Notes under the pieces: generated by a model
Seen by the model: the letters and a program-made list of their open reading frames with translations, nothing else
What the model was told of the DNA's origin: nothing
Database searches by the model: none
Program-made: the position numbers and the translations under genes
In this document: positions 1 through 64,000 of the stretch, piece after piece
How positions within the stretch are numbered: the stretch's first letter is position 1
How the letters are laid out: every line of letters begins with the position of its first letter
IMG/VR virus record: IMGVR_UViG_3300017763_003980
DNA: 64,000 nucleotides
Strand: one strand, 5' to 3'
DNA from: a virus
Lineage: Duplodnaviria; Caudoviricetes

Positions 1-1871
1 GTAGTTGGTTCTTTAGCTGCTACAATTGGTCCTGCTGGATCACAATTTTGATAAGCTGCTACATAGTTATGATAACCAACCCATGTTGTACCATTATGAA
101 TTAACATGTCTACTTCATCAACTATTGAACTATACCATAGAGTGCCGTCTTCTGTTAAGCTCTTAGGTCCAGTAATTGAAGCTGTATATGTTAGCTCTTT
201 CCAGTTTGAAGCAACCCAGTCACTTGCAGTATCACCTGTTGGTGCTGTATACAAGTTACCTGTGCCTGTTCCGTTAGCAAAGTTATATACACTAAAGCCT
301 GCTAATGCTAATGCACTATCAGTATCTTTAATTCTAATTTCGCCACCTAATTTGTGTGAAATAGATACTCTATTACTTGAATCAACTGTAGCAACAACAT
401 TTGTAAATCCTGCTGCGTTAATTTGACCTGCAATTACATCTGCGTCACCTGCTGCTGCAGTTGTTGTTACTGAAATAGTTTTAGCACTATCTAATGCTAA
501 AGTAGCTGCTAATGACTCTTGTAAAGTAAATGTTCTAGTAGCGGCAGTAAGTTGAGTTGTAATAGCTGTACCAGTTATTACTGTTGCTCCTGTTGCTGCC
601 CTAGTATAAATTTTACTAGTAGCAATTACCGGACTTACTTCTTCTACATTTGTGTTTACATATAACCCGCCAAGTGCAATAGTTTTACCGCCACCGGATT
701 TGTCAAGCCCGTAAATTGCAGCTTGTCCTGTGTCATAAACTGGTGCTAGTACATTTGACCAAAGTTGAGTAGCAGTTGAATACTTTTTAACTTTGTAATT
801 TGCTCCACCATTTGGAGTAGTAGTTTTCAGCCACAAGCTTCCGGTTGGTGCTGGTTCACTATCTCCTGTTTTATATTGTGGAACACTTGTATGTGGTGCA
901 ATAGTAAGCTTTGGAGCTTCATAAGTTGCTGCTGTTATACCTGCTACTGTAAGGATAGTTCCTGTACCGTTTGCAATTACAACGTCTGCACCAGTTGAAT
1001 GTATTTGTAGTTTACCATCAACAGCTGCAGCACTTACACCCGAAATTGCCGCTGAGTTAATGTCACTAACTAAGCTAGCTACTGTTGTACCAGCTAGTGT
1101 AACTGTATTAGTATTAATAACAATAGTATTACCATTTATATAAGTTGGGTTAGATGCTGTTCCTACTACAGCTGGATGACTTGCTGCCCACGCTGTTGAA
1201 CCAACTGCTACCCAGCTACCTGCTGCGCCTGCCGCAGTTACATGACCTGGTGTTTTATAGTAGTACTTGTTAGTAGTAGTAGTTGCATCTATACAGTATT
1301 CACCAATTGCACCAATTGACGTTTTTGGCACGCCTAATGCTAGATCTGATGTTGCTGTAATTACTTTAGTTGGTGCTTTAGTTGTAAATGATTGTCCGCC
1401 TAAAGTAGTTGCTAAGGCGCCATTCCATTCTAAAAGTCCATAAAGTGTGTTGCCTACGTCAAACCAATATGCTCCGTCTGCTGGCTCTCCGCCTGGCGCA
1501 GTTGCACTTGCTTCTAATTTTGCTAAGTCTAAATCGGCTCTTACTACATATGCTCTATTAGTTACTCCTAATAATGAGTAAGCAGCTTGTAAGCCATATT
1601 CGTTTAATTCTCCGCCGTGTATCATATTGCCATTAGCATCTGAATAAAAAGTTGGATCTCCAAAAGTTTCACCAAGCTCTCTTTGGCTAGTGAGTAAGTA
1701 AGGTTTCCCCGCATTTGCTTTAATTGTGCCTGCGGCAGTTCCTGCACCGGAACTGGATTTTTTATTGGAAGCTGTAGCAACAAAAATCATCGGTACTGTT
1801 CCAGCTGCTGCTGGAGTGTAGAAGCTCTCATCGATTACTTTGACTTCTACGCCTGGTGATACTAATGCCAT
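1..1871 (-). CDS. g18: Contractile tail sheath protein (T4 gp18-like), runs off the left edge; absent from the ORF track
   Basis: Manual translation from ATG at 1871 gives MALVSPGVEVKVIDESFY...YLLTSQRELGETFGDP...ELNEYGLQAAYSLLG...AYVVRAD, the typical sheath N-terminus. GGAG RBS and TATAAATA lie upstream. Confidence 0.9.
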   Translation of the reverse strand, partial: MALVSPGVEVKVIDESFYTPAAAGTVPMIFVATASNKKSSSGAGTAAGTIKANAGKPYLLTSQRELGETFGDPTFYSDANGNMIHGGELNEYGLQAAYSLLGVTNRAYVVRADLDLAKLEASATAPGGEPADGAYWFDVGNTLYGLLEWNGALATTLGGQSFTTKAPTKVITATSDLALGVPKTSIGAIGEYCIDATTTTNKYYYKTPGHVTAAGAAGSWVAVGSTAWAASHPAVVGTASNPTYINGNTIVINTNTVTLAGTTVASLVSDINSAAISGVSAAAVDGKLQIHSTGADVVIANGTGTILTVAGITAATYEAPKLTIAPHTSVPQYKTGDSEPAPTGSLWLKTTTPNGGANYKVKKYSTATQLWSNVLAPVYDTGQAAIYGLDKSGGGKTIALGGLYVNTNVEEVSPVIATSKIYTRAATGATVITGTAITTQLTAATRTFTLQESLAATLALDSAKTISVTTTAAAGDADVIAGQINAAGFTNVVATVDSSNRVSISHKLGGEIRIKDTDSALALAGFSVYNFANGTGTGNLYTAPTGDTASDWVASNWKELTYTASITGPKSLTEDGTLWYSSIVDEVDMLIHNGTTWVGYHNYVAAYQNCDPAGPIVAAKEPT

Positions 1872-1908
1872 TTTTATTTCTCCTATAAGGGTGTAGTTCT
1901 TCTAATTG

Positions 1909-1916
1909 TATTTATA
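1909..1916 (-). promoter_or_regulatory. T4-type late promoter TATAAATA upstream of the tail sheath gene
   Basis: Exact TATAAATA on the minus strand about 40 nt upstream of the sheath ATG. Confidence 0.75.
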
Positions 1917-1971
1917 TTATTATCACTAAAACCATATGCATATCATGCCAAAAAAGGTGCCAAAAAGGTGA

Positions 1972-1979
1972 GATAAATA
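1972..1979 (+). promoter_or_regulatory. Late promoter variant GATAAATA
   Basis: TAAATA core 4 nt before the ATG at 1984. Confidence 0.6.
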
Positions 1980-1983
1980 TAGT

Positions 1984-2319
1984 ATGAGACCTTTATGCAC
2001 TTGTAAACAACGCCCGGCAGCAATAAACTATAAAAAGAACGGAAAGACGTATTATAGAAAATTATGTGAACGTTGTTTAAGGAATGGAGTAGGACATGGT
2101 ATACCTAAATGGAAACAGTTAGGATATGAAAAGAAAAACTATTGTGAAAAATGTAATTTCAAAAGCAATCATGAAGAACAGTTTGATGTGTTTCATATAG
2201 ACGGAGATTTACAAAATTGTAGACCGACTAACTTAAAAACAATTTGTGCTAACTGCCAACGTATTACGCAAAAATCTGGGGTTCGCTGGAAACAAGGTGA
2301 TCTTCGACCTGACTTTTAA
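1984..2319 (+). CDS. Small Zn-finger / HNH-like endonuclease
   Basis: Several CxxC-type pairs and HIDGDLQNCRPTNLKTICANC, which resembles the HNH motif. Confidence 0.65.
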   Translation: MRPLCTCKQRPAAINYKKNGKTYYRKLCERCLRNGVGHGIPKWKQLGYEKKNYCEKCNFKSNHEEQFDVFHIDGDLQNCRPTNLKTICANCQRITQKSGVRWKQGDLRPDF

Positions 2320-2899
2320 GATCTTCAATTGTACCATCATTGTATAAAATAGAATCAAATTTATCGTTAGTATCTATCCACTTATATTCGCTAGCATGAA
2401 TATCATATGCTGACATAAGATTACTATCGTTATGATTATCTAAAATTGCACTGCCAAACCATTCAGGATCAGAACCACGCTTTACTTGCCAAATTTCTCC
2501 GCCGAGATCTCGAATAACATTTTGTTCATTACGAAATCTTACATCAGGAATAACAAATTCTGTGTCAGGATTATTAATTATTTTTTGCTTTACCATACTA
2601 ACCCATATGCCGTCATAAAATCCATTACGCATGCAGTCAGTACCAAACTCTTGTAATACTAATCTAGGTGTAATAATTCTTCCTGTTTCTTTAGTCCAAA
2701 AGTCATCTTGTTCTTCTCGCCATTGCCTTGATCCAGGAGTATCTCCTTCTAGCAGTGGTCTGTTCCAGCCGAATAGTTCTGATACAGCGTCTTTTAATTT
2801 GTCTGCAAATGATATTTTTTCAAAACCGTATGTGTCTACAAGGTGATCGCTCACTGTACCTTTACCAGAACCAATAAGTCCACAGATACCAATAATCAT
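2264..2899 (-). CDS. Deoxynucleoside monophosphate kinase (T4 gp1-like)
   Basis: P-loop GLIGSGKGT, FADKLKD, TPRLVLQEFGTD and IPDVRFRNE motifs. Confidence 0.9.
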   Translation of the reverse strand: MIIGICGLIGSGKGTVSDHLVDTYGFEKISFADKLKDAVSELFGWNRPLLEGDTPGSRQWREEQDDFWTKETGRIITPRLVLQEFGTDCMRNGFYDGIWVSMVKQKIINNPDTEFVIPDVRFRNEQNVIRDLGGEIWQVKRGSDPEWFGSAILDNHNDSNLMSAYDIHASEYKWIDTNDKFDSILYNDGTIEDLKSQVEDHLVSSEPQIFA

Positions 2900-2930
2900 A
2901 CAAAGTCTCCTAAGTTAGTAGTATCTATAT

Positions 2931-2959
2931 ATTATACGATATTTTTAACGAGTTGTCAA
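2931..2959 (-). promoter_or_regulatory. sigma70-type promoter for the dNMP kinase
   Basis: TTGACA (2959-2954), 17-nt spacer, TATAAT (2936-2931). Confidence 0.85.
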
Positions 2960-2966
2960 GTGATTT

Positions 2967-3725
2967 TTAACCAATAGTAAAGCCGTAGCCTACACCGCCG
3001 CCAACTGCTAGAGCTACATCAGCTTCTAGCTTTTCTATTTCGGCTTGTGCTTCTGCTTTAAGGGCGTCACCATTTAATGTACTACCGCCTGCTGGACCAG
3101 CAATAGTAGCAAATTTTGAACGTGCCTCGCCTAGCATATATTTACAGCTAGCAAGAGTATAATCTTTAATCCATTGGCTAGCTAAGTAATCTAGTAGTAA
3201 TTGTTCGTCTGGTCTATAGTTATATGCGTAAAGCAAAATTTCTTCGCTTGCTGCAGGCCGTTGTAGTAGAGTTAACTTTTTAGTAGTTGTGTTCCATTTA
3301 AATTCAATAAATGAACCAAACATTCTGCCTACTAATTCTTGGTGTTGAGAAAATAAATCATATGTTGCTAATCCTCCCATTTTTGAACCTGATAACAAAT
3401 AAGTATTTGTATATGCCATATTAAATGGTTCAAATAATGAGCCGCCATCGCCGCCGCCTGTACGTGATCCTATTGAGCGTCTGAAAAGCTTCCTAACTTC
3501 TATTACTTCATTAGGTAATGTATATTCATTCTGATCTTCGACACAAGTTAAAAACAAGTATGATTCTTCTACGGAATTATCTGATCTTTGTCTAAATTTA
3601 CTCAATGCTTTATCTAATGCTGTTTCGTAATGAATAGGATCTAATTCTACGTCAATCATTCCGCCACCCAATGAGGCGTTTACGTAATCATATACATTTT
3701 GCTTTGCTGTTGTGAGTGATGTCAT
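2967..3725 (-). CDS. g13: Neck protein (T4 gp13-like)
   Basis: LGGGMIDVELDPIHY...WIKDYTLASCKYMLGEARSKF...GGSTLNGD pattern; adjacent to gp14 and gp15. Confidence 0.8.
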   Translation of the reverse strand: MTSLTTAKQNVYDYVNASLGGGMIDVELDPIHYETALDKALSKFRQRSDNSVEESYLFLTCVEDQNEYTLPNEVIEVRKLFRRSIGSRTGGGDGGSLFEPFNMAYTNTYLLSGSKMGGLATYDLFSQHQELVGRMFGSFIEFKWNTTTKKLTLLQRPAASEEILLYAYNYRPDEQLLLDYLASQWIKDYTLASCKYMLGEARSKFATIAGPAGGSTLNGDALKAEAQAEIEKLEADVALAVGGGVGYGFTIG

Positions 3726-3743
3726 TCTTTACTCTCCATATAG

Positions 3744-3764
3744 TATTTATCGTATCGATAAATA
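3744..3764. promoter_or_regulatory. Palindromic back-to-back late promoter pair (GATAAATA on both strands)
   Basis: TATTTATCG-TAT-CGATAAATA is a perfect inverted repeat between the divergent gp13 and gp14 genes. Confidence 0.75.
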
Positions 3765-3769
3765 TACAT

Positions 3770-4930
3770 ATGCCAAGACTATCTTTATATAAACCAGAAC
3801 GCGGCAATGATTATCATTTTTTGGACAGACAAATCCAAGAAATGTTTACTGTTGGCGGAACTGATATTAACATACACAAATATTTAGGTGCAAAAAATCC
3901 TAGTACTGCGGAATCAACAGCAGACCAACCTAGATATGACGCAGTAAAAGAAACCAACATACAAGACTTACTATTTCTTGAAAATAGAGATAGGAAATAC
4001 GATCCTGACGTTTATACAATGCGAGCTGTATATAATGTACAGGATATTGATTTTGATCTATCACAATTTGGTTTATTTTTAAGCAATGATACATTGTTTA
4101 TGACTATACACATAAACAGTAGTGTAAAAACTCTTGGTAGAAAAATTATGAGCGGTGACGTTATAGAATTGCCGCATTTAACTGACGAGTATGCTCTAAA
4201 CGATTATGACGTAGCATTAAAACGCTTTTATGTTGTAGAAGATGTAAATCGTGCTGCAGAAGGATTTAGTCAAACTTGGTATCCACATTTATATAGGCTC
4301 AAGCTAAAACAAATATACGATACACAAGAATACAAAGAAATTTTAGATTTACCTGCAAGCGAAAATTCAGACAGCACTCTTAGAGATGTATTATCTACAT
4401 ATGAAAAAGAAATGCAAATCAACAGGGCAGTTGTCGCACAAGCAGAATTAGATGCGCCTAAGAGTGGATTTGATATAAGTCATTTTTATACTGTTGCAAA
4501 AAATGATGACGGTTCTGTTGCGTTACAAACTGCTGATCAAGAAGACTTAGATGCGTCAATGATTAACACTACAGCTGACGAAATAGCTGATAGGCCAGAT
4601 CGAGAGGGATATTCAGGATATCTTGTAGGCACAGGAGATGTTGCTCCTAATGGTGCACCTTTTGGATTTGGCATTGCATTTCCTAGAGATAATATGGATG
4701 GCGACTTCTTTTTGCGTACAGACTTTTTACCTAACAGAATGTTTAAATATGATGGCAATAGATGGGTAAAACAAAATGACGACATTAGAATGACACTAAG
4801 TAACACACTTGAAAAGCAAACACAAAAATCAAGCTTTATAAACAATACTAATCAAAGCACTATAAACGGCGAAGTTGTTGAAGAGCGTCAAAGCCTGTCT
4901 AAGGCACTTAGACCAAAAAAGGATAACTAA
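3770..4930 (+). CDS. g14: Neck / head completion protein (T4 gp14-like); start moved from 3716 to 3770
   Basis: MPRLSLYK...DFDLSQFGLFL...GDVIELPHL...YRLKLK. The ATG at 3770 follows TAAATA-N5 and removes the overlap with gp13. Confidence 0.75.
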   Translation: MPRLSLYKPERGNDYHFLDRQIQEMFTVGGTDINIHKYLGAKNPSTAESTADQPRYDAVKETNIQDLLFLENRDRKYDPDVYTMRAVYNVQDIDFDLSQFGLFLSNDTLFMTIHINSSVKTLGRKIMSGDVIELPHLTDEYALNDYDVALKRFYVVEDVNRAAEGFSQTWYPHLYRLKLKQIYDTQEYKEILDLPASENSDSTLRDVLSTYEKEMQINRAVVAQAELDAPKSGFDISHFYTVAKNDDGSVALQTADQEDLDASMINTTADEIADRPDREGYSGYLVGTGDVAPNGAPFGFGIAFPRDNMDGDFFLRTDFLPNRMFKYDGNRWVKQNDDIRMTLSNTLEKQTQKSSFINNTNQSTINGEVVEERQSLSKALRPKKDN

Positions 4931-6354
4931 TGCGACATTTTTATGACGGACAAATAAGACGTTACACTACTCAAATGATGCGTATTCTAAGTAACTTCCC
5001 TGTGATAGATGGTGATGGGCAAACCAAAGATGTGCCTGTTATGTATGGAGATTTAACTAGGCAGGTAGCTAATATTATAAGAGAGAACAGCGAAAATAAA
5101 TTACCTAGTGCTCCTAGAATTAGCGTTTATATAACTGGGCTAGAACTAGATAAAGATAGACTAACAGATGCTACATATACTAGAAAAACTAATATACGAG
5201 AAAGAGCATATGATGATGTTAATAAAGAATATTTAAATACTGAAGGTAAATCTTATACTGTAGAACGCCTAATACCTACACCATATTTAATGAGAGTAAA
5301 CGCTGATATTTGGGCAAGCAATACTGATCAAAAACTGCAATTACTAGAACAGATACTAGTGTTGTTTAATCCTAGTTTAGAAATGCAAACTACAGATAAC
5401 TTTATTGACTGGACTAGTATTACTGCCGTAATTTTAGAAAATGTACAATGGAGTAGCAGAAGTGTTCCTGTAGGAATCGATACAGAAATTGACATTGCTA
5501 CACTAACATTTAGTTTGCCAATTTACATTAGTCCTCCGACTAAAGTTCGTAAAATGGGTGTTATTACAAATATTATTACTAGCATGTTTGATGAAACTAC
5601 TGGTACAATCGAAGATGGAGTATCACGTCCTGAATTAAATGCTTACGATGATGTAAGCTTGCCGGGCACATCTACAGACAGCAGAGGCACTAGAGTTGAT
5701 TCATTAGTAGGCGGTCATAGTGCTAATGTAAACTTTGCACAGTGGGGAGTATATGTTAATCAAGGATCTGCACAACTTGTAGCAAATGGAATGGTTGGTG
5801 TTAAAAATTGGAGAGAGATATTTACAGCATTGCCTGGTACTTATGCCGCAGGTGTAAGTAGAATATACTTAACTAGTAATGATAACACAAAAACGGTTAC
5901 AGGTACATTTGCACTAAATCCTTTAGATGAAGGTTCTATTGCTATTGATTTTGATACAGACAGTTTCCCTTCAGATGATATTATTAGTAGTGCATTAGGT
6001 GATAGGACATCAATAGATTATATTATAGATCCTTTAAATTATGATCCTACATCTATTAAGACATCTGGGTTACGTATATTACTTCTAGATGATATAGGTG
6101 GCGCTTCTGCTACACAAGTATCTTCAGCTTGGGCTAATGATAACGGTACTGGCTTAGTTGCTAGTGCGAATGATATTGTAGAGTGGGATGGTAGCAAATG
6201 GAATATTATCTTTGATGCTTCAACTATAACTTCTACAACATATGTAACAAATTTAAATACACAAGTACAATATAGATTCAAAAACAATGAATGGTTACTA
6301 AGTATTGACGGTGACTATCCAGTTGGCACATGGAGAATTGATCTCTTTGGCTAA
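4930..6354 (+). CDS. g15: Tail terminator / sheath stabiliser (T4 gp15-like) with C-terminal extension
   Basis: MRHFYDGQIRRY...VPVMYG...PRIS...PTPY...QLLEQILVLFNP; follows gp14. Confidence 0.8.
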   Translation: MRHFYDGQIRRYTTQMMRILSNFPVIDGDGQTKDVPVMYGDLTRQVANIIRENSENKLPSAPRISVYITGLELDKDRLTDATYTRKTNIRERAYDDVNKEYLNTEGKSYTVERLIPTPYLMRVNADIWASNTDQKLQLLEQILVLFNPSLEMQTTDNFIDWTSITAVILENVQWSSRSVPVGIDTEIDIATLTFSLPIYISPPTKVRKMGVITNIITSMFDETTGTIEDGVSRPELNAYDDVSLPGTSTDSRGTRVDSLVGGHSANVNFAQWGVYVNQGSAQLVANGMVGVKNWREIFTALPGTYAAGVSRIYLTSNDNTKTVTGTFALNPLDEGSIAIDFDTDSFPSDDIISSALGDRTSIDYIIDPLNYDPTSIKTSGLRILLLDDIGGASATQVSSAWANDNGTGLVASANDIVEWDGSKWNIIFDASTITSTTYVTNLNTQVQYRFKNNEWLLSIDGDYPVGTWRIDLFG

Positions 6355-6362
6355 TTATTTGT

Positions 6363-6803
6363 ATGGATGCAAATATAGTATGTAGTGGAGCCTTATTTTA
6401 TACACTATCAACAAATAGATTTTTATTTTTACACCGTAGAAATGGTAAAAAATCTGATGTTTGGGGATTAGTTGGTGGCACAAATGAAGGTACAGAAACA
6501 CCCTGGGAAGGTTTGAAACGAGAAATTGTTGAAGAAATAGGTGATGTTACTACTATTAAAAAAACACTTCCGTTAGAAAGTTTCCTCAGCAATGACAAAA
6601 AATTCCTGTTCCATACATATCTATGCGTAGTAAAAGATGAATTTATTCCGCAATTAAATAAAGAACATGATGGATATGCTTGGTGTAGTTTTACAAAATG
6701 GCCAAAGCCTTTACATCATGGATTGCGTAATACCCTCCAAAGTAAAATTAATCTTAGCAAGTTAGAAACTGTCTTTCAAACTATTAATTTACTTGACAAT
6801 TAA
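6363..6803 (+). CDS. NUDIX hydrolase
   Basis: Complete NUDIX box GTNEGTETPWEGLKREIVEEIG (GX5EX7REUXEEXG). Confidence 0.9.
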   Translation: MDANIVCSGALFYTLSTNRFLFLHRRNGKKSDVWGLVGGTNEGTETPWEGLKREIVEEIGDVTTIKKTLPLESFLSNDKKFLFHTYLCVVKDEFIPQLNKEHDGYAWCSFTKWPKPLHHGLRNTLQSKINLSKLETVFQTINLLDN

Positions 6804-6821
6804 TACAAACGGTAGTATAAT
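6793..6821 (+). promoter_or_regulatory. Consensus sigma70 promoter for the heptose cluster
   Basis: TTGACA (6793-6798), 17-nt spacer, TATAAT (6816-6821). Confidence 0.85.
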
Positions 6822-6827
6822 AAAATT

Positions 6828-7976
6828 ATGAAAGTTCTAGTTCTTGGTGATGTAATAATTGACAAATATATTTACGGTACTTCTACTCGTATTAGTCCGG
6901 AAGCACCAGTGCCTATTGTTAACCTAGATAATATAAAAACTTCTTTAGGTGGTGCAGGACTTGTAGTTGAAAATCTCAAAAGTTTAGGTGTAGATGTTAC
7001 ACTTTTACAAACCAATCAACCAAGAAGTACTAAAACCAGAATTATTTCAGACGGGCATTATGTAACACGATTAGATGAAGACGAGAAAGCAGACAGCGAA
7101 GCTGTACTACGAAATGTCTTAAGCAGTGATTTTTCACAGTATGAATATGTTATATTAAGTGATTACAACAAAGGGGTGTTAACACATTCTAACAGGATTA
7201 TAGAGCATATAAACAGTCAAGGTTGTAAAGTTATTGTAGATCCTAAACGCCATCGTAAGTGTTATGAAGGTGCATGGTTAGTTAAACCTAATGCTAAAGA
7301 ATATAAAGATTTTGGTTTTGATAAACATAAAGGTAATATAATAACAACTAGTGCAAATGGTGCAGTATCAGCAAAGTTTGAAGATGAAACACATTTTATA
7401 ATTCCAGAACAAGTAGAAGTAAATGATGTTACCGGCGCAGGTGATTGTTTTCTTGCTGCCTTTGTATATGGACTAACACAGGATAAAACTATTAAGCAGT
7501 GTTTAGAGCTTGCTACTAAAGGTGCAACTGAAAGTGTTAAACATTTAGGCACGTATATATTATCAAAAACTGACTTAGAAGATACTATTGTGTTTACTAA
7601 TGGGTGTTTTGATATACTGCATATTGGCCATTTAAAACTGCTTAGACACGCTCGTAGCTTGGGAAATAGACTTATAGTAGCTATTAACAGTGACGCAAGT
7701 GTTAAGCGTTTAAAAGGAGAAACTAGACCCATTAATAGTCAAGAAACTAGAAAAGAAACACTAGAACAATTAAGCATAGTTGACGAAGTTATAATTTTTG
7801 ATGAGGATACTCCTTATGAAATAATTAAGGAAATTAAACCTAGTATAATTGTAAAAGGTGGAGATTATACTGTAGAAACAGTAGTTGGAAATGATTTAGC
7901 AGAAGTTGCAATATTTCCAAAAGTAGACGGGTATTCTACTACTCAAATTGTAAAGGATATAAAAGTTGGAAATTGA
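6828..7976 (+). CDS. hldE: Bifunctional heptose-7-phosphate kinase / heptose-1-phosphate adenylyltransferase
   Basis: PfkB kinase domain (RISPEAPVP, DVTGAGD) fused to a nucleotidyltransferase domain (FTNGCFDILHIGH, RPIN, KGGDY). Confidence 0.92.
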   Translation: MKVLVLGDVIIDKYIYGTSTRISPEAPVPIVNLDNIKTSLGGAGLVVENLKSLGVDVTLLQTNQPRSTKTRIISDGHYVTRLDEDEKADSEAVLRNVLSSDFSQYEYVILSDYNKGVLTHSNRIIEHINSQGCKVIVDPKRHRKCYEGAWLVKPNAKEYKDFGFDKHKGNIITTSANGAVSAKFEDETHFIIPEQVEVNDVTGAGDCFLAAFVYGLTQDKTIKQCLELATKGATESVKHLGTYILSKTDLEDTIVFTNGCFDILHIGHLKLLRHARSLGNRLIVAINSDASVKRLKGETRPINSQETRKETLEQLSIVDEVIIFDEDTPYEIIKEIKPSIIVKGGDYTVETVVGNDLAEVAIFPKVDGYSTTQIVKDIKVGN

Positions 7977-8598
7977 GATTAAGAATAATAAAGTTATAGT
8001 GCAAAACGCATTAAACGATGGAGAATTTTCAAATATAAGACATATTTTCTATGGCTATGATATACCTTGGTCGTACAACGATGGAATTGTAAACACTGAG
8101 GATATGAGTGATTTTCAATTTGTACATTTAGTATTTGATCACAGTAAAGCAGGTTACGGACCTATATGGGATAGTATAGTTCCTATTTTGGAAAAACTAA
8201 CACCGTCAAATGTAGTAAGGATTAAAGCTAATTTGCGTCCAAGAACAGGTGACATAGAAGCTAGTGGGTTTCATTGTGATGTTTGGATGCCCGGGGCTCT
8301 TACTGCTATATATTATCTTGATACAAACAACGGATATACAGAATTTAAAGATGGTGATAAGATTGCCAGTGTAGAAAATCAACTAGTAGTATTTCCTTCA
8401 AACTTACCACATCTAGGAACTAGTTGTACTGATCAAAATAGAAGAGTTATAATTAATTTTAATTTCTTTCCAACTACAGGATTATTAAATGCAACTGAGA
8501 TAAATCCTTCTGTAAATCCAATTACTGATCCTTTACTATCTGACACTGATAAAGAATATCACAGACATTGGGCTAAACCTATGAAGGGACTTCTATGA
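7966..8598 (+). CDS. 2OG-Fe(II) oxygenase-like protein
   Basis: HCD...TAIYYL...NQLVVFPSNLPH...R pattern (HxD..H..R). Confidence 0.7.
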   Translation: MEIEIKNNKVIVQNALNDGEFSNIRHIFYGYDIPWSYNDGIVNTEDMSDFQFVHLVFDHSKAGYGPIWDSIVPILEKLTPSNVVRIKANLRPRTGDIEASGFHCDVWMPGALTAIYYLDTNNGYTEFKDGDKIASVENQLVVFPSNLPHLGTSCTDQNRRVIINFNFFPTTGLLNATEINPSVNPITDPLLSDTDKEYHRHWAKPMKGLL

Positions 8599-9413
8599 AA
8601 ATATTAGTCACAGGATACAAAGGATTTATAGGGCAAAATGTATGCAATTATCTTTTAACTCAAGGACATGATGTTGAAGGATGGGAATATATGGATAATG
8701 CTGTACCTGATCCTAGTGCATATGATTGGGTAATACATCTTGGTGCAATTACTAGTACAACTTATACCGATGTAGATCGTATAATAGATCAAAATTTTGA
8801 ATACAGTATGAGATTGCTACAGGTTTGTGAAAACTATGGAACAAACTTTCAATATGCATCAAGTGCTAGTGTGTATGGTCCTACAACACATTTTACTGAA
8901 GATGGCCCTTTGCTACCACAAAGTCCTTATGCTTGGAGCAAGTATTTGTTTGATAGATTTGTAAAGCAACACAAGGATGAATTTACAGTACTTGTACAAG
9001 GATTTAGATATTTTAATGTATATGGTCCAGGAGAACACGATAAAGGTGATCAAGCTTCGCCTTATACTAAGTTTACAAAACAAGCACAAGAAGATGGCGA
9101 GATCAAAGTTTTTCAACTTAGTGAACATTACAAAAGAGATTTTGTATGCGTAAGAGATATTTGTAGAGTACACGAAAAAATGCTTAGTGTTGATTCTAGT
9201 GACATTTACAATGTTGGTACTGGTGTTGCAGAAAGTTTTGAAACTGTAGCACAAACTATTGCTAAAAAATACAATGCTACAATAAAATATATCCCAATTC
9301 CAGATAACATTAAAAATCAATATCAAAAATATACGTGTGCCAACATTGACAAATTAAATAGTGTTATAGATATGGAATGGACTAGTATAAAGGATTATAT
9401 TAATGAAAATTAG
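8595..9413 (+). CDS. hldD: ADP-L-glycero-D-manno-heptose 6-epimerase (extended SDR)
   Basis: TGYKGFIG NAD-binding motif, YASSASVYG, YAWSK, FRYFNVYGPGEHDKG, RDFVCV; located in the heptose cluster. Confidence 0.85.
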   Translation: MKILVTGYKGFIGQNVCNYLLTQGHDVEGWEYMDNAVPDPSAYDWVIHLGAITSTTYTDVDRIIDQNFEYSMRLLQVCENYGTNFQYASSASVYGPTTHFTEDGPLLPQSPYAWSKYLFDRFVKQHKDEFTVLVQGFRYFNVYGPGEHDKGDQASPYTKFTKQAQEDGEIKVFQLSEHYKRDFVCVRDICRVHEKMLSVDSSDIYNVGTGVAESFETVAQTIAKKYNATIKYIPIPDNIKNQYQKYTCANIDKLNSVIDMEWTSIKDYINEN

Positions 9414-10086
9414 AATTGACCAGTTCGATGTTATCTTACCATTTGGTTGTGCAATCTATCAATCTAAATTTACTAAAGATGAGCTAGATTTTTTAAAAAT
9501 GCTAGCTGAAGATTCTAGAGAAGGTAAAAACGCAAGTGAAAAACTAGTTGGTAATATACAAACACAAACAGAACCTGTAGTAAAAGATAAAAATACTCAA
9601 GAAAGATTTTCTGAAATATTACATCCTCATATAGTAAACTACTTAACTGTAGACCAAAAAAGACAAAAAGTAATGTATGAAAATTCTATTAGGCCACCAG
9701 ATTTTGTCGATGAAGAAGATATGCAAAATGTTAATTATGACTTAGGTACTGGACCCTGGTTTAACTACATGTGGGAAAATGAATTTAATCCGTTGCATGC
9801 ACATCACGGTTCAATAAGTGGAATAGCAATGATTCAAGTTCCTACAGAAATAAAAAATGAAAGATATAATACTGAAACTCCCAACTACGAAACACATGGA
9901 GATTTAGAATGGGTCGATGGAAATAATCATTATAAAGTTATACCCGAAGAAGGAAGTATTTTCTTATTTCCATCGCATTTAAAACATATAGTATATCCTT
10001 GGCACAGTCATGTAGAGAGAATTACATCTAGCTGGAATATATTTAACATAGAGTATCCTAAGAAAATTGAGATTGCATATGAGTAG
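9403..10086 (+). CDS. Putative 2OG-Fe(II) oxygenase (TIGR02466-like)
   Basis: NPLHAH...ISG...EGSIFLFPSHLKHIVYP...R motif. Confidence 0.65.
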   Translation: MKIRIDQFDVILPFGCAIYQSKFTKDELDFLKMLAEDSREGKNASEKLVGNIQTQTEPVVKDKNTQERFSEILHPHIVNYLTVDQKRQKVMYENSIRPPDFVDEEDMQNVNYDLGTGPWFNYMWENEFNPLHAHHGSISGIAMIQVPTEIKNERYNTETPNYETHGDLEWVDGNNHYKVIPEEGSIFLFPSHLKHIVYPWHSHVERITSSWNIFNIEYPKKIEIAYE

Positions 10087-10468
10087 ATTAGAAGGTCATG
10101 TAAAAAAGGGATGGGGTTACGAACTTATATGGGCTACAAATGACAAATACTGTGGTAAGATAATGGTGTTTGAAAAAGTAGGTGCAAAGTTCAGTATGCA
10201 TTTTCATCATGAAAAAGATGAAACATGGTTTGTAAATAGTGGCAAATTTAAAGTCAGATGGATAGACACTAGTAACGCAATGATGTTTGAAAAAGAATTA
10301 AATGAAGGAGATACCTGGCATAATCCTCCTTTACAACCTCATCAACTAGAAGCACTAGAGCCTATGAGCTCAGTAACAGAAGTAAGTACACCAGATTCAG
10401 TTGAAGATAATTATAGACTTATACCAGGAGATAGTCAATCTGCAGACACGGAAATTAGCAATGATTGA
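10079..10468 (+). CDS. Cupin-fold protein (sugar isomerase/epimerase-like); probable start 10079
   Basis: KGWGYELIW...SMHFHHEKDETW...HNPPLQPHQL cupin metal-binding motifs. Confidence 0.75.
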   Translation: MSRLEGHVKKGWGYELIWATNDKYCGKIMVFEKVGAKFSMHFHHEKDETWFVNSGKFKVRWIDTSNAMMFEKELNEGDTWHNPPLQPHQLEALEPMSSVTEVSTPDSVEDNYRLIPGDSQSADTEISND

Positions 10469-11081
10469 TATTGCATGGAGCAATGACATTGATAGGGGCC
10501 CTAATTGGATTGCTCCAAAGTGTGTAGTTGGATTGGATAGGGATGGTGTTATTAATAAAGATTTAGGTACTTATTGCTATAAGAGTAAAGATTTTGAACC
10601 TATTGAAGGTAGCATAGAAGCTATTTCTCAATTACGTCAACTAGGACATAAAGTTGTAATTATTACAAATCAAGGAGGCATAGAGAACGGATTATTTACT
10701 GAAGATGACGTAGATAATTTACATAATCATTTATTTGAACTACTTGGCGAAGCAGGATGTCAAAGTATAGATGGCATTTATTATAGTGCTAGTAGCCGAA
10801 AAAATGATATGTATGCAAAGCCTAATATAGGTATGTTCAAACGTTGCGAAAAAGAAGTTCCGCATGTAAAATTTAATCAAGGATATTATGTAGGTGATAA
10901 AATATCTGATTTAAAGGCAGCTATGAAAGTTGGTGCAAAGCCAATACTAGTACGCACAGGATACGGAAAAGAAACTGAAGAATTAATTAACAAACGATTT
11001 ACTTATAAGTCAATAAAAAAGCGTACCAAAGTATTTGATACGCTTTTAGATTTTGTTAATTATCTTACAGATCAAGCCTGA
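10461..11081 (+). CDS. gmhB: D,D-heptose 1,7-bisphosphate phosphatase (HAD family); probable start 10461
   Basis: LDRDGVIN, ITNQGGI, KPNIGM and VGDKISDLKAA HAD motifs. Confidence 0.85.
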   Translation: MIDIAWSNDIDRGPNWIAPKCVVGLDRDGVINKDLGTYCYKSKDFEPIEGSIEAISQLRQLGHKVVIITNQGGIENGLFTEDDVDNLHNHLFELLGEAGCQSIDGIYYSASSRKNDMYAKPNIGMFKRCEKEVPHVKFNQGYYVGDKISDLKAAMKVGAKPILVRTGYGKETEELINKRFTYKSIKKRTKVFDTLLDFVNYLTDQA

Positions 11082-14000
11082 GCTTCTCCCCACTTAATAA
11101 TAATATTTGAATTAATATCTGAACCTGTCACTTTATACACATTAATAGCTAACACGTCTGGACCATTTGGAAATGTACCTCTACCGCCTAATGGAGTGTT
11201 TGTAAGTTCTTTTAGATCTTTTAGATCTAGTGTAGAACGTTCTCCTGGCACAGCAATAAATGAGAATACAGTTTCGCCTGGTCTAGCAAACGGTGGTTGT
11301 TCAAATGTAACTTCAACTGTACCTGAGCTTAGTGCTAGTGTACCTGTATATGAGTTGTTAAAGTTTATCTCATAAAACGTATTCCCGCCCCAAGTAATAC
11401 TTTGTATACTGTTTATATAAGTGTTAGCAGGGAATGTCAATCCGTTGTTACCACCAGTAACCGCAGTGCCAACAATAGCCGATGCACTATCAACACTTGA
11501 TGTAGTAAAGTAACCATAGTTTTTGTTTACAAGTGCTGCATTAAATGTAACGGTAAAGTGGTTGGATGAGCTACCGCTGATCTGTCCTGAGAGTCGCCTT
11601 GATAGTCTAAAGTATGCCCAATCATTTGAATTTTGTCCACTGATGTAACCATAATCAATAGTAGTATTAGCTGGAATATTTGTGCCTGTAATAACCTTAC
11701 CTTCAACAATACTTGTATCAGTTGTACCAAAGGTAGCAAAGTATTCTTGTGGATTGATGTAAATGTAATAGTTATTATTATAACCACCAACATAGCTAGG
11801 TCTAGTACCAAACTGTCCTGTAATCGAAGCCACAGATGTTATGTTAGCTGTAGTAGCTGATGTACCATCTGTCCATGTAACACCACCACCAGATGCAATT
11901 TGTGCAAAACTAGGCTGACCACCTTGTGCCACACCATTTAGTCCTGTCCAGTTAACGTCACTTGGATTAAGAGGATAGTTGTTAGGATTTAGCACACCTT
12001 CGATAACAATACCCCCGGAACCTGTATCTGATGTCACCTCAAGTCCGTTAAGTAGTAATTGTGCTCTATTAAGCAGTTCTCGCTCTCCTAAGTCACCTGT
12101 AATAGCGTTAGAAACACTAGGTGCTAGTCGCATCATAAATGCAGTCTGTTTAGTTGTACTAACTGTGATTCCTGTTTCAGCGTAACTAAAAATGTAACCT
12201 CTATCTTCATCAAATCCGCCATCTGTAAGGAACGCACTACCCCAGTGACTAATAAGTGGTGTAATTGTTTGTGAAATAATAACAACACCTGTTCTAGCTA
12301 GGTGTGTTACTGCTGAGCCTCCTGTGTAACTACGTTCTGCTCCTGCTTGGAATGTAAGTAAATTAGCAGCTCTGCTTACACCAGTTAGTGTATTTGTTTC
12401 TTTGTTGTTAGCTGTGTACGTCATTACTTCGTTGTCAATGTATACAGTTGCTTGGTATGGAAAGAAGCTGCTATCTTCTAATTCAATAGTAGTTTGACTT
12501 GCATCCATTTGAGTTTTTAACTTTCCTGGAGGACCTTCGTTAGTAACTTCGTAACGCACAGGCAAGTTACCTGAACGCATAAATGCTTCTGTGTTTACGT
12601 TTGAATTACGCATTCTATGTGCAAAAACAAAATTACCATTTGAACCACGTACCATCCAATCAATAAATCCAGCACCATACCATGTATACTGAATTCCAAT
12701 CATCTGCATCTTAGCAATGTCCATATTATAACCGCTTGGACCAGTGCCATCTAATCTGTCTAAGTTAAACTCACTTTGTTTGGCTTTTTTATCACTTACT
12801 AGTGCTACTTTTGCACCTGTAATGTTTATAACGCCGCGCCAGTCTGGTGTTACTGACATTGCAGTATCACTACTAACATGACTTACAACGTGTGTCATAC
12901 CTTTGATAATAATTCTATCACCGGCCTTTAATTGATCTCTAAATCTAGTGTTTGTCCCTACAATAGCATTTTCATCTACATTAAGTGCAATAGTTCCGGC
13001 AATTTGTTTTGTTCCTGTACGCTGTACTGCACTAATTTGTGTACCATCAAACTCCCAGAAAATTCCGTTTTGATCGTCAAATATTCCAGAACGTACAGTA
13101 GCGCCATGCCAGCTTACAACACTCATTTGTGCAGAAAATCCTAGTACTGCTGTAGTTGCACCCAATCTACGTTTTGCTCGTACTTTAAATGTTCTTTCGT
13201 CTACAACTGATGAAACTGTATAATCAAACTCTTCGCCAACACCTGTGCTAACGCCGCTGTTGTATCCTTCTGTTTCTATTCCTAGTAAACGTATTACACC
13301 ACCTACTTGTACACCGTGATCGTTATCATCTGTAGTAATAGTAATTAAACTATCAAGTTCTACACCATCTGCTACTACACTCTGTAGATCGTAACTTGGT
13401 GCAAATAGAGCACCAGTTGTATACATAATACCTTTACCTGACTGGTATCTAATATACTTTTTACTTTGACGTATTGCTTGTGCTCCATGTTGTGGACCGC
13501 CAGTACCTAGCTGTACGCCTCCGTCATATGGTCTATGCACAAAGAAGCTGTCTGGCCTCGGATATACAATTCCTTGTAGTACGTTACTTGCATCTACTGT
13601 AATTGCTCCAGTAGTTCTAGCTTGATATCTTAAACTAGTAACACTAGGCACCTCTGTTGCAAAAAATGAGCCGCTAGCTAGTTCGTGATTATTTGTACCA
13701 CTATCACTTGTAATATTTACAATAAATGTATCGCCTGGAACTAATCCGTGTGCCGCAGGCCAGTTCATATCAATAGTAGCTAGAGCTGCGTAGCTTATTG
13801 TTTGATCTACATTAATAAAAGACGATGTGGCTTCTGATACTGTAATTGTGGAAATAATATCAATATTTGTGCCAGGATTAGCAATAGTATAATTTGCAGC
13901 TACACTAGTAATACCTCCATTACTTGCACCGTTTACATACAGCTCTACGTCATTAAGGGGAGATGATCCTTCTAATAATGTACCTGGAATATTAATTCTA

Positions 14001-17000
14001 TCGCCTACTTTATATCCAGAACCTGTTGAAAAAATACTAATATTATCATAAGAACTAAAATTTCTTCTTAAACTAAACGTTGCACTTGTACCTACATTTG
14101 GTTGATTTGTCCCTGTTACTGCGAATGGTCCTGTTGGTTGTGCTGCTGTTCCTGTTATTGTTATGCCAGTTATTCTACCAGCTGCAACATCGTCAATTGA
14201 TGTAACTGTAGCTATTGCATCATTAGCAGGTGTTGCACCTCTTAAATTAGTTCCTAATAATTTAAGCTGTTGTCCAATATTATACCCTAGCCCTCCAGGA
14301 TTTTCAATCTGTATATTAGTATATTCAGTATCAGATAGCTCAACTGTAAATGTTGTTCCTGTACCTTGTCTAGCTGATCCGCTAACAGAGTTAGCAGTTC
14401 TTCCGTTATACGAAGTACCTGTAGTAGTATATGTTAAAATTGCACCATTAGCATCAACACTAACAATAGTGCCTGTAATATCGTTTGCTGGTGTTGCTCC
14501 TCCTAGTCCTGGTGCATTACCAGCAATAGTAAAAGTTTCTCCTGCAAGATAATTAAGTCCTCCACCGCCTGTGACAGTATAGCTTGCTCCGTTTATTGTT
14601 ACAGTAAATGTTGCTCCGCCATCTCCACCTGCTGTGTTAGAAGTAAAAGGTACTGTAGTATATTGATCAGATCTTTGTGGCGCAGAATTAGTAGTAAAGT
14701 CTATAGCCGAGATAGAACCTACTGCACCTACACTGGCTGCATTAAAGGTAATGTTAGCACCACCACCTCCGCCTAATACAGCATCAGCAATAGTAATTGT
14801 ATCTCCAGCAGTTACGCCTGTGCCTGCACTTACAATTGTAATTTCGTTTATATCAACATCGCCTGCTGTAGTGATACTTGCTACATCAAATGTTAACGCT
14901 GCGGCACCACCGCCTCCTAGATTAGCATCAGCAATAGTAATTGTATCACTTACCGCATTAGCAGAACCTATTGTAGCAATAGTAATACTTACTATCGAGC
15001 CGCCGCCACCTACTTGTATATTAAATGTGCCAACTGTACCTGAGCCACTACTTGTACCAGTTACGCCATTGTATGTTCCTAATGTACGACTAGCATCAGC
15101 AGCACCAATATTGTTTACACTAGTAATTCCTCCTGCAGGTCTTACAATAACATTATATGTAGATCCACCACCGCCTGTGCTTGCTACACCATTGTATGTA
15201 CCAGGAGTTCTGTTTGCAGGAACTTGTGTAAGGGTATTAATACTGAGTACCTCTCCGCCTGACGTCACTCCTGTAACAGTTACATAATTATTATTAAATT
15301 CTGAGGCGCCCGTAGGCTGAATTACATCTCCTGCTAATACAATAGTTTCCCCTATTAAGTAGCCGGATCCTGCATTATTAATAGTTACTCCAGTATATAC
15401 GCCATTCAAGTATGTAACATTAAAGTTTCCATTTATGCCTGCACCACCGTATGCTTCGTGTGAAACAACACCTAAATTAGCATAACCATTAAAACTTAAT
15501 CCTGATATGTCTGCTGTATTAATATCACCATCACTGTTAACACTAGTAACCACTAGTGTAACATCGTTTGCTGGAGTGTCGCCTCCGAAATCAGTTCCTA
15601 AGAATTTTATATTATCTCCAACCGCATAATTCAACCCGCCGTTAGTAATACTATTAAGTACATATTGGTTACTTGAATCTTGTGATGGAGAAATACTAAA
15701 TTCTGCACCATTACCATTAAATCCTACATTACTACCAGACACAGCACTATATGACACAATATTACCAAATCTTGGACTTGTAAAGTTACCGCTAAACTGT
15801 ATTCCTTTACCGCTTGCGCCTACACCTACTGTTTGTACATAAATTGCTGAGCCATCACCTCTATCTACCGCTTGGTTAACAGCTATTCCTGTAGTACTTT
15901 CTACTTCAAGTGTATCAGTACCTATAGCTGTTGTTGCTGTTGTAGTTGGTGTTAAAAATGTTCCTCCGCCAGCACTAGTATCAATTATTTGGGTAGCTTG
16001 AGAACCTACAGGAAGTCCAGCATGAGATAATGGAGAGCCAACTTCTGGAGCAGCTCCATCAAATGGGATAATTGTGCTACCAGGTAATACTGATAACTGT
16101 GTTACAAAACTACCAGATGACCCGTTACTTGCTATAGAAAAATCTGGCTGGCCGATGCTTGCTCCTGTATAAAACCCTGCTTTTCTTAGCTGACAATACG
16201 TAGTTACAAGCACTTCGCCATTAGATGTACCAACTTTAGCTTTTGCAAAGTAAGTAAATGTTTTATTTGTAGGTACAGTGTTTACAATAAAAGATCCTTC
16301 AGCCCTTGCTGCGCCAACAACACTATCTTCTAATGCTTTAATTGTAATAGGTTGCCCTGGCTCAAAGCCGTGTGCAACTACTGTTGTAACTGTAATTAAG
16401 CTTGCACCAATACCTGATGTACCTGAACTTGCATCTGTTACAACATTTTCTACTGCTGTGTTTGTCGCTGGTATTTCGTATACACTTGGATATCCGCGTA
16501 ACGTGCCAATAGCAGACCATTTAGTTGGCTGTAGACCATACTCAAAGTCAGCATCAAGCATACTTAAAGGATTAGCAATACGCATACGTTCAATAGCATC
16601 TGTGCCAAAGTCATATGGTCTAGTTGTTACAACACTTTTTCCATTTTCAACCTGTTCAACAAATACTTGTAAATGATCTGTTGATAGGTGCGAGCTTGTG
16701 TCGTAATTAAACCAAATTTTAGTTATAGCATCAGTAGTTTGTAAATAAGTGCTAAAATCCTTATCATATCCTTTAGTAATTAATTTTGCATCAGCACCGT
16801 TTTCAGAATTTGAAAAGTTATAAATAATTTCATTTTTTGTAGTATTAGTTATAAGAAGTAATTCATCTAATCCCCAACGCCCTTGTACTTTTATACTACC
16901 AACACCGCTTTCAACAAGTGTCGGAAGTTGATCAAGGCCTAGTGTAATAACATCGATAATAATAGCACTAAGTTCATTAATTCTAGGAATTGCACCAGCT

Positions 17001-17449
17001 TCGGCATTATCGCCACTAGTATCAGTTGTTTGAATTACTCCTGTTTGATTACCAGAGTATGCAGTATTAGTAAAAATATAATCTCTAATTATTTCTTTTA
17101 TTTTGGCATGAGTTTGTATTTCAGGCTGTCGGTCGCCGTCAACTTGTGCTACAGAGCCTTCCCAATAATAACTTGCTATTTTTCTTGTTTCTTCATTGCC
17201 ACTATATCGTAAATCCCACAAGTAAGCATCAATTACATATCCTACATCTCTTTCACATTTAGCTTCGTTATATACATACCCTGCAAATCCTGTTGCGTTC
17301 GCAGCCACTTGTGCAGCTATCCATGCTGTTGCTTCTTTTTGTATATAATACTTGTTACCATATAGTAGAGCATATGCATTTGGATAAACATATCCTGTTC
17401 TACTCATTCCTGGCTTGAAGACGTAATCTTTTATCTGTGTTTTTGCCAT
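11072..17449 (-). CDS. Very large virion structural protein (tail fibre / baseplate-associated), 2125 aa
   Basis: Gly/Thr/Ser-rich with repeated GxGYxxGxxIxIxG..GGxTPAND units; lies in the tail module. The exact role is inferred. Confidence 0.65.
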   Translation of the reverse strand: MAKTQIKDYVFKPGMSRTGYVYPNAYALLYGNKYYIQKEATAWIAAQVAANATGFAGYVYNEAKCERDVGYVIDAYLWDLRYSGNEETRKIASYYWEGSVAQVDGDRQPEIQTHAKIKEIIRDYIFTNTAYSGNQTGVIQTTDTSGDNAEAGAIPRINELSAIIIDVITLGLDQLPTLVESGVGSIKVQGRWGLDELLLITNTTKNEIIYNFSNSENGADAKLITKGYDKDFSTYLQTTDAITKIWFNYDTSSHLSTDHLQVFVEQVENGKSVVTTRPYDFGTDAIERMRIANPLSMLDADFEYGLQPTKWSAIGTLRGYPSVYEIPATNTAVENVVTDASSGTSGIGASLITVTTVVAHGFEPGQPITIKALEDSVVGAARAEGSFIVNTVPTNKTFTYFAKAKVGTSNGEVLVTTYCQLRKAGFYTGASIGQPDFSIASNGSSGSFVTQLSVLPGSTIIPFDGAAPEVGSPLSHAGLPVGSQATQIIDTSAGGGTFLTPTTTATTAIGTDTLEVESTTGIAVNQAVDRGDGSAIYVQTVGVGASGKGIQFSGNFTSPRFGNIVSYSAVSGSNVGFNGNGAEFSISPSQDSSNQYVLNSITNGGLNYAVGDNIKFLGTDFGGDTPANDVTLVVTSVNSDGDINTADISGLSFNGYANLGVVSHEAYGGAGINGNFNVTYLNGVYTGVTINNAGSGYLIGETIVLAGDVIQPTGASEFNNNYVTVTGVTSGGEVLSINTLTQVPANRTPGTYNGVASTGGGGSTYNVIVRPAGGITSVNNIGAADASRTLGTYNGVTGTSSGSGTVGTFNIQVGGGGSIVSITIATIGSANAVSDTITIADANLGGGGAAALTFDVASITTAGDVDINEITIVSAGTGVTAGDTITIADAVLGGGGGANITFNAASVGAVGSISAIDFTTNSAPQRSDQYTTVPFTSNTAGGDGGATFTVTINGASYTVTGGGGLNYLAGETFTIAGNAPGLGGATPANDITGTIVSVDANGAILTYTTTGTSYNGRTANSVSGSARQGTGTTFTVELSDTEYTNIQIENPGGLGYNIGQQLKLLGTNLRGATPANDAIATVTSIDDVAAGRITGITITGTAAQPTGPFAVTGTNQPNVGTSATFSLRRNFSSYDNISIFSTGSGYKVGDRINIPGTLLEGSSPLNDVELYVNGASNGGITSVAANYTIANPGTNIDIISTITVSEATSSFINVDQTISYAALATIDMNWPAAHGLVPGDTFIVNITSDSGTNNHELASGSFFATEVPSVTSLRYQARTTGAITVDASNVLQGIVYPRPDSFFVHRPYDGGVQLGTGGPQHGAQAIRQSKKYIRYQSGKGIMYTTGALFAPSYDLQSVVADGVELDSLITITTDDNDHGVQVGGVIRLLGIETEGYNSGVSTGVGEEFDYTVSSVVDERTFKVRAKRRLGATTAVLGFSAQMSVVSWHGATVRSGIFDDQNGIFWEFDGTQISAVQRTGTKQIAGTIALNVDENAIVGTNTRFRDQLKAGDRIIIKGMTHVVSHVSSDTAMSVTPDWRGVINITGAKVALVSDKKAKQSEFNLDRLDGTGPSGYNMDIAKMQMIGIQYTWYGAGFIDWMVRGSNGNFVFAHRMRNSNVNTEAFMRSGNLPVRYEVTNEGPPGKLKTQMDASQTTIELEDSSFFPYQATVYIDNEVMTYTANNKETNTLTGVSRAANLLTFQAGAERSYTGGSAVTHLARTGVVIISQTITPLISHWGSAFLTDGGFDEDRGYIFSYAETGITVSTTKQTAFMMRLAPSVSNAITGDLGERELLNRAQLLLNGLEVTSDTGSGGIVIEGVLNPNNYPLNPSDVNWTGLNGVAQGGQPSFAQIASGGGVTWTDGTSATTANITSVASITGQFGTRPSYVGGYNNNYYIYINPQEYFATFGTTDTSIVEGKVITGTNIPANTTIDYGYISGQNSNDWAYFRLSRRLSGQISGSSSNHFTVTFNAALVNKNYGYFTTSSVDSASAIVGTAVTGGNNGLTFPANTYINSIQSITWGGNTFYEINFNNSYTGTLALSSGTVEVTFEQPPFARPGETVFSFIAVPGERSTLDLKDLKELTNTPLGGRGTFPNGPDVLAINVYKVTGSDINSNIIIKWGEAQA

Positions 17450-17455
17450 ATTATT

Positions 17456-18322
17456 CTAAATCCCAAATGCTATTGCAAACGCTGTCGACGTTGTATCTAC
17501 ATATTTTTTGTTAGGCACTGCATTAATTCCTGTAACTGCTCCGCTTAGTGTAGCTGTTGTAAATGCAGCTGTTGACGGTGTTGTTGCTCCGATAGTTGAG
17601 TTATCTATTGCACTGTTATTTATAGGACCTACTATCCTACCAGCAACACTATCGATTAGTAATGTGCTATCATCTGAAAAAACTGAGCCTTTTAAATCAC
17701 CCGTCACTCCCCCGGTAGCTGAAATCATATTAGCTACACTCATAGTTCCGCCTACATTTACATTTCCTTGTATTCCTGTTCCGCCTGTAACCTTTAAGGC
17801 ACCAGTTGTTGTACTAGTACTTGCTGTTGAGTCAGTAATACCTACTGTACTAAAATTTCTTGCTTGATCTAAAACTGTAATAACGCCACGCACACTGCCG
17901 GAAGAATTACCATAATAAAGAGTATCTGGAGCACTTAATGGAACGGTCCATGTAAGCCTTCCGGATGATTTATTTAGTGCCGAAGCTCCAACAGTACTAT
18001 CACTGTGACGTAGTCCGTTACTATAGTTTATAGCTGGATCTACTGCACTAAAAATATTAAATGTAAGAGTAGTAAATGCTAAATCAAATGTACTAGTTTG
18101 ATTTCTAAAAACCGTAATAGGAGGTTGATCTATTACTTGTCCATCAAATCTAAAATTACCATTGCTTTCTATAAAATCAAAGTCAGCTGCAATACCTTGC
18201 TCGTCTGCATTAACAGACAACGTTAAAGTAGTTGCAGTAATGTTTCCTGCCGCATCAACAGTAAAACTAGGGCTTTTAAAGCCGAAGTCTGATCTTAAAG
18301 GTGTATTAACAGTCGTTGACAT
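17456..18322 (-). CDS. Putative tail / structural protein
   Basis: Thr/Gly-rich fibre-like segments (STTTGALKVTGGTGI); late promoter and GGAG RBS upstream. Confidence 0.55.
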   Translation of the reverse strand: MSTTVNTPLRSDFGFKSPSFTVDAAGNITATTLTLSVNADEQGIAADFDFIESNGNFRFDGQVIDQPPITVFRNQTSTFDLAFTTLTFNIFSAVDPAINYSNGLRHSDSTVGASALNKSSGRLTWTVPLSAPDTLYYGNSSGSVRGVITVLDQARNFSTVGITDSTASTSTTTGALKVTGGTGIQGNVNVGGTMSVANMISATGGVTGDLKGSVFSDDSTLLIDSVAGRIVGPINNSAIDNSTIGATTPSTAAFTTATLSGAVTGINAVPNKKYVDTTSTAFAIAFGI

Positions 18323-18361
18323 TTGTTACTCCATATAGTATATTTAGCCTACTTAGGAATG

Positions 18362-18763
18362 TCAACTAGTTAACGGATTTTGATTTTGAAAGTAATTTGC
18401 AGTGAAAATAAACTTAGCACCTTCGTATCCTGTCTTAGCTGATATTAATAAGTCTACATACGATTGGTTAACTGTTACTGATAAGTCTACAAGATCATTA
18501 CCCAAATTACTTCGACCAACTACACTTAGATTAGCATAATCCACACCGACTGCAACAATACATTTTACAATTTCTTTATTGGCATTGTTATAATCAATTG
18601 AAATAGTAAATTCTGCTGCACTAAATTCGCCGGCGTGCCAACGCTCTACTTGTGTGTTTGTGTAAGCTTGTTTCCAGGGTCCGTTGTGAGAAGTAGCACC
18701 ATTGTTTGTTACTAATAGTGTTTTTTTGATACCTTCTTTAAAGTAATTTGCGATATTAAACAT
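18362..18763 (-). CDS. Hypothetical protein (probable structural)
   Basis: 133-aa ORF preceded by GATAAATA and an AAGGA RBS. Confidence 0.6.
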   Translation of the reverse strand: MFNIANYFKEGIKKTLLVTNNGATSHNGPWKQAYTNTQVERWHAGEFSAAEFTISIDYNNANKEIVKCIVAVGVDYANLSVVGRSNLGNDLVDLSVTVNQSYVDLLISAKTGYEGAKFIFTANYFQNQNPLTS

Positions 18764-18787
18764 AATGATCCTTTGTCATTATATTTA

Positions 18788-20614
18788 TCAGTTATTCCAT
18801 ACTGTAATAAGCTTGTTAAATTCAGGCAAATATAAATATTCAATATCACTAGTAGATAGAGTACGTATAGCATCATCTAAGGTTTCTACTAATGGTTCTC
18901 CTCCTAAATTAAAACTTGTGTTAAAGATGATAGGAACGCCTGTTTTTTCTTTGAATGTTTTTATAATATCGTAGTAATGAGGATTTTGTTCTCTACTTAC
19001 TGTTTGAATCCTGCATGTACCGTCAACGTGTATAATAGCAGGAATTTTCTCTTCGACTCCTGGTTGACAATTTACAGCATACATCATCGTAGGTGAACTT
19101 TCCATGCCACGCAGATCAAACCATTCATGTGCATCCTCTTCAAGTATACTACCAGCAAATGGTCTAAAATATTCTCTACGTTTAATTTCGTTTACAAAGT
19201 CTTTGCCGTCTTCAAATGTTGGATCAAACATTAAGCTTCTATTTCCTAATGCACGTGGTCCATTTTCAGATCTGCCTTGAAAGTTTGCAACAATATTCTT
19301 AGAAGTCATTAGTGCTACAACATCTTCGTGTGTAGCGTCTTTTATTTCTGCGTCATATTTTTCTACTGTGCTATAAACATCTTGTTCTGAATATTCGTAT
19401 TTAGGTCCTAAAAATACATCATTAGCACGATTATTTACTTTTGTATCTTGACTAATTTTATAGTGTTGATACAATGCCGCCCCCATCGCTGTTCCGGCAT
19501 CATTAGAAATAGGTTCTACATAAATTTCAATACCTTCATCTTTTAAAGCATCTAAGTAATGATAATTTGCAACACAATTTAATCCATATCCGCCGCTAAT
19601 TACAACTTTGTTTTGTTTTGATATTTTCACAGCATGTCTAATAAGTTTTACTACAGCCTCTTGTGTCGCTTGCTGTACAGCATATGCCAAATCTCTTCTA
19701 TTTTGCAAATATGTAACATCGTCTTGATCAAATTCTAGATCAACCTCATCACTATTTAATTCTTTATATTGTGGCATATTGATTACAGCACCATTAGGAT
19801 ATCTTGGAACAATTAAATTTCTATTAGTAAGAGGTATATTCATATTACTATCATTATCCATAATAGAAGGAATATTATCATTAGGTTTGCCGTAAGGTGA
19901 TAGCCCCATTGTTTTTCCAGCTTCAATTGCTGTAAATCCGCAATATTCTGTAACAGCTTCATATGCTTTTACAATTCCTGCACGATCGTGCATAAATGTA
20001 TTATACACTGCACCCGGGTCGTCCCAGCCATCACCGCCCCAGTTATCAATGTTAACAGAAGGTATTGCATCTCTAGCGCCTAAACTTTTATGCAAAGTTT
20101 TAAAGTTTGCTGGGTAATTACATTTATAAATGCTTTCAGTTTCCCATATAGTCATTTGATCATTTTGATGTTGTAAAGGGAAAAATGTTCCAGCGCCGTC
20201 AACAATAAGTGCAACTGCACTATCAAATCCTGATCTATAAAATGCCATTGCGGCATGCATTTTATGATGGTGCATAGCTACATCAACTACTTGACCTTCT
20301 GTTCGAGGATCTTCTGAATTTCTTCTAGGGGTCTCAATCAGTCCTATTTTTCTTGCAAGACCGCTATACACATCTTCACCAGAATAATCTAATATTCCTG
20401 CGGTATTTAATGGAGTAGTATGACAAATAACCAAATGATCAAGTTTATCAGTATACTCTTTAATTTTAAGCATACTAGCTAATGCGCCGCCATCGTACTT
20501 TAAACGTGTTAGTCTTTCTTCTTCAATACTGAATACAATCTTGCCATCTTTAAGTAAGCATACTCCTGAGTTATGCCCTCTAGCTACACCTGCAATCCAA
20601 ACTGGCTTAGTCAT
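18788..20614 (-). CDS. O-carbamoyltransferase (NodU/CmcH/TobZ family)
   Basis: HNSG..EEERLTR, HHKMHA, VDGAG, GKTMGLSPYG, GGYGLNCVAN, GPRALGNRS, RPFA, HVDGTCRIQTV, NTSFN. Confidence 0.92.
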   Translation of the reverse strand: MTKPVWIAGVARGHNSGVCLLKDGKIVFSIEEERLTRLKYDGGALASMLKIKEYTDKLDHLVICHTTPLNTAGILDYSGEDVYSGLARKIGLIETPRRNSEDPRTEGQVVDVAMHHHKMHAAMAFYRSGFDSAVALIVDGAGTFFPLQHQNDQMTIWETESIYKCNYPANFKTLHKSLGARDAIPSVNIDNWGGDGWDDPGAVYNTFMHDRAGIVKAYEAVTEYCGFTAIEAGKTMGLSPYGKPNDNIPSIMDNDSNMNIPLTNRNLIVPRYPNGAVINMPQYKELNSDEVDLEFDQDDVTYLQNRRDLAYAVQQATQEAVVKLIRHAVKISKQNKVVISGGYGLNCVANYHYLDALKDEGIEIYVEPISNDAGTAMGAALYQHYKISQDTKVNNRANDVFLGPKYEYSEQDVYSTVEKYDAEIKDATHEDVVALMTSKNIVANFQGRSENGPRALGNRSLMFDPTFEDGKDFVNEIKRREYFRPFAGSILEEDAHEWFDLRGMESSPTMMYAVNCQPGVEEKIPAIIHVDGTCRIQTVSREQNPHYYDIIKTFKEKTGVPIIFNTSFNLGGEPLVETLDDAIRTLSTSDIEYLYLPEFNKLITVWNN

Positions 20615-20626
20615 ATTTTTTCTATC

Positions 20627-21562
20627 CTAATTAATATCTTTTTTAATTTCTTCAACAATATGTTTTTCTATTTGATCATTCATTTGCATTATACCTTCAT
20701 TTACTCTATCTGAATATTCATCAATTGTAATACGTATAGGACTGTAAACTCTTGATATTTCTCCCATATCAAGAACATTAAAAAAGTCGCAATCAGGATA
20801 AGATGTATTAATAGGAAAAGTACTTCCTATAATAACAGTACTTGGTACATCAAATGCATAAGCCATATGCTGTCCTACACTGTCACAACCTACAAAATGA
20901 TCTGCTTCTGCAATAATTGAACACCAAGTTCTAAGATCTATTCCTTGAGGCACTGCAATTTGTCTGTCAACGCCATGTTTTTTAAAGTCAATTGCTAGCT
21001 CTCCCATAAAAATAATTGCATAATCATTACTAATATTTTTTATAATATTAATTAAGTTAGTTGGTTCAATACTTCTACCGCTATAATCAGTAAGTGTTCC
21101 GTTTTGTTCTGTAATTCCTCTACCAAACGGTTGAATAACGATAGCTTTTTCACATTTAGTTTTTTCTTTTACTTCTTTAATTACTTGGCCAGCTTGTAGC
21201 AGTTCACCTTTACTAAGTCTAATAGTTGGTTTAGGTAAATCTCTAATGCCTTTATTATTAATAGCAATATCATATGCTTGTGCTAAACTACATTTTTGGT
21301 TATAATATTCCCAAACTCTGTAAGGTTCAGGACTTGCTAAATTCATATCTTTTAACTTATCTTCAAACAAGTTTTTATGCCAATGATCATATGCTTTAGC
21401 ATGTAGTAAAGGGTGTCCTTTAAAAAAATCTGTGCCGCCTTCACATATAATTAGAAAATCGTCATCTGGATTTTCTTCATGAAATTTTTCTAGTGCAGGT
21501 ATTGAACATACTACTCTTCCTGCGCCACCGTTAACAAAAAATGCTGTGTTTCTTTCTGACAT
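20627..21562 (-). CDS. GT-B glycosyltransferase, GT9 (heptosyltransferase)-like
   Basis: N-terminal GGAGRVVCSIPAL and C-terminal IAEADHFVGCDSVGQHMAYAFDVPSTVIIGST resemble the GT9 DSG..HlA..l..P...lfG.T signature. Confidence 0.65.
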   Translation of the reverse strand: MSERNTAFFVNGGAGRVVCSIPALEKFHEENPDDDFLIICEGGTDFFKGHPLLHAKAYDHWHKNLFEDKLKDMNLASPEPYRVWEYYNQKCSLAQAYDIAINNKGIRDLPKPTIRLSKGELLQAGQVIKEVKEKTKCEKAIVIQPFGRGITEQNGTLTDYSGRSIEPTNLINIIKNISNDYAIIFMGELAIDFKKHGVDRQIAVPQGIDLRTWCSIIAEADHFVGCDSVGQHMAYAFDVPSTVIIGSTFPINTSYPDCDFFNVLDMGEISRVYSPIRITIDEYSDRVNEGIMQMNDQIEKHIVEEIKKDIN

Positions 21563-21614
21563 ATTTCTAAAATCCTATTGTTATAAACTGTGTACTTAAT
21601 TACAACTACATGAA

Positions 21615-21622
21615 TATTTATA
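21615..21622 (-). promoter_or_regulatory. Late promoter TATAAATA for the GT9-carbamoyltransferase unit
   Basis: Exact motif about 50 nt upstream of the GT9 ATG. Confidence 0.7.
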
Positions 21623-21651
21623 TATGAATTATTTTAGAGATGGTCAAAGTG

Positions 21652-21671
21652 AAAGGCGCCTAAGCGCCTTT
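21652..21671 (-). terminator. Probable intrinsic terminator after the fibre-tip cassette
   Basis: Perfect 8-bp stem AAAGGCGC/GCGCCTTT with a 4-nt loop and a short T tract. Confidence 0.6.
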
Positions 21672-21692
21672 GACTGTGTAAGTTTTAAGTGT

Positions 21693-22754
21693 TTAATCTA
21701 GTAAATCTGAAACATCAATATATAGTTCATGCGATGTATCATGGAAATATTTTTTCATTTCTGGATCTGCGATTTCATCTACTAAATGATCTGGATTATC
21801 ATCATCTGCTCTAGCTTCTACAAAATCAACATCTTGAACAAAATCAGGTTTAACAGGATTAGAATCCCACTGTGTTTTCCAAGGATCAACTTGCTTAATT
21901 TTAGTAAGTGTAACTTTTGCTCCTGTACCTGCACCGTTAGTTACGAAGAAACATTCAGTATATGTAGCTGCTTCGGGGTGATATAATGCTCGTTTATTAG
22001 AAGCAGTAAATCCTGTGATAGCTCCATCACCATCAACTGCATCAACAGTTATTTTAACTTCATCAACTACTGTAGTATTTTTATATTTAGGATCTTGTAC
22101 TAGTAGTACATCACCTACTGCGTATCCAGTTCCACCTGTAGGAATAGTTGCTGTCCAGTCAACACCAGTTAGTTCTAACACATCTCTCAAATACTGTTTG
22201 TGTGCTGTTACTGCATTATATAGATCAGTTGGTAAATCGTCTGATAAAGTTTTGTCTGCTACTGCTAAAAGAACATTTCTAAAAGCAATTCTTTCTGGCC
22301 ACGTTATAAAAGGTTTTTTCCAAGGGTATGGTTTTACAAAATCTTTTGCAATAGGATCATACACTATTTCACTCATTTCATATGCGTGTGCAGGATCAGG
22401 AAATGCATCACTAGTATGTTTTCTTGTTTGTCCTGGAACATCTTCTTCTTTGTCTGGAATAGCCTGTTGTGATGTGCCTCCGAATATGCTACAAATCTCA
22501 GGATTATCTTTTGCGTCTACTTCTATTAGATAACAGTCTGTGTTGCCCGGCATTGGCAAATTTCCATCGTATACCAACTTTGCAGCGATTTCATCTGGAT
22601 ATTCTGAATGTATAGTATTTGTTGTATTGTTAATCCATAAATATTTTTTAGCAGGACCTTTATACTTTATCCTACCAATTTTGTTTTGATCAGCAGTTTG
22701 ATGATATTGTTCATCTGGAACCGGATATTCAAATTGTATTGTTATTTCACTCAT
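21693..22754 (-). CDS. Tail fibre assembly chaperone-like protein with inserted fibre repeat
   Basis: W...RN.LL..D..L..D.P......HKQYLRD motif; paralog of 24376-25053. Confidence 0.55.
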   Translation of the reverse strand: MSEITIQFEYPVPDEQYHQTADQNKIGRIKYKGPAKKYLWINNTTNTIHSEYPDEIAAKLVYDGNLPMPGNTDCYLIEVDAKDNPEICSIFGGTSQQAIPDKEEDVPGQTRKHTSDAFPDPAHAYEMSEIVYDPIAKDFVKPYPWKKPFITWPERIAFRNVLLAVADKTLSDDLPTDLYNAVTAHKQYLRDVLELTGVDWTATIPTGGTGYAVGDVLLVQDPKYKNTTVVDEVKITVDAVDGDGAITGFTASNKRALYHPEAATYTECFFVTNGAGTGAKVTLTKIKQVDPWKTQWDSNPVKPDFVQDVDFVEARADDDNPDHLVDEIADPEMKKYFHDTSHELYIDVSDLLD

Positions 22755-22763
22755 AATTTTTCC

Positions 22764-23558
22764 TTACCAATAGACCACATAAATCATACCGCCTGCACCC
22801 GGAGAACCACATCTACATTCGTTGCCGTGTGTCCAAGCTGTCTGACCACCACCTGCTGGATGATACGCTTGAAAATAGCAAGCCTGTCCGCAACAACTAC
22901 TATAGCTGCCGCATACTCCGCCGTGACAACTTTGACAACAAGTGCTTGTTCCTTGAGGTCTTAGTCCTGGTGTTCCGTATCCTGAACCCATATACTGAAA
23001 TCCATAATGATAGCAGAATTGATTACTTTGTTGTAAACCAGTTGTATTACTATATGTTTGTAGTCTTGTAATGCTGCCAGAATCATATTGGCATCCGCCA
23101 CAACATGTACAAGTTGAACAACAACTATAGCATCCTGATGCGGAAAAACAATGGTTTCTATCCATACAATATCCGCCTTCTATACAAACACACCATTGGC
23201 CACTTACACATGCATAAGAAGGACATCCTTGATATCCACAAATGTTACCGTTGCTTGTATTACTAGTTCCAGCGGAACAAAAACAAACCTGCTGTCCTGG
23301 AGTAACATTTACAAAGTATTTTGCATATCCTCCGCTATAGCCGCCTTTGCCTTGCATACAACAACATGATCTTCCTCCAGAACTACCGCCACTCCAAATT
23401 TCAAAAACCATTTTAGATCTAGTTGCTGGTACTGTCCATACGTATGCACAGCCGCCGTTCTGCTCTAACCACGTGTTGGTGTTTTCTAATAAAAATTCTG
23501 CAGGTGTAGTAGTGCTTCCTTCTTCGTACCCGTATAATAAATCTTTTAAATTAGCCAT
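22764..23558 (-). CDS. Cys/Gly-rich tail fibre tip-like protein (paralog C)
   Basis: WTVP...EIWSGG..G...CCC and C-terminal G.PGAGG.+.+.+; 30 Cys in 264 aa by manual count. Confidence 0.6.
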   Translation of the reverse strand: MANLKDLLYGYEEGSTTTPAEFLLENTNTWLEQNGGCAYVWTVPATRSKMVFEIWSGGSSGGRSCCCMQGKGGYSGGYAKYFVNVTPGQQVCFCSAGTSNTSNGNICGYQGCPSYACVSGQWCVCIEGGYCMDRNHCFSASGCYSCCSTCTCCGGCQYDSGSITRLQTYSNTTGLQQSNQFCYHYGFQYMGSGYGTPGLRPQGTSTCCQSCHGGVCGSYSSCCGQACYFQAYHPAGGGQTAWTHGNECRCGSPGAGGMIYVVYW

Positions 23559-23580
23559 TTATTGTGTCCTTTATTTTTCA

Positions 23581-24366
23581 TTATGATGTTTGCGTCCAAT
23601 GAATTACTACTAAGCCACCTGCGCCTGGATTTCCGTAATTTGGGTTCCAATCACCGTGATTTGTAGCAGTTGGTCCGCCTCCACCTGGAAAATGAGCATA
23701 TCCGCCACCGCAGCAACCATGGCACATTGAGGAACAAAAATCTTTACTTTGTCTAAAATTTCCGCCTGTCATTGGAGCACTAGGCATATAACCAAAAGCC
23801 GAGTTATGACAATTAGAGCCTCCTTTAGCAGCGCCGCCGAATCCACAAATTCCCATAGTGCCACAGTAACTACCACATTGTATACTTGAACAACCGTTGT
23901 AGTTACAATTATCGCCAAAGTAGCATCGAGATCCGCCACCGAGTCCGCCTTCTGCACATACTACATTTGCTGTTTCTGATTCTCCATATACATAACTTGG
24001 ACATCCTTTACAACCTATGCAGGTTCTATCTGTACATCCTGTGGTTCCTCCAGCACAAACCCTATATACACGGGTCTCTAATGATGTTCCTGGTGTAGGG
24101 TGTTGAACAATTTTTCTTGTGTACGATCCTGATCCGCCTGGCCATCCTTGAAAACAACAACAAGCGCCGGCACCACCGCCACCGCCGCCCCACATTTCAA
24201 CTGTAAACCATGTTACTCCAGTAGGAACAGTCCATGCACAACAACAACCTCCGTTGTTTCCGGAGTCAACGCTTGTGTGGTACACAACTAGGTTATGATG
24301 CGTAATTGTACCACCACCGCCTCCGCCGGCGTTAGCATATTGTAATAGTGTTGACAGTGCTGACAT
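23581..24366 (-). CDS. Cys/Gly-rich tail fibre tip-like protein (paralog B)
   Basis: NGGCCCAWTVP..EMWGGGGGG..CCC...GNPGAGGLVVIHW; 23 Cys by manual count. Confidence 0.6.
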   Translation of the reverse strand: MSALSTLLQYANAGGGGGGTITHHNLVVYHTSVDSGNNGGCCCAWTVPTGVTWFTVEMWGGGGGGAGACCCFQGWPGGSGSYTRKIVQHPTPGTSLETRVYRVCAGGTTGCTDRTCIGCKGCPSYVYGESETANVVCAEGGLGGGSRCYFGDNCNYNGCSSIQCGSYCGTMGICGFGGAAKGGSNCHNSAFGYMPSAPMTGGNFRQSKDFCSSMCHGCCGGGYAHFPGGGGPTATNHGDWNPNYGNPGAGGLVVIHWTQTS

Positions 24367-24375
24367 ATTCTACTC

Positions 24376-25053
24376 CTAAACCTTTGTATCTGGTGCTGAA
24401 GGCATTGGAACTTTCCACGGATCAACTTCATCCGATTCACCTTTTTTATATGTAGCCGGCAAGTCTCTTAGTGCTGCTCTATGAGCTACCCACGCTGCTT
24501 TTATTGATTCAGGCATATCAGGTGAAATTTTACTGTCTGAACTTTCTAGCATACTATTTCGGTTAGCTATTAGTGTATCCCATGTTTGTGGTGCAGGAAT
24601 ATATGGTGGAGTTTTCCACTCTTCTGCTGATAAATCATATTCTAAAGTAGTTACACCGTGATATGTTTCTAAAACCTCTGGCTTTGAGTTTGTTTCCCAA
24701 GTTCCGCCGCCTGGCACATCTTCTGTTACTTTAGACTGTCCTGGATAAGTAATTGTTGTGTCGCCTGGTCCTATTATTACTAGTATAAGCGGATCATCAG
24801 CAAAAGTTACTTCGACTCTAGTTGTGCCTGTTGGAACTGGTATATTTTCTCCATCGCTTACATCTTCGGTATCAGCACCAACTCTAGACATTTTTCCTTT
24901 ATTATCACCATCAGTATCAACAAACACCCAAGTTCTATGTGGGCCAGTATATTTTGCTGTTACTGTTTTGCCTTCACTGTCGTCTTGCGAAAAGATTTCA
25001 TTTGGTACTTTGTACGTAAAATCTTGTTCAGTAATTATTGTATTCTCTGGCAT
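24376..25053 (-). CDS. Tail fibre assembly chaperone-like protein
   Basis: TWDTLIANRNSMLESSD...PDMP...WVAHRAALRDLP...DPW, typical of the phage tail assembly chaperone C-terminus. Confidence 0.65.
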   Translation of the reverse strand: MPENTIITEQDFTYKVPNEIFSQDDSEGKTVTAKYTGPHRTWVFVDTDGDNKGKMSRVGADTEDVSDGENIPVPTGTTRVEVTFADDPLILVIIGPGDTTITYPGQSKVTEDVPGGGTWETNSKPEVLETYHGVTTLEYDLSAEEWKTPPYIPAPQTWDTLIANRNSMLESSDSKISPDMPESIKAAWVAHRAALRDLPATYKKGESDEVDPWKVPMPSAPDTKV

Positions 25054-25077
25054 TTGTTTTTCCTCTTATTCGTTTAT

Positions 25078-25875
25078 TTAACTGCTGTATGCTACTATGA
25101 TTAAGCCGCCGGCTCCGAACTGTCCGTGATCGTGTGTTCCACCGCATGATACTGCTGAATATGAACTTCCTCCTGGAAATGCTGTTCTAATTCCGTCGCC
25201 GTTGTGTTTATTTCGTCCACTGCCTTGCCAAGTAGTGTCGCATAAATTATATGATCTCATACCACCTTGGCCCCATCCACCGTCTGAATAATACCAGTAG
25301 TCAGTGTGACAGTAAGTATTTCTCTTGCCCATTTGTCCTGTGCCGTTCCAGCCATAATCTTTAGCTGCTGCGCCTGGTTGCCAGCTTGCGCTGCTGCCGC
25401 CTTGTATTCTTCCCCAGCAACATGAATAGTTACTAAACGGACTTGAAAATCCAGGTTGGCTTGAACCTTGTTCTCCACCGCAGGCACAACCTACAGTAGT
25501 TCCCGTCCAATTTTCTTGTACATAGGTACTGCAGCCGCCACAGCCAACATTACTGTTATCATATGCACAACAAGATGTGCCGCCTGCACAAAATCTATAT
25601 TGACAACCAGGTGTAACATCAAGTCTTTTAAACGTAAACTGTCCTGAAGTACCTGAATGTGACTGAAATGCACAACAACATCCACTATTTCCACTTGAGC
25701 CTCCACCGTACATCCACATCTTCATTGATGTTGTTCCAGCCGGTACAGTCCAAAGACAGCAACACCCACCGTTGGACACACTGTTTAAACTTGTATGGTA
25801 AATTGCAAAATAGTTTGGTATACCTCCGCCGGCAGTTGGCGTAAGTGAGTTAAGTATAGTAGAAAGAGTTGCCAT
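25078..25875 (-). CDS. Cys/Gly-rich tail fibre tip-like protein (paralog A)
   Basis: NGGCCCLWTVP..MYGGG.SG...CCC...GQFGAGGLIIVAY; 19 Cys by manual count. Confidence 0.6.
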   Translation of the reverse strand: MATLSTILNSLTPTAGGGIPNYFAIYHTSLNSVSNGGCCCLWTVPAGTTSMKMWMYGGGSSGNSGCCCAFQSHSGTSGQFTFKRLDVTPGCQYRFCAGGTSCCAYDNSNVGCGGCSTYVQENWTGTTVGCACGGEQGSSQPGFSSPFSNYSCCWGRIQGGSSASWQPGAAAKDYGWNGTGQMGKRNTYCHTDYWYYSDGGWGQGGMRSYNLCDTTWQGSGRNKHNGDGIRTAFPGGSSYSAVSCGGTHDHGQFGAGGLIIVAYSS

Positions 25876-25886
25876 AGTTTATTCCT

Positions 25887-26207
25887 TTATGATCCCGCTA
25901 TAACCCAACCGTATGTAGAACCGGTATAGGTTAAAATTGGAGATGCGTTATTAATATCTATCACAAGATCTGAAGCTGCATTTTGTATCTCTTCCCCGTT
26001 ACGTCCTACTGTAATATTATTTGTGCCTGCAACACCAGTTACGTCTATGATTTGCACAGTGTCTTCTACAGTTGGTGTAGCTGGCAGGGTAATTGTAATA
26101 CTACCCGCTGTACAAATAATACGTTCATTAGCTTTAGCAGTGACACTACTACTTGTAACAACGTTAGTTGTTGAGTAATTCAATGTGCTTGTTAAATATC
26201 GTCCCAT
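25887..26207 (-). CDS. Small tail fibre-associated protein
   Basis: TITLPATP...VQIID......NNITV.RNG..I..., similar to long-tail-fibre repeat domains; late promoter upstream. Confidence 0.55.
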   Translation of the reverse strand: MGRYLTSTLNYSTTNVVTSSSVTAKANERIICTAGSITITLPATPTVEDTVQIIDVTGVAGTNNITVGRNGEEIQNAASDLVIDINNASPILTYTGSTYGWVIAGS

Positions 26208-26228
26208 TTTATTTGTCCTTTAATATAT

Positions 26229-26546
26229 TTATGCCGCTGTCTCAATTCCAAATGCAACAACACTTACGTTTGCTCCACTTGATCTTGCTACAATTAATTG
26301 TCCGGCTCCTAAAATAATACCAGTACGTTCTAACACGTTCCTTGGTAGCAATTCGACATCGTACTCTAAGTACTCGTCAAGTCCCGGCGTTGCTGTATCA
26401 CAAATAGCCAAACGAACCACTATGGCTGAGTTTCCTCTGTTGGTCATTGAAACACTAGCAACAGTATATGTACTTGCTGGGCAAGTATAGATAGTTGTAT
26501 CTGCACCTGCACTTAAATCAGCTGTTCCTATTCTTCCTGTGGCCAT
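26229..26546 (-). CDS. Small virion connector-like protein (paralog family with 36637 and 40593)
   Basis: YTCPA...N..V....LEYD.EL....LERTGIIL.......SVVAFGIE pattern. Confidence 0.55.
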   Translation of the reverse strand: MATGRIGTADLSAGADTTIYTCPASTYTVASVSMTNRGNSAIVVRLAICDTATPGLDEYLEYDVELLPRNVLERTGIILGAGQLIVARSSGANVSVVAFGIETAA

Positions 26547-26558
26547 TTGTTATTTCTC

Positions 26559-29500
26559 CTAAGCATTTAAAAACATATTCAGTGCGACCGGTGTACCACT
26601 TATGCCGCCTGTATAGTTTACGTTTGTTGTTATATTTATCTCTTGATTGGTTGTATGAGATATTGTCTGACCACTTATATTAACTTGGCCAGCTGTGAGT
26701 GAGTTTACATTTAGTTCACCTGCTCCGCCACCTATTTGACTTGATATGTAAGTCTTGATAGCTCGCTGTGTTGGTACAATACTGTCACTGTTGGCTGTAA
26801 ATGTGCCATCAGTTGAAAACTCAGTAATAGTAGCACTAGTACCACCTAATGATATCTCGCCTAATTGCAGTTCTTGCAAACCGCTTACGTTAAACGCATC
26901 AGCGTTTAATGTTGCTCTACCAGTTGACTGTTCAACACTGAATAATTCGCCAACTCTAAAGTTACCATCTTGGTCAGTTGAAGTATAAAATACTCTACCG
27001 CCTCCAAAGTCTTTTGTTTCGTCTGCTTGATCAGCAGCTGTACTTGGAGTTCCTGGGTAGTTAGTAGTAGTAACTCCTCCAGTACCTACATCTAAGAAGT
27101 CATGTCCTGTTAATCGTACCTGACTATATCTAGATCTAATTGTTACAGCTTCATTGTGTTCTGGAGCATCTGTAACACTTACTGTTGGACTTACTTGTAA
27201 TAGTGCAGAGTAATTACTTCCGCTACCTGAAACCTGTGTTACGCCCACTAGCTTGAGCCATGTGTTTGAGATGCCAGCAATTTCTACGTTTGCACCTTCT
27301 ACTGGTACTGATGTTAGTCCATCAACTTTAATAAACTGTCCTGGCTGATAAAAATCAGCATAACCGTTAGCTGATGCTACTGTTGCTGTAGCAGTATCAT
27401 ATCCTGTACCTCTATTACTAAATGTCGGTTGTCCAAGTACTCCGTCTCCTGTTCTAACTGTGTGAGGAGCTTCAACAGTGTTATTAGGATCAGTAATAGC
27501 CATTGTAGGTGTTGAGCTATATCCTGAACCAGGATGCCATATTCTTATTTGTGTAATTTTACCGTCTTCAACTTTAGCTCTTGCTTTTGCAATATCAGCA
27601 TATGCACTAACACCACCACCACTGAATACTAGTCTTGGTTCAATAACATATTCGGTTGTCGAATCAAGTGCAGAAGCAATACTTGCGCCATATACACTAT
27701 CCCATCCTGAAGAACCGTCACTGTTTTTAAGAACAGTAGCTATTTTAGTTCCTGAGTTATATGCATCAATATATGCATATTGACCCGCTCCAGTGCCACT
27801 TACAATCCAAATAGCCATACCTGCGTAAACTGCACTTCCGTTTGAGTCTGTATTACTAATTGTAATCTGAGTCGCTGTTCCTGCTTGTGCAGTATTAGTT
27901 GCTGTGATATATCCTGCTCCACCAATATTACTTGCTGGATCAGTAAGCCTTACTTCATATACAGCACCGTTGTACACATTTTCTGCACTTATTGCTGCAT
28001 CGTTATTACCGCCAACAATAGTAGTTGTTGTGTCGCCATCAGCATAGTTAACACCAGCATTTGTATATTCAAATAGTAAAATTTGATTTTTATCAGTTAA
28101 TACATTTTTAATATTAGCTTCTGTTGATTGGTTGGTAACTGTTCCTGTAATTGGTGTTTCTGTTGCATCAATGCCTTCTGCTACACAACCAAAGTCACCA
28201 TATGACGAGTTACCGTTTGTAGCTCTTATCTTACCACCATGTTCTGACAAATAACCTATGTGTGCAAAATAACTGAATACACTAACAAGTTCTGCTCTTC
28301 CTAAGTTAGTAACCCATGCTCCAATACCTTCGTCAATAATCTGTGTAAAATCATTTGCTACAATAGAGTCGTTACCGCCATCATGTATATCACCGTCAAT
28401 TTTTAAACCAATACATTTTGTACCAAATGTAGTAACATTTTGTATATAAGGAGATCTACTAGCTATCCATGCTTTTGTATCAGCTGGTCCATAGCCTGGA
28501 TCAAGACTTACAAAGGCGCCTGCTGTTGGTCGTTTGGTTCCATACGCATTAGCACCGCCTAGTGTACCTACTAGTCCGCTTACTGTACAGTTTCTTAATC
28601 CTGTTGCGTTACGCATAAAGAACATATTCTCAGTTGTACTACCGCTAACTGAATTAGCATATAGTAATGCAGCTGAAAGTGTTCTCCAATTACCTGTCCA
28701 AATTAAATCATATTTTATAGCATCTAAGTATCTATTTACATCTCTGGTACAGGCTGCAATAGTATACGTATAGCTTGGATATGTCACCGCAATATAAGCA
28801 TGTACTTCAGCTATTAAAAATGCTCTGTTTGCTTCAATACATTCTACTGCATATGTGTAACCTGTTGAATATTCAGCTGTTTCAGATCCTCTTGTGGTTG
28901 GAACTGTTGAATCACCTGATACTCCATTTACTCGGTAATCAATGTAATCTTCTAATTCTTGAAATAAAGCTTGAGCCGCTTGACCAGCTGCTGAACTACC
29001 AGCAGGTCTTGTTGTAACTTGTGACTCAGCATTACCTGTTGACTTTGTTATTGCACTATTAGCAACAATGTCGTCTATAATTGTTTTTAGTCTCTGTATA
29101 GCTGCAATACTTTTTGGAACATCTGTAGCTTGTGTTTGTACACCTGCAGGTATTATTTTTGTTGAACGTAATTCATCTCCAATCACCGCAGTATTTGCTG
29201 GAACAAGTATAGGTAATGTTTCTGCAAAGGTCCCACTCTTTACATATAAAGAGTTATTAGGAATAACTGCTGCTGTCATTGCAGATACATTGCCTGCTGT
29301 AACAGCTGCTTTAAGTATACCTGCTAAACTTGTAGCAGTTGATAGATCATCTGCAAGTTCTGCTTGTGCTGCTTCAGTTTGTTGTGTAGCTGTAGTATTG
29401 CCAGTAAGTGTTTGATAATTTTGTGCAGGTGCTACATTACTTAATACTGCATCAGCTACAACTAATACCCTATCAATCATTGCGTTAAATTCAGCAGTTT

Positions 29501-31331
29501 TTCCTGTGATGCTAGCATCTGCGTGAATTGCAGTTGTAAGTTTTCTAGTCTCTACATTACCTCCATGACTTAAATCATAAATTAATGCATCAACTAATCT
29601 GCCAACCAAAATAAGCCATGTTGCTTTAGTATACGTAAAGGATCCTGTATACGGACTTGTGTTATTTGCTATTCCATGATCCACAAATTCAACAGCATCA
29701 TGTTGTATAAAACTCTTGTTGATGTGTAATAATCTTTTTGCAGCTGGACGTTCTGCTCCGTCCCAAATTTGTTGTGTAGCGTATTGTATAGTTTTCCATG
29801 GACGGTCTAAAGTCAATCCATAATCACTTGCTGGACTATCAACACCTGTAGTATTTTGTACATAGTAAACATTATTAAGTGCGCCAAAGTATCCCCATTC
29901 TGGAGCATTTCCTGCTGTGTTTACTTTTAATACTTGTCCTTGTGTTCCAATTGGTAATCTTGTTGGACCTGAACCACCATAGTAAACTAAGTCGCCTTGT
30001 GTTGTTAAGTTTCCTGATTCTGCACCTGCAATTAAAACATTCCAGTACACACCGCCTGTATCATTGTCTGGGCGTTTAGGAGTATCTGATGTATGGGCTA
30101 ATATACAAACATAGCTGTTTGCACCATATTTTATAGAATCACCTTTGTCATAAAGTGTTGCTGATGACCAAGTATTTTTCCACTTGAATCCTTCGTTTAG
30201 TAGCTCCCAATATGTATTATTGGGCGGACGTTGCCCTGTATGATCTAATATACATAGATATGTAAAGCCACCTAATCTTACTACATCGCCAACTCTATAT
30301 TCTTCTGAAGAACTATCATCTCCCCAGTCTTGGGCATGTTTAAATCCTGTTGTAAATAAATCCCAGTCTGTAGTATTAGTTGACGGATGTCCTTGCCCTA
30401 CATTATTTGTTTTGGATACGTATGAATAACCACCATAAGTAACAAAGTCACCTGGTTGATAAGTTACTGTACCGCTCCATGTATCTTCAAATTCTAAACC
30501 TTCAACAAACTGTGACCATTTACCCTCGTCAGCAGCGAATGTTGCTTGGCTTGTATGATAAGTTGTGCAAATCCATGTTCCGCCACCATATTTAACAATA
30601 TCGTTAATTTTATAGCGTGTACTAGATGCCCAATCTACTTTATACTCTAAACCTTTGTTTAAATAATCCCATTTTGATTGGTCGTTTTCTAAACCAAGTG
30701 CATCTGACGCAGCTGATGTATGTCCTTCGTTTGCAACATATAGCTGTCCACCGTATCGAACAATATCATTGACTCTATATCTAATCCCAGTAGCCCAGTT
30801 ATTTTTCCAGAAAAATCCTTCGGAAAATATATTCCACTTAGCTTGGTCCGCTTCTAATCCTAGTGTGTCATTTCCTGCAGAAGTGTGCTGAGTAACACAG
30901 ACATACACTGTACCGTTATATTTTGCAATATCGTTTACTTTGTATCTAGTGCTTACAGTCCAATCAGCTTTGTAATCAAATCCTTCTGCAAACAAGTCCC
31001 AACTTGCTGCATTTGCTTCTAGACCATCTGTAAGATTTGCTGCAGAAGTATGTTCTGCGTTTGCAACATATAAATATCCGCCATACTTTACAATGTCATT
31101 AATTTTGTAAAGTGTACTAAAAGTCCAGTCACCTTTCCATTCAGTACCATCGGAAATTTTATTCCAGTATGTTGCTTGACTAGTTGAAAACAGAGCCGGT
31201 GCTGTGTGTCCTTTAATACAAATATATGTATTACCACCGTTTCTAACGATATCATCTTTGTAGTAGGTTGTTGAAAGGGTCCATGTTCCCTTCCATATAA
31301 ACCTAATTCTACCTAACTTAAATTCAGCCAT
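26559..31331 (-). CDS. Large tail fibre/spike with N-terminal Trp-rich CBM-like repeats and a beta-helix-like region
   Basis: Repeated W...T.Y..nDiV.YgG..Y.C...HTS units, then VYYV...G....PWKTI and ANDFTQI motifs. Confidence 0.65.
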   Translation of the reverse strand: MAEFKLGRIRFIWKGTWTLSTTYYKDDIVRNGGNTYICIKGHTAPALFSTSQATYWNKISDGTEWKGDWTFSTLYKINDIVKYGGYLYVANAEHTSAANLTDGLEANAASWDLFAEGFDYKADWTVSTRYKVNDIAKYNGTVYVCVTQHTSAGNDTLGLEADQAKWNIFSEGFFWKNNWATGIRYRVNDIVRYGGQLYVANEGHTSAASDALGLENDQSKWDYLNKGLEYKVDWASSTRYKINDIVKYGGGTWICTTYHTSQATFAADEGKWSQFVEGLEFEDTWSGTVTYQPGDFVTYGGYSYVSKTNNVGQGHPSTNTTDWDLFTTGFKHAQDWGDDSSSEEYRVGDVVRLGGFTYLCILDHTGQRPPNNTYWELLNEGFKWKNTWSSATLYDKGDSIKYGANSYVCILAHTSDTPKRPDNDTGGVYWNVLIAGAESGNLTTQGDLVYYGGSGPTRLPIGTQGQVLKVNTAGNAPEWGYFGALNNVYYVQNTTGVDSPASDYGLTLDRPWKTIQYATQQIWDGAERPAAKRLLHINKSFIQHDAVEFVDHGIANNTSPYTGSFTYTKATWLILVGRLVDALIYDLSHGGNVETRKLTTAIHADASITGKTAEFNAMIDRVLVVADAVLSNVAPAQNYQTLTGNTTATQQTEAAQAELADDLSTATSLAGILKAAVTAGNVSAMTAAVIPNNSLYVKSGTFAETLPILVPANTAVIGDELRSTKIIPAGVQTQATDVPKSIAAIQRLKTIIDDIVANSAITKSTGNAESQVTTRPAGSSAAGQAAQALFQELEDYIDYRVNGVSGDSTVPTTRGSETAEYSTGYTYAVECIEANRAFLIAEVHAYIAVTYPSYTYTIAACTRDVNRYLDAIKYDLIWTGNWRTLSAALLYANSVSGSTTENMFFMRNATGLRNCTVSGLVGTLGGANAYGTKRPTAGAFVSLDPGYGPADTKAWIASRSPYIQNVTTFGTKCIGLKIDGDIHDGGNDSIVANDFTQIIDEGIGAWVTNLGRAELVSVFSYFAHIGYLSEHGGKIRATNGNSSYGDFGCVAEGIDATETPITGTVTNQSTEANIKNVLTDKNQILLFEYTNAGVNYADGDTTTTIVGGNNDAAISAENVYNGAVYEVRLTDPASNIGGAGYITATNTAQAGTATQITISNTDSNGSAVYAGMAIWIVSGTGAGQYAYIDAYNSGTKIATVLKNSDGSSGWDSVYGASIASALDSTTEYVIEPRLVFSGGGVSAYADIAKARAKVEDGKITQIRIWHPGSGYSSTPTMAITDPNNTVEAPHTVRTGDGVLGQPTFSNRGTGYDTATATVASANGYADFYQPGQFIKVDGLTSVPVEGANVEIAGISNTWLKLVGVTQVSGSGSNYSALLQVSPTVSVTDAPEHNEAVTIRSRYSQVRLTGHDFLDVGTGGVTTTNYPGTPSTAADQADETKDFGGGRVFYTSTDQDGNFRVGELFSVEQSTGRATLNADAFNVSGLQELQLGEISLGGTSATITEFSTDGTFTANSDSIVPTQRAIKTYISSQIGGGAGELNVNSLTAGQVNISGQTISHTTNQEINITTNVNYTGGISGTPVALNMFLNA

Positions 31332-31361
31332 TTAACGCTCCATAATCCTTATATATATTTA

Positions 31362-34300
31362 TCAATACCCACCACCATCAAGTGAGTTACCACTATCTGT
31401 GCCATGTCCAAAATACTGTAGTGCTGCTAAATCACCTTTTGCAGCTTTTGTATGATGTGCTTGTGCAGTAAATGTAATTCCTAAAGTAGCATCTGTACTT
31501 GTAATTCTATTTGTATCAATTTGCACTGTTCCTGCAACCAATGCAGTAGCATTAGCACTACTAGTTCCGCCGGACACTCTTGATTCAAGATATCTGCCTA
31601 TTGCTTTTTGTGTAGGCACAATGTTATTAGCATTAGCAACAAATGTAGGTTCTTTAGAAAACTCATTAATTACAACCTGTGTTCCTCCTACTACAATTCC
31701 ACCTAATGTTAATTGTGAAAGTCCTGACAGATTAAATTGTGATGCATTTATTGTAATGATACCAGTGTCTTGTTCAACTTTAAATTGCTCACCAACTCTG
31801 AAGTTACCATCTTGATCAGTTGAAGTATAAAATACTCTACCTGCGTTAGCTTCTCTAACTTCATTTTCTTGTTTTGGATCGTTTGCTGCATCATAGCCTT
31901 CAACGTATCTATTAGGATAATCTGTGCTTGTTTGATTACCTGAACCTATGTCTAAGAAATCGTGTCCTGTTAACCTTACTTGACTATACTGTTGTCTTAT
32001 AGTAATTGCTTCGCCATGAACAGGAGACTCAGCTCTGCCAAGAGTAGGACTAATCGTGATTGTAATATCATATGGTCCAGATCCTGATTGTTCTTCAATA
32101 GTAGACACTTTATAGTCTACATCATTAATACCGTTTATAACCAAGTTATCACCTGGTGAAGGAACTAAACTTATATTTGATAGTCTAAGTGTTGGACCTA
32201 TTTGGAAACTATCTGCATAACCAGATCCACTGATTGATGCTGTAGCTGTTATATAACTTATTCCTCTTTCACTAAACACAGGCTGTGGCAGTACACCGTC
32301 GCCTATTCTTGCAACTTGCGTTGAATTTACAGTTGATTGTGAATCATATACACTCACTGTAGGTGCTGAAGAATACTGGCTTCCGGGTTCGTAAATAAAG
32401 AACTCATTTACTTTGTCTGATTTAACTACTGCTCTTGCAAATGGTTTTGCTCCCCAGCCACTTATAACATTAAAGTTTGTTGAATTTACAGCAACAATTG
32501 ACCATTTTTGTAATGTTGGACTATAAGCCGCATCTGCCCAGTCTTCTGTATCACTTGTTAAGTAGTTTGTGCTATCATCACTATTAAGCCTCCATACTGC
32601 ACCTTCTTGGGATTTTATAAGTTGATTGTTAGAGCCAGCTGATACTCCCATAAATGTTCCGCCGCCGTATACAAATTTATCATAGTCAGTGGCACCAGTA
32701 ATACTATGATGATACCATGTAATACCATCAAAACTAATTGCTGTTTTTGTTAATCCTGTACTATCGTTTGCATTTTGTATTGCAACAAATTTACCATTAC
32801 CAAAAATAACATCATCATAATCTTTAGGAAGTCTAGTGCCTGAACCATCATCATCTAGTTGTATAAAAGTTGCTCCATTATCTGTACTATAAGCTACTCC
32901 ACCTGCACTTCCAACATTCACAGCTACAAAAGTACCATTAGATGCATGTCCAACACCACCTCCATGTGCTACTTTAGTATACTTATGAGTTCCTGAACTT
33001 GCGCCGGATGGTGTAACTACTGTAGTTGTATTTAAATTAGTTGTAGTAGTTAGTTGGTGACTGTCGGTTGTAAATACTGTTCCTTGGCTTCCTTCTTTAT
33101 TTGCTGCACCTGACAAATTAGAAAGATTAGTAAAGTCTGAACTTGTTATATATGCAAGATTATTTGCATGACTTTTTGCCGCTACATCAAAACTATATAT
33201 TGATCCTGTAGGTGTAGTACCATCAAACGTGTCGGTTACAACTAAAATTCTACTTCCGTTAGTATCAGACAATAATTTTTTAACTTTTCTATTTGAAAAT
33301 CTATTAACTGGTGTACTCCATGTTATACCATCTGTTGAGTGAGATGATTGTATATTACTTGCAGAGCTTCCTGTAAATGCTACAAAGCATCCTCCTGCTG
33401 GATACCAAATAACATGTTCCCAGTTTGAAGAACTAGGTGCTGTTCCGGTTGTAGCTGTATATGTATGATCGCTAAATGTAACTCTAGGTTCTAAGGTATA
33501 TCTAGTAGCAGTAGTCATGTCTGTTACATTAGGCCATCCTGGATTTATATGATCCCAACCTGGTTGACCATCTGACTCTCTACTTACTTGTGCAATTTTA
33601 GATGCTGGATCATAACTAGCTATAAAACCATATTGTCCTACACCAAGTCCTTCTTTAATGAATACTCTTAATCCTTGGTACTTTACATTAGTTCCATCTG
33701 TATCTGAAGCGGCTAGTGTAATTGTTGTTGGGCCGCCGTCCTGAGCGGAGTTTAATTTAAATTGAAAGTTATTACCGCCGGCTGCACTTGAGTCACCTGG
33801 GTCTGTGAGTCTTACCTCGTACACACCGCCATCTCTTACTTCTTGATATGTTGCTGCGGCATTTGCACCTTGTCCTCCAAAGTTAACACTACTAGATGAT
33901 GCTACATTTGTAGTACCTGCATTTTTATATTCTAGTGCTAATATCATATTTACATTATCAGTAAGAGCATTCGCTGTTGGGTCTAATGCTCTGTTGTTCA
34001 CTGTACCAGTAATTGCAGTTTCTGTTGCATCAAATCCTTCAGCTACTGATCCAAATGTACCATACGAATTGTTTCCATTTGTTGCACGTATTTTTCCACC
34101 ATCCGATGACAAATAGCCAATATAATTATAGTATGTAAAAATACTAACTATTTCTGTTCTACCATTATTAAGAGCCCAAACACCTATACCGTCACTTATA
34201 ATTTGCGTAAAATCATTAGCAACAATTGATTTGTTTCCTGAATTGTGTAATGATCCATCAATTTTAATGCCTACACATCCTGTTCCAAATGTTGTTACAT

Positions 34301-36236
34301 TTTGTACATAAGAAGATTTTGATGTGATATGCACACTAGTATCTGCAGGACCTGTGCCAGGATCAAGACTAATAAAAGCTCCGCCTGTAGGTCTTTTAGT
34401 TCCATACGCATTTTGAGAACCTAGTGTTCCTATTAATCCTTGTAATGTAAGATTCCTTACGCCGCCGCCATTACTAACATAAAACATATTGTTAGCTTCT
34501 AATCCTGCGTTAGGTTGTATAGTGACACTTCTTAATTCGTCCCCAACAATTGTTGTTTCTTTTGGTATTGAAATTGGAATAATTTCTGAATAGCTACCTG
34601 CTGTTACAAAAATTGTTGCAGGAGCTCTATTAGCCCAATCTTGGTTTATGTAATCACAAGCATACTTAATAGTTTTAAAAGGAGCATTTACAGTAGTACC
34701 GTTAGAATCACTATCAAGACCCGAAGGTGCTACATAGAAAACTTTGCTTACAGGACCAAATTGTCCCCAAGTACTGTTACCACTAGCATCAACTTTTAGC
34801 GTTGCACCAGGCGCACCTATTGGTAGTCTTGTAGTTTGTGTCGCGTCTCTTACACGTAAGTCGCCATCTGTAGTAAGAACGTTGCCGTCGATACCAGCTA
34901 GCATTAACTCCCAATAGTTTTCGTTAGTATTTTCTATATCAAGATCAGGTCTGTTGTCAGACTCAGAACCAGTATGTCTTTGTATACAGTAATATGCACT
35001 ACCATCGTAAGTTACAATATCTCCAATAAGGTATTGTGTATTGTCAACCCAGTCACTTTTCCATCTGTGTCCTGGAACAAGTATTTGCCATTTAGCTGAT
35101 GTATCAGGATATTCTGCATTTGAGTCTGTAATACAAATATAAAGGTATCCGCCGCTTCTTAATACATCACCTGTATAGTATTGCGTAGAATGATCATATT
35201 CTCCTCTATGCCTGTAACCTTGTTTTAATAATTCCCAATCGCCAGTGTCTTGTAATATACCATTTACACTAGGTACACTATTTAAATTGTTTTGTAAACA
35301 AGTATAAGCGTAGCCGCCATATAGAACAATATCACCAACTTGATACTCTGTTGAACTTGCCCATAATAGTTCGTATCCAAATCCTGGAAGCCAAACTGCC
35401 CAATATGAACTTGCTTCATCAGTTCTAAATAATGCATTAGCAGTGTGATGTACTAAACATTTCCATATTGTTTCGCCGTATTTTACAAGATCATTTTTTC
35501 TATATCTAGTAGCAGTAACCCATGTGCCTTTATATTCAAATCCGTCTATTACCGTAGTCCATCTAGCAGAATCTGCTTCTAGTCCTAATGAAGCATCGGC
35601 ATTTGAAGTATGTCCTACTGTACATCTATAAACAATACCATTGTAACGTACAACATCATCAACTCTATATCTAGTTCCTGCTTCCCAGTCTGTACGCCAA
35701 TTATCTGAACGTGTAACTATTTCCCATTTTGCTTGATCTGCTTCTAGTCCGTTGGCTTCATTTTCAGCTGTATGCTTTTCTATACATCGATATGTAATAC
35801 CGTTATATGTTGTAACATCACCTAAATCATAAAAATAACCAGCGGACCAAGTGTTTACCCAGTTGTCTGTGGTTGCAACTAAAGTCCATTTGTCATAGTC
35901 AGTATGAACACCTTGAGATGTAACAACATTAGAAGTATGCGAAGTAACACATCTGTAAACATATCCTTCCCATTTTACTATTTCTCCTACACTATAAAAT
36001 GTAGAGTTTGACCAGTCTCCTCTCCAAACAAATCCGTCTAGCATTAGTTCCCATTTAGGATTTGCATGATTTAGATCTGTATAAAATCCTGTAGAAGAAA
36101 CCTGTGAAGTATGACCAATTATACAAACATAAGCTTTACCTTGATAATATACAATATCATCTTTTCGGTATACTGTTGCAGCATTCCAGGCGTTTTTCCA
36201 TCTAAATCTAATTCTATCTAAGTTAAATTCTGCCAT
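31362..36236 (-). CDS. Large tail fibre/spike, paralog of 26559-31331, with a propeller-like insertion
   Basis: Shared architecture (MAEFxLxRIRFxWK, VRLTGHDFLD.G.G, FYTSTDQDGNFRVG) plus S.DGITW / S.DNGATF BNR-like repeats. Confidence 0.65.
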   Translation of the reverse strand: MAEFNLDRIRFRWKNAWNAATVYRKDDIVYYQGKAYVCIIGHTSQVSSTGFYTDLNHANPKWELMLDGFVWRGDWSNSTFYSVGEIVKWEGYVYRCVTSHTSNVVTSQGVHTDYDKWTLVATTDNWVNTWSAGYFYDLGDVTTYNGITYRCIEKHTAENEANGLEADQAKWEIVTRSDNWRTDWEAGTRYRVDDVVRYNGIVYRCTVGHTSNADASLGLEADSARWTTVIDGFEYKGTWVTATRYRKNDLVKYGETIWKCLVHHTANALFRTDEASSYWAVWLPGFGYELLWASSTEYQVGDIVLYGGYAYTCLQNNLNSVPSVNGILQDTGDWELLKQGYRHRGEYDHSTQYYTGDVLRSGGYLYICITDSNAEYPDTSAKWQILVPGHRWKSDWVDNTQYLIGDIVTYDGSAYYCIQRHTGSESDNRPDLDIENTNENYWELMLAGIDGNVLTTDGDLRVRDATQTTRLPIGAPGATLKVDASGNSTWGQFGPVSKVFYVAPSGLDSDSNGTTVNAPFKTIKYACDYINQDWANRAPATIFVTAGSYSEIIPISIPKETTIVGDELRSVTIQPNAGLEANNMFYVSNGGGVRNLTLQGLIGTLGSQNAYGTKRPTGGAFISLDPGTGPADTSVHITSKSSYVQNVTTFGTGCVGIKIDGSLHNSGNKSIVANDFTQIISDGIGVWALNNGRTEIVSIFTYYNYIGYLSSDGGKIRATNGNNSYGTFGSVAEGFDATETAITGTVNNRALDPTANALTDNVNMILALEYKNAGTTNVASSSSVNFGGQGANAAATYQEVRDGGVYEVRLTDPGDSSAAGGNNFQFKLNSAQDGGPTTITLAASDTDGTNVKYQGLRVFIKEGLGVGQYGFIASYDPASKIAQVSRESDGQPGWDHINPGWPNVTDMTTATRYTLEPRVTFSDHTYTATTGTAPSSSNWEHVIWYPAGGCFVAFTGSSASNIQSSHSTDGITWSTPVNRFSNRKVKKLLSDTNGSRILVVTDTFDGTTPTGSIYSFDVAAKSHANNLAYITSSDFTNLSNLSGAANKEGSQGTVFTTDSHQLTTTTNLNTTTVVTPSGASSGTHKYTKVAHGGGVGHASNGTFVAVNVGSAGGVAYSTDNGATFIQLDDDGSGTRLPKDYDDVIFGNGKFVAIQNANDSTGLTKTAISFDGITWYHHSITGATDYDKFVYGGGTFMGVSAGSNNQLIKSQEGAVWRLNSDDSTNYLTSDTEDWADAAYSPTLQKWSIVAVNSTNFNVISGWGAKPFARAVVKSDKVNEFFIYEPGSQYSSAPTVSVYDSQSTVNSTQVARIGDGVLPQPVFSERGISYITATASISGSGYADSFQIGPTLRLSNISLVPSPGDNLVINGINDVDYKVSTIEEQSGSGPYDITITISPTLGRAESPVHGEAITIRQQYSQVRLTGHDFLDIGSGNQTSTDYPNRYVEGYDAANDPKQENEVREANAGRVFYTSTDQDGNFRVGEQFKVEQDTGIITINASQFNLSGLSQLTLGGIVVGGTQVVINEFSKEPTFVANANNIVPTQKAIGRYLESRVSGGTSSANATALVAGTVQIDTNRITSTDATLGITFTAQAHHTKAAKGDLAALQYFGHGTDSGNSLDGGGY

Positions 36237-36245
36237 GTTCTTTTC

Positions 36246-36626
36246 CTAGTATACTATCTCACCACTTGACGACGATCCATCATCATATGTGTGGTCTTCA
36301 TTAACTCTAACACACAGTTCTCCTTCACTATTGATATAGTAAAAAATATCTCTGTCATCGTGTTTAAATTGTTCGTAATTTAAATTAGCATAAACTAAAT
36401 TATGATTATAATCTCTTCCTTCGTAAAATTCTTGGCCTTCTTCGAAATTAGGGTAGTTGTCAACAGGATCCCCAATTTTATTAATTTGTACCATATCATC
36501 TTGAGCTAGTTGATCGACTTTACTCATAAACAGTTCGCCGTTGTCAGTTCTACGCAATCCGTAAAAGAAACGTTTTCCGTTTTGCATAAAGTATTGTTCT
36601 TGTGATGCTCCTACATAATTTCCCAT
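36246..36626 (-). CDS. Hypothetical protein (probable structural)
   Basis: 126-aa ORF tightly packed in the tail operon. Confidence 0.6.
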   Translation of the reverse strand: MGNYVGASQEQYFMQNGKRFFYGLRRTDNGELFMSKVDQLAQDDMVQINKIGDPVDNYPNFEEGQEFYEGRDYNHNLVYANLNYEQFKHDDRDIFYYINSEGELCVRVNEDHTYDDGSSSSGEIVY

Positions 36627-36636
36627 TTATTTTTCC

Positions 36637-36966
36637 TTATACAATATCCACATAACTTATAACAGCATCAACTGAGTCTGTTTTACTAGATTGAAACAAC
36701 AATGTATTAGTCGGTGCTAGAATTAATTTTTCTGCTGGACCTAAAGGTTTCAAACTTCCTTTAGGTGGTATCATTACATCTTTCAAATAGTATCCTTCAC
36801 TGCTAGCATCGTCACCTATCAGTATGTTTACGCTTACAGCACCTTTAGTTGTGTTTGCTAAACTAATACCAATAATGGTTGAACGTGTACTGCCGTTAGT
36901 TTCTATTGCAACTATTTTTTGTGTTCCAATATCTTTAACTACTTTGTTTCTAAACGTTGTTGCCAT
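36637..36966 (-). CDS. Small virion connector-like protein
   Basis: Same size and pattern as 26229 and 40593 (ends DAVISYVDIV). Confidence 0.55.
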   Translation of the reverse strand: MATTFRNKVVKDIGTQKIVAIETNGSTRSTIIGISLANTTKGAVSVNILIGDDASSEGYYLKDVMIPPKGSLKPLGPAEKLILAPTNTLLFQSSKTDSVDAVISYVDIV

Positions 36967-36970
36967 ATTA

Positions 36971-38443
36971 TTATCCTAAACTTATTACCAATTCTAATGC
37001 AATATTTTCAGCATCACCTACTGATATACCAGCTCCAGAACCTGCAACTGATCCCCATTGTCCGTCCCACACTTCTACTCGCTGTTCTTGTGAATTATAT
37101 CTCATCATTCCAATTTCTGTATTTGCAATTGGAGGACGTTGTGCTGATGTTCCTGTAGGAATAACAAATCCTCCAGTGCCTGCAAATTTAACATATCCGT
37201 TGCCTGTACTAGCTAGTGTAAATATACCGTCTGTTACTGTATTTGTTATTGTTTGATCTTTGAATGCTAGTGCATTATCAAATACTACACTACCAGTTCC
37301 ATTTGCATCTAATACTAAATTAGTATTTCCAGATGCTGTAGTAATTGTATTACCATCAATTATAATATCATCTACAGTTACTTTTGGTACCGAAAATCTT
37401 GCACTTGTTAAATCTGCTACAGTAGATCCTGCAATATTAAATCTTATTGTGTTGTCGTTTGCTCCAGGTGTTAGCTCTGCTGTAATATTAGTATCACCAT
37501 CTAAATCTTGTACACCATTAAGCACAATCCAATTAGTTCCATTATAACCTTCAAAACTATTTGTGTCGCTGTTATATCTAACTTTACCTGCTGCTGCTGT
37601 TGGTCTTTGAGCAGTTGTTCCTACAGGAAGCTTTAACGACCCAGTTCCTGTTATTTCAACATTACCATTTCCTGGGGAAAGTGTTAAGTCTCCAGTGCTT
37701 GTAATCGTAGAATCTTTAAAACTTAAATTGTCAATTACTATGCTACCTGTACCATTAGCTCTTAATTCTAAGTTAGCATTTGAAACAGAAGTTTGAATAT
37801 AGTTTGCATATATTTGCACATCTCCTATATTACTATTATTAGCAGTTACATCGTTTAAGTAGGCATTATTCCATTTCTTTGTAGCAGAACCTAACGTATA
37901 TGTATTATTAACATCTGGAATAATATTACTTGCAATATCAGCATTAAATGTTACATTGTCTGTGTCAGCATCGCCGATAGTAATATTACCATTTGCAGTA
38001 ATATTTCCTGTTGCAGTAATATTTCCGTATACGTTTGTGTCGCCTTGAATTTCTACACTACCTGTTCCGTTAGGAGCAAATTCTATATTTGCATTAGAAT
38101 CATTAGTAGAAATAATATTATTAGTAATATCAATTGAATCAATTGTTAGTCTTTTATTATAAACAACATTGTCTGCTGTTCCTAATACTAGTGTAGGATC
38201 TGTTGTACTAATAGTGTTGCCACTAAACTGCACCGTGCCAAAAGTACTTGTGCCACTTACTTGCAATCCGGGGGTTCTTGTTGTTCCTGTTACGTCTAAA
38301 TCGTATTGAGGCGATGCGTTGTTTATTCCGACGCGGCTGTTATTTACATCTAGATATAGTAAGTTCGTCTCAAAAGCTAAATCCACACCTTCACGAAGCA
38401 GGTTTGCTTTTAAGAGCGGACCACTTATGCGACCAATAGCCAT
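36971..38443 (-). CDS. Tail fibre-like structural protein (paralog of 38581-40041)
   Basis: MAIGRISG..LK.NL.R N-terminus and two PxGTxAQRP...RYN modules. Confidence 0.6.
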   Translation of the reverse strand: MAIGRISGPLLKANLLREGVDLAFETNLLYLDVNNSRVGINNASPQYDLDVTGTTRTPGLQVSGTSTFGTVQFSGNTISTTDPTLVLGTADNVVYNKRLTIDSIDITNNIISTNDSNANIEFAPNGTGSVEIQGDTNVYGNITATGNITANGNITIGDADTDNVTFNADIASNIIPDVNNTYTLGSATKKWNNAYLNDVTANNSNIGDVQIYANYIQTSVSNANLELRANGTGSIVIDNLSFKDSTITSTGDLTLSPGNGNVEITGTGSLKLPVGTTAQRPTAAAGKVRYNSDTNSFEGYNGTNWIVLNGVQDLDGDTNITAELTPGANDNTIRFNIAGSTVADLTSARFSVPKVTVDDIIIDGNTITTASGNTNLVLDANGTGSVVFDNALAFKDQTITNTVTDGIFTLASTGNGYVKFAGTGGFVIPTGTSAQRPPIANTEIGMMRYNSQEQRVEVWDGQWGSVAGSGAGISVGDAENIALELVISLG

Positions 38444-38580
38444 CTCTTCTCCTCAGTACGGGGATCCTGTCCCTCTAGCCCAATTCTCATCCTTACGGCT
38501 CTTTGCTGGCTAACCACAGTTTGACCCTGCAAGTATTGGTCATACGTTGCATTAATAGTATTTAGCGAAAATTGGATTTA

Positions 38581-40041
38581 TTAACCTAGTATAATAGTAT
38601 ATTGGAGGGCTAATTCGTTCATTTCATCATCAGTAAGAGTACCACCTGTACCTGCTGATTGTGTGTATGATGATCCAGTAAATGTTTCAAGTGTTTCACT
38701 ATCTGTATTCCACCTAGTATCACCTATCTCAGGAGTCGGCCATCTATTAGAGTTATTACCAAAAGGAATAACCATTGCATGTGTTCCTGAGACTTTGTCG
38801 TATCCGTATCCAGTAGGTATAAAAGTTAGTGCAGTGTCAACTGGCCATGTAATATTTTGTCCATCAAATGTAAGTGTGTCTATTGTAACATTACCAGTGC
38901 CGTTGGGATTGAGTAATAAATTTGTATCTGTAGTTGTTGTCGATAAAACATTAGTATTAAAATTAATATCGTCAACCTGCAATCCTGTTAAGTTTGCACC
39001 TGTACTATCTATCGATCCTGATGCTATAGAATTAGCTGTAAAATTTAAAGTATTGTTAGTAGGATGAGCTACTAAACTAGTTAATCCATTTTCAGCGTAT
39101 ACACCACCTAATGGCATATATCCTGTATTTGCTCTTCCTTCAAATAAATTCCAATAATTATTAAATCTTAATCCACCAGTGGTAGTAGGTCTTTCTCCAT
39201 TACTGCCAGATGGTAATTTTATTGCTTGTGTAGAATTAACTACTAGCTCACCTGATGTTGTTAAACCTAATGTTCCTGGAGTACTAAGCGTAGCATTTTC
39301 TATTTGTACAAACTCTAGATCAACTTTCTTTCCGTTTACATTGTGTCTAAGATTTAAATTCAAATCACTTGCATAAGTTTGTATAACATTTGTATCTATT
39401 TTAAGGCCGCCAGTATCTAAAGATGCACTATTTAAATCTGTGGTATGTATGTTGTTCCATCGTTTGCTCCATGTACCTAGATTAGATACATCATTTACAT
39501 CTGGCATAAGATTACTGTTTACGTCACTTGTAAATGTTACAGTATCATTATCATCATCGCCTAAAACTAAATCGCCACCAAATGTAATATCTCCTGTTGC
39601 ATGTATATTACCATCTGAATTCCAGTCAGAATATATTTCAATAGTACCTGTGCCGTTAGGTGTTAAGTTTATATTTGAATTTGATAAGGATCTAAATGTG
39701 TTAAAGTTAACTCTTAAATTATCAGTAAGAAGACCTGAAAGGAATACATTACTTCCTCCGCTTAAATTAATATCTCCACTATTTTGATATATTCTGTTTG
39801 TGTCAAGAGTCCAGTTTTGTACGTTAGCATTATCTGATATTAAGTTTGTACTAACTAATGGAGTTGGGATATCTAATGAATAAGTTGCCGCTGGAGATTC
39901 TGTATTAATACCTACCCTTGAGTTAACAACATCAAGGTGAAGTAGTGCGGTAGACCCGCTTGTATTTTTAAAATTTAAGTTTGATCCGTTACGTTCTAAG
40001 TTATCTTTAAGAACGCCACCGCCAATTCTACCCAGTGCCAT
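38581..40041 (-). CDS. Tail fibre-like structural protein
   Basis: MALGRIGG..LK.NL.R and LPSGSNGERP...LRFN; same architecture as 36971-38443. Confidence 0.6.
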   Translation of the reverse strand: MALGRIGGGVLKDNLERNGSNLNFKNTSGSTALLHLDVVNSRVGINTESPAATYSLDIPTPLVSTNLISDNANVQNWTLDTNRIYQNSGDINLSGGSNVFLSGLLTDNLRVNFNTFRSLSNSNINLTPNGTGTIEIYSDWNSDGNIHATGDITFGGDLVLGDDDNDTVTFTSDVNSNLMPDVNDVSNLGTWSKRWNNIHTTDLNSASLDTGGLKIDTNVIQTYASDLNLNLRHNVNGKKVDLEFVQIENATLSTPGTLGLTTSGELVVNSTQAIKLPSGSNGERPTTTGGLRFNNYWNLFEGRANTGYMPLGGVYAENGLTSLVAHPTNNTLNFTANSIASGSIDSTGANLTGLQVDDINFNTNVLSTTTTDTNLLLNPNGTGNVTIDTLTFDGQNITWPVDTALTFIPTGYGYDKVSGTHAMVIPFGNNSNRWPTPEIGDTRWNTDSETLETFTGSSYTQSAGTGGTLTDDEMNELALQYTIILG

Positions 40042-40070
40042 TACTGTCTCCTATACTATATTTATAGGAA

Positions 40071-40592
40071 TTACTTGTCGAAGTTATGTAGTACTGTGAT
40101 GGGTTTTCCTGTAGGCACAGGCGTACTGAAAACAATATACCAACCTGCGGCATATGGTGTGTTTGGTCCTGAACTCGGATTTTGTACTAGTGTATAGTTT
40201 GTTGTAGAAATTTGGAAAACATTTTCAACAAGCACAATTACACTTTGAGCACTAGCAGGTGTCGGATATTCTGTATCTCCTGAATTTAAAAGACCAAATG
40301 TAGTTTCTGTGCCGTCACCGACACCTAAGTTTTGTTGCGTTATTCCAACAGGATTAGGTTCGTTGTATCTTAAATTTTTCCAAGCACCATTTTCGTATAC
40401 TTCAAATTCGTTATTATCAGTATTATATCTCAGCTGTGCATTAGCAGGAGTGCTTGGACGCTCTGCAGTAGTACCGCTTGGTACTACAATTGCTTTTGTG
40501 CCGTCAATAATACCTAAGCCTGCTGTGGTAAACTTTACACTAGCACCTTGTATATTTCTTGCATTCAAAGTTTGTTGCTTTAAAAAACGCAT
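40071..40592 (-). CDS. Small structural protein with a PSGTTAERP module
   Basis: VPSGTTAERP...LRYNTDNNEFEVY, shared with the 36971 and 38581 proteins. Confidence 0.6.
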   Translation of the reverse strand: MRFLKQQTLNARNIQGASVKFTTAGLGIIDGTKAIVVPSGTTAERPSTPANAQLRYNTDNNEFEVYENGAWKNLRYNEPNPVGITQQNLGVGDGTETTFGLLNSGDTEYPTPASAQSVIVLVENVFQISTTNYTLVQNPSSGPNTPYAAGWYIVFSTPVPTGKPITVLHNFDK

Positions 40593-40958
40593 TTATACTT
40601 CCAAAAAGCTTACTGTAGCAGATAAAGTAGTATTTCCAGAACCTGCATCAGGTGATCCAATTAACACAATTTTATCACCTTCATCTAAAACTATTTTTTC
40701 TGAATCAAATGTAAAAGTTTCTTTTGCTGGTAAAGTTAAATCATGTAGTACTCTTGTTACAGAGTTAGATAATGGTGATCCGCTTTTTACTAGATGCATA
40801 TCAACAGTAGCATCAGTAGTGGTGCTATTGTTACAAATTAAAATATTTGTAATTGCATATGTTTTTCCTGTTGGAACTGCACCAGCTGGCGAACCTACAC
40901 CAGTTGGATCTAGTATTTCAGTGTTGGTTGTTTTTATTTGTGCTGATATAATTGCCAT
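40593..40958 (-). CDS. Small virion connector-like protein
   Basis: AITNILICN...L..KETF...EKIVL..GD...ATVSFLEV; paralog of 26229 and 36637. Confidence 0.55.
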   Translation of the reverse strand: MAIISAQIKTTNTEILDPTGVGSPAGAVPTGKTYAITNILICNNSTTTDATVDMHLVKSGSPLSNSVTRVLHDLTLPAKETFTFDSEKIVLDEGDKIVLIGSPDAGSGNTTLSATVSFLEV

Positions 40959-40966
40959 GTTTTTTC

Positions 40967-41926
40967 CTAAAATAGCATACTGTAAAGTATGCTTCTATTT
41001 TTACTTATCAGTTCGTCTCTTGTTCCTTGTGAATTTACGAAGAACATACCGGTCTGTCCATACGATTCAGTTTGTATATAAAGCTTATTACCATCTGCTG
41101 GCTGAGTTGGAACATGAATTGCTTGTCTTATATGCAAAGTATCATCAATTTGCACTACTCCTGTACCTGGAGAACTAATAATCATGTCTTGATTACTAGT
41201 TGTAGTTTCAATTATTGTTCCGCCTATCCTAACTTCAGGTAATTCAAATCTATCTTCGAATAGCTTTGCATTTGCTTGCCCGTCAATATTAAAATCAATA
41301 ACACTTGGTGAGCCAGATACATCAGTATCTGCAATAACAATAGCAGTTTGCGTACCAACATTACCTTGACCAATTGTTGAGATATTAACTGTATTAAATG
41401 CATTTGATATTGTATCATCAACATATTTCTTGTTAGGTAAATCGTCATCGTCTGTAACTTGATTTTCATAATTTACAGTGCCTGTGACACTTACAGTACC
41501 TGTACCGGAGTTAATTAAATATAAATCTCCGCCGCCTGTATTAATATTATTTGTTCTAATACCTATAAGGGCATTATTGGCATCTTTAAAAACAAATCCG
41601 CCTGTTTTGGTAGTACTTGTAACAGGATCACTCCAAGTAATATTTTCATTAAATGTCATTAATGCATTAACAAGTGTTCCACGATCCATTTCTAGACCGG
41701 AATCATCTAAAGTGATCCCGGGTCCAGTTTCTCCAGAATTTAATGTTAATATATTATCTTTGATATCTAAATTTTGAGAAGTAACAGTAGTAGTTGATCC
41801 TGATACTGTTAGATTACCAGTAATGATAACATTACCTTGTTGGAATCCAGTATCAAGCGTTATTGCACCGCCTGGCTGTACAACAACGTTATAGTCTCCT
41901 GTTGCTACCTTGAGATATTTAGACAT
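40967..41926 (-). CDS. Putative baseplate wedge / fibre structural protein
   Basis: GNLTVSGSTTTV....L.IKDNI+.LN..E fibre-like motif; in the tail operon. Confidence 0.55.
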   Translation of the reverse strand: MSKYLKVATGDYNVVVQPGGAITLDTGFQQGNVIITGNLTVSGSTTTVTSQNLDIKDNILTLNSGETGPGITLDDSGLEMDRGTLVNALMTFNENITWSDPVTSTTKTGGFVFKDANNALIGIRTNNINTGGGDLYLINSGTGTVSVTGTVNYENQVTDDDDLPNKKYVDDTISNAFNTVNISTIGQGNVGTQTAIVIADTDVSGSPSVIDFNIDGQANAKLFEDRFELPEVRIGGTIIETTTSNQDMIISSPGTGVVQIDDTLHIRQAIHVPTQPADGNKLYIQTESYGQTGMFFVNSQGTRDELISKNRSILYSMLF

Positions 41927-41949
41927 TAATATTATTCCTTATTAATATC

Positions 41950-42399
41950 TTATGCGTCTTCAGTGAAGTCTGTATCGTCAGTACCTGATTTAGTATCATC
42001 ATCACCAGCTTCTTCAACTTGTACTGCACCGTCTGCGCCTGCAACTGTAAAGTTCCAAGAAATACTTGTACCGTCTAGTGCGTTTGAACCAGTAGCTGAA
42101 GGTTGCTTTACAGTAACTTTTCTACCTGCAATTTTAGAAACACCGTATGTTTCATCATCATCACCTTTTACAGAAATTGTCATTTCTGTGCCAGTAAGTG
42201 CAGCTGGTAGTTTACCAGTTACAAGTGTGCGATCATAGCTTCCGCCATCTTCTGTTGCACGTACTCTAAACTTCTTGCTACCAAGTTGTTTTACAATATG
42301 TCCTTCAACAACTGCTGATCCGTCATGAAAGTTAACTTTAATTTCGTTTCCGCTTGCTGTTGGTGTTCCGAAAAATCTTTTATTAATTGGTCTTCCCAT
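41950..42399 (-). CDS. Hypothetical virion protein
   Basis: Strong AAGGAG RBS and its own late promoter; 149 aa. Confidence 0.65.
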   Translation of the reverse strand: MGRPINKRFFGTPTASGNEIKVNFHDGSAVVEGHIVKQLGSKKFRVRATEDGGSYDRTLVTGKLPAALTGTEMTISVKGDDDETYGVSKIAGRKVTVKQPSATGSNALDGTSISWNFTVAGADGAVQVEEAGDDDTKSGTDDTDFTEDA

Positions 42400-42486
42400 T
42401 TGTTTTCTCCTTAATAAGTTGACGTTCTAGGTCTACGGGGTTGGTTCCCCATAAGTCCTCATCTAGAGGACATCCTCTTGACATAG

Positions 42487-42494
42487 TATTTATC
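42487..42494 (-). promoter_or_regulatory. Late promoter GATAAATA followed by a leader with two hairpins
   Basis: Motif about 90 nt upstream of ATG 42399; stems GTCCTC/GAGGAC and TATGGGG/CCCCGTA in the leader. Confidence 0.6.
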
Positions 42495-42503
42495 ATTAGT
42501 AAC

Positions 42504-42535
42504 AAAAGAAAAAGGCCCGCTTGTGGCGAGCCTTT
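42504..42535 (-). terminator. Intrinsic terminator
   Basis: AAAGGCTCGC-CACAA-GCGGGCCTTT followed by TTCTTTT; fully paired (with G-U) only on the minus strand. Confidence 0.8.
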
Positions 42536-42753
42536 TAATATAAGGTGATAGGTTGGACTTCAGAATACCAACAACCTAGGCTTACAGTCTGTCTGATAAT
42601 ACCTAAGCACCTCGCATCGAAAAGTTACTTTCAAAACCTGCATCTTCGTGTCTCCACGCTCATACAGTGCCACTACAGCTACGAGTCAAGTTCAGGACCT
42701 GCCATCCCTCTTCCTTGCACTATCGTAAGTTAAACCGTCATCTAACTTACTGT
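42504..42753 (-). ncRNA. Candidate structured ncRNA of about 250 nt, family not recognised
   Basis: Bounded by a sigma70 promoter and a terminator, with no ORF over 27 aa on the sense strand. Stems at 42725-42750, 42647-42658 (GAGA tetraloop) and 42549-42578. Confidence 0.5.
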
Positions 42754-42757
42754 ATAC

Positions 42758-42785
42758 ATAATAGCATCTTTGTAGTAGTTGTCAA
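42758..42785 (-). promoter_or_regulatory. sigma70-type promoter
   Basis: TTGACA (42785-42780), 16-nt spacer, TATTAT (42763-42758). Confidence 0.7.
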
Positions 42786-42803
42786 CCACTTTTTTAAAAA
42801 AAA

Positions 42804-42837
42804 GTCAAAAAAATAGGCCCCCTAAAGGACCTATTTT
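42804..42837 (-). terminator. Intrinsic terminator after the major capsid gene
   Basis: AAAATAGGTCC/GGGCCTATTTT stem followed by a T run. Confidence 0.8.
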
Positions 42838-42862
42838 AATCTCGTATATTACTAAAGTAATA

Positions 42863-44038
42863 TTAGCTAAAGCTAACGTTACCTGAAGTAATAGCAACAG
42901 CGCCGAGGTAATCAGCAGCGTTACCAAGAGACGAAGCAGTATTTGATAATTCAATATACCCGTATCTTGTCATAAAGCTTACTGTTGGCTCAAATGTGGA
43001 CGGATCCAGCACAACGCCTGAGCTCATTAGCGGAATGTATGGGCAATAGAATGCTGCCGCATCTGATTCGCTTGAACCTTTATAACCAACAAGTACGTTA
43101 GCATTGTCAGCTGCATATGTGTTTACATATACTTTCATAGCGTTGTTCAAAGTACCAACCATCTTAGTGTTAGTTGGAGCTTCGAATGAACCTTCAGTTG
43201 TTCTTGCGAACGCTGAAGTTGTAGCACTCTGCAGAATTGTAAGTGCAAATGGACTTACAACTGCCCAGTTACCTGCGCCTCTACGTGTACGCTGAGCGAT
43301 CTGGTTTGATACTCTGTTAATTTGAACAGCTAAAGCAGCATGCTCGTCACCAACAAAAGTAGCAGTACCTGATACAGCAGCTTGGTCATATGTTTGACCT
43401 GCTGAGCCAGCTAGTGTGTTTAAGCTTGCAAGTACCTCTTGATCAATTTCAGCGGTAATTTCTTGTGCTAAAGCAGCCATAATTTCTGCTTCAACGTCAA
43501 TACCGTGCATTGATTGAGCGTCTTGAGCCGCTTCAAAAGTCCAGCGAGCTGATAGCTTTCTGGTTTTTGCTTCGACTGTTTGCTTTAAGATTTGGATTGA
43601 TAACTTGTTACCAGCCGCACCTTCAAGTACTGCTGTGTTATCAGCTTTACCTGTTGAAGTGTTACCGGAATAAGCTTCCGCAATCTTAAATGGTGAAAGT
43701 GCTTCTTCACCAGCAGTAGCGCCTGAAGCGCCTGAGCCTGCTGTATCAGAGTAGCGTACTCTCAATGTGTGGATTTGACCCACAGGACCAGTCATAGGCT
43801 GAACACCAACTAATTCGTTAGCAATAACGGTTGGCATTACACGTCTGATGACGGGTAGGATAACTCTGTTAAGAGTTGCGACATTACCGGCGGATGTTGT
43901 TCCTGCTACAGCTGTCTCAGACAAATACTTGCGAGTATTTTCTAAGGTAGTAGCCATAACGCCTTTTTTGTTGCCTTGAAGGCCTTCCAAAAGTGCAGTT
44001 TTCGTATCCTGCCAGCGACTTTCTAGTAGTTCTGACAT
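42863..44038 (-). CDS. g23: Major capsid protein (T4 gp23-like)
   Basis: RRVMPTVIANELVGVQPMTGPVGQI, VEAKTRKLSARWTFEAAQD, FYCPYIPL, FMTRYG. Confidence 0.95.
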   Translation of the reverse strand: MSELLESRWQDTKTALLEGLQGNKKGVMATTLENTRKYLSETAVAGTTSAGNVATLNRVILPVIRRVMPTVIANELVGVQPMTGPVGQIHTLRVRYSDTAGSGASGATAGEEALSPFKIAEAYSGNTSTGKADNTAVLEGAAGNKLSIQILKQTVEAKTRKLSARWTFEAAQDAQSMHGIDVEAEIMAALAQEITAEIDQEVLASLNTLAGSAGQTYDQAAVSGTATFVGDEHAALAVQINRVSNQIAQRTRRGAGNWAVVSPFALTILQSATTSAFARTTEGSFEAPTNTKMVGTLNNAMKVYVNTYAADNANVLVGYKGSSESDAAAFYCPYIPLMSSGVVLDPSTFEPTVSFMTRYGYIELSNTASSLGNAADYLGAVAITSGNVSFS

Positions 44039-44048
44039 AATTATCTCC

Positions 44049-45152
44049 TTAATTTAAACCAGCTAAACGCTTCATAGTAATAACATTGCTATTACTCTCT
44101 GCGTCAGCTTGCTGTGAACTAACGTTAGTGTTTTCTCTATTGCCTGTAATTTCGGTGCCTTCTGTGAGTGTTGCCTTCTTAGCTGGAGTATTACCGTCGA
44201 TAACCGCTGGTAGGTACTTATCAAACTGAGCTTTTAACCTATTAGTTTGAACTGATTCCAGTAAATCAATCATAATTTCACGCTGATCTTTAGCCAAAGG
44301 CTGGATCAAATCGTTAATTAAGTCTTTTCTTTGCGTTGATTCAACAATACGCTTCTTTTCAGTAGCTGTTGATTCTGCAATTTCTTTTGCTTTCTTTGCA
44401 AATGCTTTTGCTTCGTCAAGTTGCTTGTTTTTTACATCAATAACTTTCAAAAGTTTAGCAGTTTCTGAATTTTCATTTAGGTAGCTAGTACCATATTCAG
44501 AAGCAAAGCTTTCAAAGATTTTACGACCAAAGTCGTTTTTACGTGCAGTGTCAATATCTTCTTTGAGTTGATTAATCTCTGTTTTAAGAGCTTTGTCAAC
44601 TGTTTCAGATACTGCTGTTGCACCTCTTTCGATAAAGTCTGATTTGACTTTAGCAAAGTGTTTCTTAGCTTCACGTACAAGTTTAACCTTGGTTTCTGCT
44701 AAGTCTTTCTTATCTTCTTGGAACTCGGATATTTCACCCGCTAAAGCTTCTACTACAAACTCTTCAAGTTTAGCATAGTTTTCTGCCATTACTTTCTTGT
44801 CTGCATGTAGGTCTTTAATTTCGCTTGCTAATTGTTCAGCAACAAAACCCTTGAGTAAGTTTGCATTCTCACGTTGTGCAACAGCATATTTTGCTTTTGC
44901 TTCTGCAAGTTGTTTGCGATCATCTGCAAACTCTGCAATCTCTGCTTGAAGGCGCTCGGAAAGCATAGAGTCGATAGCTTCGACCATAGTCTCTTTATCG
45001 TGCTCATACTTTGTAGCAAATTCTTCACGTAACTCAGCAGTTGCCTGCATTTTGTTCTCCTGAATTTTTGCATTCCATGCTTCTTCAATCTCAGCCTTAA
45101 TTTCGGATGATACCACGTCATTTTCAAAAAGTGTTTTTAGTGCATCTATCAT
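44049..45152 (-). CDS. g22: Prohead scaffolding protein (T4 gp22-like)
   Basis: Coiled-coil, E/K/A-rich; lies between the protease and capsid genes. Confidence 0.8.
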   Translation of the reverse strand: MIDALKTLFENDVVSSEIKAEIEEAWNAKIQENKMQATAELREEFATKYEHDKETMVEAIDSMLSERLQAEIAEFADDRKQLAEAKAKYAVAQRENANLLKGFVAEQLASEIKDLHADKKVMAENYAKLEEFVVEALAGEISEFQEDKKDLAETKVKLVREAKKHFAKVKSDFIERGATAVSETVDKALKTEINQLKEDIDTARKNDFGRKIFESFASEYGTSYLNENSETAKLLKVIDVKNKQLDEAKAFAKKAKEIAESTATEKKRIVESTQRKDLINDLIQPLAKDQREIMIDLLESVQTNRLKAQFDKYLPAVIDGNTPAKKATLTEGTEITGNRENTNVSSQQADAESNSNVITMKRLAGLN

Positions 45153-45168
45153 ACCATTGTCTCCTAGT

Positions 45169-45792
45169 TTATTGGAGTTTACTGATTATGTTAATCAGTG
45201 ATTCCTTAAGATACTTTTGTGCCTTTACGTCATGTTTTGTTGCCTGTGCAAATTCGTATGCCTTCATCCCACCACGTGCATTCATTAGATGCTCGTATAT
45301 TGGTGTAGGATATGCACCAGGGGCGCTGGGCTGAGCCACAACGTCCACAGTGATAATTTCAAAGTCGGAAACTTCGCCGCTTCCGTCTTCCATTACGTTA
45401 CCAGAGCCCCTACTGGAAACACCTAGTTTAACTCCGCTTTCAAGCATTGTTTTAACTAAGTTTCCCATAGGAGTTGGTAATATTTTTAGTTTGCCATAGC
45501 CATTGTCACCATCCATCCACGTTTCCGTGATCATATGGCTTACACGATCTATGTTAATGTTAAGTCCTTCAGGATGATCAACTTCACCGAGAACTGAATA
45601 TCCTCCAGTAATTTGATCGTTGAGAGTTTTGACAGCCCTGCCGATTTCGGATACAGGATACACTCGCTGATTAGCATTTCTAATACCGCCTTGGATAATA
45701 ATTCCCTTCATATAAAGGTCTTTACCCTCGTTAGCGTTTTCGAGTACTACATTAGCTTGGTCGAATGTCAAATTCTCTTGTAAATTAATCAT
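45169..45792 (-). CDS. g21: Prohead protease (T4 gp21-like)
   Basis: NANQRVYP, GEVDHP, VSH, GVSSRGSG, DVVAQPSAPGAY. Confidence 0.92.
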   Translation of the reverse strand: MINLQENLTFDQANVVLENANEGKDLYMKGIIIQGGIRNANQRVYPVSEIGRAVKTLNDQITGGYSVLGEVDHPEGLNINIDRVSHMITETWMDGDNGYGKLKILPTPMGNLVKTMLESGVKLGVSSRGSGNVMEDGSGEVSDFEIITVDVVAQPSAPGAYPTPIYEHLMNARGGMKAYEFAQATKHDVKAQKYLKESLINIISKLQ

Positions 45793-45806
45793 CAAAATTC
45801 CTTAAC

Positions 45807-46781
45807 TTAGCTGCCGATAGTTGATTTCTTATCAGCTGCTGCTTCTGGCTTGCCTTTTTTCTCTGCACCGTGTCCTGGTTGTGCTTTTAATGACTTAGAA
45901 GCCTTTCCACCTGGTACATTTACATTGCCGCCGTCTTGGTCTTTAGCGTTCATATCGCCTAGACCAGCATGGTCGCCGCCGCTTTCTTCAGCACCTTGTA
46001 CTAAGTTACTTGCGTCACCACCCATGTTATTTGGGCTTGCTACTGTGCTTTTTGTGTTTGCACCGTTGTCGCCCATTTTAGCTGAAACTTTCTCTACGTA
46101 TTCACGCATTTCTTCTCCAGCTGATTTTGGATTTTTTGATTCTTCAACTTCTTCATCAGTTGCTTCTTCAACTTCTTCATCTGATGCTTCGTCTACTTCT
46201 TCATCTGATGCTTCGTCTACTTCTTCATCTGATGCTTCAAACGGAAGTGCTGACTCTTCTTCAGGCTCTTCGTCACCTGGCTCTTCGTCATCACCAGCCA
46301 TCATTTTTTCAAATTCGGCTTTAAGATCATCTAATGCATCTTCTAAGTCTTCAACACGATCTTCAACGTCACCTTCTGGCTCTTCACCTTCTTCGTCGTC
46401 TCCGCCTTCGTCACCCATTCCGCTAAGTGCTGCCTCTAGGTCATCACCTGCATCGCCACCTACTGCTTCAATAGGATCAGCTTCTACTTCAAACTCATCT
46501 AAGTCAAAACCTTCTTCAACTTCTTCGTCTGATGCTTCATCTACTTCTTCATCTGATGCTTCATCTACTTCTTCGTCAGTAGCTTCATCTACTTCTTCGT
46601 CAGTAGCTTCATCTACTTCTTCGTCAGTAGCTTCATCGACATCTTTGTCGTCTTCTAAAAGACCTTCATAAATATCTCTTGATTTTTCTACCACAATTTC
46701 GTGGAATAATTTTTCTGCCGCGTCCTTGTCTTCGTTGACAAGTAATTCAAGCATTTGTTCAAATTTGTTACGATCTGCCAT
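45807..46781 (-). CDS. Highly acidic prohead core protein; probable start 46781
   Basis: AGGAGAG RBS before MADRNKFEQ; D/E-rich with 8-aa repeats; between portal and protease, the position of T4 gp67/gp68. Confidence 0.6.
   Translation of the reverse strand: MADRNKFEQMLELLVNEDKDAAEKLFHEIVVEKSRDIYEGLLEDDKDVDEATDEEVDEATDEEVDEATDEEVDEASDEEVDEASDEEVEEGFDLDEFEVEADPIEAVGGDAGDDLEAALSGMGDEGGDDEEGEEPEGDVEDRVEDLEDALDDLKAEFEKMMAGDDEEPGDEEPEEESALPFEASDEEVDEASDEEVDEASDEEVEEATDEEVEESKNPKSAGEEMREYVEKVSAKMGDNGANTKSTVASPNNMGGDASNLVQGAEESGGDHAGLGDMNAKDQDGGNVNVPGGKASKSLKAQPGHGAEKKGKPEAAADKKSTIGS
46140..46640 (-). repeat. Two arrays of 24-bp tandem repeats encoding V(D/E)EA(T/S)DEE
   Basis: About 5 copies at about 46520-46640 and about 4 copies at about 46140-46240. 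Confidence 0.9.
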
Positions 46782-46900
46782 TTTTACTCTCCTATAATGT
46801 ATTGTACATACCGATTGGGTATGGGCTGTCATAATATATTTACTTTATTTGCAGAAAAGTGCGTACAAATAGGCTCAAAACGAGCCATTTTTGCAGATTA

Positions 46901-47605
46901 TTAGATTTTAAAGGATTTTTTGAAATCCCGTACATGGATGTTTTCAACATTATCCAGTTTTGTAAGCTCAGGAGGAGTAAAAAAACTTTCTCCTAACACT
47001 CTTATATATCTCTTTTGAGGATTATTCTGGCATGTAATAATAGTTTGTTTAAGCCAATTTCCAAAATAAGTTGCTTTTTCAGTTGGTGCTTTATAATTTT
47101 GAGTGCCTGCGTATATATTATTTACTAATTGTCCTGTTCCTTCAAAATCAAATCCTATAATATAGATAGTATCGTAATCTGTCATATCAGAAGCTAACCA
47201 TAATGCTGTAGGGCCACTGCTCCATCCTTTAGAAGGTTGAAAAAATTTGAATCCGGTCATTTCTGCATATGCTCTATTTGGATTAGTCCAAGTTTCTACT
47301 TGATGTTGTATACCTGCTTTGTTAAGTTCTAAAACCATTTTTGTATCCACAGCTACAAGGTAATCAGGAATAAAGTCTCTATATACCGCATTACATCCAT
47401 ATATTTTACCAAAAGGTTTAAGACTTGGTAAAGCAATAGGCTCTCTACTTGTGCCATTTCCAATTACAAAGGCTATTTTATTGTTTGTAGGTGCAGTTGA
47501 TAGTGTTTCAGGAGGAGGTGTGTTTTTTGCTAGCTTACTTGATTTAGCTAAATTTTTTCGAGCTTTTCTTTGCTCTTTAGTTTCACCTGGAATATATTTT
47601 TTCAT
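46901..47605 (-). CDS. Maf/CstII-like (DUF115-type) putative glycosyltransferase
   Basis: FVIGNGTS, YGCNAVY..PDYLVAVD, SSGPTAL and IYIIGFD motifs. Confidence 0.55.
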   Translation of the reverse strand: MKKYIPGETKEQRKARKNLAKSSKLAKNTPPPETLSTAPTNNKIAFVIGNGTSREPIALPSLKPFGKIYGCNAVYRDFIPDYLVAVDTKMVLELNKAGIQHQVETWTNPNRAYAEMTGFKFFQPSKGWSSGPTALWLASDMTDYDTIYIIGFDFEGTGQLVNNIYAGTQNYKAPTEKATYFGNWLKQTIITCQNNPQKRYIRVLGESFFTPPELTKLDNVENIHVRDFKKSFKI

Positions 47606-47608
47606 TTA

Positions 47609-47851
47609 TCATACAGAATCTGGTTGAGCTGCTATTCCGTACATTTGTTTTACAAACTGCAACTCTTTTACCTTTTCTTCTGTATGTAGCTCTGAGGATT
47701 TTCTTATTCTATTAATTTGAGCTAAAGTCAATCTACTTTTACGTGTATCTGATTTTTTTACAGGAGTATCGTCATAGTCAGCTTCGTAGCGATTATCCTC
47801 TACAGGCTCAACTGTGTTTCTATCAAAATAAAATAATTCACGTAGTATCAT
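47609..47851 (-). CDS. Small hypothetical head-module protein
   Basis: 80 aa; TAAATA-N5-ATG; directly after the portal gene. Confidence 0.65.
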   Translation of the reverse strand: MILRELFYFDRNTVEPVEDNRYEADYDDTPVKKSDTRKSRLTLAQINRIRKSSELHTEEKVKELQFVKQMYGIAAQPDSV

Positions 47852-47859
47852 GTTAGTAT

Positions 47860-49611
47860 TTATACCGTTTGGTCTGTTGTTGCTGGACTACCTATATCAT
47901 CACCAGTTACAGTTGATGGCGCATCACCTGCTCCGCCATCAGTAGTTGGAGCATCGCCTTCAGCTTCGTCTTCAATATTTCCAAGATCATCTCCCATACT
48001 GGCAGGACTAATACCAGCATCTCTCATTTGTGCTGAAGTATCATCGTTTGTAGGAATTATATCTTCGTCATTCTCTTCACGCCATAGTCTTTCATTTTCA
48101 GCAAGCTCTTCGTCAGTCATACCTAAGAAACGTTTGAGTGCAAATCTATTTGACATATACGGTATAGCAGCCATTTGTGAATAAGTTGGTACTCGAGCAT
48201 TATCAATCTCTGCTTGCCTATAACTTGCAAAATTTTGTGGTGGTTGAAATTTTAAATCAAACATTGAAGTATCTACATTGATACCTCTTTCTAACATATA
48301 GCGTTTAAATTCTTGATCAAATTCCTGTACAACTAAATTTTGTAGTCTTTCACAATATGTGTTGAATCTTAATTCTTGAATATATGCTGTTCCAACTCTT
48401 CCGTCATTGTATTGTGCAGCTGAATCGTCTGCACCAGTAGGCAGATAACTTGATGGAATACGCAGACCGCGAACTAACTTGTTAGTAAAATACCTAAGAT
48501 CATCAATTTCTCCTAAGTTTGTACCGCCTGGTAGTGTTTCAACTTTTGATCCACGTCCTTCAGCAGTTTGAGGGAAAAAGTAATCTTCGTTAATTGACAA
48601 AGGATTGTATGAACTGTCTATGACATTTGTTCCGCCCCCAGTCTGCGATGGTATACGTCTTTGATGTATTTCCGTCTTAACACGCTCTACAAATTGCATA
48701 GCAAGGTGCGATGGCATGTTACCCACATCAACATAGAAAACTCTTCTTTCTGGTGCTCTTTGTACACGATATATAATAATAGCATCTTCAAGTAATTCTT
48801 TTTGTTTGTATACTTTAAAAATTGTTTCAAGTAAAGAATTACCAAATGGATAATTATTGTCTAGTCCTTCTGACAAACTTAGATGTATTACATGTTTAGC
48901 GTCTACAGTTACTTCTCCATCATCAGTAGTAAATCTACTACCACTGTAACTTGACATAGGTTGTCCAACCATTCCTTTGGCGCCGCCGGTTGGTGTGTAC
49001 TGTTGATTGCCTCCACTTGTAATATTACCATTTGTATGATAAGGAGTAGTAGCTATTCCGTCTTTAAAATTAAAATTAATATTTTTAACTACATACTGTT
49101 CGGGTACTTTCCCTTCACTTTCGTTAACAATAATACGTGACACGTTTGCAGGATCAACATGAAACCAACGCTTAGTTTCTGGATCACGTACAAAAAACTG
49201 ATCTCCGTATTTGAAAACATTTCTTAATATTCGAAATATTTTTGTTTCAAAGTTTTGTAGTTTACACCATTGTTGTAGGTACTGACCAATAATGTTTACT
49301 TCATTATTAGTTGCGTTTTTATTTTTATAGTTTACTATAAAAGGTGAATTATTTGCTTTATTTTTTTGTGTGCAAAATTCTGCTAGAATATCTAATGCAG
49401 CATTTACTTCCGAATCTTGATCCATGGTGTTGTACTGACCATAGCGTTCAACTCGATTTGGTGAGCCAACGTATACATCAGGCAGATAGCTAGAATAATT
49501 AGACTTTGCTGGTCCTGCGAGATTTCCGCTACTTTTAGCAGTGAAAGGACTATAGCTTCCATTTGTATTATTACCTGTTGGAACAGGAGTAAAATATTTC
49601 TTCCAACTCAT
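47860..49611 (-). CDS. g20: Portal protein (T4 gp20-like)
   Basis: LLEDAIIIYRVQRAPERRVFYVDVGNMP, EDYFFP...GRGSKVETLPGG, L.IPSS.L. Confidence 0.95.
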   Translation of the reverse strand: MSWKKYFTPVPTGNNTNGSYSPFTAKSSGNLAGPAKSNYSSYLPDVYVGSPNRVERYGQYNTMDQDSEVNAALDILAEFCTQKNKANNSPFIVNYKNKNATNNEVNIIGQYLQQWCKLQNFETKIFRILRNVFKYGDQFFVRDPETKRWFHVDPANVSRIIVNESEGKVPEQYVVKNINFNFKDGIATTPYHTNGNITSGGNQQYTPTGGAKGMVGQPMSSYSGSRFTTDDGEVTVDAKHVIHLSLSEGLDNNYPFGNSLLETIFKVYKQKELLEDAIIIYRVQRAPERRVFYVDVGNMPSHLAMQFVERVKTEIHQRRIPSQTGGGTNVIDSSYNPLSINEDYFFPQTAEGRGSKVETLPGGTNLGEIDDLRYFTNKLVRGLRIPSSYLPTGADDSAAQYNDGRVGTAYIQELRFNTYCERLQNLVVQEFDQEFKRYMLERGINVDTSMFDLKFQPPQNFASYRQAEIDNARVPTYSQMAAIPYMSNRFALKRFLGMTDEELAENERLWREENDEDIIPTNDDTSAQMRDAGISPASMGDDLGNIEDEAEGDAPTTDGGAGDAPSTVTGDDIGSPATTDQTV

Positions 49612-52600
49612 TTAGTCTCTTCCCATCAACACTTGCGTAGACACATCGCTACTTCTATTTGCAGCTTTTTTAATATTTGGCGATTGTTCTTGTAATTCTT
49701 CCAATATGAGCGTCATTGTAGTATTTAGTGTGTTTAGCTCTGTTGCACTCATGTTCTGATTCATTGATTGAGTGCTAAGATATGATCCTGCTGCTGATTG
49801 TGATGTTACTTGCTGTGGTTTAGATCTTGCGCCTGCTCCTTTTACTGTTGTGGTTTGATCTTTAGCTGCTTCATTAATTGCTGTAAGTTGTTCAGCTACA
49901 GAACTAAGTGCATCTGCATAGCTTTGAACTTTAACAGCATCCATTCCGTCTTGTATAGTATTCAGTGCAGATTTTAAATTTGGTATGTCTATTATGCTGC
50001 TTACTGCGGCTCTTGCACTTTCTAAAGTGTTAGCGGATTCTACACCAGATTGAATCTCGCTTGATGATATAGTTTCATCCGGAGTTGGAGCACTATCGCT
50101 ACTACCTATCGATTTGCCTTTGCCGCCTAACCAAGTTGGTAAAAAGTCTCTGAAGTTTGGCATTGTAAAATCAAATGTAAAGAATCCTGTTATAGCGTCC
50201 CACACTTTTGTAAATTGAGATTTAATACTATATTTTGACCAGTCAATGTCACTAAAAGACGTGCCAAGTTTAGATCCTACATCTGATAGGAATGTTTTTG
50301 CAGAAGTATATTTGTCTACAATAGTATTATCAAATGCAGTTTTAATTGATGTTCCTATACCTTTAGCTTTAGTTATTGCATCATTAAAAGCTGAAGTAAT
50401 AGTACCATCATCCCAAGCAGTTTTAATTGATGTTCCTATACCTTTAACTTTAGTTGCTGCATCATTAAAGGCTGAACCAATAGTACTATCGTCCCAAGCA
50501 GTTTTAATTGCTGATCCTACAGCTATAGCTTTTTCTCTTGCAGTATTAAAGGCTGAAGTAATAGTACCATCGTCCCAAGCAGTCTTTATACTTCCTGCTA
50601 CACCTGAAACATAATTTTTAGCAGTAGTAAATTTGGTTGATATACCTTCTTTAGCATCATCCCAAGTGTTAGCAATAGATGTTCCTATAAGTGCAACATT
50701 ATTTTTTGCTCTTGTAAAACCATCTGATATACCTTGTTTAGTATCATCCCAGGTGTTAGAAATAGATGTGCCTATACCTTTTATACTATCTATAGCACTG
50801 TTATATTTTTCAACTACGGCAGCTTTTCCATCGGTCCACATGTTGCCGATACTTGTTCCCCAACCTTTTATTGCTTCTATTGCAGGATCAAATGCTCCTG
50901 AAAAATATGCCGCGGTTCCCATACCTATTAAAGCTGTACCAAGTGCGGCTGCTATTCCAACCGGTCCTGTTAAAGGAAGCAAAAACAATGCGGCTAAACC
51001 TGCGGCACCCAGTGCGCCTCCTATTGCAATACTTCCCCAATCGATACTACCAATTAACGAACTGATCGCAGCACCTATCGCTTCTCCTAGTATTTTACCA
51101 AGTCCTGCAGAATCTCCTTCACCACCAAATAAACCTGCAACGTCTTTATCTAACACTCTGTCAGTGCCGTCTTTATTTTTTCCTATAACTTGGTCTTTTT
51201 TACCGCCAAAGATTGCTGTCTTAAGATCATATGTTGCTATATCTGATATAAACTGTTCTACAGCTTTCATAAGTACAGTTAAACCATCTGCTAATTTTTT
51301 CATAGCACTTGAAATTGTTTCTTTACCTTCTTCACTAGTAAAAAATTCAGTTAATTTACTAAATCCGGCTGCCAGTATTTCCATAGGTCCGCCTTCAGCG
51401 AAGAATATTTGTGCAATAGTAGATCTTAAATCTATAATGTCCTGTTGAAATCCTTTTAGTGCTTCGTCTTTTTGTTTTTCTAGAGCAATTCTTGCTTCAG
51501 CATTTTTTATTGCTACATCCATGTCTTTAGCAGAAAAAGTAGCAAGTTCTGTGCTAGCTCTCAACGCCGCACCAAAAGATGTGTTACCATCTACTAGTTG
51601 CTGGAATGCAGCTTCTGACATGCCGCCAGCTTTTGCTTCGACTTCTTTTTTGACTTTTTCAAAAAATTCTAGCTGGGCTCCAACGTCCATATTTTTTAGA
51701 TTTTTTGCATCATTCCTAAAAGTATCACTCATTGCCATAAGACCTTCAGAAACACTTCCTGGTTTTGGTACGCCATCTACCATATCAGTAACAGCTTCTG
51801 ACATTGCAGGACCTAAACTACTACTCACTGTCATAGCAGCTCTAAAGTTTTTCTGCTGGTCTTTCGTCATTTTAGAAATAGCTTGAGCATTTCTAGCATC
51901 TTCCATTTTTGCTGTAAGCTCAGCTTGTATTGCTTTTCTTTGCTTGCCAGTTACAGCTGATAACATCATTAGTTCTTCGCCATACGCAGCCATGTCTTCT
52001 TGTGATATTTTATTATTTTTTCTGTCAATACCATACTGTCTGTCTTGATATTCTGTGTAGTCTAGCATTAGCTCATTAATATCAGATACAGTATATCCTA
52101 AGTTCATTAATTCTTTGCCTGGACCTTTTCTAAAATCTCTAGACATATTACCAAATGCTATTCCAGCAGTTGCAGTTGTCCCTCCAAACAATCTCATACG
52201 ATCAGCGTTCTCAGTAATAACACCTGTAAACATATCCAAAGGCATTGCTGCATTTGCAGCAGCCAGTCTTAGGCCGTTGAGTCCAACGCCAAATGTTGCA
52301 CCTGACTCACTAAGTGATCTAAATGCGGCAAGATTAGTATCAAGAATTCCAGCAAATGATCCAAGTATTCCGCCTACAAACGGAACAGTTTTTGCAAAAC
52401 TTTCTAAACTGTCTTCTGATCCAAATAAAGCTTTCGAAAAATTAGTAACACTGCCAAGTAGTTGTCCAGATACAGCGCCGCCGAATGACAATACTGATTT
52501 AGTTGCTCCGTTAAGTGCTTTACGGAATCTACCGGTTTCATCTTTAGATTTTTTTTCTTCTTTGTTTTTTTCTTTTTGCTGATAAGTTGATGCTTGAATT

Positions 52601-52764
52601 ATTTTATAATTCTCTTGTAATATTGCTTGCGCCTTTTTAGGATCCATGCCTCCGCCCTGAGCTTTTGCCATAGACTCCATAGCCGCGGTCAATCTAACTA
52701 GAGTAACTTCACTTGCTACTCCGTTGGCGCCGCCTACATTACCAATTTCTACTTCTTCAGCCAA
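49612..52764 (-). CDS. Tail tape measure protein (TTG start)
   Basis: 1050 aa, helical and Ala/Gly-rich, with hydrophobic Gly/Ala segments and Trp-anchored repeats. Confidence 0.75.
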   Translation of the reverse strand: MAEEVEIGNVGGANGVASEVTLVRLTAAMESMAKAQGGGMDPKKAQAILQENYKIIQASTYQQKEKNKEEKKSKDETGRFRKALNGATKSVLSFGGAVSGQLLGSVTNFSKALFGSEDSLESFAKTVPFVGGILGSFAGILDTNLAAFRSLSESGATFGVGLNGLRLAAANAAMPLDMFTGVITENADRMRLFGGTTATAGIAFGNMSRDFRKGPGKELMNLGYTVSDINELMLDYTEYQDRQYGIDRKNNKISQEDMAAYGEELMMLSAVTGKQRKAIQAELTAKMEDARNAQAISKMTKDQQKNFRAAMTVSSSLGPAMSEAVTDMVDGVPKPGSVSEGLMAMSDTFRNDAKNLKNMDVGAQLEFFEKVKKEVEAKAGGMSEAAFQQLVDGNTSFGAALRASTELATFSAKDMDVAIKNAEARIALEKQKDEALKGFQQDIIDLRSTIAQIFFAEGGPMEILAAGFSKLTEFFTSEEGKETISSAMKKLADGLTVLMKAVEQFISDIATYDLKTAIFGGKKDQVIGKNKDGTDRVLDKDVAGLFGGEGDSAGLGKILGEAIGAAISSLIGSIDWGSIAIGGALGAAGLAALFLLPLTGPVGIAAALGTALIGMGTAAYFSGAFDPAIEAIKGWGTSIGNMWTDGKAAVVEKYNSAIDSIKGIGTSISNTWDDTKQGISDGFTRAKNNVALIGTSIANTWDDAKEGISTKFTTAKNYVSGVAGSIKTAWDDGTITSAFNTAREKAIAVGSAIKTAWDDSTIGSAFNDAATKVKGIGTSIKTAWDDGTITSAFNDAITKAKGIGTSIKTAFDNTIVDKYTSAKTFLSDVGSKLGTSFSDIDWSKYSIKSQFTKVWDAITGFFTFDFTMPNFRDFLPTWLGGKGKSIGSSDSAPTPDETISSSEIQSGVESANTLESARAAVSSIIDIPNLKSALNTIQDGMDAVKVQSYADALSSVAEQLTAINEAAKDQTTTVKGAGARSKPQQVTSQSAAGSYLSTQSMNQNMSATELNTLNTTMTLILEELQEQSPNIKKAANRSSDVSTQVLMGRD
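50330..50840 (-). repeat. Tape measure internal repeats: three 87-bp then three 81-bp units
   Basis: Anchor TCCCAAG-like at 50411, 50492, 50573, 50660 and 50747; W/F spacing is 29,29,29,27,27,27 aa. Confidence 0.85.
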
Positions 52765-52791
52765 AATTCATGCTTCCTAGTTAACTACGCA

Positions 52792-52831
52792 TATAAATAA
52801 ATTAGATACATACTTATATTATGTATTTATA
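52792..52831. promoter_or_regulatory. Face-to-face late promoters TATAAATA (+ 52792-52799; - 52824-52831)
   Basis: Exact motifs in the 80-bp gap between the divergent tape measure and gp26-like genes. Confidence 0.7.
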
Positions 52832-52843
52832 CGGAGAAAGATC

Positions 52844-53743
52844 ATGGCAGAATTTAACCCCTTAACTGCTGACGCTAATTTAAAATCATTAGCCGATACA
52901 GGAAAAAATCCTTTAGAACAATACTTTAGACAGCCTAAAGTATATATAACCCTTCCTAGTAAAGGAAAATACTATGCAGATGGTGCATTAGATATTCCAG
53001 AAACTGGTGAATTTCCGGTGTTTGCAATGACAGCAAAGGATGAACTTACTATGAAAACACCTGATGCTTTATTGAATGGCGCAGCAACAGTTAGTGTTAT
53101 TAAAAGTTGTGTTCCTAATATTGTTGACCCTTGGGAATTACCTAGTATCGATCTTGATGCAATATTAATTGGTATTAGAATTGCTACATACGGCGAAATG
53201 CTTGATATTGATACAAAAGTTCCTGTAACAGGTGAAGATAAAACATTCCAAGTTGATCTAAGAAAAATGCTTAATAAATTAGTTACTGTTGACTACGAAG
53301 ATGAAATAAGTGTAGGTGACTTTACAGTTACGTTAAGACCGCTAACTTATAAAAAGTTTACAGAAACTAGTTTAAAAACATTTGAAGAACAAAGAATTTT
53401 TAATACAGTTAATGACGATGAACTGCCAGACTCGGATAAATTAGCTAGATTTGCAGAAAGTTTTCAAAAACTAACTGATATTACAGTTGCTATGATGGCA
53501 AATGGTATTGCAAAGATATCAATCGGTGACACTGAAGTTACTAATCCAGATCATATCTCAGAATTTATCGACAATGTTGATAAAAATGTTTATCAAGAAA
53601 TCCTTGATCATCTTGATAACCAAAGAAAAAAGTTTGTTATTGAACCAATGAAAGTAACTTCTACTCCAGAAGATATAAAAAATGGTGCTCCAGAAACATT
53701 TGAAGTTCCAATTACATTTGATCAATCAAATTTTTTCGCATAA
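52844..53743 (+). CDS. Baseplate hub assembly / tail chaperone protein (T4 gp26-like)
   Basis: RQPKVYITLPSKG, MTAKDELTMKTPDALLNG, DLDAILIGIRIATYGE, PITFDQSNFF. Confidence 0.7.
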   Translation: MAEFNPLTADANLKSLADTGKNPLEQYFRQPKVYITLPSKGKYYADGALDIPETGEFPVFAMTAKDELTMKTPDALLNGAATVSVIKSCVPNIVDPWELPSIDLDAILIGIRIATYGEMLDIDTKVPVTGEDKTFQVDLRKMLNKLVTVDYEDEISVGDFTVTLRPLTYKKFTETSLKTFEEQRIFNTVNDDELPDSDKLARFAESFQKLTDITVAMMANGIAKISIGDTEVTNPDHISEFIDNVDKNVYQEILDHLDNQRKKFVIEPMKVTSTPEDIKNGAPETFEVPITFDQSNFFA

Positions 53744-53774
53744 GGATCTTATCTTGGGGCGAGGCTGAGATCCT
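53728..53774 (+). promoter_or_regulatory. Predicted programmed -1 ribosomal frameshift signal
   Basis: Overlapping slippery heptamers A_AAT_TTT and T_TTT_TTC in the 0 frame, followed by the hairpin AGGATCTTA-TCTTG-ggg-CGAGG-c-TGAGATCCT (53743-53774). Confidence 0.7.
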
Positions 53775-53790
53775 AGAAGAAGTCTCCAAA

Positions 53791-53967
53791 ATGCAAAATT
53801 TACAAAAAGAGCTCAAATCCGAAATACTTAAACTGTGTTGGTATATGCGTGGCGGAGTGTCTGTTAATGAAGGCTTTAATCTCTCATACGAAGAAAGATC
53901 GTTAATCACAGATATTATTCAAGATAATATGGAAACTACTAAGAAAAGTGGATTGCCTTTCTTTTAA
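53791..53967 (+). CDS. gp51-like small ORF (58 aa from ATG), absent from the track; probably the C-terminal part of a frameshift fusion
   Basis: MQNLQKELKSEILKLCWYMRGGVS...EERSLI...KKSGLPFF; the -1 frame is open from 53722; only a weak RBS. Confidence 0.7.
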   Translation: MQNLQKELKSEILKLCWYMRGGVSVNEGFNLSYEERSLITDIIQDNMETTKKSGLPFF

Positions 53968-54478
53968 CATTAGCCATATCAATATATTTGTATTGTTCTG
54001 ATGTCTGTTGAAATGATTGTTCAGCTCTCCAATTTTTACTAGGCCAAGGACAAGATAAATTCTCTTCGATATAACAGTTGTATTTAGAAATCATATTGTT
54101 ATACCCTAATGGTCTCGCTACAATACAATACTGTTCATGAAACCCACAATATATTATGTTATCTAATTTTTTTTCTTTGATAAAGTTTTCTAATATAGTA
54201 AGTCCGTTTTGATTCGAATGCTTTAGCCAGAGATAATTTCTCATAAAATCAGGACTATCTTTTATGTCGTTAGTTATAACTATCTTATTTTTCATATGGC
54301 TAGCATATTCAAATATTTTTTTCATACACTCATTATTCCACTGATTAAGAGATAGTCCAAGATATTCTTTACTGCATTCCTTATCCGCTGATTCTTGATC
54401 TTTCACAGGATCCATAATAATCCACAAAGATTTATCAGATATTTCAGTAAGTTGTTTATGTGAATAATTCATTTTCAT
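53939..54478 (-). CDS. Hypothetical protein, possibly isochorismatase-like fold
   Basis: LWIIMD...IIYCGFHEQYCIV.R..G pattern; TAAATA-N5-ATG. Confidence 0.5.
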   Translation of the reverse strand: MKMNYSHKQLTEISDKSLWIIMDPVKDQESADKECSKEYLGLSLNQWNNECMKKIFEYASHMKNKIVITNDIKDSPDFMRNYLWLKHSNQNGLTILENFIKEKKLDNIIYCGFHEQYCIVARPLGYNNMISKYNCYIEENLSCPWPSKNWRAEQSFQQTSEQYKYIDMANVKRKAIHFS

Positions 54479-54499
54479 ATTACTATTTAAGCTTTACTT

Positions 54500-63974: not shown

Positions 63975-64000
63975 TGGGACCTTTTTCTTATCATATAGAT

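Follow-up and report, generated by a model that had tools for sequence, protein, structure and literature searches.

Gene arrangement at the locus

A pair of genes for a putative GT9-like glycosyltransferase and a putative O-carbamoyltransferase lies among the tail-fibre genes of an uncultured giant ocean phage, which we analysed as a window of 64,000 nucleotides (IMG/VR record IMGVR_UViG_3300017763_003980). A megablast search with the region against 50,697 phage records yielded no match, and therefore this phage is without a close cultured relative. Both reading frames are as given in a first-pass annotation of this DNA, and they are separated by 12 nt. That annotation had placed the pair between a fibre-tip cassette and other tail genes, and this placement is borne out. 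The features of the locus, all on the minus strand, are as follows.

21693-25875, minus strand: fibre-tip cassette upstream of the pair (a 353-aa protein, three Gly/Cys-rich paralogues and a Tfa-like chaperone of 225 aa)
21651-21672, minus strand: hairpin, a terminator-like insulator 3' of the upstream 353-aa gene and just before the late promoter
21615-21622, minus strand: T4-type late-promoter box, TATAAATA, 52 nt upstream of the ATG of the GT9-like gene
20627-21562, minus strand: GT9-like glycosyltransferase gene, 311 aa (phrog_8954)
18788-20614, minus strand: NodU/TobZ-type O-carbamoyltransferase gene, 608 aa
11072-18763, minus strand: downstream co-oriented genes, with no terminator between them in the terminator scan, namely the next three
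18362-18763, minus strand: 133-aa protein
17456-18322, minus strand: Ser/Thr-rich, fibre-connector-like protein of 288 aa
11072-17449, minus strand: virion structural protein of 2125 aa

The Gly/Cys-rich paralogues of the cassette (phrog_4205, PF21722) have 264, 261 and 265 amino acids, including 30, 23 and 19 cysteines, respectively.

Transcription signals

The pair had been described as an insulated, late-expressed two-gene unit with its own promoter. Both of the sequence elements behind this description are real. The stem of the hairpin is GC-rich and 8 bp long (-16.6 kcal/mol, z = -5.4 relative to shuffled sequences); a consensus terminator scan did not list the hairpin, because its T run is weak. 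Late-box motifs are about as numerous in the window as expected by chance (10 observed versus 10.8 expected). However, five of the ten are intergenic, although intergenic DNA makes up 3.8% of the window, and each of these five lies 17-59 nt before a start codon on the same strand (P ~2e-5). It is the placement of the boxes, and not their number, that departs from chance.

The closest relatives retain both the hairpin and the exact late box, and TAAATA variants are present in other relatives. In contrast, about 13 of 57 non-redundant relatives, which form one rearranged clade, carry TTGACA/T-17-TAxxAT before the pair and have no late box. By its sequence this element is a sigma-70-like promoter, suggesting that late timing of the pair is not conserved, and the argument from late timing is weakened to that extent.

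The claim of insulation does not hold at the downstream end, where the carbamoyltransferase gene is followed after 24 nt by the next gene and the scan detected no terminator between them. Because the unit is closed only on its upstream side, the pair probably opens a longer late transcription unit, rather than forming an insulated two-gene operon, and the 133-aa, 288-aa and 2125-aa genes probably belong to the same unit. Contigs from four RNA libraries of three studies match the stretch exactly and span the junction between the two genes; those in two runs of one study also span the junction between the carbamoyltransferase gene and the next gene, and one contig extends upstream of the late box. 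Strand, ends and level are not readable from these contigs and carry-over of DNA is possible, so no inference on the transcription unit is drawn from them.

The carbamoyltransferase

The 608-aa protein has a Kae1-like N-terminal and a YrdC-like C-terminal domain, both well above family thresholds (Carbam_trans_N, PF02543, 103 bits versus a cut-off of 24; Carbam_trans_C, PF16861, 196.6 bits versus a cut-off of 27). It matches phrog_1601 (E 2e-165), and its relatives in the PDB are 7XB6 (E 5.5e-57), GdmN, NovN and TobZ (E 2e-42). Residues H116/H117/H120, D139 and D372 and the segment G452-P-R-A-L-G-N-R459 are invariant in 31 orthologues and align with the corresponding stretches of 7XB6. The metal-site residues are presumably equivalent to H114/H118/D137/D338 of TobZ. 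On these sequence grounds the protein is a NodU/TobZ-type O-carbamoyltransferase with intact metal and nucleotide motifs, in agreement with its first-pass assignment. From its GT9-like and SGNH neighbours (see below) and the lack of a thymidylate-synthase homologue in the relatives searched, we infer that it carbamoylates a hydroxyl group of a sugar and not 5hmC or a polyketide.

When bacterial genomes were scanned for a source of this gene, a single match at 82% identity was returned, and this is a phage contig that had been binned into a Neomarinimicrobiota MAG. The remaining matches are at most 35% identical and come from scattered phyla, and a particular bacterial donor lineage, or a specific link to WapO, was rejected for this reason. 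Prediction of a complex between the carbamoyltransferase and the GT9-like protein gave a score of 0.00, which is uninformative either way.

The GT9-like protein

Searches with the single 311-aa sequence against Pfam and the PDB yielded nothing useful, and the assignment required a profile built from the family as well as a fold search. The AF2 model (pLDDT 96) was matched by VIA-align to 3TOV, WaaF, TibC and WaaC with Z scores of 23.8, 21.4, 19.9 and 19.6, respectively. GT9-fold chains as a group, including the non-enzymatic plant protein PnsB1, score 18.8-23.8 over 252-281 residues (rmsd 3.2-3.9), whereas other GT-B folds reach at most 12.4. The Foldseek ranking agrees, with nearly all of the top 33 matches being GT9. 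The model thus places the protein in the GT-B fold and specifically among GT9-like proteins, as had been proposed.

Sequence comparisons are fainter. Pfam family PF01075 scores 14.9 bits on the 311-aa protein, below its curated cut-off of 22, and the S-CAM1 orthologue scores 22.0 bits, which is exactly the cut-off. At E < 1, PF01075 picks up 59 of the 72 family members (best 1.2e-8), and the NCBIfam models for heptosyltransferase I/III and RfaQ match the 311-aa protein at E 0.002-0.07. When the family profile was compared with the PDB, only heptosyltransferases were matched, over D227..H232 and G246-x-T248; hhalign against the single sequences of WaaC and WaaF gave probabilities of 52% and 81%, respectively, for the C-terminal domain only. 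In the donor motif D227-S-x-G-Q-H232, D227 and H232 align to WaaC D261 and H266, and G246-x-T248 aligns to G280-x-T282. All 72 family members have D227 and H232. The donor-site residues, and likewise the polar residues E79, D159, R163, R211, N252 and R277, stay invariant in the family down to 26% identity.

The fold and the ADP-heptose D..H and G-x-T motifs are thus common to this protein and to WaaC and WaaF (CAZy GT9). In contrast to those enzymes, to which it is 12-13% identical, the protein falls below the Pfam cut-off, is acidic, is embedded in fibre genes and belongs to a phage-only family, which has 415 clusters in a set of 1.8 billion representatives and is not linked directly to bulk GT9. 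The family has a median pI of 5.9, and the 311-aa protein a pI of 5.2, versus 9.0 for E. coli WaaC. A further difference lies in the active site. A motif alignment on the shared P-A-L, and the location in the first turn of helix 1, suggest that Arg16 occupies the position of the catalytic Asp13 of WaaC (Asp110 in TibC); this residue is R in 68 of 72 members and K in two. Position 11 is D in 36 members and N in 27, the 311-aa protein having N. With Arg at the Asp13-equivalent position, the chemistry may differ from that of canonical GT9 enzymes.

TibC and Aah O-heptosylate the autotransporter adhesins TibA and AIDA-I from ADP-heptose, with the acceptor encoded next door. The first-pass annotation had called for comparison with TibC, and the outcome was mixed. 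The GT9-type fold is shared over TibC residues 90-388 (at the Z score given above), but the phage protein is shorter (311 versus ~400 aa), is missing the N-terminal part of ~90 residues, and has neither the Cys4 iron finger that builds the TibC dodecamer nor, apparently, an Asp at the base position. Cysteines form no conserved cluster in the family, where only C19 is semi-conserved (37 of 72 members). We know of no carbamoylation for TibC or Aah.

Arg16 also bears on whether any transfer takes place. The GT9-like protein might have lost transferase activity and serve as a PnsB1-like factor for sugar-nucleotide binding or assembly, or the product of the pair might be a soluble heptose derivative, carbamoylated and serving as a metabolite or signal. 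The top structural matches include PnsB1, a component of the NDH-PSI complex, and some distant homologues lie among oxygenase and halogenase (and methyltransferase) genes, in clusters resembling those for tailoring of small molecules or peptides, or beside repair genes, and not near fibres. However, the invariant donor-site and other polar residues suggest a working active site, and the strict pairing with an intact carbamoyltransferase, usually together with an SGNH enzyme, is consistent with a sugar being transferred and then tailored step by step. We consider a soluble product or a lost activity improbable, and we infer that the GT9-like protein is catalytically competent.

A candidate operon for the sugar donor

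The first-pass annotation pointed to hldE, hldD and gmhB about 8 kb from the pair, and each of these names is supported by the best NCBIfam match. The genes are carried on the opposite strand from the pair, as follows.

6793-11081, plus strand: sugar-donor operon
6793-6821, plus strand: perfect sigma-70 promoter (12/12 positions match)
6828-7976, plus strand: hldE (best match HldE, 305 bits versus an equivalog cut-off of 521)
7966-8598, plus strand: 2OG oxygenase
8595-9413, plus strand: hldD (best match heptose 6-epimerase, 224 bits versus an equivalog cut-off of 275)
9403-10086, plus strand: 2OG oxygenase
10067-10468, plus strand: cupin, 39% identical to P-SSM2 gp312
10401-11081, plus strand: gmhB (best match GmhB, 140 bits versus an equivalog cut-off of 178)

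An SIS-type GmhA was not found with Pfam or NCBIfam models, and the cupin, which is conserved with cyanophages, may stand in for it. Heptose genes were not found in two of five long related contigs, each of which is ~45-48% complete. The 311-aa protein is predicted to be an ADP-heptose-dependent transferase, and co-occurrence with hldE, hldD and gmhB lends this prediction genomic backing.

Conservation of the pair and its neighbours

The carbamoyltransferase gene follows the GT9-like gene in 81 of 83 loci, and the two are adjacent in all 40 related marine phage loci that have at least 8 kb on both sides. In these 40 loci, Gly/Cys-rich fibre-tip paralogues, a Tfa-like chaperone and a long fibre invariably lie within 10 kb of the pair, the 133-aa gene is beside it in 36, and the giant protein is present in 38. 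The fibre genes stay close even where the pair has switched strand. These counts overstate the independent support, because gene order is generally conserved among the relatives that supplied the loci. More distant members of the family, at 27-29% identity, also adjoin giant tail proteins or an Mtd_N fibre gene. Most relatives also have a gene of the SGNH carbohydrate-esterase fold between the two genes, which points to a sugar substrate; the phage under study is without it.

The expected co-occurrence of GT9-like gene, carbamoyltransferase gene and hldE was also observed among cultured phages. Every cultured phage with the GT9-like gene has hldE, and the species carrying both together with a carbamoyltransferase of the orthologous clade (at least 44% identity) are S-CAM1, S-CAM3, S-SSM7/6a, Sf-FS3 and P-SSM2/5. 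Among cultured phages, all 11 records with a homologue of the 261-aa fibre-tip protein also carry the GT9-like gene. We regard it as very probable that the two enzymes, one a sugar transferase and the other a sugar carbamoyltransferase, act in one pathway.

The module itself has been present in known cyanophages since 2005, with its function unexplained there. It corresponds to the 'LPS gene' clusters T4-GC 302-308 of cyanomyoviruses (P-SSM2 gp307-313; S-SSM7 gp120-130; S-CAM1 gp109-115), which likewise lie between tail-fibre genes and include GT9-like (47-56% identical) and carbamoyltransferase (46-60% identical) orthologues along with hldE-type, epimerase and cupin genes. The cyanophages have their transfer and donor genes in one contiguous run, encode HldE by two separate genes and have a GT9-like protein that is extended at the C terminus by 60-100 aa, whereas in the phage under study the donor operon is found 8 kb from the pair, on the opposite strand and under a sigma-70 promoter. 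T4-GC 302 is only 'hypothetical' in the literature, where the function of the cluster is given as unknown (PMC3037559).

Candidate acceptors

Both enzyme types have counterparts that act on phage DNA. Phage GT-B enzymes can put heptose on 5hmC (bioRxiv 10.1101/2023.12.21.572611) and a phage NodU-type enzyme carbamoylates 5hmC in DNA (PMC8670742), so the pair might act on a hydroxymethylated base. However, PF00303 (thymidylate synthase/dCMP hydroxymethylase) was not found in S-CAM1, S-SSM7, P-SSM2, Vibrio phage D505 or five long related contigs, although it was detected in control genomes, and the four complete genomes among these yielded no C5 DNA methyltransferase. A Tet/JBP search was empty as well, but it was run without a positive control, so absence is not demonstrated. 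Moreover, the published DNA heptosyltransferase resembles T4 beta-GT, whereas the 311-aa model resembles GT9 only, and the DNA carbamoyltransferases found by MetaGPA co-occur with thymidylate-synthase homologues and not with glycosyltransferases (PMC8670742). The acidity of the GT9-like family is weak evidence against an anionic acceptor, whether DNA or lipid. We consider DNA or nucleotide hypermodification highly improbable.

The classical 'LPS gene' reading is that the pair adds carbamoyl-heptose to the LPS core or another surface glycan of the infected cell, which could mask receptors on cells and debris, thereby saving progeny, or exclude other phages. The LPS enzymes WaaC and WaaF are among the nearest characterised structures, and the fold is no closer to TibC than to LPS heptosyltransferases, which counts against a virion-protein acceptor. 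Homologues carry the JGI label ADP-heptose:LPS heptosyltransferase, the cyanophage genes are filed under LPS biosynthesis (PMC3037559), and an early-type promoter drives the pair in some relatives. In addition, carbamoyl-heptose is known precisely from LPS core, since the 7-O-carbamoyl group on HepII of the Pseudomonas core is attributed to WapO (PMC8005017). This case likewise offers a precedent for a GT9 enzyme working with a carbamoyltransferase on the heptose that is transferred.

Several observations argue against the envelope as target. In this phage and its closest relatives the pair has a late box and leads into structural genes, the enzyme is acidic where WaaC is not, the catalytic Asp of LPS heptosyltransferases appears not to be retained, and the family is phage-restricted without a direct link to bulk GT9. 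Moreover, the phage seems to carry the whole donor pathway, suggesting a host without ADP-heptose synthesis. To our knowledge, the LPS of marine Synechococcus lacks heptose. We judge remodelling of the host envelope to be unlikely, though still the most credible of the readings that place the sugar elsewhere than on the particle.

Our best reading, whose chance we put a little below even, is that the target is a virion protein. This reading is favoured, circumstantially, by the position of the genes and their co-inheritance with fibre-tip genes, by the late box before the pair and the structural genes that follow without a terminator, and by TibC and Aah, which show that GT9-fold enzymes can heptosylate proteins. 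In the pathway that we propose, phage HldE, GmhB and HldD would make an ADP-heptose-type donor, with the cupin possibly replacing GmhA. The GT9-fold enzyme would move heptose from this donor to an acceptor produced during infection, and the NodU/TobZ-type enzyme would next O-carbamoylate the sugar, using carbamoyl phosphate and ATP via carbamoyl-AMP. The likeliest acceptor would be a protein of the host-recognition apparatus of the virion, such as the Gly/Cys-rich tips, the 288-aa connector-like protein or the 2125-aa structural protein, and the fibres of the particle would then bear carbamoyl-heptose. The 133-aa protein and the other proteins of the fibre-tip cassette are further candidates. 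The Ser/Thr content of the neighbouring proteins (20-26%) is usual for fibres and singles out no acceptor.

In its most specific form, which we put forward tentatively, the proposal is that a GT9 branch specific to phages, in which Arg replaces the canonical catalytic Asp, O-heptosylates the receptor-binding fibre proteins of the phage itself. Carbamoylation of the sugar would follow, and in most relatives the SGNH enzyme would also add or remove an acyl group. More boldly, the two 2OG-Fe(II) oxygenases encoded among the donor genes might first hydroxylate the acceptor residues.

Implications

Viruses are known to glycosylate their own virions, as with mycobacteriophage capsids and tails and the glycans of chloroviruses and mimiviruses. 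Like these viruses, the phage under study encodes its own transferase next to structural genes, and here a predicted nucleotide-sugar pathway as well, but the transferase families and sugars differ. The literature searched held no report of heptose or carbamoyl-heptose on a virion, and no functional paper was found on phage virion heptosylation or on a cyanophage carbamoyltransferase together with heptose. The proposed system, if confirmed, would be the first for heptose-based virion glycosylation, with a virus-encoded supply of ADP-heptose, and would have a wide distribution among the T4-like and jumbo phages of the ocean. If the host envelope is the target instead, the genes would be an ordinary auxiliary set.

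If fibres are the target, the host-recognition organelles of abundant ocean phages, cultured cyanophages among them, would be covered in a modified sugar of bacterial type. This would bear on host range, on the resistance of particles to proteases and grazers, and on the reading of marine phage-host specificity from sequence. The cyanophage 'LPS genes', without a function since 2005, would gain a role, and GT9 would gain a branch with unusual active-site chemistry.

Source phage and its distribution

The window comes from an uncultured marine T4-like myovirus and encodes tail sheath, gp15, neck, major capsid protein, portal and long fibres. No near-identical cultured relative was found by a megablast search of the region against 50,697 phage records. 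Related IMG/VR contigs span 165-268 kb at an estimated completeness of only 45-75%, which makes a jumbo-sized genome probable. For positions 17400-22800, 14 seawater/marine metagenome runs, drawn from at least 11 studies, each contain 99-100% of the sampled words, and exact small contigs occur in four marine RNA libraries; the phage genotype is therefore widespread. Contigs of this phage type have been filed publicly as Candidatus Neomarinimicrobiota/Marinimicrobia MAGs, namely PBPT01000082.1 (153 kb), whose carbamoyltransferase is 82% identical to that of the window, and the 338-kb contig of protein P0008. This filing is probably a binning artefact and offers at most a weak hint of the host. 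Each of the two long tail fibres (proteins of 1590 and 1624 aa; 26559-36236, minus strand) carries 6-7 copies of CBM_5_12, a carbohydrate-binding module of the chitin/cellulose-binding type that is unusual in the tail fibres of T4-like phages.

Transcription unit of the transferase pair

Features of the pair and its upstream region
ends at 21693, minus strand: upstream 353-aa gene
21651-21672, minus strand: hairpin (-16.6 kcal/mol, z -5.4)
21615-21622, minus strand: late box TATAAATA
20627-21562, minus strand: GT9-like gene, 311 aa
18788-20614, minus strand: carbamoyltransferase gene, 608 aa, 12 nt after the GT9-like gene

The first-pass annotation described these two genes as an insulated, late-expressed unit. 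Its upstream boundary stands, marked by the hairpin and the late box, but the unit is open downstream, where no terminator was found in the window after the carbamoyltransferase gene and a gap of only 24 nt leads to a 133-aa gene, then to 288-aa and 2125-aa structural genes. With 10 sites in the window against 10.8 expected, the box TATAAATA shows no over-representation. Five of these 10 sites are intergenic (3.8% of the window), 17-59 nt 5' of a same-strand start (P ~2e-5), and this placement fits T4-type late promoters.

Late expression is suggested by the box both in the window and in the closest relatives, which retain it together with the hairpin, and other relatives carry TAAATA variants. 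However, in a rearranged clade of relatives that have the pair on the other strand, TTGACA/T-17-TAxxAT replaces the late box before the pair. Judging from these motifs, the predicted late timing of the pair is not kept in all relatives. A further motif, (C)TTTCACTTTGAC(C), lies directly 3' of the hairpin (21640-21655, minus strand) and occupies the same place in five related loci (L005, L007, L009, L019 and L021); it is retained even in relatives with different hairpin loops.

The two enzymes and a third gene in relatives

The proposal that the first gene of the pair encodes a GT9-like transferase was borne out by HMM and structure searches, although the 311-aa protein has no above-threshold match in Pfam (PF01075 at 14.9 bits, cut-off 22) and falls in phrog_8954, to which no function is assigned. 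The closest structures to a model built from a 72-sequence alignment (pLDDT 96) are the GT9-fold chains 3TOV, WaaF, TibC, WaaC and plant PnsB1 (Z 18.8-23.8), versus Z of at most 12.4 for all other GT-B folds. PDB matches of the family profile are heptosyltransferases only, and the profile places the invariant D227..H232 on WaaC D261..H266 and G246-x-T248 on G280-x-T282. One defining feature differs: where WaaC has its catalytic base Asp13, in the first turn of helix 1, the GT9-like protein appears by motif and helix position to have Arg16, a residue found at this position in 68 of the 72 family members. Further near-invariant polar residues are E79, D159, R163, R211, N252 and R277. The pI is 5.2 for the 311-aa protein, 5.9 for the family median and 9.0 for WaaC. 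Close marine homologues number more than 3,800, some of them named ADP-heptose:LPS heptosyltransferase by JGI. With just 415 members among 1.8 billion representatives, the family forms a compact branch, found here on phage or phage-like contigs only.

The 608-aa protein is, as predicted from its sequence, a full NodU/CmcH/TobZ-type O-carbamoyltransferase, in agreement with the earlier family assignment. Both Pfam domains score far above threshold, it matches phrog_1601 ('Nol-like carbamoyltransferase'), and its PDB relatives are 7XB6, GdmN, NovN and TobZ. Across 31 orthologues no change is seen in the His/His/Asp/Asp metal site or the GPRALGNR nucleotide site.

Most relatives carry an extra gene, sometimes in two copies, between the GT9-like and carbamoyltransferase genes.

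Examples of the third gene
L009:10940-11854, L045:11010-11927 and about 50 other related loci: SGNH/GDSL-fold gene, 270-310 aa

The only structures resembling its model (pLDDT 90) are SGNH/GDSL carbohydrate esterases and O-acetyltransferases, the encoded protein retains the G-x-S, G-x-N and His blocks (conserved as FGCS, GxGN and HP), and an Atlas search led to DUF6071. This gene is absent from the window, from the related loci L005, L016/17 and L036, and from the cyanophages. The presence of three sugar-tailoring enzymes in one cassette is an argument for a sugar as the substrate of the carbamoyltransferase.

Predicted ADP-heptose donor operon

The donor operon lies about 8 kb from the pair and consists of overlapping genes whose best matches are, in order, HldE, a 2OG oxygenase, ADP-heptose 6-epimerase, a second 2OG oxygenase, a cupin and GmhB. 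No SIS-type GmhA was found.

Features of the donor operon
6793-6821, plus strand: perfect sigma-70 promoter TTGACA-17-TATAAT (12/12), directly 5' of hldE
7966-8598 and 9403-10086, plus strand: 2OG-Fe(II) oxygenases interleaved with the heptose genes
10067-10468, plus strand: cupin

The cupin is shared with cyanophages and is 39% identical to P-SSM2 gp312; the epimerase-oxygenase-cupin neighbourhood is present in P-SSM2 too. P-SSM2 gp311 (L003:12027-12371), despite its annotation as 'phosphoheptose isomerase', is no SIS-type GmhA: it starts with a DxDGT HAD-phosphatase motif and is probably a GmhB-like phosphatase, so that the cyanophages too have no gene assigned to the first step of the pathway.

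Linkage of the pair to heptose and fibre genes

In S-CAM1, S-SSM7 and P-SSM2, the orthologues of the pair (T4-GC 302 and 303) are followed directly by heptose genes (T4-GC 304-308), and this block is flanked by tail-fibre genes. The co-occurrence of GT9, carbamoyltransferase and hldE, proposed as a check in the first-pass annotation, was observed among cultured phages. A full-length GT9-like gene is present in 24 of the 50,697 phage records (S-CAM1, S-CAM3, S-SSM7/6a, Sf-FS3, P-SSM2/5 and four single-cell viral contigs), carbamoyltransferases at least 44% identical occur in exactly the same set, and hldE is present in all cultured phages with the GT9-like gene. S-T4, Sf-CH5/8 and P-TIM68 have hldE but not the pair. 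Neither hldE nor hldD was found in two long contigs of the rearranged clade, each only half complete.

Wherever the contigs of 80 IMG/VR loci extend far enough, the GT9-like gene is followed by the carbamoyltransferase gene, as it is in 81 of 83 loci when three cyanophage loci are included. Forty loci extend 8 kb or more to either side of the pair; they are kin and hence non-independent. In all 40, the carbamoyltransferase, the Gly/Cys-rich fibre-tip paralogues, a Tfa-like chaperone and a long fibre each lie within 10 kb, and the giant structural protein does so in 38. The association with fibre genes persists after rearrangement to the other strand, beside gp15 and NUDIX. Homologues of the 261-aa fibre-tip protein occur in cultured phages only with the GT9-like gene (11/11 records).

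Distant family members (27-32% identity) have mixed gene contexts. In Vibrio phage D505 and some 30 related vibriophages from oyster farms (77 kb), the homologue is shortened to 245 aa (27% identity) and is flanked by 2109-aa and 1756-aa virion proteins, with no carbamoyltransferase or heptose genes nearby. Another member adjoins a Collar-domain protein (faint Pfam match), a GT4 enzyme and an Mtd_N fibre gene, and yet another lies in convergent orientation to a set of large, unannotated phage genes, which may encode a baseplate. Others are at a tail/repair boundary, before a portal, or amid oxygenases and a halogenase.

Proposed reaction and its acceptor

In the account best supported here, ADP-heptose would be made from an early promoter, the GT9-fold enzyme would move heptose onto an acceptor present late in infection, and the carbamoyltransferase would then add an O-carbamoyl group via carbamoyl-AMP. 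A chemical precedent is the 7-O-carbamoyl group of Pseudomonas core HepII, attributed to WapO (PMC8005017). The leading, though tentative, candidate for the acceptor is a neighbouring virion protein, because the pair is co-inherited with fibre-tip genes, opens a run of late structural genes and includes an acidic enzyme. Protein heptosylation has precedents in TibC and Aah.

Because phage carbamoyltransferases that modify 5hmC exist (PMC8670742), as do GT-B enzymes that transfer heptose to 5hmC (bioRxiv 10.1101/2023.12.21.572611), DNA was tested as an alternative target. Searches of four complete carrier genomes and five long contigs yielded no thymidylate-synthase/dCMP-hydroxymethylase homologue, and those of the four complete genomes no C5 methyltransferase, with positive controls in both cases. 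A Tet/JBP search, run without a positive control, gave no match. Modification of DNA by the pair is highly improbable. Another product, or a non-catalytic role, is unlikely. A similarly small share of the probability is given to none of these readings.

The pair and the heptose genes have reportedly been catalogued since the P-SSM2 genome in 2005. Cyanophage genes of T4-GC 302-308 have been discussed as possible 'stuffer' or LPS genes (PMC3037559). Remodelling of the host envelope by the pair is a less probable reading than modification of a virion protein. The question of the acceptor, with a neighbouring virion protein as the favoured candidate, is directly testable in cultured cyanophages.

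Follow-up and report, generated by a model that had tools for sequence, protein, structure and literature searches.

A probable free-standing gene for a divergent manA-family RNA behind the major capsid gene of an uncultured phage

Why should a phage keep a host-type promoter, followed by a stretch poor in open reading frames, directly behind its major capsid gene? The window, by which we mean the whole 64-kb stretch of viral DNA that was analysed, contains a 41-kb block of late genes (11072-52680). The largest intergenic gap in this block is the 463 nt at 42400-42862, and within it only one intergenic promoter, which begins at 42785, fits the sigma70-type consensus. We consider that positions 42751-42505 on the minus strand are, with a probability of about 0.8, a free-standing RNA gene whose product, stable, structured and about 245 nt long, would represent a divergent branch of the manA family (RF01745). 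This family is a known and unexplained one rather than a new one; what sets the present case apart is a free-standing gene as against the gene-leader switch that has been catalogued. The promoter, start site, terminator efficiency and timing discussed below are sequence predictions, both this giant phage and its host being uncultured.

Read along the minus strand, the locus runs from the capsid terminator through a sigma70 promoter, a folded RNA of about 210 nt and a second terminator to a late-promoter-like motif and then to the leader belonging to the late gene that follows. The upstream neighbour (42863..44038) encodes a T4 gp23-like major capsid protein of 391 aa (phrog_138 major head protein, E 1e-99), which shares 64-70% amino acid identity with the capsids of the jumbo phages Phosso, PA5oct and GAP32/CBB. 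Its intrinsic terminator (42810..42837), a 12-pair stem and then a T-run, is kept in relatives both with and without the cassette that follows. Between this terminator and the promoter lies an A/T-rich, UP-element-like tract (42786..42809), made up of a T-run and then AAAAAAGTGG immediately 5' of TTGACA. An A-rich tract precedes GGTTGAC in nearly all homologues, and in the window the tract may well act as an UP element. The promoter itself (42758..42785) consists of TTGACA, a 16-nt spacer and an extended -10 element, TGcTATTAT; in a consensus scan it showed 11 of 12 consensus matches for TTGACA-16-TATTAT, with TG at -15/-14. The structured RNA core occupies 42538..42751, with a predicted start at about 42751, and is followed by the intrinsic terminator of the RNA unit (42501..42536), whose stem at 42536-42510 has 11 pairs, six of them G-C, ahead of TTTTTCTTTT. 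All of the landmarks listed on this strand by the first-pass annotation, namely both terminators, the sigma70 promoter, the ORF-poor stretch and a late-promoter motif, were thus found to be present. When the 521-nt region was compared with GenBank phages at the nucleotide level, no match was obtained.

To the question of what the RNA is, Rfam at its gathering threshold gives no direct reply: in this region it reports only the freshwater-2 motif (RF02980), which scores 60.8 bits against a gathering score of 49.9 bits and lies outside the RNA unit. ARAGORN found no tRNA or tmRNA in the region, in line with the first-pass annotation, which had recognised no tRNA, tmRNA or 6S RNA; the RNA nevertheless matches a catalogued family. 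With Rfam run in E-value mode, as part of the family search that had been proposed at the outset, it aligned to the full manA model (RF01745, model positions 1-192) with 46.5 bits and an E-value of 8e-11. The gathering threshold of RF01745 is 55.2 bits, so that the window copy falls below it, as do the full-length RF01745 matches in 15 relatives from capsid-anchored IMG/VR loci (29.7-53.2 bits, none at threshold). Weak Rfam matches were also seen on both terminators (ctRNA_p42d, Trp_leader, rpsL_ricks and others), and these were set aside as terminator-like noise far below their thresholds.

A covariance model of our own, R1, was built from 12 of the capsid-anchored IMG/VR relatives. R1 finds the element in 25 among 80 loci, and in the 64-kb window it finds exactly one copy, at 197.5 bits. 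Searched in the reverse direction, R1 matches the canonical manA of Prochlorococcus phage P-SSM2 with 29.7 bits and an E-value of 1e-11, the next best match reaching 6.7 bits, and the coordinates are identical to those at which P-SSM2 manA scores 181.6 bits against the Rfam model; Syn9 gave no manA match. Because the matches run in both search directions, we count the sub-threshold RNA as a manA homologue. The two also have sequence blocks in common, comprising the P1 loop GACGG, an AGUG block and UUGUUGGUA...CCAACCU, while the long-range helix that is GGGAG/CUCCC in canonical manA has become GAUAG/CUAUC in the present subfamily. Based on these sub-threshold but reciprocal and full-length matches, the flagged RNA is taken to be a divergent manA branch that lies below Rfam's threshold.

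The predicted fold of this RNA is both stable and conserved. The folding energy of the transcript is -80.4 kcal/mol (z = -3.5), and none of 200 shuffled sequences folded equally well. RNAalifold applied to 12 sequences gave 45 pairs in ten helices, of which 22 pairs carry compensatory changes. In an alignment of 26 sequences (A2), 98.3% of cells pair, a percentage that is inflated by the fitting of this alignment to the model; 38 of the 45 pairs have changed on both sides, compared with 9-19 in slid controls, and where those controls give covariation scores of 0.05-0.09, the alignment itself gives 0.557. Covariation among capsid-downstream relatives, one of the checks that the first-pass annotation had put forward, shows that the fold is conserved, and the accompanying comparison of codons with base pairs came out the same way, substitutions following pairing rather than codons.

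The conserved manA helix architecture is present and supported by covariation: a P1 hairpin, a long-range closing helix and two multi-helix domains. P1 (42750-42725, minus strand, as are all the elements that follow) has the covarying stem GTAAGTTA/TAACTTAC, and the long-range helix GATAG/CTATC (42724-42720/42551-42547) is likewise conserved and covaries, as does the hairpin CGTG-GAGA-CACG (42658-42647), whose loop is L6. Among the stems proposed from the sequence at first sight, P1 and this GNRA hairpin have thus held up. GCTTA/TAAGC can pair, but this pairing is peculiar to the window and takes the place of CTTAG/CTAGG, a conserved helix, and TAGGTTG/CAACCTA turns out to overlap two conserved helices, GTTGG/CCAAC and the long-range GATAG/CTATC. 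A further proposed stem, AGTGC/GCACT, has no support because AGUGC is an invariant and unpaired block.

The loops of the fold are of interest for what is known of canonical manA. L6 is a GAGA tetraloop in the window copy and belongs to the GNRA class in all homologues but two (L055, with GUGA, and L032). In most homologues the loops L5 (42676-42672) and L7 (42629-42622) could pair with each other over 4-5 bp; the window copy allows no more than 3 bp. Across sub-lineages the two tend to switch together, UAGU occurring with ACUA, and UGGU with ACCA or UACC; across the family we counted nine concordant combinations, two discordant ones and four others. The mean L5-L7 duplex was 3.8 for a sequence's own pair and 3.6 across classes, a small difference with weak statistics. 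The complementarity of L5 and L7 across the family is accordingly suggestive only, and it could equally reflect an intramolecular contact. A second kissing pair was sought by eye among L3, L8 and L9, and nothing consistent was found there.

If the product is a conserved RNA, it might still be a regulator that acts by base pairing. The first-pass annotation had called it an sRNA, and on this reading an early phage sRNA with a single-stranded seed would regulate host or phage mRNAs in trans. Such a role would suit a self-contained unit that ends, like Hfq-type sRNAs, in a Rho-independent terminator and U-tail, and would also suit the invariant unpaired blocks, for example GUGCAAGGAA at 42719-42710. 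However, the molecule packs ten covarying helices and multi-way junctions into about 210 nt, which is unlike typical sRNAs, and in two relatives (L015 and L077) a tRNA replaces the terminator. The invariant unpaired positions, moreover, are conserved in canonical cyanophage manA as well; since the same blocks are conserved across very different hosts, the constraint on them would seem to be structural rather than target-matching, and their occurrence in canonical manA points to tertiary or quaternary structure, not to a seed region. We therefore regard a base-pairing sRNA as unlikely, and the word sRNA does not fit this compact multi-helix fold in that sense. The qualifier "early" comes from the promoter type only, and would apply as far as that promoter predicts timing.

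What the first-pass annotation had described as a self-contained non-coding unit, with a host-type promoter and insulated by two terminators, proved to be conserved as a whole cassette in 40 homologues. So that the search would not depend on the capsid gene, IMG/VR was scanned for exact matches to an invariant 14-mer of the RNA and the results were filtered with R1; the exact scan gave many chance matches, and 35 of 77 newly fetched loci failed R1 and were dropped. In total, 40 distinct elements were obtained across viral contigs. The promoter is kept in every one of these (40/40), as TTGAC, a spacer of 16-18 nt and TAnnnT, and ends about 7-9 nt before helix 1. A position behind the gp23-like capsid gene, at a distance of 97-1360 nt, is found for 33 of the 40, and three others are placed differently, with a bS21 gene on one side and Hsp20 on the other. 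In these three (L131, L094 and L114) the element lies 3' of a gene for the phage ribosomal protein bS21 (PF01165, E 1e-18), with an Hsp20 gene (phrog_432) and a phrog_9582 'dehydrogenase' gene downstream of it.

Occupancy of the slot behind the capsid gene is variable. The cassette is present in 18 of the 46 loci with enough downstream sequence, and it is cleanly absent from a relative whose capsid is 95% identical (L002). The element is absent altogether from four relatives of 134-210 kb, and G005 has one copy. The promoter-RNA-terminator block is thus an optional cassette that is gained and lost whole, in a hypervariable slot behind the capsid gene. No alternative cargo on the same sigma70 promoter was found in the RNA-less relatives. 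In relatives whose slot has no RNA, small ORFs preceded by late-promoter-like motifs are found there (L028, L003, L009, L023, L035, L061, L070, L071 and L074), and the N-terminus of the ORF in the L028 slot is one that we take, by eye, to be IscU/NifU-like. Based on these small-ORF inserts, the capsid-downstream slot appears as a hypervariable hotspot for accessory cargo.

Two other RNA elements were seen in the course of this comparison. Glutamine riboswitch aptamers (RF01739, gathering 35 bits) occur at 5236-5282 of L012 (43.3 bits) and at 5234-5281 of L004 (50 bits), between the capsid terminator and the manA-like cassette, and their flanking sequence is also found in L036. At the end of the viral contig L094 (12888-13275) there is a two-piece permuted tmRNA of alphaproteobacterial type (RF04321, 118 bits; RF01849, 98 bits), which may be a hint of the host or an integration site.

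The arrangement of promoter, structured RNA, terminator and gene is also the classic layout of a transcriptional riboswitch, in which the manA-like fold would sense a ligand and control read-through at the 42536-42510 terminator into the 149-aa gene. In support of this, manA RNAs, lying in 5' UTRs, have been put forward as riboswitch candidates (Weinberg 2010, PMC2864571), the P-SSM2 manA ends 16 nt before the purL start codon, and some of the present homologues precede Hsp20, which as Hsp20/ibpA was among the gene classes first linked to manA. A riboswitch of this kind would be expected to have an expression platform, that is, an anti-terminator or a terminator exclusive with the aptamer. The terminator here neither overlaps nor competes with the conserved fold. 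In most homologues a G+C-rich terminator lies directly 3' of the last helix, and by folding it is predicted to be constitutive, forming with a probability of 0.93-0.99 (0.96 in the full transcript of the window); the energy of the full transcript is the sum of the fold and the terminator, with no competing pairing. Folding gave no anti-terminator, and the longest complement to the 3' part of the fold was 4-6 nt, none reaching 7 nt or more.

The RNA also stands apart from the 5' UTR of the next coding gene, since a terminator, a late-promoter motif and a separate leader intervene. The T4-type late-promoter-like motif GATAAATAC for the downstream gene lies at 42486..42494 (minus strand, 42494-42486) and answers to the late promoter of the first-pass annotation. 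Given what is known of T4-type late promoters, that was a reasonable inference, as similar motifs of the form TATAAATA(C) lie 5' of other minus-strand late genes, at 52831, 47864, 40066, 38564 and 21622. Motifs of the TATAAATA(C) or ATAAATAC type also occur just upstream of minus-strand genes at 3750 and 1916. The recurrence of these motifs is consistent with their being T4-type late promoters in the window phage. The GATAAATAC motif follows the cassette terminator or, in cassette-less relatives such as L002, follows the capsid terminator directly.

About 15 nt 3' of GATAAATAC begins the freshwater-2 RNA motif (42397..42471, minus strand), which serves the next late gene as its 5' leader and runs up to the Shine-Dalgarno sequence and ATG. 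This leader is found in nearly all relatives, whether the cassette is present or absent, and a literature search on 'freshwater-2' turned up nothing relevant. The gene itself (41950..42399, minus strand) is an ORF of 149 aa beginning MGRPINK, whose N-terminus is conserved in relatives and whose product had no PHROG or Pfam match. The 149-aa gene therefore has a late-promoter motif and a leader of its own, identical in relatives that have no cassette, which stands against its control by the RNA upstream.

What follows the element in other relatives argues in the same direction. In L015 and L077 a tRNA-Gly(UCC) gene begins 1-2 nt 3' of the element, in the place of the terminator (5499-5573 and 4366-4439, respectively), and processing by RNase P would set the 3' end of the element in these two. 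In the other terminator-less copies, further structured RNA segments follow within the unit, and L045 has a different sequence downstream. One such segment, about 95 nt in length, is a conserved long hairpin (MFE near -42 kcal/mol), seen on the reverse strand directly 3' of the element in L150 and at 3909-4005 in L094, with compensatory differences between the two; another is a structured module of about 190 nt common to L011 (4631-4820) and L138, again 3' of the element. Neither the hairpin nor the module had an Rfam match at E 0.001 or better. With a tRNA-Gly or structured modules 3' of it, the element behaves as part of a stable-RNA operon. Given that there is no anti-terminator and that the 149-aa gene retains a promoter motif and leader of its own with or without the cassette, we consider a cis-acting riboswitch or attenuator at this locus very unlikely. 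A cis role may nonetheless exist in some contexts, such as the three homologues upstream of Hsp20, which belong to another type of phage.

The weakest alternative, offered by the first-pass annotation, is that a 27-aa ORF, MQVLKVTFRCEVLRYYQTDCKPRLLVF (42643-42560, minus strand; ATG at 42643, stop at 42560), encodes the functional product, and it can be dismissed with near certainty: the ORF is present in the window with GGAG 9 nt upstream, but this GGAG is buried in the CGUG-GAGA-CACG hairpin, the ATG is kept in 6 of the 24 other homologues covering the position and opens an ORF of at least 15 aa in none of them, indels of a length not divisible by three lie just 3' of it, no ORF is kept in frame or position, eight full-length homologues have no ATG-ORF of at least 15 aa, and substitutions track base pairing, so that we judge an ORF confined to the window copy in this homologue comparison to be spurious.

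This leaves the free-standing structured RNA gene as the reading that best accounts for the locus, and a comparison with canonical manA helps to define it. The present RNA resembles canonical manA in its fold, helix order, sequence blocks, covarying long-range helix and GNRA loop at L6, more tentatively in the complementarity of L5 and L7, and also in having a sigma70 promoter just before P1, in its occurrence in phages with T4-type capsids and, for a subset, in the link to Hsp20. In P-SSM2, a perfect promoter (TTGACA-16-TGnTATAAT, 12/12) ends about 5 nt before P1 of the manA RNA (142837-143034); it lies at 1465-1492 of L083 (about 142801-142828 of the record) and overlaps the end of regA. As P-SSM2 has its promoter in the same place, the arrangement of promoter and then RNA is a trait of the manA family. 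The 5'-UTR position is the basis on which manA was labelled cis-regulatory and a riboswitch candidate (Weinberg 2010, PMC2864571), and indeed in P-SSM2 no terminator hairpin follows the RNA and the purL start codon comes 16 nt downstream.

The differences are equally clear. Against RF01745 the present clade scores 30-53 bits, compared with 182 for P-SSM2, and its members have a strong terminator of their own, or are followed by a tRNA or RNA modules, rather than by a coding start 16 nt away. They are found among the late structural genes of jumbo phages related to the PA5oct and Rak2 groups, whereas canonical manA accompanies the metabolic genes of cyanomyoviruses. L5 and L7 are mostly UAGU and ACUA in the present clade, in contrast to the canonical consensus of UGGU and ACCA.

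In phage T4, a cluster of stable RNAs comprises tRNAs and the 'species 1 and 2' RNAs, which are co-transcribed from host-type promoters in the early/middle region. By description, the present RNA is like this cluster in being a small stable RNA of a T4-type phage with a host-type promoter and with co-transcription of tRNA, and unlike it in its position behind the capsid gene. A second point of reference is provided by ROOL and GOLLD, phage- or prophage-associated structured RNAs that are often found beside tRNA genes and form RNA-only closed cages (Kretsch et al. 2025, PMC12286853). The present RNA is likewise encoded by a phage as a unit of its own, is at times joined to a tRNA, and belongs to a family for which cages have been reported. 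It has no sequence or structural homology to ROOL or GOLLD, which are 2-4 times longer, and for the present RNA cages are suggested by analogy only.

The proposed mechanism for the free-standing RNA gene is as follows. Host RNA polymerase with sigma70 would transcribe the cassette separately from the late genes around it, probably beginning early in infection, and the product would be a discrete and abundant RNA that acts in trans, not the leader of the next gene. As to how it might act, manA RNAs have been found to self-assemble in vitro into decamers and a pentamer-based 60-mer, through L5-L7' kissing loops, L6 GNRA-receptor contacts and other loop contacts (2026 preprint, 10.64898/2026.07.01.735769). 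This oligomerisation is known from canonical manA only, from in vitro cryo-EM reported in a preprint, and the present RNA is known from its sequence. By analogy, the GAGA loop L6 and the complementary L5 and L7 might bring copies of the RNA together in a closed homo-oligomer able to bind or sequester a host or phage component, a tentative idea that we think has rather less than an even chance of being correct. Extending it to the whole family, in the sense that manA-type RNAs are not riboswitches and are instead independently transcribed phage RNAs that assemble into RNA-only rings or cages in infected cells, seems to us doubtful at present, if worth entertaining.

With manA already known as a family, the gain from this locus is a limited one. 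The threshold used by Rfam misses the present branch of manA, and the late-gene leader in these jumbo phages gives a genomic context to freshwater-2, an orphan metagenomic motif. The RNA also offers a compact and well-delimited construct of about 215 nt for assembly and pull-down work. For the family as a whole, which since 2010 has stood as an orphan 'riboswitch candidate', the present branch, very unlikely to be the leader of the next gene, moves the working hypothesis from cis-regulation to a trans-acting structured RNA. If the assembly of manA RNAs into rings or cages were true of infected cells, manA would be a small counterpart of ROOL and GOLLD, and the free-standing cassette described here would show the cage role most plainly.

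Follow-up and report, generated by a model that had tools for sequence, protein, structure and literature searches.

The baseplate hub of phage T4 is assembled with the help of two chaperones, gp26 and gp51, of which gp51 is required and is absent from the viral particle (Leiman et al. 2010, PMC3004832). T4 codes them in two separate, divergently transcribed genes, while the virus studied here probably has one gene of the family. The question raised by this locus is how a single gene could supply both proteins. The initial annotation had proposed a programmed -1 frameshift that fuses its gp26-like product to an unannotated gp51-like reading frame. The window, meaning the whole 64,000-nucleotide stretch of IMG/VR record IMGVR_UViG_3300017763_003980 (Caudoviricetes), carries T4-type portal, prohead protease, major capsid, gp46/47-like nuclease and late sigma genes. 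No tail-tube gene was found among the window ORFs scanned. Fourteen seawater or viral metagenome runs, which belong to about ten studies, contain the complete stretch.

The gene lies at positions 52844-53743 of the plus strand and its short product has 299 amino acids. A GGAG Shine-Dalgarno sequence (52833-52836, plus strand) precedes its ATG at 52844 by 7 nt, and a T4-type late promoter motif, TATAAATA, is read upstream at 52792-52799 of the same strand, where it may drive late transcription of the gene. A gp55-like late sigma gene is present in the same window (58504-59358).

The 299-amino acid protein has a T4 gp26/gp51-family body. Residues 65-256 match Pfam family PF12322 (T4_baseplate) with 51.2 bits, the curated cut-off being 24.5 bits, and the protein matches phrog_150 (baseplate hub) in PHROGs with an E-value of 4e-15. 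Its closest cultured relatives, at ~30% identity, are found in the giant phages Atu_ph07, Phosso, 121Q/PBECO4-type, PA5oct and XbC2. The body gave a fold model of pLDDT 82 that retrieved only generic helical matches with Foldseek against the PDB and VIA-wide, and no solved structure matching by sequence was found. The gene had no match to a TAC family in Pfam, NCBIfam or PHROGs, nor any match by sequence or fold to a G/GT-type chaperone, the PDB fold matches being generic helices. The zinc ribbon formed by two CxxC-type cysteine pairs in T4 gp26 and gp51, kept also in Atu_ph07, Phosso and the in-frame long paralogues described below, is absent from the window protein, which has a single cysteine (C89). 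All four zinc-ribbon cysteines are lost from the PF12322 body in the marine clade to which the window gene belongs. This absence is a clade-specific loss and no criterion of the Pfam family.

Among complete genomes, T4 has two PF12322 copies while 121Q, PA5oct, Atu_ph07 and Phosso have one each. In T4 gp26 (208 aa) the family covers residues 1-206, and in T4 gp51 (249 aa) it covers residues 1-201 and is followed by a tail of ~48 amino acids. The gp51-type long form is defined as a PF12322 body plus a C-terminal tail, listed as PF28602 in precomputed tables. T4 gp26 ends in EFFELL where the window short form ends in SNFFA, whereas T4 gp51 is prolonged by a tail to which the -1 extension of the window gene aligns, the window tail being ~25 residues longer. 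The end of T4 gene 26 is coded TTC TTT, has no slippery run and is followed by gene 25, unlike the window gene with its T_TTT_TTC. T4 gene 26 is also annotated with 26', an in-frame internal start giving the C-terminal 95 amino acids of gp26, a third way for the PF12322 family to obtain two products from one locus.

The 3' end of the window gene reads TCA AAT TTT TTC GCA TAA, with TTC at 53735-53737 and the 0-frame stop TAA at 53741-53743. It contains two overlapping slippery heptamers of the X_XXY_YYZ type on the plus strand, A_AAU_UUU (53728-53734) and U_UUU_UUC (53731-53737). A 5-nt spacer (53738-53742) separates the latter from a hairpin at 53743-53774. The -1 frame is closed by a TGA at 53719-53721, opens at 53722 and runs to a stop at 53965-53967. 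A slip on either heptamer yields an identical product of 298 + 76 = 374 amino acids, in which DQSNFF is joined to RIRILSW and the chain ends in GLPFF. Rereading of the sequence returned the heptamers, the 53722-53967 frame, the coordinates and the 374-amino acid product as they had been annotated. The extension itself (53737-53967, plus strand; 76 codons and a stop) is predicted to be helical. Its final 29 nt are overlapped by a convergent ORF of 179 amino acids without family at 53939-54478 on the minus strand.

Conservation of the slippery site was followed in 83 loci, namely those of the window, Atu_ph07 and Phosso together with 80 from IMG/VR (51-94% protein identity). The sequence ATTTTTTC is found at the gene end in 83/83 loci, and in every one of them the -1 frame is open across it, so that the heptamer and the open overlap put forward by the initial annotation are both conserved. 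The phages 121Q, PA5oct and XbC2 share TTTTTTC together with a -1 frame of ~70 codons. The length of the open -1 frame is nearly constant, ~65-78 codons in related loci, and its stop falls 215-227 nt past the 0-frame stop in the 83 sequences. Codon statistics reveal the same constraint. The final phenylalanine is coded by TTC in all of the 61 distinct marine loci, while at nine other conserved phenylalanine columns TTC is used in only 1-12 of the 61. The asparagine that precedes the final phenylalanine run is AAT in 61/61 marine loci, other asparagine columns being mixed. When relatives are read directly, the residue before the T run varies (N, H or S) and the third base of its codon is always T. 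The A_AAT_TTT heptamer is lost outside the marine clade, where CAT or AGT precede the run, and therefore U_UUU_UUC is the conserved site. This heptamer is not known to be among the most efficient ones in bacteria.

The frame under purifying selection changes at this point. Column entropy peaks at the third codon position of frame 0 upstream of the heptamer, is zero at offsets -1 to +8, and from offset +9 has its third-position peaks in frame -1, a switch that starts before the 0-frame stop. The codon after TTC varies (GCA, GGA, GAA, GTA, GCG and others), which changes the frame-0 residue (A, G, E or V) but in frame -1 always leaves CGN, arginine. The -1 peptide shows conservation from the outset, with FFR[IVLM][RK]IL at its start, through a CWYMRGG motif to the terminal TTKKSGLPFF. 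Its conservation extends over 78 columns with variation of the synonymous type.

These features bear on the possibility that a small independent gene occupies the downstream frame, started at the ATG at 53791-53793 (plus strand), which gene callers would pick for a 58-amino acid ORF, or by termination-reinitiation at a codon overlapping the stop. GenBank annotators do call a small ORF at this place in 121Q, XbC2, Phosso and Atu_ph07, and overlaps of the ATGA or TAATG type in Atu_ph07, Phosso, 121Q and five marine loci make coupling possible there. Against this, the stop-overlapping codon is ATA, GTA or CTA in the window and most loci, and no GGAG is found 5' of 53791. In relatives the position of this ATG codes for M, Y, L, F or I. 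Candidate starts are scattered across codons 4-28, and 11/61 loci have no ATG, GTG or TTG within the first 30 codons. PA5oct has the frame without a callable start and the ORF is unannotated in that genome. Both peptide conservation and -1 codon periodicity begin at the arginine codon upstream of the stop. As no start is conserved and the frame switches before the stop, independent initiation or reinitiation cannot be the conserved expression route for the -1 frame. The natural in-frame fusions described below (17 clusters) also stand against a separate gene, which is an improbable reading of the locus.

The initial annotation had placed a bulged hairpin behind the slippery site. RNAfold confirmed this putative stimulatory element at 53743-53774 of the plus strand, with 14 base pairs and one bulge, starting 5 nt past U_UUU_UUC. 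Its predicted free energy is -14.7 kcal/mol and its gain over shuffled sequences is modest (z -2.0; 11 of 200 shuffles fold equally well). Pairing of the outer 11-bp helix, 53743-53753 with 53764-53774, was counted on an ungapped alignment of 63 sequences (57 distinct), where 84% of cells are paired versus 31-48% with slid partners. Changes on both sides are seen in 7 of the 11 helix pairs, and pair 29-42 occurs as GC (16), UA (11) and CG (8). Both arms of the hairpin also encode conserved residues. RNAalifold did not return the hairpin unaided. Outside the marine clade, PA5oct forms a hairpin of its own at 6 nt from the slip site, the nearest stable hairpin is 14-18 nt away in 121Q, Atu_ph07 and Phosso, and none stands out near the site in XbC2. 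The alignment thus supports by covariation a conserved hairpin downstream of the slip site, more weakly outside the marine clade.

A small island of nucleotide conservation is seen at 53702-53783, where RNA-library contigs of diverged relatives match only the slip site and hairpin and differ on both sides.

The same fusion could in principle be made by RNA polymerase slipping on the T6 run, with one extra U in some transcripts, and a homopolymeric run is indeed present at the junction. Six T's are, however, short for productive transcriptional slippage. The constraint observed fits X_XXY_YYZ, with the preceding codon retaining a T regardless of the amino acid it encodes, and a hairpin 5 nt downstream suits ribosomal shifting. 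Contigs from two marine RNA libraries bridge 53450-53895 without difference and 53652-53873 with one difference. They have no indel across the site, weak evidence that is compatible with a single transcript carrying the genomic T6; contigs of this kind hide minor variants and rare slippage and do not prove transcription. Polymerase slippage is somewhat less probable still than a separate gene.

The -1 peptide was found elsewhere in forms that do not depend on a slip. Among 1.84 billion representatives, a profile of the peptide retrieved 414 matches, mostly short ORFs called from assorted internal starts. In 17 clusters, of 319-351 amino acids, the peptide lies in frame at the carboxyl terminus of a PF12322 body. 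A word-index search for longer proteins with the extension had found none, and these clusters came from the later exhaustive profile search. The junction in the fusions, LD[FW]S followed by F-R-x-K/R-L/I-I/L, is the one predicted for the slip product. A 383-amino acid database protein considered as a further in-frame fusion was rejected, as it is an assembly artefact repeating the gene's own C-terminal ~85 residues.

In all five fusion-lineage contigs examined, a tailless gene with the same AGAP-type C-terminal motif lies immediately upstream of the long gene. PF12322 is on record for three of these upstream genes; one has no recorded Pfam family, and the remaining one, on a short contig, is a fragment of 30 residues. 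Their products end in NFFTDNK, DFFAK, SFFND, NFLPETK (followed by further residues) and SFMPSGL. At the sequence level, FF is not kept where a slip is unneeded and decays to FL or FM in two of the five short paralogues. These tandem paralogues of uncultured phages share body and tail with the window gene and have the junction as the slip predicts. They differ from it in using no frameshift and in a long paralogue that keeps the zinc ribbon. The natural in-frame long form gave a model of pLDDT 89 in which the tail has three to four helices, and this model matches "baseplate hub assembly" models in BFVD.

With these relatives in hand, the notion that the -1 frame is untranslated and owes its conservation solely to an RNA or DNA element becomes highly improbable. 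Such an element could not readily be reconciled with a peptide conserved over 78 columns with synonymous-type variation, with the 414 database relatives retrieved by the peptide profile, or with a peptide found in frame in the paralogue lineage and homologous to the gp51 tail.

The relation to gp51 was examined by profile comparison. The fused family aligns end to end with a 27-member gp51 alignment (HHalign probability 70%, E 4e-5). A diverse profile of the extension alone matches the gp51 tail with a score of 22.1 (P 4.9e-4, HHalign probability 32%), against 9.9 +/- 2.2 and a maximum of 19.1 in 200 column shuffles. The gp51 signal emerged only with the diverse extension set and the fused family; in HHalign the marine-only extension aligned instead to other weak regions of full-length gp51. 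No match was found between the extension and T4 gp26. The label "gp51-like" given to the frame by the initial annotation is thus borne out by a match to a tail that is present in T4 gp51 and absent from gp26. The profiles show that the extension is homologous to the C-terminal tail of gp51, with moderate support when the tail is taken alone.

The reading favoured by the sequence comparisons, with a probability of roughly 85%, is a -1 frameshift at the 52844-53743 gene whose short product is the equivalent of T4 gp26 and whose long product is the equivalent of gp51. The gene would be the sole gp26/gp51-family hub or tail assembly chaperone of a marine giant T4-related phage and would be expressed late. 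Most ribosomes would end at the TAA at 53741 and release the 299-amino acid short form. A minority would pause at the hairpin (53743-53774) with tRNA-Phe on UUU in the P site and on UUC in the A site; both tRNAs would re-pair one base back and translation would continue in the -1 frame from the CGC at 53737. The slip would yield the 374-amino acid long form with its 76-amino acid helical tail. Short and long forms would correspond to T4 gp26 and gp51, respectively, both hub assembly chaperones. With one gene giving short and long forms of this kind, the slip would fix the short:long ratio in the manner of lambda G/GT. We infer that the slip occurs and that the partner of the tail may be a tape measure, tube or hub protein. 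The feature is mechanistically ordinary, a canonical -1 PRF.

The initial annotation had also regarded this arrangement as the equivalent of the G/GT pair of phage lambda; a conserved -1 frameshift in tail assembly chaperone genes is reported (Xu, Hendrix & Duda 2004). The finding of one PF12322 gene with a slip site where T4 has two genes, together with the tandem short/long lineage, supports this equivalence. Like G/GT, the window gene would make a short and a C-terminally extended product by a -1 slip at an X_XXY_YYZ heptamer near the end of the short frame; in both systems the genes code for assembly chaperones and adjoin the tape measure gene, a putative one in the window. The G/GT gene lies upstream of the tape measure gene and is co-directional with it, while the window gene is divergent from its putative counterpart; in addition the target of the PF12322 family in T4 is the baseplate hub, unlike that of G/GT. 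With no match to G/GT-type chaperones by sequence or fold, the likeness is best taken as one of logic.

The neighbour in question is a gene of the minus strand (49612-52764) coding for a putative tape-measure-like protein of 1050 amino acids and lying directly upstream of the portal gene (47860-49611). The protein has a long Gly/Ala-rich hydrophobic segment, its language-model neighbours include TMP clusters, and it matches weakly a siphophage TMP (E 1e-4). It has no family in Pfam, PHROGs or NCBIfam, including no match to T4_Tape_measure (PF25671), and no BLAST similarity to its positional counterpart in PA5oct. The order of this gene and the portal gene is common to 121Q, PA5oct, XbC2 and Phosso, where the counterpart has 734-832 amino acids; the 121Q and PA5oct annotations call it a virion structural protein. 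A tape measure function is therefore plausible for the 49612-52764 product. When the chaperone gene was described as standing beside the tape measure gene, adjacency was correct, while the identity of the neighbour is only plausible and its transcription divergent. After the Gly/Ala-rich segment the protein has about six tandem repeats of ~24 amino acids that contain tryptophan, with the motif IKGIGTSIKTAWDDGTITSAFNDA. The ORF is listed from a TTG codon.

Related ideas have appeared for T4-like phages in general. Two papers cite Vladimirov, Gautam & Davidson (Virology 2022), and it is through them that this work is quoted here. [quoted passage not shown] As cited there, the idea of a short and a long form related by frameshifting was probably already published by Vladimirov et al. 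2022. A full-text literature search for frameshifting in baseplate-hub or gp26/gp51 genes returned nothing direct. The genes concerned in the earlier work are reportedly 26 and 51. The frameshift is not annotated in GenBank records.

With the frameshift reading, the "hypothetical" ORF of 40-76 amino acids that follows the baseplate-hub gene of giant T4-related phages would be the tail of a frameshift product. The long protein would have been missed in the records of 121Q, PA5oct, XbC2, Atu_ph07 and Phosso and in thousands of metagenomic contigs. The poorly understood gp26/gp51 pair would gain an evolutionary rationale, with one chaperone supplied in two doses, tailed and tailless. For the role of the gp51 tail, the existence of one-gene, tandem-gene and split-gene variants would offer a natural test system.

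It is conceivable, but on balance doubtful, that the one-gene frameshift state is ancestral to the whole T4 superfamily and that a duplication of this gene gave rise to genes 26 and 51. If so, the PF12322 pair would embody the lambda G/GT principle independently, in an unrelated fold and with a helical tail recruiting hub, tape-measure or tube proteins, and would represent a second origin of frameshift-dosed tail chaperones.

Two other segments of the window can be mentioned. A gene for a SegE-type GIY-YIG homing endonuclease (54975-55427, minus strand) separates the chaperone locus from the gp46-like nuclease gene and is followed by an ORF-poor stretch at 54479-54974. Adjoining the sheath gene is a cluster of sugar and auxiliary genes (6828-11081, plus strand) with a heptose kinase/adenylyltransferase domain, a nucleotide-sugar epimerase, 2OG-Fe(II) oxygenases, a cysteine-dioxygenase-like gene and a phosphoheptose isomerase.
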